A stretch of 60,000 bases of DNA, filler included, from Sphacelaria rigidula (lineage: Eukaryota), in NCBI GenBank assembly GCA_964200075.2. It is 9 parts of 9 records of this genome, joined end to end, with 100 filler letters (N's around TTAATTAATTAA, not from the genome) between each part and the next. Parts side by side here need not be neighbours in the genome. Positions count along the whole stretch, not along the records: positions 20,035 to 26,612 come from CAXNAA020019248.1; 8 more parts are not named here. The stretch is one strand, 5' to 3'. Shown piece after piece: positions 1-60,000 of this stretch; position 1 is the first letter of the stretch; the number at the start of each line of letters is the position of its first letter. Made by a program: the position numbers and the translations under genes. A model generated the notes under the pieces. The model was not told the origin of the DNA. It ran no database searches and was given only the letters and a program-made list of their open reading frames with translations.

Positions 1-264
1 CGAGAAATGACTCGTGTGCTCTAGCCATCGCCTTTTTCCACAACGAGCGATGACTCGAGTGCTCGCCCTATTCATTTTTCGGCCAACGAGCAGCCCACCG
101 AGTGCGAGTGCCACGAGTGACACTCGTGCTCGTCCGTGTTTGTTCGCCTGTCGGTCATACAAATACAAGGCTTCCGGCGGCTTCCGCCGCCATGCCCAGT
201 AGATCGATTTCAAGATGCATAATTAGTACATAAAAGTTGCTCAGTTCACAACTTATGTATGTCC

Positions 265-1610
265 GGATGGCAATGTGTGGGGGTGTGCTGTGTCTTGAGG
301 TGTGTTAGCGAGCGTTTTGCGAGCAGGAAGCGAGACAGAGAGAAGAGAGAGAGAGAGAGAGAGCCCTCGGAACGTTGGCGGCAGATGACGTGTTCGAGCA
401 GAGAGGCCCGTCGCGCACGTGCGAGTCTTTATTGAGTAGGCTCGTCGTGTGTATGGCGTATGGACCCGGCATTTAGGCGAAGAAGTGGTTTGGAACTCTT
501 TGATCGTTTAACGTCAACATGGACGTCTTGCATGATGAGTCTACCCGCCCGACGTATGCAATCACTCTATTGCATATGCTGTATAATCAACAAACCCTAA
601 CCCTCACCCCAACGAAGACCTACCGGGGACCGTGAGGCAAAGGGGCTGAAAAGGATCCCCTAGGCAAAGTTTACGTAGCGAAACCTCAAATCGGCGCCTA
701 CGGCGCCGATGTAGACAAAAACGCGTTCTGCGCACGCTAGAAGCACGCTCCCCACTCAAGATCTGGATTCCGGTATCCACACTAAGACCAGGTGGAGAAT
801 TTCCACACCTATCAAGTGATGAACTCTACTGCTTCTCATGGCCCTGCACACACCCCTCTGGGAAAGTTCGGGGTATGTTTGTCATAGTTTTCCCGAAATC
901 GTTTCTTCTGGGACCTTTTCTAGGAGAGCACTTGTTCGAGATCGAGAGTATCTTCCACAGAGGTGCCTTTTCTGCCCATCTCGCTAAAAAAGTGGAATAT
1001 TTTTGGAGATATCCAGTTCGTCGGAAAGAGTATTCGTCAACAACACAGTACAGGCAGCACACGTACCGCGCACGGTGCAGCACCGGCATAAAGTACTCGT
1101 AGCCAGTATACCGCTGCGCAACGGTAGAGGCGGAGGACAGCCACAGCAGACTGCTGTGCAGTACATACATGTATGGACAAACGGCAGTAACATACTGTAC
1201 GGCATATGCTGAACGGTAGCAAAGACAGCACTACATCGGACATGGAAGCCCGGGTTGGGACTACAGACAGTACATAGCTGTAGACGAAGGGATTAATGCG
1301 GTGAAGATGTTCTTCGGCATGTGTGTAGATGGAGAGGTGATGGTGGTGGCGTGGTGTGTGAGTGTGTACCGAGGGTATGGCGCAAGTTTGATCGAGTGGT
1401 GGGGGAGCTCGGGAGCCAGAGAACCAAACGTTCTGTCTCCCAAATTATCGGAACGGACGAAGGGCTCGGATGGAAAAACAGATGTACTATTTTTTCAAGC
1501 GGACGAAAGAGTGGCCTGTGAGTGGCTAGAGAGCGCGTGAAATGCTGCGCCGTAAGACGTCGAGAGAAATTCTCCTGAGATTCAACGAAAATGTTGAAAA
1601 AATGCAAAAA
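265..1610 (+). repeat. Non-coding dispersed repeat shared with contig 2 (about 7185-9050)
   Basis: Collinear similar blocks: AGAGAGGCCC..GTGCGAGT (~400/7595), AACGTCAACA (~510/7704), AGATCGAGAGT (~939/8225), ATCGGAACGGACGAAGGGCTCGGA (~1448/8892). Confidence 0.7.
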
Positions 1611-2685
1611 CGTACTTCCAAAGCTTGAGCTAAGTTCTGACTTATCATTATATCGGCCGACCAGTCACTTTGAAATTCTGCGTGGCCCATGTAGTCCTGC
1701 AAGCAGCCTGTGGTGAAGTTTTTTGTGTGAGGTATAACAGGGTTACGTGACACATTTAGCGCTTCATATGACGAATGAAAACCTTCATCAATCGCGCGAA
1801 GTGGTAACATCTATATCACTGTTAGATGCATACCTACTACACGGGCTATGGTGCCTGATGGGAAAATAAACAACCCCCTTGCTACATGCTGTAGTATCCA
1901 CCGTGCCGTTGCATCCCCTGCGCACCACGAAAAGTGAGTGCGAGCGTCGAGAAATTAGCAATGAAGCACACCTCGGACAGATCAGGATCCGTCTCAACAT
2001 TAATTCTTGTCGGTATATTGATATGGATCATGATCCGGATCATTTGCCCCCCCCCCCCCCTTTCCATGTTCGCTCCTGGCAGCGCCGATTGCCGAGCACG
2101 CCGAGTAGCGCAAAGGTTGCGCTTTGGCTTTTGTGACTCCGCGGTCACATTCTTTGTGTTTTTGGACCAACGAATTCGAGAATCCTCTTTGATATGTTGT
2201 TTTAGACAGATCATGATCTGTGCGACGTTTGCAATGCAGGACCTTTACATTTGTGAAAACGTCCCCAAATTCGCACTTCTCAAGACAATTGCCTCCTTTT
2301 TAAAACATCGTGACATGTCCTCAATATTTCTTCAGTTTGTTGCCATTTTTTCGTCATATCTCAACGTTTTGTGTCATACATCACAACTAAATATAATGTT
2401 CTGGTTTCAAAACCCAGTGCACGTGCGGTTTCATGCGTCCCTTGGACAGCACAACTTGCCGTCGATATCCGCCTATAACCGATGTGTATGTCCCAATGTT
2501 CGTGGGCAGCATCAACGCCCATGCGCACATAAACATTGAGCCTGACTCTAACGTCAAATCAAATCCATAGCAAACCCTGAGCCTGAACTCACCCCATTGA
2601 CCGTCAGAGTACCTTCGTAAGGTGTACATGTAGGCTATGTAGATTGATGCAGCACACGTCCAGGCTAGTATGCATTGTTCAGGGT

Positions 2686-2862
2686 CGCGATAAAAAATAA
2701 AGGCAAGCACCGCAGAAGGAACGTGGGGTACTAAAAACAAATAAAAAGTAATAACAAAAAAAAACTCCTGTATTGACCTTTCTCCTGAGTAACCCCGGCT
2801 GGTGCGCCCACATATACCGAAAGGTGTAGACCGGCGTCCAGAATGGATGGGACGACAACACA
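2686..2862 (+). mobile_element. 5'-truncated copy of the tRNA-derived SINE family (3' body and tail)
   Basis: CGCGATAAAAAATAAAGGCAAGCACCGCAGAAGGAA...GGGACGACAACAC matches the copies at 13885 and 42861. Confidence 0.8.
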
Positions 2863-3426
2863 GGGTGAACATCTCTAGATTTTCTGCGTTGGTGCGATAT
2901 ATATCTGAACTGTCTGCGTTGGTAAGTTGGACATCTGAGCCAGTCTGTCTGGCCAATGTTGCGCCTGATGAGTGTCACGTTTTTTTATCGGCCCCCCGAG
3001 AAACGAGGCTTGGTAAATTCAAAGGAGTCAGCACTGCCAAAATAATTATCGTAGCCATGTAGTCCAAGAATTCCGACGCAATTAAACCCATCATAAGCTC
3101 ACGAACTAGCGACGGATATTGTACAAACCAGTATAGGATATGTACTCATTGTGTAAATGTGATGATCATTTTTCATTTTGGCCTTCTCGCACGCGATCCT
3201 ACAAAACTCAGGGTTACCCTACCGTACGCGCACTGTCACTTGACACATTATCTGTCCTTTTGTCAGGGGGCGTCGTTGGCGACTACGTCATGCGCCATAC
3301 CAGATGATGCGATAGTTACAGAAACACATACTACGGTGGCGTATAGTAAGTGAAGGCTCGGCGCCAAATATATATTTTTCGGGCGACTGAAACGTTCTAC
3401 AGCTTCCAAAAACCGCATCAATGAGG

Positions 3427-3830
3427 GTGTCACGCAGGAGAAAAAAAAAAAACGAAAATATGTATGTTTTTCTTCGTAATGAGTTTTGCCTTAATATCCA
3501 TGATTTTGGACGTTACCCTTGGGCTTGCTCGGGTTTAACTTTTGAACGAATATTTCACTGTAGAATCGTCAATTGTGATAAGAATATAACACCCGATGGC
3601 TTGAAATAATAGTGTGGGTAAGGCTGTCACGCAGGAGAAACCAAAACGAAAACGTAATATTTTCGCAATGGATTATGCCTTCATATCCACGATTTTGGAC
3701 GTATAGTTTACCGTAGAATCATCAATTTTGATTGGAATATAACAACCGATGGCTTGAAAAATCCGTATGGATAAGGGTGTCGTGCAGGAGGAAACATCAC
3801 AGGAGAAAAATATTTTACTAATAAGTTATG
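3427..3830 (+). repeat. Diverged tandem repeat, about 3 units of 150-200 bp
   Basis: Recurrent TGTCACGCAGGAG(A) starts at ~3429, ~3625 and ~3778; shared GATTTTGGACGT and CCGATGGCTTGAAA. Confidence 0.7.
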
Positions 3831-4285
3831 CCTTAATCAGTGTTATGCCGGAAGAAGAAAAAATAATTATTCGGAACAGAATCCGACATCTTTTCGCCCC
3901 GATACGCACGCACCCACAACGCAACCCCAGATTCAGCAACATGAGGTTGTTGCCTGTGGTCTACATGACATGCGGGCCAAGCTTCAGCGCGTAAAAGTGC
4001 TGACAGCGCGTAGACGGCCGTGCCTCCTGAATTTAGCACCCCTACAGATGGTAGGAAGATGTGTACCGCACATGATTTCATGATCCGGAATGTGTACAAA
4101 TCCAGATCGATGTTCGCTTAACGACGCAGAAGCTGCGTAGTAGGTCATGACGCGGAAGTGAGTGCACACGCGTGTCAACATATGCATCCAGCGATGTCTC
4201 ACGCAGTCTGGTCTGCAGGGACGCCGTTTTGAGGGTGTATGGACAGCATAACCCCAAATCCGTGTTCGCTCTGTTCTTAATGCGC

Positions 4286-4330
<45 letters not shown>

Positions 4331-6458
4331 CGGTTGTCTGTCTGTTCTGTGGTCCGTGTCCCGTGGTGTGCTGGTCGGTTGTGNNNNNNNNNNGGATTTC
4401 GACGGTGGGCCTTTCCAATCAGGGGGGTAGGGAAGCAAAACCCCCAATCCCGGGTTCCTCTGTTTTTTAAGCCCCCCCCCCCCCCCCCCCCATCACGTGC
4501 CGCTGAACAGCGTGTATGTTGTGTGTACTGTGCTGCACCTATGTGCCAAGTTTGAAGGCAAATGTTGTGGACACGGTGAAGAAATTCACAAAGTAACGCT
4601 TCAAAAATGGAAAATGTAGTACCGAACCATCGAAAGGTATATGAGGTGCGGTTACGCCGCATATCACAGATGCGGTGAGTTACCGCCGTCCTATTTGCAG
4701 CCCTTCGTTCACTCGCCACCCAGTACGACGACAACTAGTGCAGAGTCCGCGAATTCTTCGGGTCGTGGGTGCGATAGCTCACCCTCCGATGGTTTCTTGT
4801 ACCAATAGTGTTAACATCAAGAAACACTACGAGCTGAGGTATCGCGCAGATGCGAAACTGCACCCCAGTGCGGCTGTGTGTCCACGCGACATATTCAGTC
4901 GATGCCGTCACAAGGGTTGGGTTTACGGAACGCCTTCTTGTCGGATAACTTTGTTGTATCCATGGAAAGTATCTCTGTTTGGCCACTTATCGCGTGTAAG
5001 AAAGTATTTCGGTGGAAATCGCCTGTTTCACCCTCCCAAATGACCCCGAAGATGAGGTTTAGGCGGAGGTTGACACCTCGGAACGATCGTATCTTTTCGG
5101 TGATACTGTTTCGTGGCGATTTTTTTGTCCAATAGTTATGTCACGGTTCTAGTCGTGCCCGAAATTACCATCTCAGCAAGAAGCGGCCAACTCAAAAAAC
5201 ATATACGAAGAAAAAAAAACGATTTTGCTTTCAACAAAGGAAAACGAAAGTGTTTTTAACAACTTGATCGTTTGTTACTGGAATTGCAACTCCGGCCGTG
5301 AACGAAACTGTCGCGTACACGATACGCAAAGGTCCTCGGGTCTTCATTTTTCTTGTTACGTGACCGCCCCTGTTATGGAGAGTGCGGGTTCGGCCACAAA
5401 GTCTTGCGGGGGTTCTCAAGGTCCTCTACAACGGTGTCCACGAAGAAAGCTTGTCATTCGGAGGTGCCAACATCCGCTCAACCCTCTCGTCGGCTGGAAA
5501 TCGACAGCGAAATGCCAACAGCCAACCACATGAATGTTTCACACCTCACAAATAGCCTTGGGGTCAAGACTTAACGGTAGCACTTTCGGCGGGCTTTGTA
5601 AAAAACGAAGTATAACATTTGTCGGATATTGCAGTTCCGCAATCACTAGAACACGTACATAGACCAACGCAGGCGAAAACTGTCACAGCGTATTTTTTCC
5701 AGGTGATACCAGCCCCGTTATGGTCGGGGCCTTCACTGCATACATCCCCGAAATTAACACCGAAGACATAACGAAGCCCAAAAAATCCCATGATATGACA
5801 TCGCAAGAGGTCACGTCAATGATACTTTTTGTTTGGGGAGAAGAACGCATGACTCTCGCAATTCTAGCGCCGGATGCTTTTGCTATTTCCAGGGAGTAAC
5901 ATGTTGGAGGAACCTGCACAAGTACCGGTATCCCTTTCAAAACGCACAGTGTCCGCAGGAAGAACACCCGCCCTCAACACTCAATACCCTGATGGTATGA
6001 CCACTGCATCCTGCGCAGCGGCGAGCGGTTCAGGCCGCAAAACCGTTCGGGAAAATGTCGACCGCCCACATCAATACGCACGACGCGCCGGCGTCGTTCG
6101 ACACCCAACAACTCCCCGGACTTTGATGAGAAAAAAGACGAGAGGAAATCGCGCCCGTCGACCCCTCCACCGCCGCCGCCCCGGGCACATCTACAGATAT
6201 TGCACGGAGATGTCGAGCGCATAATTTGAAGGACAGCCGATCCTTTATTGAGCCCACATTACAGCCTACGTGTACATGGTCTCCATCCATCCGCGATGCA
6301 GCCCGTGGCAGCCTTACGGTCTGGGTTCGCCGCTGTTGGTGCACCTGAGGCGAAATGTAGCGCACACTGTGGTGAATAGACGCAGAGAGGGTCAGCGAGC
6401 CTGAGTCGTGTTCCTTTCGACCCGGGGGGGGGGTAGGAGGGTGGCGACGGCGGCGAGG

Positions 6459-6578
6459 AGGGGGGTACTTAGATCATTCATCTCATAGTCATAAGACCAT
6501 CGACCTCGCACGCCTACAAAGTCGGGACGGAGCACACCGGGTTTTCGCCGGGCCAGGCTCGCACTCGAAACCAAGGGG
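6459..6578. repeat. Short dispersed G/C-tailed repeat; other copies ~13002-13110, ~13196-13256, ~39557-39645 (same strand) and ~9812-9891, ~34130-34213 (opposite strand)
   Basis: Conserved core GACCATYGACCTCGCAYCCCTACAAAGCCGGGACGGAGCACGCCGGGTTTTCGCCG next to a G-run. Confidence 0.85.
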
Positions 6579-6678
6579 NNNNNNNNNNNNNNNNNNNNNN
6601 NNNNNNNNNNNNNNNNNNNNNNTTAATTAATTAANNNNNNNNNNNNNNNNNNNNNNNNNNNNNNNNNNNNNNNNNNNN
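6579..6678. other. Artificial contig linker N44-TTAATTAATTAA-N44; same linker at 13257-13356, 19935-20034, 26613-26712, 33291-33390, 39969-40068, 46647-46746, 53324-53423
   Basis: Eight identical 100-nt spacers with stop codons in all six frames. Intervening segments are 6578 bp (first seven) then 6577 bp, consistent with size-sorted unplaced contigs. Confidence 0.98.
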
Positions 6679-7514
6679 GTTCAATAACAAAAAGACTAAG
6701 GCAAGCAACAAATGAGTACGCCCCCCCCCCCATTGGCGCCTGCTTTTGTCACAGATGAACTTGTTACTTTTAAACGAAGTCTAGAAATCTTTTGGTGGGC
6801 GGGGGGACACTTCCGTTTGATTTTTTTTTTTCGAATGCCACGTTGAAGGCGCCATGCTTTTTTAAAAAAGGAAAAGGAAAATTGAAATGAAGATGAAGGT
6901 GCCGACTTCTTCACTTGGCTACAAAAGCGACATGCTAGATCAAATTCTCAAAAAGTGATGATCAAACTGTGCATGGCTGCCATAAACATTTACCTCGAAT
7001 AACTTTCAACCACGGCTGGGTTTGTCGAGGACCAGTTAATGTGCGACAGTCAATCAAATCAAGCAATCCTATCCCATACAAGCTTTTTCGGCGGCTTCCC
7101 ACGACGTACATACTCAGTAAATTGATTCGAATATATATTGATGAAATGCATTGAAAATTGCCCCGGACACGTGTAATATGTGTTTGGATGGCAGTGTCTT
7201 GAGGAGTGTGTTGTGTTAAGGTTTGTGATCGAGTGTGTAGCGAGTGTGTATTGAGTGCGCAGCCAGTGAGCACACGTCGAACAAGTCATCTCATACAACT
7301 CATTTCCGTACAATCCAGCTGTTGAGATGTACGAAGCACTGTATAACGCAGCGCTATCTATTCCCACTGGCAGAGCTATATTGTATAGCTCAGCGGTACC
7401 ATTAGCTGAACTGTGCTGTATAGCTCGGTGGTACCTTTTCCCACTGGATGGGTCATATCACAGTTAACTCATGAGTTGTACGACATGTGCAAGTGTGTAA
7501 CGAGACAGAAATGA

Positions 7515-7556
<42 letters not shown>

Positions 7557-9196
7557 AGCCCCCGTGACGATGGCGGTGTATGATATGTCCGGACAGAGAG
7601 GCCCATGGCGAAGGTGCGAGTATCCATGGTGGAGGCCGTCGGGTGCATGTCGTGCGACCCCGGCGCGTAGGCGAAGGTGTAGTTTCAAACCCTGTGGTCG
7701 TTGAACGTCAACACGAACGTCTACCATTCGAAGTTCTACCGTCCGACGCATGCGCTATCACCCAGCTGTGTGTACACTGTATCACAAACTGTATACTTCG
7801 TAGATGATGATGAAAAAATGCGCAGTTTTTTTCTGGATCTTTTTTTTATTTATTTCCTCATGCGTTATTATAGGTAGCTAGCCTGTGACTACGGGAGGCA
7901 TCCGCATCAGATGCCCAGTACAAATGTACCGCGCAGATATCGGAACGGTTTTTAATGTGAAAGCAACAACAACAACAACAACAACAACAACATCGAACAA
8001 TGCTCGAAGCATGCCATGACGCGTACCTCATATGTTGGAATCCAGGATGTGATCTCGCTCGTTCAAATAACGTGGGGAGAATTTGAACTCCGGTGTGTAC
8101 AACCCCCTCAGGCCGCTTATTTTGGTCTCGACAAAACCTTTCTGGAAAGCGCTCGGGTGATTTTTCAAGAATTTTCTCATGGAGCCGTTTCTCGAGGTAT
8201 CTCTTCTGGGAGAAAAGTTGTTCAAGATCGAGAGTGTCCCCCCGGAGATATGCTATCTCCGCCCTTCACGTCGAGAACTGTAGATTGTTTTCGGAGAGAC
8301 CAATTTTTCGTCGGGAAAAGGGTTGATCTAAATCGCTTCCCATCGAGCACGGTGCAGTTAGCTGTGCAGACGGCATATACATGGTGCACGGGTGCGCACA
8401 ACAGTTCAGAGAGCACACGCAGTGTGTACGGTGCAGCAACGACAGTGTAATGCAGCCAGCATCCCGCTGCGCACCAGTGCAGGCGGTAACACACACCCGC
8501 AGTAGACAGCTGTGCAGTGCATGCATGCACAAACAGCAGCAGCAGCACACTGTACGGCACAGGGAGTACGGTAGCAGAGACCGAGGAGTAATAGACACTC
8601 CTGATCATGTCCATCTCAGCGGTACATGGTGTACCTTTCCGTCGGGGAGTGAACATGTGCCATCGAGCGCCCAGTGACGACGGTTCCCGCAAGATGACAC
8701 TTTTTGAGAGGACGTTTCATTCGCCTCTTCCTCCTCATCCTCTGTGTACTTTATCCTCGCAGCGGTCTCTCTCTCGCATGCCATGCGTTCTTTCTCCGCT
8801 GCTCGCCATCGTCCTGCCTGTCGCAATCACCATATGGTGCGCGCACACAGCACCGACCAGCCTACAGCACAGAAGAGATTGTCCCGGAATGATCGGAACG
8901 GACGAAGGGCTCGGACGGGAAAAGACGTGTACTCTACTTTCACGCGAACGAAATGATTACCCGTGAGGGCGCCAGAGCTGGCGAAATGCTGCCCCGTCAG
9001 ATTTCGAAGGAAATTTCTCGTGCACTCCGACGAAAATTCTAATGTAAAAAAGGTTGTGAATATATTCTATATATTTTATATTTCAAGAACAAGAGCGGGT
9101 AGCACACAACACACGCCACACACCACCCTGCAACGATCATCGTAGACACCCGAGAGCGGATGAGGGCAGAAAGTGGTGAATGTTGTGCCATGCTAG

Positions 9197-9329
9197 GGTT
9201 TTGGCAGCGATGTCCCCACTGCGAGCTCTCGAAGACCCTGCGAGAGGTGACCGAGCAATCATCAGCAGTCATCTTGCGCGCAGCATGAAGTCACGGGAGG
9301 TGCTGCCGCAGCAACCGGTACAGTGCGAG
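9197..9329 (+). CDS. Possible internal exon of an unknown gene (VLAAMSPLRALEDPARGDRAIISSHLARSMKSREVLPQQPVQCE)
   Basis: TAG acceptor, GAG|GTATCT donor, open frame, phase compatible with the candidate exon at 10221. No recognisable domain. Confidence 0.3.
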
Positions 9330-10220
9330 GTATCTTTCCCAATACAGAACGCTTTTTTTTCGTGAAGTTGCAGCCGACCTTCGCAGCCGAAAACAAGTGT
9401 AATGTTCGTTGAGTTATTGGCGCCGACGTGGATCACCGGGACTCCTGAAATTAGTAGCACCTAATCGTAGTTTTCCCGTCACATGAATCGCGAATTGTCC
9501 CAACAAGTCAGTGCTGCCACTTGCACCAAAAGCACCATGTGGTCGCTAGGAGCAGAGGCGTGGTGTCGTGATTTATGCGTGAGTTTCATCAAACCATGGC
9601 GGACAAGAAATAAGCAATCGGAAGCTGGTACAATAGGAAAAAGTATACACCAACGCATACATGAACGACGACCCCGACACTTTTGATTGATTGATTGTCG
9701 CACTTTAAGTGACCCCCCCAGGGATCCAGCCGTAGTAATATGATAGACGTACCCCCAAAATTAACCAATCCCTGAATAAATGGAGAGGGAGAAGGCTCGA
9801 CGATTACGCTGGGAGCCTGGTCTGGCAGAAACCCGGCGTGCTCCATCCCGGCTTTGTACGAACGCGAGGTCAATGATCCTACGACTATGGCAGAATTTTA
9901 TTACACAAATTTAAGTTTAATAATAACATTGTTTATTCTGATAAGGATGAGTTGATGAGCTATTGAATTTATTTCGAAAATATTGTGTTTTTTTTTTCAA
10001 TATAGGCACTTTTATTGTTCATATACTTGAAGTTCAAGAGGAAAGTGTATTCGCTCCGCGTTTGAGTGCAAGTGCACCTTCCTTTAACTACGACCTGCAA
10101 CAATCATGAGTACACCCCCTAGATGAATGAGCAAGCCATCGAGTGGCTTGGCGACCTCTCTGTACCAACGTCAGCCACTCTCTTTGCCCCCTCCCCTCCT
10201 CCCCCCCTCACTATAAACAG

Positions 10221-10404
10221 GCCGAGTCGTGCATCGCAGGGGGAGTGAAGCCCCCTCCCGCCGCCGTGTTCCGAGAGCTGTGCCTTTCTCCTTGGGCATA
10301 CGTTTGCCACGTGATGGGATTGACGCAGGCCCTGTCCAGTGTGGTGGCAGCCGCGGCGGGACTACATGCGGTGTGGCCGGTCCGCGGTCCGACGGCTCTT
10401 GCAG
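10221..10404 (+). CDS. Possible internal exon of an unknown gene (AESCIAGGVKPPPAAVFRELCLSPWAYVCHVMGLTQALSSVVAAAAGLHAVWPVRGPTALA)
   Basis: Pyrimidine-rich tract then AAACAG acceptor, GCAG|GTGAAA donor, GC-rich open frame. Confidence 0.35.
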
Positions 10405-13400
10405 GTGAAACGACCAAAAAAAAAGTGGGAAAAAAAACCGAAATGGCATAGTAAAGTGATCGATTGATCGTCTGATGGAATGAATGCAATGGTTGGTTCT
10501 TTCGGTTGGGTTGATCTAATAAATGGTTGAATCGTTTGGGTAGTTTTGAAATTTTTGGACCAGATCAGTCCTGTTATTCGTATTCTTCTATTATAGCGCT
10601 TTTGTCCCTTTTTTTGTGTGTGTGTGTGTGCTTTTTTTTTCTCCGTCTGAAGATTTCACTAGTTTTTCCAAGACTCCAAAAGTACAGGTTTATGGGGAGG
10701 GGGGAGCGGTGGGATGTTTGTTCCGGTAACATTGTCGTGGTGCCATCTAGTGGTACATATCTTACGGAGAACGACCTCAATCCTCAAGCCTTCCTCTGCA
10801 ATTGCTGAATCCCGAAAACGAGAGAGAGACAGGGAGGGAGACAAACGGGGAGGGAGGAGGGAAGGCTCTCGTCGTGTGCTGAGGGGAGCGTTCCCGATTT
10901 TTCGATCTTGTACGATGTATGCTCGCTGGTTCGTACTGCAATAGTGTATGTGGCTGCTGTTCGTTGAGTCTATGTGTACCCTTCGGGTTCGTCTGTTTTA
11001 TTTTGTCTCGTCATCCTCTTTTGGTTATGAATCCACGTCTTGTGCTGTGCTGCATCAAGCACTGTACCGAGTCCGGCGAAGAACAGGAACTATCTGGAAC
11101 TGAAACGCCTATTCCGGTGCTTGAACTATTATTTTCAAGGGGTACGGGGGTGGCTCGAGAAGGGAAAATACGGCAAAGTCTAGAGAGGAGCTTCCCGCGT
11201 GCTCTCACGTTTCTCGCCTTTTTTGTTCGCTGTTTTTATTGTGTCTTTTCGCCATAATATTGATTATCCCCATCTGCAACGGTTTTGGGTGTCCCTATCC
11301 TCTTCCTTTTCGTTTCCATTCCTTCGCTTTACTTTCCTGTCTTTTTCTATATTTTGAATATAGACAGTGTACATATATCGTCTCTCTTCATTCACTTAAC
11401 CCCGTCTGTTCTGTAGTTTTTTTTCAAGTCTTCTCCCTTTGTCGACTTTCCCTCAGCGAGGAATGTTCCTGTGTTGAATAGTTCCTCGGGTACCTCAACC
11501 TCGGGTGACCACGGCTGCATCCCTCTGGGGTTCGTCAGTTTGCGACAATTAGTCTCACCAATTGCTCGTGCCCGTAAATGTGACTTCGGAGCCGAGCTAG
11601 GAGTTTATCTCACACAAAACGTTCGTACAGTATCTATGGCTTCCTCCGAATCAGCCCGGTCTTGAGTACTGAAAGAGTGGGGTTCTCTGCGGTACTCTGC
11701 GAAGCTGTCACGACTTCCCTCGGAATTTTACCTCGCGAGAATCAAGATTCGAAAAAAAATGACACACTTGCTACGCGGAGAACCACAGTGAAGTAAAGAC
11801 ATGCCAGATGAATTAGACGCATCACAAGGCAGTAACGGAGAGGAACGATTTGGCGGAGTTGAACTATGCTGAGGGTGAGGTAGAGTATGCAGCATGTAGT
11901 ATGCCCATGGTGATTTTGAGTGGTAAACGGAGGTCGGAGCGGCTCGTGTTTTTTTTTGGGGGGGGGGAGTACTTATTCGGTGCTTGCCTTAGTTGTTTGA
12001 CCAGTGACCACGCATCCATTTCGAGATGGAGCAGGGGGGGGGGGAGGGGTTGAGCCTGACCCTTCCACCGGCAGGGTAGGCGATCTGTTGAGTCGGCACC
12101 ATTTTCCCTTCTTTGTTTCAAGGCCGCGTACATGGTGCCGATTCAACAGATTGGCTATCGTAGCTGTCGAAGGGTCATACGGAGACTTGACATGAGGGTA
12201 TTGTTTCCTCACGGACGTTTACCATCCTCGCAGTACTGGTCCAAATTGGGCGGTTTACTCCACGGTGAACATTCCAGGGGAAAGCCCTGGAGATTTGCAC
12301 CCAAATGCAGGACCTGTCCGTTCCCCCCTCTCCCCTATCTCGATTGAAATTAGGCGTGCACTCCGAACGAGTATGCTGCTGCAGTTTCTCATGTGCGAAT
12401 CCGTTTTTGTTTGCTCATATTCGATTTGTTGTGCGATATATCCTTGGCGAAAGCTGTTCGGAAGGCGTTTGCCTCGTCCCCTGCCCCTCTTTTCCTCGTT
12501 CTGTGAGACGTTGCCGGGCGTGTTCTTTCATTTCCTTCCCTTCCCCCTCCTCCCCCTCTATTTTTGTTTCCCCTCTCTGCAATTTACTTCTAGCGAGTGT
12601 TTCCATGTCTTTTTACCGTGAGTACGTCTGTGGTGTGACCAAGGCTAGATACGTCGCCGATCGTTTCATGTGCGATGATGAAATAATAATTAGACGAATA
12701 AATGAATTAATTAATCAATGAATCAGAGGATGAATCAGGGAATAAACCAGGGAATGAATCAACACATCAATAAATCAATGGCTCAATGGCTCAATGACTC
12801 AATGACTCAATGGCTCAGCGGTGTGAATGCCGAAAGGTTGCTCTTAGAAATTGCAATCATTATAATATACATGCAACTGTATTGAGTGGTCGGCTGTGAA
12901 TCCAGTGGTGGTCGTGTTTAGCCACAACATGGACGTACGTGGGCCAAGGTAGTGCGTGAACAGGAACGCTCTATCTCTAAAGGGAACCTGAGAGGGAGGG
13001 GGTGGGGTGTACTCATGATCTTGCATGCCGTAGTCTTGGGACCATCGACCTCGCATCCCCACAAAGCCGGGACGGAGCACGCCGGGTTTTCGCCGGACCG
13101 TGTTCGCAATCGCCAAGCGCGAAGCGCCTTGATGTGCTCGGCAAGTCGAATGAGGGGTGATCTGCGATCTACGAAGATTGTTCGGTAGAGAGAGGAGTGG
13201 GTGTACTCATGATCATGCATGCCATAGTCATAAGACCATTGACCTCGCATCCCTACNNNNNNNNNNNNNNNNNNNNNNNNNNNNNNNNNNNNNNNNNNNN
13301 TTAATTAATTAANNNNNNNNNNNNNNNNNNNNNNNNNNNNNNNNNNNNNNNNNNNNTAATCCTCCGGGTTCTCATCCTCAATGAAAAGCACCATCCTCAA

Positions 13401-13884
13401 CATAGATGATCGGCTGTTTTTAGCTGGTTTTGGGGGGGGGCTATCGTAGGAAGTGTCGACCACAAAATTTAAAGCATTTTTACAGGACTTTATTTTTGTT
13501 TGCTATCAGAAGCGACCTTATATAGTCAGGAAGCAGGTTCTCTGAGGACCGCCCTTATCATCAGAAGTCTGCGCAATTCGTAATTCCTTAGATACTTGGA
13601 GATTTTCCAAATTTCTTTCGCTTGCCACCGCTTATCACAGTGATTGTTGGATGCCAAAAAATGGACATCTGGAGATGTGAGAATTCTCTTCACAATTATC
13701 GAAAGAAAAAGTTCTGCAATCAATATTGAGCGACTTACGGTCTTGACCGATCTTCGGGGGTCCTGCGAAAGTGCAACCCATGTTCCATATTTTCAGTATT
13801 TTCGGTGAACCGACTCGATTTCGATCATATATATATGTGAATAAACAAAAAAGGTTAGTTTTTCGAAATTCCATCTGTCATCCA

Positions 13885-14265
13885 TCGCCCCGTTGGCTCA
13901 GTTGGTAACCTCGAAACCTTCTGATCGTTGGGTCGTGGGTTCGAATCTTGGTGCGGTCACACGATCTGGGATTTTTTCTCACACCATGCCCAACAGTGGA
14001 GAGCGACTATGTCGTGGGTACACAAAACTCGACTTGACGGTCGGGGTGGGTACACAAAACTCGACTTGACGGTCGGCGAGGGAAGGGGACTGCTCATCAA
14101 CCACTCTCGCGATAAAAAATAAAAAGGCAAGCACCGCAGAAGGAAGGTGGGGTATTAAAAACAAATAAAAAAGAAAAAGCTCCTGTGTTGGCCGTCCTCC
14201 TGTGTGACCCCGGCTGATGCGCCCACATATTATACCGAAAGGTGTTGACTGGCGTCCATATTGGA
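13885..14265 (+). mobile_element. tRNA-derived SINE, near full length
   Basis: Pol III A box TGGCTCAGTTGG and B box GGTTCGAATC, followed by a body shared with six other copies or fragments in the window. Confidence 0.85.
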
Positions 14266-14833
14266 AAAGTAACGCTGGCGTACTTTCACATATTTTCATA
14301 GGTCGTGTTTTGGATGAGATAAAGGGCTCCTAACAATTCTAACCTCAGAAAATATTTCTGCACCCCTACCGTAGCATCACTGTGAAAATTACAAAAACTA
14401 CGAATTCCGCATCCTTCTGATGCTGACTACTATATACTGTACATATGAACACCCTCGCCGACCACTATTATACCTTCAACTGGTCAGAAACGAAGTATGT
14501 ACTTTTTTCTGTGCACCGCCGAAGCGGTCATTGTGTAAATATTACTTCATGTGTTTTCTGGCTGGCACGTACGATATGTCGCGTTCCCTTTCTCGCCCGC
14601 CGCAGTGTCCCTATAATTATCGTCACGTCGTGAACGTTTTGACATGCAGGGGTTCTAAGTCTCTCTATTGGAGTATCCATGGAAATGCTGGCGATATTTT
14701 AAACAAATAGTAAGTGAGTACGTGTACGTATGTTATCGCTTGTTACACGGCGATTCTGATGACGGGTCCGACGCTTGGGCGCATGTGGCATGTAGTAAAA
14801 GTCTACCGTTTGATTTCTGAACAGTAGTCACAC

Positions 14834-15291
14834 CGTAGCACAGCGCACACGACCCAGCAGGAAACTCATCTTGCTGTAGGGTGCAGCATCAAGAGCTAGG
14901 CTTTCGAAAGACAGACGGCACCCCCTTAAACTTCTGCATTCCTCCAGCTGAAGCAAGGAATTATCTACAGTGTGGGTAAGAGGAAGGCCATCACACAGCA
15001 AAAGATCTTCGGATTGCGGAGATGTAATGTCGTTTGTGTGTGTGATATGATACGGGCAACGCGTGTGTCGCTTGTTCTCTTGCCAGCCGCCGGTTTCACG
15101 TGGACGTGACAGCACGCAGTCAACCTCTCGACAGCAATCGGAGCAATGATCGTGTTGTGCCACGAATGCTTCAACAGAAATGCACGTGTGCTCACATGAC
15201 ATGGTGGTGGTGGTGGTGGTGATGGTACGATTACGGTGATGCTCATCATACAAGTACCGTGATCACGCCGCGTTTTTCCTCCACTCCCCAT
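14834..15291 (-). CDS. Possible first two coding exons (15291-15258, 15006-14834) of an unknown gene divergent from ACC
   Basis: ATG..CACG|GTACTT splices in phase to give MGSGGKTRRDHDLLLCDGLPLTHTVDNSLLQLEECRSLRGCRLSFESLALDAAPYSKMSFLLGRVRCAT|GTGTGA. The acceptor is a weak AAG. Confidence 0.3.
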
Positions 15292-15577
15292 CTGCTATTC
15301 CCACAAACGTATGCGTTTTTGTGTTGCTTCGGTCGCTCTGAACCAACACCGATCGTCCACTTGACACCTCTCCCGTGACTGTCACGCGTTTGGTGGATCT
15401 ATTTCCGATCTGTGTAACACAGGATTTCCCGCACACTACGTTGCGTCTCACGGAGCAGAAATCACCTTGAGGGTAGGGGAGGAGAGCGTGGGCTACGCAG
15501 GAAAGCTGTTCTTATAGTGTGCCCACTCTCCAGTAATCGGTTCATTGCTGTTACGAGCTCCACGCGAAGCATCGACC

Positions 15578-15658
15578 ATGGCGGACGGTGGCAGCACGTT
15601 TTATGGATCTGTTGAGGAGTATGTCGAGGCTCGCGGTGGCAACCGGCCCATCAAGAAG
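15578..15658 (+). CDS. ACC: Acetyl-CoA carboxylase (homomeric, cytosolic-type), coding exon 1
   Basis: ACCATGG start; MADGGSTFYGSVEEYVEARGGNRPIKK is the typical ACC N-terminus before the biotin carboxylase domain; AAG|GTACAG donor. Confidence 0.9.
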
Positions 15659-18600
15659 GTACAGTATCAATTGGTAGTATACTTGCTACGCATATGTGTG
15701 TTTATGTGTGTTCGGTTCTGCGTGCAGGGTACGGTAGGGTGGGCTGTCGACCGTTACGTCAACACTTGTCAGAAGTGCCCCCTATTAGAAAAAAAGCCAG
15801 TGCGCCCCATGTTTAGCGTACTCGTATCGTTCATGTGTGCACGCCAGACGATTGGATTACTACCATGTAATGTTTCCGCTTTCCACCGCCCAACTCGGGA
15901 CATGTACGAGTAGGACTTGGAGTTTCTCGTTGCCCTGCCTGCCGTACCGCGCGTGTGCTGTGCTGTGCTGTGCTGTGCTTTGCTGTGCTGTACTGTGCTG
16001 TGTTTACCCGAAGTTGTTCCCTTGGAAACTTGGCATGTTGGTCGCACATGGTTGCAGTTAGTTGTACATGAGCATTCCGCGAGGGCCATCTTCGCATTTT
16101 CGGGCGCTTTCTGCATTGGGTGCACGGGTGTGGGATGCTGTTGTTCAAGTGTGTTTGGCTGTCTTTTCGGGTGCACCGTTGCCGGTGTATGTACTCTCCA
16201 TGATATATGCTGTCGGTCGCCTGCGGCAAGTGTCTGCGGTCGATTGTACAGAAGATAAGGCAGTCAGCACAGCAACCGTAGTTCTTCCTACATAGGTGTA
16301 TCATGAGACACTTTCCTGTACTGTGTACTTCAGACAGAAAGTACAGTGTAACGACATGATTCTCCGACTTCTGCAAGTCGAGGGCGTTCTTTTGGTGATA
16401 GACCCAACCCAACAAGCCTCAAAACAGCCGCACACGCCCCCACCGTACAGCTCCGCACCTTTCCAATGGTCCACCGATTAAACACGATAATCAAAATACA
16501 ATCAAAGCATGTATAAACATAAAGACAGAGGCACCGCGATATGCGTGCACGGGTGGAACCTTCTATCTTATGCTCGACAGCGTCGTGGAAGGGGTGGTGG
16601 GGGGAGGCATGGGTGGGACGATGTGAGCTGTAGAACCGTGTACCCGTACTCGAGTGTTGTAGTACTGTACTGCCCATGTGCCTATACTTGGTGCTCCGCG
16701 TGATGTGTGTCGCATCACATTACTTCGATAGTTCAATCTGTACAACTCACGATCAATCCGTATCAACCTCTCGGAAAAGGGATACGAGTCGTCCCCGCCT
16801 CGAGTCCAAGAACGTATACTTGACCATTTGGCAATTTACTTGCTGTGTATGTCCCATCACGACATGCAGTAAGTTAGTTCATTATGAACACGAAACGATT
16901 CGTTCCACAGGAAGTGGAAAACTGTTCGAGCACGCGATGCGCCCCGGAACTTGGTTCAAGTGTATACCGCGGTGCAGTATAGTCATATTTCGGTCTGCCA
17001 CATCGGGAAGTCGGACGTGTGCTGTTTTCGCCCGTGTCTTATCAAATTGCTTTCTTGTCGAAAACGTGCGGTCGAATCGAATTCGCTCGTTTCTGATTCG
17101 TCCACGATGTTTATTTTCTCAGATGGTTGAGAAGATGACTGCCGTGGACGTGTCAGGTACGAGCAAATTCGATTCCACCGCACGTTTTCGACAGCAAAAC
17201 AATTTGGTCAGACACGGCCTTATGTCGAGACGAAAAAATAAGCCAAATGAATTGACGAGAAAGATTATGACAATGACGAACGGCCCGCATGTAACAACCG
17301 TTTGACGTTTTTCCTTTCACATTGTCACAAAATCAGCATACCTTTTCGAAAGTTTCCCACGGAAAATCTACGCCGGGAACGAGGAATGAGGCCGTGTCAT
17401 GTCGAGATCAGGAGAGGAGGGGAAAGGAACAAGCGTCGAAAATTAGCATGTCGGTTGGTCGCCGGACGGGTTCGTGGTTGAGGCGACTGATCAACATGCT
17501 GACTTTCGACGCTTATTCCTTTTACGGCGTTTTTTTCGCGGTCCCGATAAGGCCGTGTCCTATCGAGACAGAAAAAAGAAGCACGAAGAGGAACAAGCGT
17601 CCAGACGCAGCACGTTAATTATTAGTCGCCGCAACCATAGACCCGCCCGACCGTCAATCAACTGTGTGCTTTGGACGCTTGTTGCTCTTCGTGCTTGTTT
17701 TTTTTTTATCTCGATAAGACGACCTGAGGGCCGAAGGAGAGTGAGTGAGCATTTTCATCGGTCAATATGGTCAATATGATCATTCTGTTCCCCTATGGAA
17801 CACGTAACCTGAACCCAAGCCGTATTTTGACCATTCGTATACCGACCAATCAACCATACAAAACCACAAAGTAGATAATTTTTGCTCTATGCGTAGTCTG
17901 TGCGCTCTGCCTGGTCCCGCTTGTGCTGTCAAGATAGCTGCACACCCTCATGAATGACCAAAGGCGCGTTTTCCCAGCTGGTCGTGAGTGTGGAGAATGA
18001 CGCTCAAGAGTATTAAAATAATGCAGCCGAGTCATCGTTGTACCTCAGGGTCGAGACATGGAGCCATAGTAAAGGATCATACATGCTCGAGTTATGCCAG
18101 CACTACCTTGAAAGTACAGTACGCACTGGGAGTGCGAAGTCATAGCAAAAAAAAGTGATACCAATATGCTGTTTGCAAATGTCGCACTAGTATGTATGTA
18201 CTTCCCTATAACGATGGCTGCCAGCGGATACCACTTCCCTCAAAGCATGAAAGCATGTTCCCCAAGAGAACGGCTCAACCGAGACGTACATATTGTACAC
18301 GAGGGGCCTTACCACCTGCGGGTCGTGATCCCCGCCTGCCCCCCTTGGAGGGTGTCATTCATGAGGATGGCCCCACAAGGGATGGAAGAAATCTCTCTGT
18401 CCCTATTTCTTCCACCAGTGTACCTGATTACGCAACGACTCAACACCCGGCGATTGCCTGTGCGCGAACAGCTCAAAGCCGAAGAGATTTTGTATGTACA
18501 GTCAAGCATATTTGCAGAGGCCGGCCATTTCTAGTTTTTAATACTTGTTTCTTCAAGCATACTTACTTTGTCTGCCTTACCCTTCTGTTTTTTTGTTTTC

Positions 18601-18846
18601 GCTTTTCTTCAGCAAGTGTTTCCGTTTATTTTTTATGTGGAGTACGCCTACCATATGGATAGTGACCAGGGCTGGATCTCCTTCTTAATCAGTTAAGGTA
18701 CGACAATGAATGAAATCAATCAATCAGATATGGCCGCTTGAGTGAAGAACATAGTTCCTGACCCATGGGTTGTTTGTGTCCGACGTCTGGATTCTACCGC
18801 GTGTGAATTCTTCGCTTGTACGTGTGTGTGTACCTTTCCCCAACAG

Positions 18847-18906
18847 ATTCTAGTGGCGAACAACGGAATCGGGGCCGTCAAGGCCATTCGCTCCATGCGT
18901 AGATGG
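18847..18906 (+). CDS. ACC: Acetyl-CoA carboxylase, coding exon 2 (start of biotin carboxylase domain); gene truncated by contig end
   Basis: CAACAG acceptor; ILVANNGIGAVKAIRSMRRW matches the eukaryotic ACC motif LIANNGxAAVKxIRSxRxW; TGG|GTGAGT donor; in phase with exon 1 across a 3188-bp intron. Confidence 0.93.
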
Positions 18907-20034
18907 GTGAGTTTTTTTGGATTTTCGGTTCAAACTGTGGTAGCCCCGCCCCCCTGGGGCGTATCTTGTCGAAGAAAAATAAATTCGAAAAGTGCACACA
19001 CCGGGAAATATGTGATCAGTAGTTGCAGTAAGCCTACACTTTGCGCAGCACATTGTTTTCTATTGCGATTGTTGACCATACATACTGCAGGGTGTGAAAA
19101 AAAGTGCCGCGGAAAAGGAAAATTCCGATCCAATTGGTGGTTATATATGTCCACGTTACGTGTTCGAATGACGACCTATCAGATCGGAATTTTCTCTTCC
19201 ACCGCGCTTTTTCGATCGAAAAATAATTTCACAAGACACACCCTGACAAGGAACACCACAGCAGCAATCTAAGAAATAAAGGTGCACGCCCTAGGCAGGG
19301 GCATTATTTTCTGTGCGTTTTTGTGGGAGTGCCTGCCGCCCGCCTGTACCTTTTTTCTGCACCTGAAATTGGGCACCGTATCTTATATCGGGGTCTCCTG
19401 CTCTATTCGCATTTAGTGTACGTGCGACTGACTCTGTGCTGTACTGCACTGTACCGTTCTGCACTATGCTGTACGGCACCCGCAGTGAGATCGATGTTTT
19501 CATGCGTTTCGAGTGTGATTTCACAGGCTGCTAGGCTGCTCGTTGTAGGGTTCGACCACAATGTCATCTATTATGTGTGCCCTACAGCGATTTGAGCTGG
19601 AGAAATATGAAATCGGGCCAGAGGGGGGATTGCCAACGTGGATACACCTCGCCTGCCGGAGACCAACGGACTGTACTGTATGCCTCAAATGGTGCTGTTT
19701 CCAATGCTACGTATAGATCAATACCCAAAGAAGCGTTTTGGAACGTACAGTCTTTGCCGCGTCCCGGTTATTTAATGGCACGACTGCCACCACTGGAGTG
19801 TTCAATTCCCTCCAGATGCATAAGGTTTTTTTTTCAAATCTTCTGAATTCCGTCATTGAAAGCGTGAGGATGTATGTGAGTCGTTATTATCTATTATCAT
19901 TATTATTATTATTATTATTATTATTTTTATTTTTNNNNNNNNNNNNNNNNNNNNNNNNNNNNNNNNNNNNNNNNNNNNTTAATTAATTAANNNNNNNNNN
20001 NNNNNNNNNNNNNNNNNNNNNNNNNNNNNNNNNN

Positions 20035-20099
20035 GAAAGCACTGTTTTAGGCTTGAATCTCGTCTCGGAGTTAAACCTCAATTCGCACAATTTGTTGTT
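20035..20099 (-). mobile_element. Terminus of an unclassified TIR element (AACAACAAATTGTGCGAATTGAGG...)
   Basis: Near-exact reverse complement of 26543-26612 and of 46572-46646. All three copies lie at contig ends. Confidence 0.85.
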
Positions 20100-22289
20100 T
20101 AATGTCTTCACGCTTGTATCCTTCACGGCGATTCCTGCAGGGATGAAAGCCATGGGATCCTGGTGGATGTATAAGGTAAAAGCAGACAACACATACAAGG
20201 GAAGACTCGTCGTCCAAGGATGGGGACAAGTACCGGGCATCGACTGCGGCAGCACCTTCACTCCCGTCTGTAGGCTACAGAGCATCCGTATGGTGCTTGC
20301 AGCGGCCGCGGAGATGGACTGGGAAATCTAGCAGCTGGACGTGCAGGCGGCATTTGTCCGTTGAAGAGGAAGTTTACGTCAAGATGGCCCCGGGCTATGA
20401 GGAGAACAATTCCGTGACGCGAGTTCCTCTCGTGATGAAGCTCCAGAAGTCGTTATATGGCCTTCGCCAGTCGCCACTGAATTGTGGAATACCATGGACA
20501 AATTTCTGGGGGAGATTGGTTTCACCTTTCTCGCTTCAGATCCCTGCATCTACGCCTTCACTGACAACGACGACAACGACAACATCAGGGCCGGTAACTC
20601 CCGGGGCGATTGTTATGGATCGCAGTACATATGGAGGAAGGGCAGTACAATGATGGGCCCAGCTATTCGACTGATGGGCTCGGAGGGCTAGTTGATGTGA
20701 CCTACGGGTATTCCAACTAGAGGAGAGGGAGTGGTGTCCGTTGTAACGGTTACAGACACGCCTCCATGCGCACCGTGGTTTTCATGATCCTTTGCGACCC
20801 TTTGTTTTACTCTCTTGAAGACGAGCAAACAACGAGCGAAGAGCTTATGTGAATCTGATTGATGAGGCTATCAAAGCCACCACCATGAAAGAGAAACTGA
20901 ATCGCTTCTGGAGCTGTGATCACTGTACTGCGTTGGACGTATTTCCCCTTGCTATGCTTTTGAGGGCTGGTAGCTGAACACGGTGAGACAATACAGTACG
21001 GATCCCTGAACCATACTCGGTACGTCAGTATTTTAAATATGGTCGTCACGATAGTATAATGATGAATGAATTCAGTGCACAAACAGATGTGTAGTTGAGG
21101 CATGTTCCGGCATAATCAACACGGTATATTAGTCATCACGTATTTGCATGCGCATGGAATGACTCAACTGGATGCTTGCTCGAGACCACGAGACATATCG
21201 CCTGTCTGTAAGCCAGTTGCGACGCCCAATACCGAGAACCCCAAAACTATACACTATTTAGTTTGTAACACGATACCGTCAGAACCGCTCTCGGACAGAG
21301 GAAGATTGTCGCGCTTCTCACCCTCTACGTGGACGATGTGCTCCTTGTTGGAGGGGGTGTGGCAGTACTGCAGGTGCTCAAGAAAAAGCTCATGGTTCGT
21401 TTCAAAATGACGAACATGGGAGACGTGTCACTTGTGTACTCGGAATGAGAGTCACCCGAGACCGCGAGAATGAGACGCTCACTACCAGCCAGGAGAACTA
21501 CACCAAAATCGATCCTGGAGAAGTACGGCATGAGGGACTGCAATCCGCTGAGCACACCAGGAACGGTAGCGGAGCTGTCACCAAATCAACCGGAAGAGCA
21601 GCTTCTGGATCCGGCGGCAACACAGCGATACCAGGCGATCACCGGCTCGTTAAATGTATCTAGCACAAGTGAACCGGTATGATATCCAGATTGCTGTCAA
21701 CCAGCTTGCGAGAGCGATGTCAAGACCATCAAAAGCACACATGGGTGCTGCGAAACATCTTCCACGTTACCTTGCGGGGAGTGCTACTTCCGATATCACG
21801 CACAGGAAGGAAGGATTTCATCTCACGGCGTTTTCGGACGCCAACTGGGGGAATAACCCGGATAACGGAAAATCGATGTCCTCGTATGTCGTCATGCTAT
21901 CGAACGCTCCGGTGAGTTTCAAAGTCGGAATACAGGGTCTAACTGCTCAGTCGACAATGAAAGCTGAGCTTGTGGCGGTAGCGCTAGCAATGAAGGAGGC
22001 TGTGTTCTGTTTCAACGTGATGGAGCTGGGATTCGGCGAGGCATTTCACAGTGTTCTGGGTCACATCGACAACACCTCAGCACTTCACGTTGCCGGTAAC
22101 AGCACATACAGTGGACGGACCAAGCATGCGGCATTGCGCTACTTCTTCATTCACGAACTCATTAAGAAGAGGAGGATTACCCTTCATTACGTGGATACCA
22201 AGAACGACATCGCCGACATTGGGACGAAGTACTTAGGCAAACAGCGTCACCTACATCTGCTGCACGTAATCAAGACATTTGGGACTTGA
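20100..22289 (+). pseudogene. Ty1/copia pol 3' part: reverse transcriptase and RNase H, with stops and frameshifts, interrupted by a solo LTR
   Basis: WMYKVK..YKGRLVVQGWGQVPGIDC, QLDVQAAF, EEEVYVKMAPGY, KLQKSLYGLRQSP, LYVDD (21323-21337), FSDANWG, AQSTMKAELVA, IDNTSALH, RTKH, DIADIGTK. Confidence 0.95.
20611..21270. mobile_element. Solo LTR (660 bp) nested in the copia RT
   Basis: TGTTA...TAACA termini flanked by 4-bp direct repeat CGAT (20607-20610, 21271-21274). RT homology resumes after it. Confidence 0.85.
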
Positions 22290-22519
22290 AATGAGGACGC
22301 GTACAAGGGAGCTGGTCTGATGCGTACTTTCTAGCGTGTGGTTGGATCACGACTGTGTTTTGAAGAAATGAGAACATAGAAAGTGTTGAGGAGAGAATCC
22401 ATGTGTACATTGAAAGGAATGTGCAGAAATGGAAGCATGCGTTTCCAAAAGTAGGTCTCAAATATTCATCCGTCCGGATTTCTTCATCTCTCCTGAGCGC
22501 TACTTCCATTGAGGGGAGG

Positions 22520-23141
22520 TGTCAAGAATTTCATGTTGCATATCATATCTGAGTCAATGTTCAGTAGCATCAAGCTAAAATACGGAGGCTCGTTCACGGC
22601 GTAACAGGCGGGACATTATACGGGGCAATAGGAAACGATTGAAGTTGTTGTGCAGCCTTCGAGAATCCTGTGGTTTAAAGGTTGTTCTGGAAAGATATCA
22701 TTGACTATTGGTCGCAGGCCAGTCAAGAACTCGCCAGGTGAATTAGATTTGGCGGTCGGATACGTTTTCTAGATTTGGCGGAGCATGCGATAGTGAATGT
22801 TCTCGAGGAAGATCCCTAATATGGGAACACTGAATGATTGTTCGAGAAGGTAGCAAAGTAGCGTAGCGATCTTCGTTGTGACCGTTCGACATGGTCTCAC
22901 TCGTCATCACTTCTCTTCACTTCTCTTCTTGTGGTTCTTCCCGTGTGGGACACTTTGTCTGTTCGTTTGGGATCTGCTACATGGATAAGTAATACTTCGA
23001 AGTAATAAATATACATTCGTGTTCAGACATCTGCAGTAATCACTCCTGAGACGAGGTCAGCATAAAGCTGCCTGCGCTAACCTCTGCAGTCACCTGCCAA
23101 GAAGAGTACAATGGTCTCCACGACTACCATATTCCTCAACA
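22520..23141 (+). mobile_element. LTR of the copia element (622 bp)
   Basis: TG...CA termini, immediately preceded by polypurine tract GAGGGGAGG (22511-22519) and immediately followed by a primer-binding site. Confidence 0.9.
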
Positions 23142-23152
23142 GGTTATGAGCC
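23142..23152 (+). promoter_or_regulatory. Primer-binding site complementary to the anticodon region of initiator tRNA-Met (half-tRNA priming)
   Basis: GGTTATGAGCC directly after the LTR CA; complement of GGCUCAUAACC. Confidence 0.85.
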
Positions 23153-23334
23153 TCGATTGTCTGCGAGGCGCAAACACTGAGAGTTTCTGAAGGAGAGCTT
23201 GCCGGGGAGACGTCTTTGACCAGTTCTACAGAGTTCTATAGAGACGCTGAATACCTGGGACAACACAGACACTACAAGTGAGTTGAGACAACCGCGGATT
23301 GTACTCTACGCATCTGGAGTCAAGGCGGCACGCT

Positions 23335-23872
23335 GTACGAGCTACAGTTAAAGCTGTGCCCGCAGGAAGGCGGCACAGTCAGGGAATTCGCACTTACGCA
23401 TCGAACATCGTTAAGCCTCGAAGCGTACAGCCTTGCGTAGTTCATCATCCCTGCGGACGAAACCTGCACCAGCTGCAGTCTGTACAAGCTATAGTTTAAA
23501 GCTGTGCGCGCAGGAAGGCGGCACAGTCAGGGAATTCGCACTTGCGCGTCGAGCACCGATAAGCCTCGAAGCGTACTGCCTTGCGTAGTTCATCATCCCT
23601 GTGGATGAAATCTGCACCAGCTGCGGTCTGTACGAGCTACAGTTTGAACGTGTGCGCGCAGGAAGGCGGTACAGTCAGGGAATTTGCACTTACGCGTCGA
23701 GCATCGTTAAGCCTCGAAGCGTACAGCCTTCCGTAGTCCATCATCCCTGCGGACGAAACCTGCACCAGCTGCAGTCTGTACAAGCTACAGTGAAAACCTG
23801 TGCGCGCAGGAAGGCGGCACAGTCGGGGAATTCGCACTTGCGCGTCGAGCATTGATAAGCCTCGAAGCGTGC
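23335..23872 (+). repeat. Tandem array of about 3.6 x 148 bp in the copia 5' leader
   Basis: Unit GCTACAG..TGTGCGCGCAGGAAGGCGGCACAGTCAGGGAATTCGCACTT starts at ~23341, 23488, 23637 and 23785. Confidence 0.9.
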
Positions 23873-23903
23873 AGCGTTGCGCGGTTCATTTCCTCTGTGC
23901 ACG

Positions 23904-26542
23904 ATGAGTCACACCGCCACCAGTTCCGACCGCATGGGGCCCGTTTTTAAACGGGTACCTACATTTTCAAACGATAAGAACACCTTCATTGCATGGAAAG
24001 ATCAGCTGCGAGTAGCTATACCTATCGTTGACAAGCCGATGTTCGCCGTTCTTAACGGTCAACGAAGGCCTACTGACGAACCAGCAGGGCGCAAATGGGA
24101 CCGAAAGAACAGCGACCTGTTTTCGATGTTGTTTCTTTCAACGATCGGGCCTGCAGCTGCGACCATCCGCGGTTCTTGTACACAGAGGATGGAGATCTTG
24201 ATGACCCGCGGGTCGACGATGGGCAAGGTGCGTGGAAGGCCCTGGTCGAGAAGTTCGACGGCAACACCAAAGCGGCTAGGCGGGCAGTTCACACTCAGCT
24301 GGTTAGCCGCACGATGAAACCGGGCGAGGACCCCGAAAAATTCTTCCAAGACATGGACGAAACTCGTCTGCGTCTGGAGGGTCTCGGGGATAAAATACAC
24401 GACGATCGCTACGAGGACATTACCCTCGAGGCGATAACCCCCGAGTACGACTTCGTGCCCACGAAATACTACATCAAGCGCGACTTCGGCATCGATAACA
24501 TTCGCACCGCAATTTGCAACGTGTACAATGATTGAAATTTTGATTCGTCAACTGCATCAACCGTGGCCGAGCCTGGAGCGGCCATGCAGGCTACATCTGG
24601 TATTCAGTGTCATCTTTGCAAGGGGTTTGGGCATCATCAACATGAATTCCCGAACAGCAAGCGAAGTCGGACACGGCCGAGTAATCCGACACGGAGACGT
24701 CAAAAGGCAGATAAGAAGGAGGAAAGTAACGAAGCATCAAAATGGTGCTCGTATCATAGAACAACACACAGCGACGCTGAGTGCAAGGCACAAGAAAAGA
24801 AAGCAGCATCGAATGGAAGCGTCAACATCGCCAATGTAAGCATTTCCCGGCCGTTCATCCCGCCGCCTGCCGCGGCGACGACTGCAAACAGCAATTCGTC
24901 CGGACCAGTCGGAGGATCCCAGCAACTTGTGATGACGGAGTCGGCTCCTCTAGTGTTTTCCTTCGGTGCGTCCAACCCACCACAGCATGTTGGACTCTCA
25001 GAGAACGCATTCGACCTCTTCGGTGCCTTCGCTGGGGGTACCTGGTTAGCTTTCATGGCGGCGGCACCAACGGCGGACAGCCAACGACACCAACTCCGTA
25101 ACCTGGCTGATGGACAGTGGCGCGACCGGCCACTACTTGGACACCAACCTCGAGTCGGGTGTATTAGCTCGGGCGCGTGAGTACACGGCCCTCGAACGGC
25201 GGTTCAAAATTGTAACAGGGGGACAGAATGAAATCGAAGCGGTTGAAACTGCCACCATCCATGGTACAGTCACCGACAGAGAAAAGAGGGCGCACCATGT
25301 TGTTGGTGTGAACAGCCTTTTCAGTGTAGTCTGCAGTACTGACAAACCACGGTACGAAGGTATCTGTCTTTACTCGACAGTGTCAGTTACATGCGGTGGG
25401 ATTTGATACCGTAGTAGGCGTATATCTTGTACTTACGTACGTGATGTCTGACTGGGGAGGTCTACCTGTCATGGTGTTGAGGTAGCCACACTCAGTCACT
25501 TCCTTCTCTTCCTTCTCTTATTCTCTTCCTTCTGTTTCCTTCCTTGACTTGCTTAGTCAAGCGATGTAAGACTACTCTTCTNNNNNNNNNNCTCAGCCGT
25601 GTCCTTTGATCGACTTCATCAGTCGTGTCCAGCTGTCCCTCTTTATGGATCATGTGTCATGGAACACATGTCGCCCTCTCTTGCTTCGTCGTCCCCGGAC
25701 TCGGGCGTCATCTGTTCTCCGTGAAAGTGGCGACCAAGCAAGGTATCATCGCCATCTTCGATCAACATCATCCCCGCCTGGAGACTTCATCGCTCGTGCT
25801 TCCCCTGGAACAATCGGTTCATGATCAAGACCTCTGCACGTTCCGCATGAAGCTAGGCGGCCACGCGGAGCAGCAACCTGGAGGTGCTATGCACGTCAGC
25901 ACCGGCACAAACCTCTGGCATCGTCGACTTGATCACGTCGGCATCAAGTACGGAGCCGACGATGACTTTGCGAGGGATGTTCGCAAACATGGTATCAGCC
26001 TTTTCAACGACTCCATGACCACATCTGCTGGATCCTCGTCCAACAACCACGAACGTATCATCAAACTGTTCGGAGATCTACGCGACGTGACGGACCGCGT
26101 CAACGATCTCATCGGATATTCATCGAGAGAGGTCCCCGCTGGAGCTTCCCCGGGAGGAGTAGTCACTGAAGGCTCACCTCCAGTAACAACACCGTCAACT
26201 ACAGCGGGTTCTTCGCGTGTCAGCACGCGAGCGAACCCACAAGCCCCAATAGACATCATCTCCGGTGCAGGTACGAGAAGCGCTCAAGCCCGCGAACTAA
26301 AGCGCCCGGAGACTCTGGCCGATTCCTACGCCAGGGCAAATATGCGAGATATCGCTCACGAGGATGAAGTTTCCTTTCTGGAGTGTGCGTACTCTTCCAC
26401 AAACACCCAAATTCGAAGTTGTTCGGAGGGGGAGAAAGTGGTCATAGTGCCGAACACCTTTCAAGGGGCAATGCGACTGCCAGAGGCGAAGCAGTGGAAG
26501 GCAGCGTCAGACAAATAAATAAAAAACCTCCGTTCCAATAAT
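23904..26542 (+). pseudogene. Ty1/copia gag, protease and pre-integrase region, frameshifted, integrase core missing
   Basis: gag (FIAWKDQL, AWKALVEKFDG, MKPGEDP), decayed zinc knuckle CHLCKGFGHHQHE, WCSYHRTTHSDAEC, protease DSGATGHY and VPGLGRHLFSV, LWHRRLDH, pre-RT VPNTFQGAMRLPEAKQWKAA. Confidence 0.92.
25301..25666. mobile_element. Second nested LTR (solo LTR or collapsed element; contains a 10-N gap) in the protease
   Basis: TGTT...AACA termini with 5-bp TSD CATGT (25296-25300, 25667-25671). Removal restores EKRAHHVALSCFVVPGLGRHLFSV. Confidence 0.85.
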
Positions 26543-26612
26543 AACAACAAATTGTGCGAATTGAGGTTTAACTCCGAGATGAGGTTCAAGCCTAAAACAG
26601 TGCTTTCCCCAC
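26543..26612 (+). mobile_element. Terminus of the same unclassified TIR element
   Basis: Inverted match to 20035-20099; preceded by TAAT, the same 4-mer that follows the other terminus. Confidence 0.85.
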
Positions 26613-27719
26613 NNNNNNNNNNNNNNNNNNNNNNNNNNNNNNNNNNNNNNNNNNNNTTAATTAATTAANNNNNNNNNNNNNNNNNNNNNNNNNNNNNNNN
26701 NNNNNNNNNNNNTTGAAGAGCACCCAAGTTCTACTGTAACTCGGGAGAGTGCTGATGAGATGGATGTAGAAGAGATGAAGAGTGGGCCAGGTGGCGAGTT
26801 GCCCGGCTGCCCTCATCTGTACTGTACCACATTTGACACACTTGACTGTCTGTACTCGTACGTCACCCCGATCCACAGTTCTACGGAGATCCAGCGTTAC
26901 TAGGTATCTGAATCACTCGAACAACCGCTTGGTAATCGTTTGCCTAACATGTTGGAGTAGCTCGTCCTTGTGTTTCAGGACTATACTGGGGGGGGGGGCA
27001 TCGTGATTTGACCTGGTGCGGTCTGATATTGGATGTTTGTCTCTTGTTGGCATCGTAGGGTACTGTCGGTGTCTACTGTTTAGTCGAATTCGCTTTCTAC
27101 TTTGAGTAGTGCGAAGTTTTGGAGGGTGCTGTAGAGTAGTCCACCTACTGCATACATGCGACATGTAGATACGCGGTGGATCCTGGATTGGTTGGTTGGA
27201 GGATGACTGTTGGATGCGTAACATCTCGTGTTCATGAGGAAAGCCCATGAAGCTTACTTCCGGTTTAATGAAGATAACTGTTTGTATAACTGCTCTGTCT
27301 TGGAGTCTCTGAAGCCCTGCTGGGGAGGAAGCCTTTGGAGCAAGCACTTCACCTTGTTCTGAGTCCAGACAAGTCTATTGAGATCGAACAGTCACGCAGA
27401 CCTTCTTGGCATGCGGAGTGAAAAAACAATACCTCTGGCGGTGACTTAGCTGTTGCTAGCGTGATCCACATGGGGGCTGGCATATTGTAACCTGCGAGCT
27501 TCTGTGATGTATAATTGGTAGCGTGGGGAGGGTTGTTTCTTCAATTTTTCGACTCTGAGGAGGTCATCACAAGCTGAGGCGAGATACGGTTTCACCAGGA
27601 ACAAGCGTGTTCTATTATGAAATGCTTCCCGTTTTATTCGTGACCCACGCTGTTAAGCGTTAACCAGAATGTTTTACCGCAGATACGCTGTTGAGCTGGC
27701 TGTCAAGCAGCGTAGTTGA

Positions 27720-27865
27720 CAGTACTCGGAAGAAGCAGGGGCAATTCGTTGTCGCACTGCCTGCCTGTTGCAGTTCGATGCGTACAATTGCACAGAGAAA
27801 CGAAAAGCTCTCATAATTCCAAATACATTCACAGAATCAAAACGGCTTCCAAGAGCCGAGGAAGC
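27720..27865 (+). pseudogene. Highly decayed copia pol fragment
   Basis: KALIIPNTFTESKRLPRAE resembles KVVIVPNTFQGAMRLPEAK of the contig 4 element. Confidence 0.5.
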
Positions 27866-28269
27866 GCTCCCTTTCGGTTCGGTCAGATGCAAGAAAAAAC
27901 GATGCCATAGCTTTTGCTGGTCCTACGGAACATTACCGGGGACAGGGAGTTTTCTTCGAATGACATTCCGCAGTCTTCAGCCTTAAGCGCGTTTCCAGCA
28001 ACGAAGTTGTTTTCCGAACATGAACGAGTGCATTTCACTCAAGTTCTATGCTAATAGATTACTCTGCTTCGCAATCGCGCTTCCAATTTTCTTTTTTCCT
28101 TTTCCTTTGTTAGGCTACTTGTTATACTTGTATGTATCGAAAAAAATATAACTTGTTGAAAAGTGCCTTTTTTACCCTTTTCCTTCGTTTTTGCCCCGAG
28201 AAGAAGCCTCAGCGGATGTTGACACCTCAGATCATTCCAGAGCACCTTTGCGTTTTCCGTAGGTCACAG

Positions 28270-28474
28270 TGTAGTGCGTGAGAGGACCACGTGCTTAGAG
28301 AACCGCACCGTAGCTCGAAAAACCTCAGTATCGACGTTTTCCAAAACCAATCGGGTCAGTCCCGGCAGGTACCACGACCTTGACTCCAACACTAACCCTA
28401 AGCTTAACCCCAGCCATAGGGATGTTCAACTTCCGACGCGGTCCTCCAAGCACGCGGTCCTCTCACGCATTACA
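28270..28474. mobile_element. MITE with TGT...ACA termini and 4-bp TSD (Ginger-type signature); second copy 38684-38882
   Basis: About 38-bp TIR TGTARTGCGTGAGAGGACCRCGTGCTT; TSD ACAG at 28266-28269 and 28475-28478; internal CTAACC(C)-like repeats. Confidence 0.8.
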
Positions 28475-30405
28475 ACAGTTTCGTTCTTGATAAAAAATTG
28501 GGCAGTACATTTATGGGTAGGAATTGCAGATTTCCGGTACTATATTCATGAAAAGTGCAAGCTAAACGCTACATGCGTCAGAAGTGGCCCATAATCCAAC
28601 GAGCCATATCAACGGAAAATACAAGCGCCACCTACAAATGACGATTTGGCTTATGAGAAATGAAATATATTTCTAGCAGATTCATTCAAGTCTGGGAGTG
28701 GTCGGTGTTGAGGTGATTTTGTTCCTTCGGATTGGAGAGTGAATTTCTCATGGGCCCCATGGGGTCAGGGTCATGGCATGAGTAGGAGAAATATCATCTT
28801 GTCAGCCGTTTGGGCACGGTCTGGTTCTCTCTGTCCAGATCAACATCTTCAATGTCAATTTTCCCCAATTCTCAGTATGTACGTATGTACGGTGTACAGG
28901 CAGTCATTTTGAACATCGTGGCTCTACGTCTCTAGGCATACATGGTGCGCAGTCTGAAATCAAAATCACTCTTCGCGTCTTGGCTTCTCCGCTAGAACTC
29001 TCAGACACAACAACCGAAGTTCATGTGTGACCTTGCTCTCTGCAACTCAATGAATGAAGTGTACTCGCGGGTGAAAGGCGAATTTGCCCTTTGTGCACAG
29101 TCGTACAGAACGAAGCAGTACCTGGTGGCATCCACAAAGTGAAATGCTATCCGTCACACACTGCTTGCAAAAAAATAAAAGACGCAGCAAAAAACGAAGG
29201 TTAAAGGTTGTAAAACATGGCATAGTTTGCATCTCATTCTAATACTCTTAATAGTATATACAGACAGTTACTAAATACATGACCGTGGTCGCCAGCAGAT
29301 GTGACGCACATACTCGTGCTAAAATCGCTCTCGACGACTTGACTTCTGCGCTGGAGCCCTGACATGAAGCAGCCGCCAGCTTTGTCTTTCTTCTGTCAAC
29401 TCTCCCTCTGTAGTCCGACACTTCAAAGGATACTCGCCGTTGAAAGGCGAAATCGCTTTTTGTGCACAGCCGCACAGAACAAAGCAGCGCCTGCGGGCAC
29501 GCAATTAAAATGCATCTTCGACCTCGAAAGGGGGCACGATTTCTTTGAATTTGCCATCTTCGACCTCGAAAGACGGTACTGATCCACAACCCAAAAGTGC
29601 CAATCGCGCAACGCTTACAACTCGACACCGAAGCGGGGGATTGGACTGCGGTTTCTTGCGCGCGCTTCCCACACACCCATGCTCCGTCGCCTAGTTTGGT
29701 TTTCGCGTTTGAGCGTGATGCTGCCTCCCAAATAACCCAAATGTACTAAAATAAGGTGTTTTCCGCTCTGGGGGGGCATTTTCGGGCCGCTGACGCGACG
29801 ACAGCAAAATATCAAACTAGGTCCCCTAGATCTTGTGTGTATGCGAGGGGCTGTCAAGTGCCGTGGACCGTCCGCACGAGAAGCAGCAACAGCAGCAGCA
29901 TATTTATTGCCTGTAAATGTACGTGGCTGGGTGTGGGTCTGAATCAACCGGCGCCGATGCTGCTGCTGCTGCTGCTGCTGCTCTTAATCCTAGACGGTCC
30001 GCGTTTCGACCGTGCGACAACACCCCCACGCACCTTGCGAGTGATAGTCACCGCGCTGGACAGCGCTGACACACACACACAAATCGGCACCGGACCTAGC
30101 ATACTAGATTAGAACGGCACGTGATTTCTCGTGATGCTGCAGAACTGCTGTGTTGTCTTGTGTTGAGTGTAGTACCCTGTACTCGATATAATAGATCGCT
30201 CTGCTTCGCATCACATTTCCAATTTTCCTATCCTTTCTCACATCGAAATGGAATGGAAAAGGGACAGAAGAGACAGACGCCCTCAATGAAGAAAAGCAAG
30301 AACGGCATACAACCAGAAGAAGGGACGGAAAGAAAGTAGGGGCCATAGATTGACGATGACAATTCTTTCGCGCATCGCACCACGCAAATTCCAGATATTA
30401 TCGTT

Positions 30406-31239
30406 CTAGTCCGAGTGACGTCCTTTCACGTGCGCAAGGGTGCGCAGGAAGGCGGAGCTGAGACCGGAGTCGTCGTTCGGCAAGTTTCCGCTAGGTTCTC
30501 TAGATCTATCCCTGGCCACTACTTGTAGATCCGTCTTGACGTACACGTACAACACGTGCCTCACGGAATGCCAGTGGGCATCGAACGAGGCAAACGCGCT
30601 AGTGCCACCCCCAGTAGTGCAACCATACTTGAGCCACTTCCACTGCAAACGCAACTGCGTGACGTAGTGGGCGCCCACCCAGATGAGTTACACAACCGAG
30701 ATCAAGGAGTACTCTACGCCTCAAGAGAGAGTCTCGGACGCGTCGGGGGGGACGCCAACGACTGCGTCGACGGCAGCAGCACTCGACGAAATAAAGAGGC
30801 GGTCGGGGGCGTTGATAGCCGAGAAAGGCAGGAAATTCCAAAACCACATGTCCGATGGGATGATCCCGCATGAAGGACAAACTCTCGCCCCGGGGTAAGA
30901 AAAGTCAAGACAAGTACTTCCCAACAATAAATTAATCCGGTGGCCTGCAGAGTTCTACTATTTCCGTGAGGAACCATGAAAATAGCTGGGTCAGGCAAAG
31001 CCGCAGATTGCTCGAGCGTTATCGTCCGCAGGCTGTGGTCGTCTACAGAGCAAGTAACGTGGCGCCTCCACGAGATCCCTACATATTCTCGCTGGCACGT
31101 GAGACTTGCATCCTTGGCAAACGGTTTCGAACACGCTCGCCGTGTCGCCTATTTGATCACCGCTTCCGGGTAAACCGCCGTCTGACATGACGAAGTTGCG
31201 CGCTTCCGCCAGCTTCACCTGGTGAAGGTTAGTTGGCAT
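30406..31239 (-). pseudogene. Intronless degenerate USP/peptidase C19-like coding sequence
   Basis: Three listed ORFs share one frame, broken by stops: GDQIGDTASVF, CQGC, CPSC..APDRLFI, VEYSLISVV*LIWVGAHYVTQLRLQWKWLKY, VLYVYVK. This resembles the USP His-box region. Cys box not seen. Confidence 0.5.
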
Positions 31240-32942
31240 TTGGGAGAGTTAGACGATGAAAGAGAGCTACGTAGCCGAATCAGTCCCAGGGTGGTTGAAT
31301 TCAGGAAGTGCGATTTAGTGAAAAATCTACCCGGCCAGTCCAAAACGAAGGGTTCGTCCGGCCGGTCGGAATAGAACCGCAGATTTGCATAAGGTCATCT
31401 GCAGAAGGCCTTCGGTGCACCTTTCCTAGCTCTGCTGCCTCTTTAGGGCCAAGCACCTTTGATCAATCGACTCTTTGGGGCTCTGATGGCGTGTCTCACC
31501 ACTTTCGTTTTCGATCGAAAAATTGCGGTCGAATTTATTTTTGCCGATCTCATAGGCCCACCGCATTCACGTCCCTTGAAGGTTTCAACTCGAAATTATA
31601 AACTAGCGGCGCGCGGAGAAGAATGCAACGAGGTATAAAACAATCGTTTGAGATTGAAAACATGCGGTCGAAAGGCACGAAGCGGCACGTGACTCCTATC
31701 TTACAAATAGGCTTCTACTTGTGATGCTAGGAAGGTAATTTTTTATGCTAGTGATGAAGAGTTTCGAAAAACGTTTTTTTCCATTTCAGAGCGCAAATAT
31801 CTCAGGAGCAGAGTGCAGATGAATAAAAACCCACTCATTAAAAAAAAGTCAAGAGGATACCACATTTGACGGAGGGGAAACAAATTTTCGTTACACTCTG
31901 ATCTTGAGATATTTGCCCTCTGAAATAAGGGTTTCCCGAAAATCTTTATCACCAAAAATAATGCTCGTAAAGTGGAATTTATGCTCGATTTATGCTCGCA
32001 TGTTCAAACAAATTATGCTCGATTCATGCTCGCAACATGAGATTCATGCTCGATTATGCTCGTAATATCCAGCAAGGATAGCATCCTCGACCGGATACAG
32101 ACCCACCGATCACCATATGTATGTTATATATGCAGAGGGGGGCTCTCAGTAGTGCCCGTATGTGCCCACCACGGACACCGGCACTACTCAGAGAGTTCGG
32201 CACTACTCTGAAAAGTGCCAAAACAGGTGCAATGGAGGGCTCTGAATACCTCAGTCGTGCCGGTTCTGGCACTACTGACGACCGTCCGTTCGTACAGTGC
32301 TACTCCTGCCCTTCGTGGGACCAACGGAAGCACAAAACGGACGAGGACGTTTGTTTCAAGGAGTTTCGATAGGATACGTCACGTAAGGTTTCGGGGTAGC
32401 AGAACTAAACCCGATTGTTTATTGTTTTTCGCATTTAACGTGGTTGATCCTGTTCACAGGTTGATCATTTCCTTCCCGACTAGCACAACAGCAACAGTAC
32501 GGCCACAAAAGTTGCTCATGGCGAGAGACCTTCCCGACAAGAAACATAAGGACACATCTGCACCCAACGCAACTAGGAAGGTGCGGCATCTGGTGTGGAA
32601 AAAAATTCACGAAAGAGTACGCCGCCAACCAAAAGGAGTGAGCGAGAAAGAATGAACCACACTCCTTTTCACTTCCTACCGGCTACCGAGACAAGGAGAG
32701 AGAGAAACAAACGGCCTCGAAGAAAAAACACACCGATGCAGCAAACTAGACACGACTTCTCCCGTGGCTGTGCTCGGGCGTAGATGCTACGGGCTACCCG
32801 ATAACGGTGATAACCGGCACTGTTGAGGGTACGAAACCGTTCAAACCGGCCCTACTGAGGGTCATCTGTCAGTAGTGCCGCCCGGCACTACTGCGAGCTC
32901 TGGCTGTGCCCGGAGATTTTACCGGCAATATATAGGTGCCTC

Positions 32943-33290
32943 CCCCGCGTGCATTTTGTTTTGCTTTTGTGCTGCTGAGTGTTGATCGCGTGGACCTTGC
33001 GGTTCATGCGAGCTATCGTTTGTCAAATTTGACGTCAACACGCCGGAGATACGGCATGCCATATCTCAACCTTCATCCATGATCGGAGGTAAACCAACAG
33101 GAAAATTTCCGAATAATTTCACAGAATGGGCCTTACCTTCCCGCGTGCATTTTTTTTCTGATTTTATATTGCTGCGTGTTGATCGCGTGAACCTTGCGGT
33201 TAATCCGCGCTATCGTTTGTTGAATTGACGCCAACACGCTGGAGATATGGCATGCCACATCTTAGCCCCTGATCCATGATCGGAGGTAAA
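32943..33290 (+). repeat. Two diverged direct repeats, period about 197 bp
   Basis: CCCGCGTGCATTTT...GTTGATCGCGTG...TCCATGATCGGAGGTAAA at ~32944 and ~33141. Confidence 0.85.
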
Positions 33291-33846
33291 NNNNNNNNNN
33301 NNNNNNNNNNNNNNNNNNNNNNNNNNNNNNNNNNTTAATTAATTAANNNNNNNNNNNNNNNNNNNNNNNNNNNNNNNNNNNNNNNNNNNNCGATCAAAAG
33401 CCCATAACGGACTTTACTTATGGGACAGAGGAAGTATATATCACTGCTGTTAGAAACATGTTTGCGGAGAGCCCGTTCTCGACAGTCCGGAGTCCCAGTT
33501 ACCCTAAATAATACTAAGGAGAATCGTGTCCCACGGCCAACAGTTCATCACCTGTGAAGTTTCCCAATAATAGACTTGACTTTCCCGGGACCATCCCACC
33601 TGTGTGCTTCCACACTACATACATCAACACAGCCCTAACGGCAGAGTAACTCTTCGGTTAAGACACCGTATTCTAATGTTCACGCCTAAAATAATCTCAA
33701 CAAAACAAATGTTGGGCGACCAGACCAGGCCAGACCGGACCAGCACAAATCCCCTTGTCATATCTACATGTTACTCAATACCTCGACCTCTCCCCATTCA
33801 TTTGCTCATTCACTTTTGCAGTAGTACTGACTGTGTGTGCACCCAC

Positions 33847-33978
33847 CTTCATGAGAGTAATGAGGGCCTTCATCGATATGATGGGCGACTCCGCCAGGGG
33901 CCGAAATCGAAGGAGGTCGAAGAAGCTCATCATCGTCAGCTGGTTCTCCCACAGAGCAATAACGATCTTGCTCACGTA
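33847..33978 (-). CDS. Kinase-ANTH gene, exon E (ANTH-like: YVSKIVIALWENQLTMMSFFDLLRFRPLAESPIISMKALITLMK)
   Basis: CTAACAG acceptor, AAG|GTGGGT donor, 132 nt phase 0; RPL...IISMKALITL resembles an ANTH/ENTH helix motif. Confidence 0.8.
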
Positions 33979-34213
33979 CTGTTAGTGTTTTTTTACCCCC
34001 CCCCCCCCATTTCGCACGAACAATACAACGAATGAACAAGAAACAGCAAACAGCGTTATGTAAGAGCTACGCACATTTGATCACAGCACACCATACCTTA
34101 TGAACAACTACATAATCGATTCGAAGGGGAGCACGGCGTGCTCCGCCCTGGCTTTGTCGGGATGCGAGGTCAATGGTCTTTCGACTGCGGCATGCAGAAC
34201 CATCAGTACCCCC

Positions 34214-34652
34214 CAGCCTGGACAATGAATTACATCATCAAAAAGTGTATTGCGTACAGTATTGAGTACTGCGTCTGTTACAATAGACATTAGTGTGGAG
34301 GTCGTGAGACCCGCGGTGAAGGTAGGAACCGTCAAAGGTGGCCGATGATTTTCCTCGTGTTATGTAGTCAAGGATTGATCGTAAGTCATGGGGTTTAGAC
34401 AATTAGATCACTCTGGAGAGCTCGACGAGCGCGAGCTAATTAGCCAGGAGAGCTACTTAGCCAGGAGAAGTGATCCCCGGGGATTGACCGCAGTTTGCTC
34501 ACCGCTTTTCACATCCGGGAAAACAAATTACATTGTCAAGAAGTGTATCTTGTACAGTATGGACTCTATTGCCTATTTATTGCAATAATAGACGCAATAG
34601 TCGATACTGTACGCAGTACACTTCTTGACAAAGCAATCTTTTGTCCAGGCTG
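34214..34652. mobile_element. Intronic MITE-like element with long imperfect TIRs
   Basis: CAGCCTGGACAA...TTGTCCAGGCTG termini with about 70 bp of imperfect inverted similarity; no clear TSD. Confidence 0.6.
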
Positions 34653-34944
34653 TGCAATGTACGGCCACACAAAGAGAGGAACCCTCGCTATAAACCGTAC
34701 AGAGACACGTGGTGGTGTATCATCCCCCCTCTCCCTGAATACCACCTCTGGAAGATAACTTTTCGGAGTTCCAATAACGCCAAATTTACACCGACGGTCG
34801 ACTGTATGTACATACTGTTGTCATAATCCAGACCAGCACACGCTAAAGGAGCGAGGAAAAGGGATTTAGTCTTATCTACACTACTGGCAACAACAAAAAC
34901 CGTCAGCGCTTTCCGACGATAACACAGGACAAGCGCGCGCGCGC

Positions 34945-34980
<36 letters not shown>

Positions 34981-34982
<2 letters not shown>

Positions 34983-35122
34983 TCGGCTTTGGACCCGTGG
35001 CGCTCTGCGACGTAGTTTTGAGCACCCACAATCGCTTCCGTTGCTCGCCCCCCATCAGCTTATACCATCTCGACTGCATACCGTCTTTAACTCGCGCCAT
35101 CCAAGTCGAGTTAGATTCTCCA
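34981..35122 (-). CDS. Kinase-ANTH gene, exon D (GESNSTWMARVKDGMQSRWYKLMGGEQRKRLWVLKTTSQSATGPKPK)
   Basis: TAG acceptor, AAG|GTGTGT donor, phases match both neighbours; VLKTT....PKPK|YV corresponds to the ANTH start motif KAT....PKxKH. Confidence 0.8.
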
Positions 35123-35767
35123 CTACCGGTCGTAAAAAATGGCACAAGCCCCCACCCCAAAACCAAAGGGTTGGAGAGAAACGGGAGAAAACGGGTGGAG
35201 ACGGGCGAGAGGGAGGAAAAAGGTAAAATAAAAACACGTGGGAAAAAAAAAAAGAGGGGAGAAGAGATGGTAGTTGGTCAGAAAGGGGTCAGGTGGTATT
35301 CAGAGACCGTGTGAAAAGCGGTGAGCAAAAAATAACGATACTACTATATGCGTCTATAATGTTGAAGTATGGTCGCCGCCGTAGCAAGGGTACATCTGCG
35401 TGCGTGCTTCAGAAAAAGTACGAATATGCAGGGTCATGAATACACAAAATATTTAAGACGTATATATTACGACACGCATGAAAAACAAATAAATATAGCA
35501 GCTACACCAACCAAGCTACCCGATGATTGATGCTGCGATACCCCCCCTCCCCCCCCCCCGAAAAAAATAAATAAAATGGCCGCTTTGAGTAGGCAGTGCC
35601 TACACGTGAATCAAATGACAAATGCCAAGCACACTTAGTAGCTGGGAACTCCCGCTCTTGGGATCATCACCAATGTCGGCCATATCTGAGGCACTTCATG
35701 CAGTCTGAAACCAGCCATCATGCTCGATATGGACAACTTCTTCGTGACAATTTTGGGACTGGTTTGG

Positions 35768-35798
<31 letters not shown>

Positions 35799-35843
35799 CT
35801 ATCGCGATATTACTCCAATCAGAGACAAAACCAAAACACGAAC

Positions 35844-36011
35844 CTGCCAGTGTGTGCTTTGGTGACTTTCTGCGACCTTCTCGGACTCGCGGTCACGCTA
35901 GCCGTTTTCCCTCTGCTGTTGAATCCCCCAAACTCTGCCGAGGACGTGCGTAACCCCCCGATTGGCCCACTACGCCTGGTAGTGTTCCCCGACTGCGACC
36001 TCCCATTTTGC
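35844..36011 (-). CDS. Kinase-ANTH gene, exon C (S/R/G-rich linker)
   Basis: CGCAG acceptor, CAG|GTTCGT donor, 168 nt, phase 2 to phase 2, open frame QNGRSQSG...KAHTG. Confidence 0.7.
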
Positions 36012-36429
36012 CTGCGTACACACCGCCGGGGAGGAGAGGGCAGGGGGAAGGGAACCATGTAAACGGGAGAAGTCATGAACCGAGTACAAGTACATTTTTC
36101 GTTTTTACCCCATTTAATATTTTGAAAGTGGGATAACCTAGCTTCGCACACCCTGAGTTTCTGAAAGTTGTTTGTATCTAGAGCGTGTACAGGACTGAAC
36201 AATAATGATGAAAAAAAGAAGAGTACTTGCACGTGCACATGCACTTACTTTCACGCACACACACAAAAATATGCAGCCGGACACGACTGACCTCGTCAGC
36301 TGGTCAGAATACGGGCGAGGCTGCGAAGCGCCAGATTCAGCCAAATCGTTTCCTCTATTTTTTTCGCCGCGCGTGTGTCCGATACGTTTGTTTGTTTTTT
36401 CAGCCGTTGGCGGAGCAAAGTAAATCAAA

Positions 36430-36516
36430 GCACAGCACAGCACAGCACAGCACAGCACAGCACAGCACAGCACAGCACAGCACAGCACAGCACAGCACAG
36501 CACAGCACAGCACAGC
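36430..36516. repeat. (GCACA)n pentanucleotide microsatellite
   Basis: Directly visible. Other SSRs: (GA)n ~7518-7553, (CAA)n ~7964-7991, (CA)n ~34949-34980, (TGCTG)n ~15956-16000. Confidence 0.97.
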
Positions 36517-36996
36517 AAATCAGAGCAACCACGCGGGCATGAAGGAGAGAGACAGGGGAGACAGTGGGAAAAGCAAGGGAAGGAGCGCGTGCACCACCAG
36601 AACGGGAGAAGCGATTGGAGGTGGACGCGTCAGAAAACCAACATCCACGAGCAAGCACACAAGACAAGGAGTGATACCAAGCGTTCCGCACTCCCATGCC
36701 TACACTGAGAACACTACACGCTACAAACGGAAGATCAGCCTCATTCATCTCCCCTTCCACCGAGCATACCGTACTGTACAGCACCGGGCAAGATTGGAAG
36801 GGTTTTGTGAACATTCCATGGGCCTACTGAACACGTATGAAGTATCTTTTTCTCTTATTTTGCTAACACGCGAACTGCCTTCAGTACTTTCTTGTTTATC
36901 TTGAAGGAAGGAGGAAACCACACCCGAACACTTGAACTTGCAACGTTGCAGCTACCTCCGCACCCCCCCTCTCCCCCTCCCAGCTTCAGTACCCAC

Positions 36997-37340
36997 CTCC
37001 TATAGCCACCCGAGCCGTGAGTACTGCTCGACGCTCCTGACCCCCCACCGCTTCCCACTCCGAGGTTATTGCTGCTACCGCTGTTGTTATTGTTGTGGTT
37101 GCTGTTGTAGTTGTTGTTGTGTAGCAACTGACCATAGGAGTCGGTGGGCGTTCCTCCGTGAGGGGTGGCGGATGTGGTAGCGGACGTTCGATCAGACCCG
37201 CTATCGCCGCCCGAGGCATCCCAAGGCCTCGGAGAGAAGGGAGAGCTCGACGAGTGCGGAGGTGTTCGGGGAAGGGTGTTTAGACCCGGCCACGTCGGCA
37301 GGGACCCCGTGTTTTTCAGCTCCTCGCAGAGCTTCAGTAC
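36997..37340 (-). CDS. Kinase-ANTH gene, exon B (kinase last helix VLKLCEELK plus N/S/G-rich low-complexity linker)
   Basis: CTAACAG acceptor, GAG|GTGGGT donor, 344 nt open, phase 0 to phase 2. Confidence 0.8.
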
Positions 37341-38318
37341 CTGTTAGTGCACGCGTGAGCGGTTCGGAGGGAGGGGAGGGAGGGGGTAGAGGGGGAATCA
37401 CTTGACTTATGTTCATTTATTGAACGCAGTGACCGCCGTGGCCCGGCGGTGCGAATTAAAATCGTGCAGCTTGCACACTATCGGGTGGAAAGAACGCCGG
37501 TTCAATTCCCATCACATGCGCCATGTCGGGTGTATTTCGTTTTCCCCAAGTATCTGATTTTCCACCTAGGGAACCTTGCACATCCTTGACAACATGTGGT
37601 CAACAGTCTGCATTATAATAGAGGGGAAAATGTACTGCGTCAAGTATGGGTCTAATGCAACTATCTGTCGGCGGTCCGGCAATAGTTGCCGACAATAGTT
37701 ACAATAGGTCTATCCTTAACGCAGTTTTTTTTTTTTCTTCTACTGCAAACTGTTGAGATCACATAAGGTCCAGAGTGGGTGTGTGCAAGCTCGCGAGCGC
37801 GAGCAGCGATGAGAGTTCGCTGGAAGAGAGCCGACGCAGTGCGTGGGTGCTGATCCTCTGCGCGATATATCAAACATGCAAAAGGCGAGTACCGGGGGGT
37901 GCGCGATGGGTTTGATCCCTTGAGACCCCACGCACTCGTCCCGAGGGAGGGGAGACGCTGAAAGTGTGATCGGGGGAAGAGAGGGAATAAAACAAAAACG
38001 AAGAAGAAAAAAAAGTGGGAGTAAAAAAAAAAAAAGGTGGGGCAGATCGGACTCGCTCGCGACAAGCGAATTGCCCCCTCACTTTGATGTTGAGGCACCG
38101 CAATGCTGAGGGGACATTACTATAGTGTGCGTCACGGCTGCATGCTATATTTTGCGTTTCATTCTCTTTTTTTTCTTTACAGCTTAACTCCAACGAGCGA
38201 CCAAGTCTTCTCTTTCGTACCATACTCGCAGCACAGAATACAAACGGCCATTTGGGGGACGGAGAAGAATACACGACGGGGAGTAGGCCCAGCCTTTGGT
38301 ATAGAAACAAAAGGATGG

Positions 38319-38586
38319 ACACGTCGGGCACCTCATGAGCTAGCCATCTGAATAAAACTCCACTTATTTTCAGTATACTGATCCGGATCTGAGCTAGCTC
38401 AATTGGTCCCCTTTTTTTCCCATATTTTTTCCGCTACAACCCTGGACGCCGACCACGCGGAGTGGCGCAAAGGTAGCGCTTCGCTTCTCGGATACCGCTG
38501 TCACGTCTGTCGTGTTCTTGAACGACGGATCTGGGGGTCCTCGTCGACTGCTTATTCCACGTAGCTCATGAGCTGCCCGGCACGTG
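38319..38586. mobile_element. Small element with about 35-bp imperfect TIRs and a tRNA-like A box inside
   Basis: CACGTCGGGCACCTCATGAGCTA versus TAGCTCATGAGCTGCCCGGCACGTG; internal GCGGAGTGGCGCAAAGGTAGCGC. Confidence 0.55.
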
Positions 38587-39229
38587 AAATGTTTTTCAGT
38601 TACTACGTAGACCGCGAGGGTACGTCACCTGCTGAATCGGCATCAATATTCACTTGAAAAATGTTAACGTGATTCAGATGCACTGCAATGCGTGAGAGGA
38701 CCGCGTGGTTAGAGGACCGCACCGATTTTTGAACACCCCTATCGTTAGCGTTAGCGTTAGGGTTAGGTACCGGGGCGCGGTCCCCGCAGGAACTGGCCCG
38801 ATTGGTTTTGAAAAACGTCGACCCTGAGATGTTTCGAACTGCGATGCGGTCCTCTAAGCACGCCATCCTCTCGCGCATTACATAGACTACCCGCCGCGCG
38901 GTCTAAGGGTTCAACGCGCTAATTCCTCCGACAAACTTCCATCTCGAGACAGACAGACAGGCAAACAGACTGCGATGCCCTAACCCTCCTTCATTCCAAG
39001 ACTCCCTCTCACCAAACCCCTCATCCTAAAAAACTGGGCGGTTGGCGGCTACTGATTTGATTGGTTGACGACCATGACGGCAGACATTGATTTTTGCCAT
39101 GAATACGCATGCCTTCATCAATGGGTCATTTTCCATCGACACCGGGGCCAGGGAGGGATTGCACAAAGGATCGGGAAACAGTTCATTTTCCTGTCTGCCT
39201 GCCTCTCTGTCTCTGTCTCTCTCCTTTAC

Positions 39230-39322
39230 CTGCCCAATGGATGGTCGCTTCTCCGGGTCCACGACGAGGCAACACCTGATCAGCGACATAAGCCCCTTCG
39301 AGTAGTGCTTCTCTTGTGGGAT
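39230..39322 (-). CDS. Kinase-ANTH gene, exon A: Ser/Thr kinase subdomains X-XI, NAK-like (IPQEKHYSKGLMSLIRCCLVVDPEKRPSIGQ)
   Basis: CTGCAG acceptor, CAG|GTAAAG donor, 93 nt; P...YS..L..LI...L..DPEKRP is typical of kinase subdomain XI. Confidence 0.85.
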
Positions 39323-39518
39323 CTGCAGTGGTAAGGGTGAACAACGGGTAACACAGAAGGCGTGCACACGAGGAGGAGGAGGGGGGGGGGGGGGGGGGCA
39401 TGGGTTTGTTTGTGGGGGGGGGATGACCCTTGTCCTCGCATCCCCACTAANNNNNNNNNNTGTATGGGGTAGTGCGGGGGTCGGGGAGTCTGGGGGGGGG
39501 GGAGGGGTAAAGGAGGAG

Positions 39519-39558
<40 letters not shown>

Positions 39559-40519
39559 CATGGTTTTGTATGCTGGAGTCGTATGACCATTGACCTCGCA
39601 TCCCTACGAAGCCGGGACGGAGCACGCCGGGTTTTCGCCGCACCAACCAGACCTGGACGAAAGGACGAACGGACGGAGCAACGGGAAATTAATATCATGT
39701 CTCACGTGAAGTGAGCCAAGCAGCTCAAAAACACAAAACACTTGGAGTGCGTTTCACGTGGTCATTTACGGTTAGACCCAGGACTGCTGCCGAGATAGCC
39801 CCCCCCCGAAACGACCAAGAAAAACAGTGTTTTCGTGAGATTGAGAGTAGCTGATACGATTGAGAGTGGCTTTGATCATCCGCTTCAAGTGAGTCATATT
39901 TTCATTCCACGTGTGCTTTTCTTTACCTCCATCACTTGCGTGTGCTTACAGCTACACGTCGATATCCTNNNNNNNNNNNNNNNNNNNNNNNNNNNNNNNN
40001 NNNNNNNNNNNNTTAATTAATTAANNNNNNNNNNNNNNNNNNNNNNNNNNNNNNNNNNNNNNNNNNNNTAACCGTGGAGTTTTCCCTACTATGACACATC
40101 GTGGTAATCGGCGAATCAACGCGCGTCTTTCACTTCACGTAGCACTGCGATCCGAGAAGCTCCCATCAAATGAAATACCAAACGGAAGTCAAATGCCGAA
40201 GTGTAGAGAGTTGAGGGTAGTATGTGCGGCGGAATTGGCAAAAACAACCCGGCTGCACTTGGATTCTCGGTTACAGTCGGTTGTGCCGCGTTGTGCCGCA
40301 CAAGCGGCGATTGTAGAACAACGCCTGTCGCACTAGGCGCGCAGACTCGAGATGGCACGCAGACGAGGCCCCCAGCGCGCCAAGGCGTCTGGTAGTAGTA
40401 ACCAATGAGCAGTTTGTGAAGACCTTGGAGCCGACAGTAGAAAAAGACAAGTCGATTTCGAGACAAGGGTCCGATTCCCGAGCCCAATTTTGAGTCCTGT
40501 TCACTTTTTTTTCTTTGAC

Positions 40520-41100
40520 ACGAGGTACAGGACCTATGTGCGAAGACACCTTCATTCCTCCCATGTTTTTTTTTTCTTTTCTTTGTGGGTTAGTGGCACG
40601 GAACATTTCAGAACAGTTTATTCCGGAAACATAATTGCCAATAACCCACAAAGAACAAAAAAAGTAAGGGGGGTAAAAAGGGGTCTCTGCACATACGTCT
40701 TGTACACCGTGTTGTTTTACATCGAAAACAAGTTGATGTTGAACAGCATAATTGCGTTTGAATTTTTCAGGGCAGGTCCATCTCCACATACCATAGGAAC
40801 CGGTTTCCGATGGAATGACGTGGTTCCTGAGATTAATTTTGAGCCATGTTCGATGAAATTTTGGCATAATGTACAAGACGTATGTGCGGAGACCCATCCT
40901 TACCCCCCCCGTGTCTTTTTTGTATTCCCTTCGTGAGTTTTTGGCGACGAAAAATTTCAGAAACGTTTTTCCGGAACGAAATTGCCAATACCTAGAAAGA
41001 AGGAACACAAAAGACACGGGGGGGGGGTTATGACGGGTTCTTTGCATATACGTCCCGTACATGTCAAAATTTTGCGTGTCAACATTCTTGTTCGCATCTT
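40520..41100 (+). repeat. Diverged tandem repeat, about 340-bp period with internal substructure
   Basis: ACxTATGTGCGxAGAC, ATTTCAGAA..TTCCGGAA..AATTGCCAATA and GGGGG..TCT.TGCA.ATACGTC.GTACA recur at ~40533 and ~40878. Confidence 0.65.
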
Positions 41101-41406
41101 GGGCGACCCAGCTCGTAGTTCGGCGTCGCATGTGCAGTTCCCGTATGTAATGTATTATTGCCGTACTTTTTCGTTTTTTTATGCCATAGTTTGCTTGGTT
41201 TCGACAACCGCGCACGTGCTACGTGTGCACCTGTGAGTTCTTCGAGAGCTTGAGGTTATCCACTTGTTCAAAATCATTCCGGTCTGAATTTTGATGGCGT
41301 CATGTAACTTGGATAACGACTGTCCATCCACTCGTCCATCTCTCTACGAGGAGATTCACATGTTGCGACCTACCTTTTGTCACCTCGTATTTCTTTCAAT
41401 GCGCAG

Positions 41407-41523
41407 AACAACCCGGAAAAGCTGGAAACAATCGAGGACACCTTGCAGCGGTACAAGGGTCGGGAGGAGGTGCTCTTCACCCGCCTCAAGAAGCAGTACG
41501 GAAAACCCGTGCCTAATCCCTAG
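41407..41523 (+). CDS. Terminal exon encoding a small helical NPEKL-type motif (NNPEKLETIEDTLQRYKGREEVLFTRLKKQYGKPVPNP*)
   Basis: GCGCAG acceptor after a pyrimidine tract, 117 nt to TAG, GC3-rich codons; NPxKL..Y.GRE..L...L..KY pattern recalled from protist proteins. Confidence 0.7.
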   Translation, partial: NNPEKLETIEDTLQRYKGREEVLFTRLKKQYGKPVPNP

Positions 41524-42860
41524 TAGTTCGAACTGAAATGGCTGGTGTAAGTTAAGCTAGAAGGTTGAAAGTTTCCTCATAGTAGTGCCTCACTTTCACC
41601 TCGGACCTTCATATAGGTATGCTCGCAGACACCGGTATCAACCCGCAAGGTGCCGACGAGGTATTCCGACAGGCCACCAACAGCCCCCCTGGGACGGCCC
41701 CACTTTTCCTCCAGGCTCGGCATAGTTCCCATAGTGTCCAAAGTACGGGGCCTAGGCCGTGATGTCTAAACCGGAGAACAGGACGAAAATGAACGATTGA
41801 GGGGGGAGGGAAATCAACGTTGGATTGGCGAATTCCGCGGAGACATGAGCTCGGTAGCCGTACGGCATGTGGTGAAACTACGAGTGCTTGCGGTCTTTGG
41901 TTCATACTAAAGGCACTTGGAATATATGCCAAATGCGCTGCTTGTTTTGAAGTGATCCGCGCGGGGGGAAAGGGGGCGGGGATGCGACTGCCGCCCTGAA
42001 CAATAGAACATTGATATACAACAACACCCCGGTGGTGGTTCTCCCCCAATTTGGCGTTCTGTCTTCGACTTTGAAAAGTGGTGCAATAAATTTCGGGTGA
42101 GGCGATACGTGGGCTTTTCAGCCGTTAAGGTACAGTACTAGCATCCACGGCAGTGACACACTGGGCAGTGAGGCTTTCAACTTGTGTTTGTCGGGAGAGT
42201 TTTGCCACTTGAACTGGATGCAGGTGTATTTGGATATCGAGATCAAATCGCACACATTTGTGAAGACGCGAAACGTGTCGAGAATCAGGCTGAGGACGCA
42301 CCTTCTGCCCATTATGCGACAAGCAATGGTGTTCTTGTGCTTGATAGCCCATTGTTCACAACTTTGATAACGTGATCATGTGAGTCGATCCACAGTGGGG
42401 GGGCCACTTCGAATCGCTACATGAAACATGTACAAAATAGTGCAAGCAAAAATCGACCATCAAGTCAGACTCAGCCTCACTGTAGTGGGGTAGACCTGTG
42501 TACATTGTACGGAAGAGTTATGGTACCAGCCGACTTGCATCACCGTGAAGGTGCAAGTGTCCTCAATTATTTTGGTGCCAGTGACATTGGCACGTCCCAC
42601 TGAAATCTATCTGCCTAGGTCCCACTCAGCCAGCCCCAACCCTAACCCTCACGCTTGGACTACCAGGTCAGTTCTATACGTCGCGTTTGCCGCTTGTCTC
42701 CACATTTTTCGACTCACGGAGTGCCTTGGCACGTCCCACCATCAGCACCATGCATTGTTGAACAGGACTGGGAATAAGTGCGGGCCCGCCTTGAATATTA
42801 TTGCCTCCAAGTGGGGATACCACAGTATAAGGTCTTCCCGAAAATGAGGTTCAATAACCG

Positions 42861-43203
42861 GTCGTCCCGGTGGCTCAGTTGGTCACCTCGGAACCTTCTG
42901 ACGGTTGAGTAGTGGGGTCCGATTCCCGGAGCGATCTGGGATTTTTTTCTTATGCCAAACAGTGGAGAGCGACTATGTCATGGGTTCATAAAATTCGGCT
43001 CAACCGTCGACGAGGGAAAGGGACTGCTGAGCCCCTCTCGGAATAAAAAGTAAAGGTGAGCACGACAGGATGAAGGTGGGGTATTGAAAACGAATAAAAA
43101 AGAAAAGCTCCTGTATTGACCTTCCTCCTGTGTGGCCCCGGCTTATGCGCTCACATTTACCGACGAGTGTAGACCGATTTCCAAAATAGAGGGGACGACA
43201 ACA
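42861..43203 (+). mobile_element. tRNA-derived SINE copy
   Basis: A box TGGCTCAGTTGG, decayed B box GGTCCGATTCC, shared body and GGGACGACAACAC tail. Confidence 0.85.
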
Positions 43204-43817
43204 CGATATCTCGGTGAGATTTCGCAATTTTCAAGTTTGTTGTGTTCCCAATTTTCAAATTTGTTGTGTTTCCAATTTTCCAATTGGTTGTTATCCCAGG
43301 CTATTATTCCAGATTCGGTATTAGATTTCTGTGACAGGAAACACTCTTGTTTTTTTCCTTTGAGGCCCCAGGCCGAAAGGGTTCAACTGGACCGAAATTC
43401 AAAAAGTGTCCTGTCCTACCCTATCCGTCCGCTCTCACAACGAAGGCCACAATCACGCACTTTTTTTTCTCGAATGGATTCGAAGCCGCGCTGCGCGAAA
43501 AACCCATTCCATCGCTCTTCTAACATCAATCGATATGCCCTCAAGAAGTTTCAGCTCCATTGGTGCTCATGGTGTTGTGTTTCGCTTCTGTCTGTGAGCG
43601 GTCTCAAGAACAGCCCAGCTCGACCCCTTTTGACCAGCGCTGGTCTTGATTCAACTTCTCAGACTTGACTGTCGCAACTTCAAACGAGGCCCCTTTGGAT
43701 GTTGGAGGCATCACACGCAGCAACCGGCGCTCCGAATCACTTTAAAACCCCTCAAGAAGGTTCAGCTTCATTGCTGTTTTCTTCTTTGTCTTCGCTTGTG
43801 CATGCCGACGCCGTCCG

Positions 43818-44569
43818 TGGCTGAGATGGAAGGGGGTGTTAAAGTATGTGATCTGATTGATTCGAACTACTCTCGGTGTGTCGACTGTCGACAAACGGTG
43901 AACGTACGGGAGCTTCTGGTCGCAACGTCCGCCGGCGGCGGAGACGTATCGCGGCTTCCACGGTGACAAATGGAGACTGTACAGGTGCGATCTTACACTG
44001 CTGAACTGTGTGTGCTTGCAGCGCTGCGCTTCGCACGAGGTTTGACAAGCGGATAAGAAGTGTTGACGCCGTATCCTGGTGTGCCTTTATTTTTTATCCC
44101 GAGAGGGGTTCAGCAGTCCCTTTCCCTTGTCGACCGTAGAATCGAATTTTGTGTACCCACGACATAGTCGCTCTCCACTGTAGTATGGACTTGTATCTCC
44201 TCGAGACAGGAGGCGTCCCTATATCCCCACTCACCACGCCAAAACGTTTCCTGTCTCTATGTGGTTCCACCGGCCAGGTTACCGCCCCTTCCCGCCGCCA
44301 CCCATCGGCTGAGATGGGAGGGGGTGTTGAAGTATGTGATTTGATTGATTCGAACTACTCTCCGTGTGTCGACTGTCGACAAACGGTGAACGTACGGGCG
44401 CTTCTGGTCGCAACGTCCACGGGCGGTGGAGACGTATCTCGGCTTCCACGGTGACAAATGGAGACTGTACAGGTGCGACCTTGCACTGCTGAACTGTGTG
44501 TGCTTGCAGCGCTGCGCTTCGCACGAGGTTTGACAAGCGGATAAGAAGTGTTGACGCCGTATCCTGGTG
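43818..44569 (+). repeat. Two near-identical direct repeats of about 263 bp (43818-44081, 44307-44569), each followed by SINE fragments (44083-44181; 44600-44873)
   Basis: GGCTGAGATGG...GTTGACGCCGTATCCTGGTG occurs twice. Confidence 0.9.
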
Positions 44570-45401
44570 CGATGGTAATTTTATGCTGCACTTCAGTCTG
44601 TGTATGTTGTCGTCCCATCTATTCTGGGGGCTGGTTCCAAGGCACATATGTTCGAACTTCGTGTAGTGTGTGTGTTGCCGTCTCATTTATTCTGGACGCC
44701 GGTCTACACCTTTCGGTATATGTGGGCGCATCAGCCGGGGTCACACAGGAGGAAGGTCAACACAGGAGTGTTTCTTTTTTTGTTGGTTTTTAGTACTCTA
44801 CCTCCCTTCTGCGGTGCTTGGCTTTATTTTTTATCGCGAGAGGGATTCAGCAGTCCCCTTCCCTCGTCGACCGTGCATGATGGGCCAGCAAAGAGTGCCG
44901 CATTTGCATCTCCAACCATAACACCTCAAGTGTACCAAATTAGCTCAACTTGAGCATATCGCTGTGAACTGCAGACCAAGTTGCGTGCACGCTCATGGAC
45001 AGTGCAGCAGGCAGTACAAATCTGCACGTTGCCGAATGAAGCCATTTTCACGTCGCATTGTCAGCAGAGAAAATTGGTAGTCCTGGGCAGTCTGCACTGC
45101 ACGTTGCCCGCTTCTCCTTTATATCCTCCTGCACGAAACACGCACACACGCACTCAAGACATCCTGCTTGCAAGCAGTGCAGACAGTACAGACTGTCTGT
45201 ACTGTACACGACTGAGCATGTACCGTTTCACGATTTTCACTGTCTTTCTTCGACCGAAAGCTTTAAAATCCATCCGGATCCAACTGCATCAAAACGAGAA
45301 AATTTCGCTCGAATCAATTCCACCGCCTCATTTTTTCGATCGAAAAGAAACGTGCTAAGATAGGCCCTGAAAATACTTTTTTCGCACAGAGGAAGGCTAA
45401 C

Positions 45402-45663
45402 ACAGGAGTTTTTTTCTTTTTATAGTAACTCTTTTTGAGCACTCCACCTTCCTTCTGCGGTGCTAACCTTTCTTTTTACCGAGAGAAGGATCCAGCGGTC
45501 CCTTCCCTCGTCGACCGTGAAGTCGAACTGTGTGTACTCACGACATAGTCGCTCTCCACTGTTGGGCATGGTGTGAGAGAAAATCCCAGATCTTCCCGAG
45601 ATTTGAACCCACGTCCTAACCGTCAGAGGGTTTCGAGGTTACCATTTGAGCCACCGGGGCGAC
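45402..45663 (-). mobile_element. tRNA-derived SINE copy (3'-truncated)
   Basis: Reverse complement reads GTCGCCCCGGTGGCTCAAATGGTAACC...GGGTTCAAATC then the shared body. Confidence 0.85.
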
Positions 45664-46571
45664 AAGCTCCTGCTGTGTGTTCCTCAATCCTGTCACCCCT
45701 GTAAAACGTTTGTACCGGCACCCGACAGTTTTGTATGTTCTGTAAGTCCATCACACCCCTGGTCGACAACGACACCCCGTGGGTGGATCGAGTTCGATGA
45801 CGCAACATTTGAGATTTAGAACTGCTCTTCTCTCGCTACGCAAGATACTTTTCATGAACACGTCAGTATTTGTCATATGTATGGGAATTATCCCGGGGAA
45901 CCGGTCACTGAGTTTGACCCTGCGGCCAATTGCGTGCAGAGCCGGTATGTATGTGCGCTGTTTTCCTTTACTGGGATCAACGGCAAGACGCAGCTTATCG
46001 TGCCATCGCTCCGCACTGAAACACGAATTCCGGCGTGCTGCCATCAGTACTGCCTACAAGCTGTGTGTTTAGTCGTCCGACATATGGTTCAAACGAACCT
46101 ACACCTTGTCGGCATGATATGGCTCAACAAGAGAATCGCGTCTTCGCCGGGGCGATTGGCTCCTGCTGTCTTTTGTCCAGTCTTTTCAACCGTGTAAAAC
46201 TATCAAACCGGTACGCAGAGGCTGTGTAAGACCTTTCTTGACTTAACACGCCAGTTTGTAATTTTCTGAAACTGCCTCATACCCCTGGTCGACGACTCTG
46301 CAAGATCTGTAAGCCTCCCGTAATCCCGGCCCGGATTCAACATATATACCCTTGTGCGTATATGCGATCCAGGTAGAGTGCGGGTATTACCCGGGAGTGG
46401 TAAAGATTTCAACTCAATCCCTACCTTTGTTCTGAAAACTCGCACTGGTTCCCCAACCTCCATCCATCTAACACCCCTTGGTATTCAACTCCGTACACCC
46501 TTCAAGGTATTTTTCCCTATTCGGGGAACAGACGGATTACAGGGTACGAGTTGAAAGGGAAAGCGAAACAT

Positions 46572-46646
46572 AACAACAAATTGTGCGAATTGAGGTTCAA
46601 CTCTGAGATGAGGTTCAAGCCTAAAACAGTGCTTCCCCCACACTTT
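46572..46646 (+). mobile_element. Third terminus of the AACAAC TIR element
   Basis: Near-identical to 26543-26612 with an unrelated flank, which fixes the element boundary to within about 2 nt. Confidence 0.85.
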
Positions 46647-47073
46647 NNNNNNNNNNNNNNNNNNNNNNNNNNNNNNNNNNNNNNNNNNNNTTAATTAATT
46701 AANNNNNNNNNNNNNNNNNNNNNNNNNNNNNNNNNNNNNNNNNNNNTATGCCACTTCAACCCCATATTTTGTATGAACCCCATAATATAAAATCGGCTGT
46801 TAGATGGCGATAACAAGAGAATGATATAAGAATAGAAGTATACGGCGTATATAAAATAGTATTTGAAAGTGCATGTCCATATCGACCTGAAGCACAACAT
46901 CACTCAGTATTGATGAACATGAATCCCCATATATTCACACATACATGGGCTAATGAGACCGGATAGCAGAATTTAATCAACATTCACCAACAATCGCATA
47001 TCATTGTAGTCGTGAAATCCAAGACGAACCTACCGCCCAAACGCCGGTTCGCAAACCCGACGACAAGACAAAC

Positions 47074-49100
47074 ATGATGCATCAGTTACCCAATATTGTT
47101 GCAATTGGACATCATGTACGCAGTATGGAGCCTGCGTCATCAGCCGCACCAACACGGAGACATTCCAGACCCGATGCTATACAGCGAAAAATCTTGGAAT
47201 CTATCGACAACGCCGTAACGACCCTACGTGAAAGGAATGAGGATGGCGGATCAGAGGAGGATGATGCCATCCGAGATAGGGTTATCACGACGCTCATCGA
47301 CCACAGATACTTTGAGACATTTCGCAAGAAGGGTGTAGTCCATGCCGATGGGCCATTGAATGAAGATATGGTGGCGATCGTCGAGGCCATCAAGGAGATG
47401 AACCAATGGCTATCTACTCCCGCCATTGTAGCCTCGAAGGCAGGGTCACATGCTCGTCGAGTACTCGGCGCAGCAATATCGGTGAGTGGAGGTTCACACG
47501 GAGCCCTCACCCAAGCAATCGGTCCACTACAGAGAACTTTCGTGGGAGAGTGTGCAACCAGAAGAAAACGAGCACTGACTGCCGGAGACGCCGCTGAATT
47601 GTAAGTGCAAGTACGAAAGATATACACTAGCGGCATCCGATATCGCGTACGGAAACAGTGGCGGGTGTGTGGAAAGAGGTCGACACCAAAATAGCGAGCG
47701 ATGGCCACCCATGACATGTGCGCGTTCGTCAATAGATAAATCGGCTGTATTTCGGCATCATGTCAACGACATTGTTCCTTTCATTGTCTATCGTATATAG
47801 ACCTCCTCAAAAAGACCCCATTCATTCGCGACAGGACAGGGAAACGGCGGATACGTTGTGACTGCTTCGACATCCGGAATCTCAAGGAAACAGCGATAAT
47901 AGCCGACGTCATCGACGATAACACGCAACCATCTCCCTATGACACGAAGACGAAACACGACATCAGTGCAGAACGGCATCGCCGATTCCCTGTAGACCGG
48001 TCCTTCCAATCCCTCCAACCCGACAAATGCCCTATGTTGGGCGTGCGGTTTCTGCTGGGCTCCGAGACGGACCTACACGAGAAAGTTAACAATTATTCCG
48101 TACAAGAGGCGGTAAGCTCGACATATTCATCACGTGGAACATACTTGTAACATTCCACGTCACCGCCCGATATCAAATATGACGTCGTTGTTCGCTCCGG
48201 AGCGTATGAGAATGTGTCGAACTCCAGTGTCGACACTCCACCAGTGAACGCGGATAGGACGCCCTATGTCCACAACGCATGACGAGCTTACATAACAAAG
48301 TTTAACAGAGTTGACGCAGCAGCATATGACACCCGACCTGCGAGTCCATCATATGCTAACCCGCGTGGAAGGAGTGTCATACCGTGTTAGGCCAGCCCTC
48401 CCGCCGTGGACCTCGTGTGAAACATCTTTAACTGTCCCGCGCTGCCACCTCCGCGGTGACCACATAATCCCGGGAGGGAAAAGTGGAGACTGGTCACATA
48501 TCAAGATCTACCTTCGCGAAGTTGATACCATTCAATATAGTCAAGCAGACTGCGAGATGCTTTTTGTGCCCACATTGCAACAACGGTAAGCTGATCATGA
48601 GATTGCTCGTGCGAATGTGGCCACGACTCCACTGCGGCGAGACTGCTGGGTCGTCATGCACATGCCGGTGTGATCTTTGCGCCAACGGCGGATGTGCAGC
48701 TTTCCTGCCAACTATGAGCGTTAAAGACGTCCACAGCATGAGAGAGCTCTGCGACAAGCTCCTCTGTGAGAAGGTGAAGCTATACAAGACCACGGGAGGG
48801 AGTGAGGTCACAGCACACCTGAACGCATGTGTAATGGGATCATGCGGAGAATGCGACAAACGTCAACGGCGCTTCTTCGACTGCCCTCGTCATCGACAGT
48901 CTGCGGAAGATGTGGGGAGTATACCGGACATCGATCGAAGATCAGAAATGAGATGAGAGGCGTTCGTCCCTGTGGATGAGAAGGGGAACGAGATTCGGCG
49001 TCCGCAACGGCAGGGCAGACATCCCCGAGCCAACGATGACAACGACGGCGATGAGTCATGGGAGCCCCAAGGAAGGGGGACGCAAACACAATCTCGAAAG
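47074..49100 (+). pseudogene. Decayed Cys-rich transposase N-terminal region, Sola(2)-like
   Basis: ISRSTFAKLIPFNIVKQTARCFLCPHCNNGKL...LCDKLLC...ACVMGSCGEC...MR*EAF (48483-49100) fits the S..TF..L.P..V....C.C....N and C..G.C..C pattern. The upstream 176-aa ORF is probably the same gene. No DDD core seen. Confidence 0.5.
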
Positions 49101-50417
49101 GTGTGTTTTACGTTAATGTGATCTAGATGGAAATAGTCATCTTACGATAAAGAAGGGGGGGGCGGTTCTTGGGCGTCTTCCTGCTTCACGAAAACAAAAG
49201 TCGAACCGTGCTCAACAGCAGCAACGGTTTTTAGATTATTGACCTCATCATTTCAGATCAACGCGCATGCACACATCCATATGCACCGCTTGAAGTTGAA
49301 CACAAGCGCACCGCGAGTGTTGCAGGTCGCCAGCCACACACATGAGACTATTCTGTCATGTCATCAACCCCCACCCCCCTTACGTACTAAGATTCCGCAT
49401 ACCGTGGTGTGATCACAATGTGTAAACCCCTGGTACACAGCCGCTGGGACGGATCAATCGCAGACGTTCAAAAGCGACCACTCGAAATCTCGCCACACGC
49501 GCCTATGGTCGAGACGACCACCCGTCGAGGGAAACGGTCGTCACCACCCCCGATCGTTCAAACAACATTCGGTTCCTTGTTATCTGTCGAGAATTGCCCG
49601 CATGACGAAATTCACTACGTAGATCAACATTCATCGCATCCAGACTATGTCAATAATGCATGTTGGTATCACCAAATATACGTATTCCCACTCGCGTAGT
49701 ATCTCGCGACTTTCACCACTGAGAATAAAAAAAAACTCAGTGCATAGTCCGACACATAACCACCACATCCACCGCATTTATCAAAGCCATCCAAGCCTGT
49801 AGTCATTCAATACGTTTCCGCTCGCCCAGCTTACCCCCCTGAGGCCAGGTTTCGAAACAGGGGATGACGACATCACACGTGAATATCGACATAAATTAGC
49901 GCAAACATGAAAACGGAAGAAGTGTAGCTGCAATCCTTTCCTTAGTGGCGGTTACCGTGAACGATGACACAATGAGGTACCCATTTCCCGCAGACCCCGG
50001 CCTACGAGACGAACGTACTGGAACCCCTCTCATGGTCGTCTCTACCACACATACCATTTGTCTGTGGACTGTCTTTGGTCGAATCAGGCGGTGGTGTGGA
50101 GGAGTGGTTCGGTGCCTGAATTGTTCAAGGCTGTGAGATCCACTGCGGAACGCCTATTCCGTCATTGACGACAAAAAAAACTCCAGCGTGTGGCCATCAA
50201 TGAGTTGATCGCGACTCTCGAAGATGGACACGTGATGAGTCGTCCTACGATAGGGGGGGGGTTGTTTTGAGCCACTTCTCGCTCGAAGGAGCCCTTTCGG
50301 GCCCATCCCAGGATACGCTTGGCGGGCGTATTGGGTCAACAAAAATACAGAACAACAAATCCCCACACCACCATTCGAGGGCTCTCGTTCTCGTACGTCA
50401 CAAGTATATGGGTCTTT

Positions 50418-51040
50418 CTGTGCAACCCAACCCTTTGGCTACCGGACTGCCAGAAAAGGGGTTTTGGGTTACGCGGCCTTCTCGTGAGGCGGTGTCGTTT
50501 TTGGTATTTGGAATGCGCAGACAAGGCCGATTCACGAAATAAATGGCTTCTCCAACCCCCGTGCAGCCGCGAGAGCCCCGTTAGCTAAAGATGTGTGCAC
50601 CCCTAACATAACATCGCGCTGGAGACAGTATCGCAAATCGGCCCCGGGTGGACAAAGCTACTCAATATCAACTATCCAACATGTTGTAAATAGTGGTGTT
50701 CCCCTCCTGGACGAAAATCCGCATCAACAAAATACAGCACGCCAAACCCCCACGCCACTACTCCAGGGTTCTTTTCCTCGTAGCTCTCAAGTAGATGTGT
50801 CTTGCTGTGCAACCCTAACCCTTTGGGAACGGGACTTCCAGAAATGGGTGTTGCACGCGGGGGCCTTTTCGTGAAGCGGCGTCGTTTTCGCTCTTTGTAA
50901 TGTTAGACGAAGCCGATTCACGAAATGGCCTCTCCACTGCCCCGTACAGCCGTGAGAGCCCTGTTACCTAAAAACGTGTGCAACCCCGTCGTTGCATCAC
51001 TCGAGACAGTATCGCAAGCGTGCCCCAGGTGGACAACGCT
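50418..51040 (+). repeat. Two diverged direct repeats of about 235 bp
   Basis: TGTGCAACCC.AACC..CCAGAAA..GCCGATTCACGAAAT..GAGACAGTATCGCAA at ~50419 and ~50806. Confidence 0.8.
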
Positions 51041-51468
51041 GTGTGACATTTTGACCGTCGTTGCCTCCATACACCAAGTATTACCGAGAAACGAAAGAGT
51101 GATGCTGCGATAGGGTCAGCATTTTTGTGGCCAAAACGGGTCTGATTCAGGGGTTCCTCAAATCAGGAACTACACAAGAATATGGGTGAGGATATCCCCG
51201 TTTGCAAATTCATCAGGGATATCCCTAGCAAATTGGAAGAAAAACCCTGGCGTACTCTCACCTATTTCGAAAGTCGTGTTTTGGATGAGATTAAGGGTTC
51301 CTCACAATTCTTATCTCAGGCCGTAAAAGTGAAGTTGTGCAAACGGCACTCGCACTCTGAAAAAATTGCTCTGAAAAATACTTCATAGCGGAAAGTGCAC
51401 CGTTACCGGCTATTTTTCCTTCTACTCTGACTTTAGGATTTGAAAAAAAGTTTTCCAAAACTCTCTAT

Positions 51469-52695
51469 TATTACGAGCTGAGGCACTACACGGACTAAAT
51501 CTGGATATCGCGTCGCAGTTTTTGAGAGTTGTGCTATGAAATTTCGTATGGAGAATCGCTAGTGCATAAAAAAGTCTTTTTTCATTTTATTTTATTATTT
51601 AGAGAAGTTTTGAGGAGAAATGAACATTGCTCGGGCCTTATCTCAACTTTGAGAGTTGCAGTTTGAAACTAAGCATGGAGAACCACAGAGGTATGTTGAA
51701 CAGAAAAGAAATGGGCCTTCATTTGTTTTTGGAGAGGTTCGGGCGTTCTCGTGGGAAAATGGTCGTTGGCTGCCATATACTAAAACGCCCCTGACCAATG
51801 GAAATAAGAACAAACATCAACCTGACGCACTTTGTTTTACCAATAAATATGCCCTAGCGAGGGCACACACCAAAGTTCAATACGAGCTACGCCGGCCGAG
51901 AAGCGAATTTGTAGTTTGCAAGCCATTTGTACGGCCAATATCAAGAGTTGGACCCTAATATTTGGTATGGACAATGAATAGGGCATAATAAAAGCAACAA
52001 CCAGTTCACACAAGAGTTTTTGTTTTCATGAGTTAGGGGCATACCTGATTACTGCCCTCCACTCATGTAAAAAAAAAGCAGCGTTGTGTGCACTGATACG
52101 TTTTTTTATCATGCCGTATTTATTGTTCATACTAAATTCCAGGGTCCATCTCTGAATATTGGCCGATGAATGGGACGTTTAGTGACGGTTTCGGAAGAAA
52201 TTCGGAGCAGTATTTTGCAGGTCACTTACCGGCCCACGTTTCGTATTTGCGTATTGAAACTTTGTGTGGGTCGTGGCTAGGGCATCATTGACGAAACAAA
52301 CTTGGTCGGGTTGATTTTTTTTTCTCACTGGTTCAGGGCGTTTTAGTATGGAAACCGCATTTTTTTTACGAGAACGCTCGAACCTTTCCCAAATAATTAA
52401 CAAACCTGAGGGCCCATTTTTCTTCATTCAGCATACCTCTGTGGTTCTTCATCCCGAGATTCAAATCACAATTCTAGAAATTGAGCTGAAACATTGAAAT
52501 AAGGCCCAAGAGCAGTGTTCAGTTTCCGTCAAAACTGCCCAAAAATACGGAGAAAACGATAAAACTGAAAAAAGCTGTGTTTCTAAGTTTTATGATGCAC
52601 TATAGCGGTTCTCCATACCAAATTTCACAGCATAGCTCTAATAAACTGAGCCGCGATATCCAGGTTTAGTTCATCTAGTGTATCTGCTCGTAATA
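51469..52695. mobile_element. Foldback-type element: about 520-590 bp imperfect inverted arms around a spacer of about 110 bp
   Basis: Paired motifs: TATTACGAGC/GCTCGTAATA, CTGGATATCGCG/CGCGATATCCAG, GAACCACAGAGGTATG/CATACCTCTGTGGTTC, TGGACCCT/AGGGTCCA. Confidence 0.8.
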
Positions 52696-52794
52696 TACTG
52701 ACTCAAGTATAGACACTCATGTACGCTATCTCGAGATAGATTACGAATTAGGTGAGAGTGAAGGTATCTATCGTCTCCCCGTGCTTCAGGAAAT

Positions 52795-53155
52795 GTGTGT
52801 GTTGTTGTTGTGTTGTCCCGTCTATTCTGGACACCGGTCTACACCTTTTGGTATATGTGGGCGCATCAGCCGGGGTAACACAGGAGGGTCAACACTGGAG
52901 CTTTTTCTTTGTTATTTGTTCTAGTACCCCACCTTCCTTCTGCGGTGCTTGCCTTTATTTTTTATCGCGAGAGGGATTCAGCAGGCCCTTTGCCTCGTCG
53001 ACCGTCAAGTCGAATTTTGTTTACCTACGACACAGTCGCTCTCCACTATTATTAGGCATGGTGTGAGAAAATATCCTAGATCGCTCCAAGAATTGAATCC
53101 GCACGACCCAACCGTCGGATGGTTTCGAGGTTACCAACTGAGCCACCGGGGCAAC
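52795..53155 (-). mobile_element. tRNA-derived SINE, full-length-like with (CAA)/(CA) tail
   Basis: Reverse complement GCCCCGGTGGCTCAGTTGGTAACCTCGAAACC..., shared body, ends GGGACAACACAACAACAACACACAC. Confidence 0.85.
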
Positions 53156-54949
53156 CAGCTTGTCCACACAAAAATTCGTCGTCATCCGCTGAATGTATCG
53201 AGCGGGGGGTTCATAGACATTTTTGTATGGACGTTATCTCCGTTAGGTGCAAACAGCCAATCATCTATGTTGAGGATGGTGCTTTTGATTGAGGATGAGA
53301 ACCCGGAGGATTAAAATCTTCGTNNNNNNNNNNNNNNNNNNNNNNNNNNNNNNNNNNNNNNNNNNNNTTAATTAATTAANNNNNNNNNNNNNNNNNNNNN
53401 NNNNNNNNNNNNNNNNNNNNNNNGAGTTTCCCCGCTGCGCTGTGAGCGACCTAGAACTAAAGATCAGAATAATCGTGATATTAGTTACCTCTATGGACAC
53501 ATCGCCAGCCCCATCTCGTAGAAGTTGGGCCAGCAAAGAGACACCACATCAAACACCCTGGGCGGCAGAGTGTGATGGCGCAAAACAAAAGACACGATCG
53601 AAATGGGGTTCTCTGTAACCCTATAGCTTTTCTGAAGGGTGAATGAGGGGTGAAGGGTGCCACACGCTATTCGACCGTCTCAACATGTTGGTATCTCAAG
53701 CTATCTCGTGGAACTCACAGGGACTGCCAGCACATCCGCACCGGGTAAAATTTCGTCAAACAAACTCGAACAAATTATTATGCTACGCACGTCCTCACGC
53801 GTCCAACGACGGAAATCAGATACTTTAGAGAGAGAAAAACAAACGCATCTGGGGGAAACGGAAGGGGCGTTCTCTCCACCGTAATGGTGTCACTTGTACC
53901 ATTAGACAACAGGGGCACGGGGGCTGTTGTGATAGTACTGCTGTGTATCTATGCGAATGCCCGCTTCTTGCCCAGTCGATATGAAATTCGGTAGCTGACA
54001 TGCATAGGAGCAACGTCAATTTCGTGTTGGCGCTAATCTCCTTGCCGATTCACAATTTGTGGTATCACATGGGGGTATCAATCTCAAAGGACGCGTTTGT
54101 TTTCTTGATCCGTTCTGTCTTTCAGTATACCGCGGCCGTTTTAAAATATGAGTTTTAGAATGGAGACATGTCGCCCGAGGGGCCAACAGTAGCTGGGCTA
54201 TTAATTGAACCAGTTTGAGAATGAGTCCCCTTCGAAACTAAGACCTTCTGACACCGCGAACCTGAGTTAGAAAGAGAAGCAAATCAATTCTGCGGCTTGT
54301 GGTGATGAGTGCCTCTCAACATGAAACGAAGACCATGTCATCCATCGCTACACTACGGCAGAGAGCAAGCAGGCTGCAAGCGCGAAACCGAGCTTTCAAG
54401 CGCCATTTGTGTTTCCGACGACGACTTACTACGACTGTCCTGATGAGAATACAAGAAGGCAAACGCGGAGAATTTTCGAAAAACATGATAAAAACTGTCC
54501 GCGTAGACACAGCAGACGATTTTACACACCGTAGCTGCGTACCATGAGTTCCCGGTCGATCGTGCATTTGCTTGTCCCACGCTTGGCCCGTTTTAGAGAG
54601 GTTGCGAGAAAAGTATTTGCTATTGTTTCAGGCGTCATTTTCGTCCATGCAACATTCCATTTCATCCATTCAGGGCCCGTTTGATCGAGTCCAAAAATGT
54701 GAGAACGCGACGTGGTAGTGATGGTGATTATGACGGTTGGTGTTTTTTTTTTCACATGATTCCGATTGGTTGTGAGTTGATGCCACATTCTCACTTCCCC
54801 CAAAATCACTCTCCCGAAAAATAATGTTTGGGGAATTAATTTTCGTGAGAGCGGAGGGACATTCGCATGAGAATGCGACGAGGAACATGACATGGTTGGA
54901 AGGAGTGGGCTATTGAGCTCTTCATGGGACAGACAGTTGGGATCCCGTC

Positions 54950-56430
54950 ACTAGCAGTAGCCACGCGTGGGAGACAGATACACTCCACGTGCACAGTTCC
55001 CCCAGAGAGATGCGCACAGCTATTTTTCCCAGAACCTCGCTGAGTAAGCAAGCATGGACCCATCGGCGGGTAGTACGTACCAGCGCTGTCCAGCACAGTG
55101 GCCATCACTCGCAAGGTGCGTGGGTGTTGTCGCACGGTCAAACCGCGGACCGTCTACGACGAAGAGCAGCAGAAGCAGCATCGGTGCCAGCTGATTCAAA
55201 ACCACCCCCACCCGTACACATTTACTGGCAATAAAGATGCTGCTGCTGCTGCTGCTGCTGCTGCTAGTACTACTGCTTCTTCTCGTGCGGAAGGTGGTCC
55301 GCGTTTCGACGTGCGACAAGACCCATCCACCTGGCGCGTTATTTTCTCCTCCCCACTTGAAATCGATTATGATCTGTTAGCGTGTTGTTACGCTTATATT
55401 GTATCAGTATACTGTTGCAGCATTTCAGTACAAGTACATTTCACTTGTTTTCCCCTGTATTGGACGCTGGCTATATTCGTTTAACGCCATCACCAGCAGT
55501 AGCCACGCGTGCGAGACACACCCGACGTGTACAGCTCGCACAGAGAGATGCACACAGCTGAATCTTTTAGCATCAGCGGGCAGTACGGACCAGCGCTTTC
55601 CGGCATGGTGGCTATCACGCGCAAGGTGTGTGGGCGTTGTAGCACGATTGAAACGCACACCGTCTCTCGCATGAAGAAAAATGGCAGCAGCAGCAGCAGT
55701 ATCGGCACCGGCTGATTCAGACCCACTCCTAGCCGTACACATTTACTGGCAATAAAGATACTGCTGCTGCTGCTTCTCGTGCGGGAGGCGGTCCGCGTTT
55801 CGACGTGCGGCAATACCCATGACCTGGCGCGTTATTGCCCCCTCCTACAGTATTATTTAAAGTAAACTACGATCTGTTTGCGTGTTGTTACCCCCATACA
55901 GACAGTAGTAACATTTTCAGTACGAGTACATATCACTTGTTTTCCCCTGTATTGGACGCTGGCTTCATTCCCATCACCACCACCAGCCACGCGTGCGAGA
56001 CACACCCGACGTGCACAGCTCGCACACAGAGATGCGCGCAGCTATATCTCCCAGCATTTAGCCTAGTGAGCAAGCATAGACCTATCGCCGGATAGTACGC
56101 ACCAGCGCTTTCCAGCACGGTGGCCATCACGTGCAAGGCGCGTGGAGGTTGTAGCACGATCGAAACGCGGACCGTTTCTCATGAGTAAGAACGGCAGCAG
56201 CAGCAGCAGTATCGGCACCGGCTGCCTTAGACCCACCCCCAGCCGCGTATATGTACTGACAATAACGATGGTGCTGATACTGCTGCTGTTTCTTCTTCTC
56301 GTGCGAAAGGCGGTCCGCGTTTTGACCTGCGACAATACCCATACCCCCTTGCGCGTGATTGCCGCCCTCCTTGAAGTCGCTGGTCTGTTCGCGTGCTGTT
56401 TTACTGTCCCTGTATCACTTGTTTCCCACC
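54950..56430 (+). repeat. Three diverged tandem units of about 490-540 bp with CAG/CTG runs; related sequence at ~29860-30140
   Basis: AGCCACGCGTG.GAGACA starts at ~54960, 55501 and 55985; GGTCCGCGTTT.GAC shared with ~29997. Confidence 0.85.
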
Positions 56431-59400
56431 TTAGCATACTTCATTAGAACGGTGTGTGATTTCTCGTGATGATGAAGTTGTGAACCGTCACTTCACTATC
56501 ACTATCACGAAATGATGATAATTTTCCTTGTTTCGTTAAAACACCGCCTTAGTGCGGAGGGGGGGACAAAAAATTCGCATGATGCGTTAACTTACTACTT
56601 CTCAGCAGGAGTATAGTCTGGTACTGCTGCAGCCTTTTGAATCTAAAGTTCAATGACCCCATTGCGCTGACCACTTTGATGTGCACCTGCCACGCTTTCA
56701 GTGGCGATCACATGTTTCTCCATCAATCAGCCGAATTCGGGGCAGTTTAAATCAACCACGTTTGGAGTAATGTGGCTGACTTTTGGCGTTTCCTGCAGAC
56801 CGCGCCACACCCTATCCCGGGGGAACGTGAGGGAATATCAGGCCAACTAACCAGTTGTCACTGTGAGCTGGACCTCTCATGCTACTGATGAAGCGACCCC
56901 TACTCAATACAGTCTTGATGGTGGTCTTCGGTCAACGTTTTAAATTTTCCTGTAAGGCCAAGAATGCGGGGAAGGGAAGGGGATCCGCAGACCGCAGACA
57001 CGGCGTACCACAGGGACCGCGGGCCCTCAACACATCAACACGTGGAGTATACCTTTGACACTTCATAATAGAGTGCATGACAGTACACGACGTAGCTGCA
57101 GGCGAGTACAGTAGTCATAACACGAGCAATCTGCACGAATCACTGCGGTACGGCCAGGTGTCAAACGATTTCAGACCTCTGGGCGACTGACAGTATCAGT
57201 GCTATATAAAAAAAGGGGGAGTCTGTGCTGCCTTGACTGAAAGATATGTCACCCCTTGATATATGCATGTCTTACTTTCCGCTACGTTTACATTGCCAGG
57301 AGGCCGCGACTTTGACCCTCTCCGTGGTATTCATATGTATGGCACTTGTCTCGCTCCTCTCCTCATTTCTCCCACACTTGAAAGAACACTGTTTGCTACA
57401 AATATCGCAATAAACGCAATTCGAGTGTTCGCACAAACATAGCCAGATCTCGAGGTGTCTCAACTATGTTTTCCGTGTATGCGTTCAAGTCAGTTTGCAT
57501 CAGTACATTGGGATCCGGAATTATATGACTTACAGCCCGTTGATTTCAAGAGAACTATGCGAGAACTGAAGTCGAACTGGGATTCCGTGTGCACGTGCTT
57601 CTCTTTCTCAGTTCTTCTTTTCCTCTGTTTCTCTCTTGTTTCCTTTCTCATCTTCTTTTTCCTCTTCTTTTAGTACGGTCTCCCTTCCCTAAGCCGTGTG
57701 GCAGAGAGGGCCTGTTGAGGACGATATCTCGGGAGCGGTGCTAAATGTTAGCCTAGCGTTTCTATCGGTTTTCCTTCTTCGTGTCATCTCCTTTATATTC
57801 GTTCTCATTTTCAATCTGCGCTGTTTGTGCTCTCCTTCCTTTTGATCTTTCTACTTGTTCGAGTCCCCTCTAGCGAGTGTTTCCGCTTCTTCACTTTTCG
57901 TCGTGGGTGCTTGTGCCTTTTGATCACGGCTGGGTTGATAACGGATCGGCCGCTGTGCGACAACTCATCAATACAAAATACAAATCAATGCTGCTTTGAG
58001 TTGAACGTAGCTTACACAAAACAAGTCAAGACACAGACAAAATTGGCGGAAAACCTCAAGTCTGTGGCCTATCGCATGGTACTCGGACGTACGTATAGAG
58101 GAGATACAGTTTTGTTGTGCTGCCACTCCGAGGACTTGTTGATGAATTCGAGGGTAGGCACGTATGGACATTTTACAAGCCGTGGTCGTGGTGTGCATAG
58201 TGGTTGATACTCAAGGGACAAATATGCAATATCCCCTAGTGCACTTGTGCCAAATTTCAGGGTCTAGTTCTAAAAACCCGCGTGAGGAATTGCGGAGAAT
58301 AAATCTTGGGCCTTCACGCTGAACCAGCCTGTAGCTGGCATGAAGGCAAGAGCAACGATACCTGTTTCAACTTCTAACTCGCCGCCGTCCGAAAGGTCAC
58401 TCGGAAATGAACACCTGGGGACATATTAGAAACAGTGATGATTTCCGCGCCCTCGGGAATCTACATACGTGGGATTTTTCGCTCGAGGTTTGAGAGTTGA
58501 AAACTGAACGTTTGAGGAGAGGTTCGAATTGACGGCTTCCAGGTCAATATATTTTGTTCCGAACTTAAGGTAGGGCATGTCTTGGGAAAGTCAGCCAAAT
58601 GGGCCTTACTCCAAAAGGGAAGAAAGAGGGAGATAACTACTTCAAGGACGATTTTGAAATCATCGATCATTGATCTCCACCTTTCCAACATGTCAGGTCC
58701 TTACTCTCATACCTCGAGAGAAATCCATGGTCGCGCTTTTCTGTCTCAATCTGTGGGACCAGCCTCTAGGTGTTATATATAGACCGACTGTTGACCCACA
58801 ATCAGTGCGCCAAGTGTAGCGGTGACATTATTTGAAGTATCGCCAAGTGTTGAGACAAGTAACGATTTGTTACTGAGCCGGCATAATCGTATATTCTTGA
58901 GTGTTGTATAAAAAGAAACAGCTCACCTTCGAAGGGGCTGCTTCTACGGACGGTGATGTACACATATATGCACGGTAGTGCCTCTTGTGCCAAATTGCCA
59001 CAGGGCCGAGGCACCTTGCACGCACAGTAGTGAAGTCGTCCAAATCTATGTTTGGATTGACCGCGCGTTTTGGTCTGTTCACATCGGAAGTTGAGATATG
59101 GTTTATGCCTACCGAAGCTTGACTGTTCAGGCCAAATAGTATCCCCGAGAACACGCACCTGTTGGGGTGGGGCGGCTATAGCTGCAAGCTGGCTTCCAAT
59201 GGACCATTCTCGTCGAATATTGTTGAAAACACCGAGTGGCTGAGTGACGAGTATTTCATACCTGTAAGAACCAGGATCAGGACATTCTGATATCTCGTTT
59301 CATCACTGTTGAGTCTTTTGTGACTCCCTGACCCAGAAAAAATGAGCTCGTTGCAACCACGGCAGCACTCTTGCGTCCCAAATAGTCGGCAAGCCGAATC

Positions 59401-60000
59401 AACTTTGCAAGTAAAGTCCCAACATTCTCCTCCAGTGGTTCGTCGCCTCTACTGGCTCAAGACTCGGCAAGGTGCAAGGTGTTGCTGCCTTGTATATATA
59501 TAGACAGCTCTGCTTCGCATCGCGCTTCCAATTTTCCTATCCTATCTGACATTGGAATGTTACAGGAAAGGGACAGAATAGACAGACGCCTTCAATGAAG
59601 AGCGATGGGACTCGCCTTCTTTGGCGGCATCTGAGCCGCCGGCGTGAAGGAAAGAGAGTGCTAGAGCTGTTAGAGCCCTTATTAACCCTTAGACCCCGAA
59701 GCGGGTAGTTCATCTGGATCACGCATTCTTTTTTCAAGTGAAAATTGATGCCGATTCTGCAGGTCACCTCCTGTCGCGGTCTAGGGGTTAAGTGAACGAA
59801 GGGGATTATCCCCTTTTTCACAATCCCCTTTTGACAGGGGATTGGCTCCATAATGACCAGTCCCCAGTCCTATCGAAAAGCAGTTTTATACAGATTCGAA
59901 CCCAGATCTGCACGCAGGTTGAGAAATGCGGCGGGTCTGAAAGTGGTCGTTGGTCCAAGCAGGTCCAAGGTTTGTGTAATGCTGCAGACAAGACACAACA

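Follow-up and report, generated by a model that had tools for sequence, protein, structure and literature searches.

An old copia copy of Sphacelaria rigidula with nested transposon insertions, in an inside-out order that probably reflects assembly closure through the LTR

Results

The window, a stretch of 60,000 nucleotides (filler included) from the Sphacelaria rigidula assembly, is made of nine pieces of 6578 or 6577 nt each, spaced by N44-TTAATTAATTAA-N44, and from this layout we take the piece at 20035-26612 to be one whole scaffold of 6578 nt. Gaps of 10 N are present in three of the nine scaffolds, in this one at 25582-25591; the near-equal lengths together with these gaps indicate that the assembly is length-sorted, scaffolded, and fragmented. 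From left to right, the scaffold carries the end of a TIR element, the motif TAAT, RT, RNase H, a polypurine tract (PPT), a single LTR, a leader, gag, protease (PR), an integrase remnant, a second TAAT, and the start of a TIR element. All features described below are given on the plus strand, except two nested insertions that carry no strand. The permuted one-LTR copia order proposed in an earlier note on this DNA is borne out by RVT_2 at 20104-21448, by Retrotran_gag_2 in 24077-24535, and by the tblastn map of P0002, a full-length relative of 1616 amino acids with gag, protease, integrase, and RT domains that served as the query.

The first part of the RT (20104-20610) corresponds to P0002 residues 1115-1288 (aligned at 20098-20610), contains three in-frame stops, and gives the best Pfam match to RVT_2 (E 4.3e-16); two further RVT_2 pieces fall below the curated cut-off. 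The second part, which includes RNase H (21275-22289), is also matched by RVT_2 and corresponds to residues 1293-1614 (21314-22280), with two frame changes, and its final 211 codons are open (ORF 21654-22289). Beyond the LTR, a stretch that starts with an ATG at 23904 and extends to 25300 comprises gag (Retrotran_gag_2, E 1.9e-8), a zinc knuckle region, and the first part of the protease; it corresponds to residues 3-528 and bears frame changes and one stop. In the tblastn map, gag occupies 23922-25066 and PR occupies 25080-25346 and 25667-25939. The last coding stretch (25667-26538) holds the end of the protease, an integrase zinc-finger remnant, and the linker to the start of RT (residues 504-589 and 970-1123, the latter aligned at 26114-26563), with a weak gag_pre-integrs match near 25900 (E 0.018) that stands before RT once the two TAATs are merged. 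The Pfam search of 20035-26612 returned no rve match, and by tblastn nothing in the scaffold corresponds to P0002 residues 590-969, which make up the integrase core. After merging of the TAATs, the domain order matches that of P0002 except for this missing core.

Judged from its sequence, which combines an RVT_2-type RT with a copia-type gag, the copy belongs to Ty1/copia, and among named proteins its nearest relatives come from brown algae. Over 82% of its length, the RNase H part shares 83% identity with an unnamed Sphacelaria rigidula copia protein; it is 68% identical to P0002, 60-64% identical to three unnamed copia proteins of Ectocarpus sp., and 54% identical to a fourth. Unlike these brown-algal Ty1/copia relatives, the scaffold copy is without an integrase core and shows stops, frame changes, and three nested insertions; altogether the signs of decay are six stops within the aligned parts, several frame changes, the three insertions, and one deletion.

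The public-run data (X1-X4) consist of contigs, mostly of 130-380 nt over 20035-26612. The insertion at 20611-21270 (660 nt) has TGTTA...TAACA ends and CGAT direct repeats, lies between P0002 residues 1288 and 1293, and resembles a solo LTR from a different family; a single X4 contig connects 20606 to 21275 with four other letters between, and X1 depth over the insertion is 2000-3500, versus 300-800 for the copia interior. The insertion at 25301-25666 has TGTT...AACA ends and CATGT direct repeats and resembles a solo LTR from a family of very high copy number: its X1 depth is ∼5e4, and a joint from 25295 to 25667, omitting 371 letters with 4-5 ambiguous letters, is present in X1, X2, and X3. 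The 10-N gap of the scaffold lies within this insertion and is short, because the loose ends at 25581 and 25592 overlap. The earlier note was silent on the loss of the integrase core, on these two insertions, and on the gap.

The single LTR (TGT...ACA) has a minimal extent of 22520-23110. Its 5′ edge, where the polypurine tract read from the sequence, GAGGGGAGG (22511-22519), directly precedes the TG at 22520, is backed by a depth step: over the LTR bins, X1 depth rises from 543 to 3220 and later drops from 4330 to 1274. The position of the 3′ edge is uncertain, and the LTR may extend further right; we leave it open because one X3 contig (depth 750) links 23094 to 23839, its shorter side measuring only 27 letters. 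Three CA...TGG sites, at 23109, 23311, and 23933, are candidate PBS sites, the first of them at the end of the minimal extent. A tRNA scan found no tRNA gene in the window for comparison with them, and no inverted match to the first 12 letters of the LTR (start taken as 22521) stood out at the candidate 3′ ends. Between LTR and gag, the leader contains a tandem repeat of 148 nt × 3.8 (23333-23889; TRF score 883, 88% matches, family D1). The scaffold has one LTR-like stretch rather than two flanking direct LTRs with an outer target-site duplication (TSD), and there is no second LTR copy within the window.

We consider it probable, though far from certain, that this inside-out order is the closure of one copia copy through its LTR by a short-read assembler. 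One observation against this reading is that no N occurs between RNase H and gag, LTR included, so any false join left no mark. An uninterrupted PPT-LTR-leader is also what would be seen in a real tandem array (LTR-int-LTR-int-LTR), produced by unequal exchange between 5′ and 3′ LTRs after the TIR insertion: both interiors would carry the same TIR insertion and TAAT, and the scaffold would extend from the TIR element of unit 1 across the middle LTR to the TIR element of unit 2. LTR elements in tandem arrays are a small minority, and we regard an array here as unlikely, if still a serious contender. Where tandem LTR retrotransposons sharing an LTR are treated in the cited sections of McGurk and Barbash 2018 (PMC5932611, citing Ke and Voytas 1997), PPT, LTR, and leader lie within one DNA stretch, as they do here, and an insertion predating the exchange sits in both units with the same TSD. 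The scaffold differs from the arrays of those sections in that it shows neither outer LTRs nor a second unit, and its interior depth does not seem to be doubled.

Both scaffold ends lie in inverted termini, each abutting TAAT, as the earlier note had described. The right-hand terminus of the TIR element, read from the interior outwards and ending ...GTTGTT, forms the scaffold start (20035-20099) and is followed by the first TAAT (20100-20103); the second TAAT (26539-26542) is followed by the left-hand terminus, which reads inwards as AACAACAAATTG... and forms the scaffold end (26543-26612). Over 65 nt (20035-20099 and 26543-26607), the two inverted arms show 97% complementarity; the runner-up inverted pair in 20035-26612 is 23 nt at 74%. 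Four of the 18 scaffold ends in the window break off 63-77 nt into a repeat terminus common to another scaffold end. This scaffold (piece 4) is involved at both ends and piece 7 at its right end, and piece 3 at its left end pairs with piece 8 at its right end. Piece 7 closes with a third copy of the TIR terminus (∼46572-46646), and the assembled length of each terminus is only 65-77 nt. Summed depth over the termini is 3.6e4 to 1.2e6 across the four runs, versus ∼8-70 for single-copy-looking contigs. In the runs, this TIR family reaches an extremely high abundance, and both ends of the scaffold are assembly breaks in a very high-copy repeat; the two termini can therefore belong to one TIR element. 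Thus the inverted termini of the bracketing proposed earlier stand, but two TIR copies are not required. As to the superfamily, PIF/Harbinger-type elements make a 3-nt TSD; this identity was rejected, since the CAT that precedes the piece 7 terminus is at odds with TWA and there is too little evidence for any superfamily to be named.

Run contigs connect 26538 to 20100, with four letters fitting either side, and so represent the empty site (joint depth 27.9 in X1 and 47.6 in X3); this joint was not seen among the X2 or X4 contigs. In agreement with the earlier claim that pol rejoins in frame when the TAATs are merged, P0002 spans the merged TAAT with neither gap nor overlap: its ...SLRAHK/VYELV... 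aligns with ...NLRSNN from the right end and VFTLV... from the left end of the scaffold, with no residue lost or gained. The gapless alignment, the empty-site contigs, and the restored frame support a single TIR insertion as the source of the TAAT duplication, which could instead consist of a 3-nt duplication plus one base of the element. The merged TAAT, the empty-site joint, and the restored frame also confirm that the sequence closes into a one-LTR ring opened at the TIR insertion. These data bear on another alternative, that the scaffold is a mosaic whose left and right parts come from different copies of the family rather than from one locus. The family is multi-copy, and read pairs bridged at least one repeat, in that the 10-N gap lies within a very high-copy insert. 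We nevertheless find a mosaic improbable: the insertion, its site, and the TAAT are identical at both ends, which meet without loss in P0002 coordinates; the only empty-site contigs seen have approximately single-copy depth; and both halves are ∼5% from the family majority.

In the runs, summed depth is 150-1900 for the copia interior and 1200-10400 for the LTR bins, which shows that the copia family and its LTR are repeats; the LTR region is several times deeper than the interior. Between the scaffold and the family contigs of high depth, the difference is 5.4% (19 pieces with 4109 letters compared, 223 of them other letters): the scaffold is an old side copy, and the family also has many near-identical copies. 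At three private LTR differences (22591, 22600, and 22903), nearly all the depth shows another letter, and where the scaffold's own letter is seen, it has approximately single-copy depth (X1 45.6 at 22600; X2 13.7 and X4 28.2 at 22591). Interior contigs that match exactly are also approximately single-copy (X1 26.1, X2 10.1-26.7, X3 59.6-71), the reference being the depth of single-contig joints (X1 25-40, X2 8-23, X3 48-74). The comparison of LTR with interior depth, suggested in the earlier note as a check, gives a ratio of ∼1 to 1.7× (contig means, 40 of 380 differences), which does not decide collapse.

These depths bear on each reading. Private LTR variants at approximately single-copy level are what a real middle LTR would show, and they count against closure by the assembler, since they lack the doubled depth expected of a full collapse (contig means being noisy). 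The interior contigs speak against a tandem array in so far as a recent, identical duplication would double their depth; an old one would be expected to yield another set of contigs, slightly diverged and bearing these nested insertions too. LTR variants and interior both near single-copy depth would also suit a one-LTR circle, formed by LTR-LTR recombination of the decayed chromosomal copy and either extrachromosomal or re-entered into the genome at another TIR copy; but the same depths suit the other readings, there is no positive evidence for a circle, and we judge it very improbable.

The earlier note reasoned that the LTRs of a decayed element should have diverged, somewhat against their collapse. 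We simulated pairs of LTRs and found an identical run of at least 63 nt for 590-nt LTRs in 88% of trials at 4% difference and in 50% at 6%, and for 1380-nt LTRs in 99% and 84%, respectively; at 8-10% difference, 590-nt LTRs shared a 63-nt run in 7-21%. Because LTRs 4-6% apart usually share such a run, the argument from decay is weak. It retains some force in that the element is old, so its LTRs may differ by more than 6%, which again counts against closure.

Discussion

The history we prefer is as follows. An old Ty1/copia copy, broken and with its integrase core lost, received three later mobile elements: two LTR elements, of which solo-LTR-like remnants are left, and one TIR element of a very abundant family, which inserted at the start of RT and created the TAAT duplication. 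A short-read assembler would have been unable to cross the TIR element, and for that reason the scaffold would open with the far end of this element and stop in its near end. From the 3′ end of pol, the assembler would have gone into an LTR and then out of an LTR to the leader and gag, the 3′ and 5′ LTRs being merged as one stretch through an identical run common to both, links between read pairs, or the filling of a gap. The parts and their order, the TSD, the empty site, the copy numbers, and the scaffold breaks in repeats are all observed; from them we infer that the join through the LTR was made by the assembler, and the ring would then be a feature of the assembly graph, not of a molecule.

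It is instructive to compare this with rings known from read graphs. The cited sections of Novak et al. 2010 (PMC2912890) attribute a circular graph layout to tandem organisation or to terminal repeats, as in LTR retrotransposons, and in those rings, as in the scaffold, a single LTR connects the 3′ end of pol with leader and gag, and the ring is opened at an arbitrary point, in the scaffold at a repeat that the assembler could not pass. The rings described in those sections differ in that they concern abundant, similar copies, while the scaffold is one diverged copy with private variants. Because the scaffold follows one such copy, its own two LTRs must have an identical run in common or be linked by read pairs for the join to arise. 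According to the cited part of PMC5751070, gene conversion between the two LTRs of an element occurs at high rates, and on this account they would stay alike.

The sequence closes exactly into the ring expected of a circle, and one-LTR circles made by LTR recombination are a class already described (Joubert and Krasileva 2022, PMC9694575, in the sections cited), with the same circular order and single LTR as the scaffold. Most circles in those sections stem from active elements, and others are rare products of recombination recovered by circle enrichment, whereas the scaffold copy is dead and has approximately single-copy depth in ordinary runs. A rare excised form would not reach that depth in three samples from two studies, and a broken element cannot form circles of its own by reverse transcription. 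The earlier note had offered the re-entered form as one of its readings, with the circle lying between two TIR copies amid non-copia DNA. To judge from run depth, thousands of TIR copies would provide homology for re-entry; a single TIR element together with an assembly break nevertheless accounts for the two termini. Past the termini, the flanks are outside the scaffold, and scans of three collections gave no match to the junction or TIR patterns: the copia/TIR junction, as an exact 31-nt pattern, is absent from metagenome_contigs, and a 26-nt TIR pattern is absent from genome_contigs, viral_contigs, and metagenome_contigs. That this dead copy left its site as a one-LTR circle, re-entered by homologous recombination between TIR elements, and now lies inside-out in non-copia DNA is hardly credible to us.

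If foreign DNA did surround an inside-out copy with a TIR element on either side, this would represent an unusual route of rearrangement, and re-entry of a circle would mean that abundant DNA transposons could move large pieces of unrelated sequence; nothing here points to such a copy. As it stands, the scaffold matters little beyond being a textbook example of how a fragmented assembly can turn an LTR element into a ring. It does carry a caution for scans of draft genomes, where inverted-repeat scaffold ends can be both ends of one unassembled transposon. For Sphacelaria rigidula, the locus is a cleanly documented case of nested transposons, in which a copia element was struck by two LTR elements and one TIR element.

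Results

The nine pieces of the window are each 6578 or 6577 nt long, with spacers of 44 N, TTAATTAATTAA and 44 N between them; their equal, slowly falling lengths mean that the assembly is fragmented and sorted by length, and that each piece is one of its whole scaffolds, taken consecutively. Features that lie across a spacer from one another in the window are not true neighbours. Scaffold gaps of 10 N occur in three of the nine pieces, one of them (25582-25591) inside the scaffold under study, piece 4 (20035-26612).

At its two ends this scaffold carries an inverted pair (20035-20099 and 26543-26607, 97% complementary over 65 nt), the runner-up within the piece having just 23 nt at 74%. Immediately inside each arm lies TAAT (20100-20103 and 26539-26542), as expected from the earlier note, which had read the ends as inverted termini of a DNA transposon (the TIR element) abutting its target-site duplication. 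A search of public runs gave four (X1-X4) with 23-29% of the sampled words, from two studies (one run labelled algae metagenome, the other three with a coded organism) and all in the form of short contigs, which we compared with the scaffold at 90% likeness. A contig joint from 26538 to 20100, with 4 letters compatible with either side, occurs in X1 (depth 27.9) and X3 (47.6) and is not among the joints listed for X2 and X4; therefore, in other copies or in the other allele the TIR element is absent and a single TAAT is present. The 4-nt duplication is firm as regards this empty site, the alternative being that 3 nt may have been duplicated and one base belongs to the element.

Bins holding the TIR termini reach summed depths of 3.6 × 10⁴ to 1.2 × 10⁶ in the four runs, apparent single-copy contigs there having depths of ~8-70. 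At its right end piece 7 likewise runs 77 nt into this TIR terminus, and another repeat terminus of 63 nt is found in inverted copies (97%) at the left end of piece 3 (13357-13419) and, 10 nt short of the right end, in piece 8 (53251-53313). Four of the 18 scaffold ends in the window break off in this way, 63-77 nt into a repeat terminus that another end shares; the scaffold under study is therefore bounded on both sides by assembly breaks within a very abundant repeat. The right end enters the TIR element at AACAAC... and the left end exits at ...GTTGTT, an orientation that fits one TIR element; two copies, as in the captured-circle reading of the earlier note, are unnecessary. The exact copia/TIR junction pattern (31 nt) is absent from the metagenome contig collection scanned, as is a 26-nt TIR pattern from the metagenome, genome and viral contig collections scanned.

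Several contigs of approximately single-copy depth, in up to four runs, join the right TIR terminus (20098-20106) to the left one (26542-26543) with 0-8 letters between; at several loci, copies of the element seem to follow one another head to tail, which double insertions at one site would produce. The same family is also inserted at 23141 in another copy of the post-LTR stretch (joint 23141-26541 in X1, X3 and X4, at about single-copy depth, with a shorter side of 24 letters).

Pfam places RVT_2 in three pieces at 20104-21448, a copia-type gag at 24077-24535 and a weak gag_pre-integrs match near 25900, and finds no integrase core anywhere in the piece. The open RNase H part (211 codons), used as query, retrieved 52 longer relatives, full-length polyproteins included, and the named brown-algal proteins among them are from Sphacelaria rigidula (83% identity) and Ectocarpus. 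We mapped one full-length relative, the 1616-residue P0002, onto the piece by tblastn: gag (residues 3-424) lies at 23922-25066, protease (434-528) at 25080-25346, the protease end with an integrase zinc-finger remnant (504-589) at 25667-25939, the linker up to RT (970-1123) at 26114-26563, the first part of RT (1115-1288) at 20098-20610, and the second part with RNase H (1293-1614) at 21314-22280. Residues 590-969, the integrase core, have no counterpart in the piece; these ~380 residues would fall at 25939-26114, and their loss may be private to this copy or may mark a non-autonomous subfamily. The scaffold order is therefore RT, RNase H, a non-coding stretch, gag, PR and the integrase remnant; as far as PR, it agrees with the order read earlier from the sequence. 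Across the junction P0002 reads ...SLRAHK|VYELV..., the right end of the scaffold ...NLRSNN and the left end VFTLV...; when the two TAATs are merged, the pol ends join in frame, as had been proposed, with nothing lost or gained relative to P0002. The coordinates abut likewise with two other relatives (P0009 and P0014), and the empty-site contigs of X1 and X3 agree.

Two nested insertions resemble solo LTRs from other families, judging by their ends. One (20611-21270, TGTTA...TAACA) lies between 4-nt direct repeats CGAT, and one X4 contig passes from 20606 to 21275 through just four other letters. The other (25301-25666, TGTT...AACA) lies between 5-nt direct repeats CATGT, and contigs of X1, X2 and X3 skip 25296-25666 with 4-5 ambiguous letters; its family has a summed depth of ~5 × 10⁴ in X1. 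This insertion contains the scaffold gap, and since the loose ends at 25581 and 25592 overlap, the gap seems to be short.

The polypurine tract of the earlier note and the 5' edge of its single LTR were recovered: the tract, GAGGGGAGG, ends at 22519, TG follows at 22520, and run depth climbs there and drops after 23114. By its TGT...ACA ends the LTR would span 22520-23110. Its 3' edge is uncertain, because one X3 contig (depth 750, shorter side only 27 letters) joins 23094 to 23839 and the bin 23775-23994 is deep again in the runs. Between the LTR and the gag ATG (23904), a 148-nt unit repeated 3.8 times (88% matches) fills 23333-23889, and the X3 contig suggests that this stretch differs among copies. 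For the primer-binding site of the earlier note there are three CA...TGG candidates, and no tRNA gene for comparison was found within the window; this putative site apart, what the note observed is confirmed.

Discussion

How does a copia element come to be laid out as a ring? A circular graph layout has been described as a sign either of tandem organisation or of terminal repeats such as those of LTR retrotransposons (Novak et al. 2010, PMC2912890). We consider it probable that the ring arose when the assembler connected the 3' LTR with the 5' LTR. The earlier argument that the LTRs of a decayed element will have diverged and should resist collapse is weakened by simulation: at 4% difference, two 590-nt LTRs have an identical run of at least 63 nt in common in 88% of trials, falling to 50% at 6%, 21% at 8% and 7% at 10%, with a higher chance for longer LTRs, and one run of this length is enough for a word graph to cross over. 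In some genomes, gene conversion between an element's two LTRs is reportedly frequent (PMC5751070), and the assembly was scaffolded with read pairs as well. A false join calls for nothing beyond what is documented here, namely repeats, scaffolding of a short-read assembly, and LTRs that probably have long identical runs in common.

A real tandem array sharing its middle LTR would give exactly such a scaffold and is a known, not rare structure, described as common for LTR elements in Drosophila (McGurk and Barbash 2018, PMC5932611); a recent one would double interior depth, and the figures show no clear doubling. The earlier note had suggested comparing LTR and interior in this way. Exact-match interior contigs have depths of 26.1 (X1), 10.1-26.7 (X2) and 59.6-71 (X3), close to those of single-contig joints of the same runs. 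Among the differences listed, nearly all depth at LTR positions 22591, 22600 and 22903 belongs to a letter other than the scaffold's, whose own letter has depth 45.6 in X1 at 22600 and 13.7 in X2 and 28.2 in X4 at 22591. Neither the LTR doubling of a full collapse nor the interior doubling of a recent tandem is clear, and the figures tell somewhat against both; they are compatible with a chimeric join of two diverged LTRs, an old tandem, or a ring. Little weight falls on them, because they are means over short contigs, from 40 of 380 differences and 24 of 726 loose ends listed. We regard the tandem array as possible but rather unlikely.

The depth figures are also compatible with a one-LTR circle, free or re-inserted, and circles from LTR-LTR recombination are a described class (PMC9694575). 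Such a circle, however, needs extra rare events, its capture between two TIR copies still more, and nothing observed speaks for it in particular; a rare excised circle would not attain single-copy depth in three samples from two studies. We consider a circle in any form very improbable, and a scaffold that is a mosaic of copies about as improbable. The choice among these readings is undecided, with the ordinary ones strongly favoured.

In the four runs the copia interior has a summed depth of ~150-1900 and the stretch 22455-23114 one of 1200-10400, in keeping with a multi-copy family in which the LTR is several times commoner than the interior. In 19 contig pieces with depth far above single-copy, 223 of 4109 letters (5.4%) differ from the scaffold and 39 gaps occur, several coinciding with frame changes of the scaffold; the aligned parts of the copia copy hold 6 stops. 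Given this difference, these stops, the three insertions nested in it and the loss of its integrase core, the scaffold copy is old, a side copy within a family in which similar copies are numerous as well.
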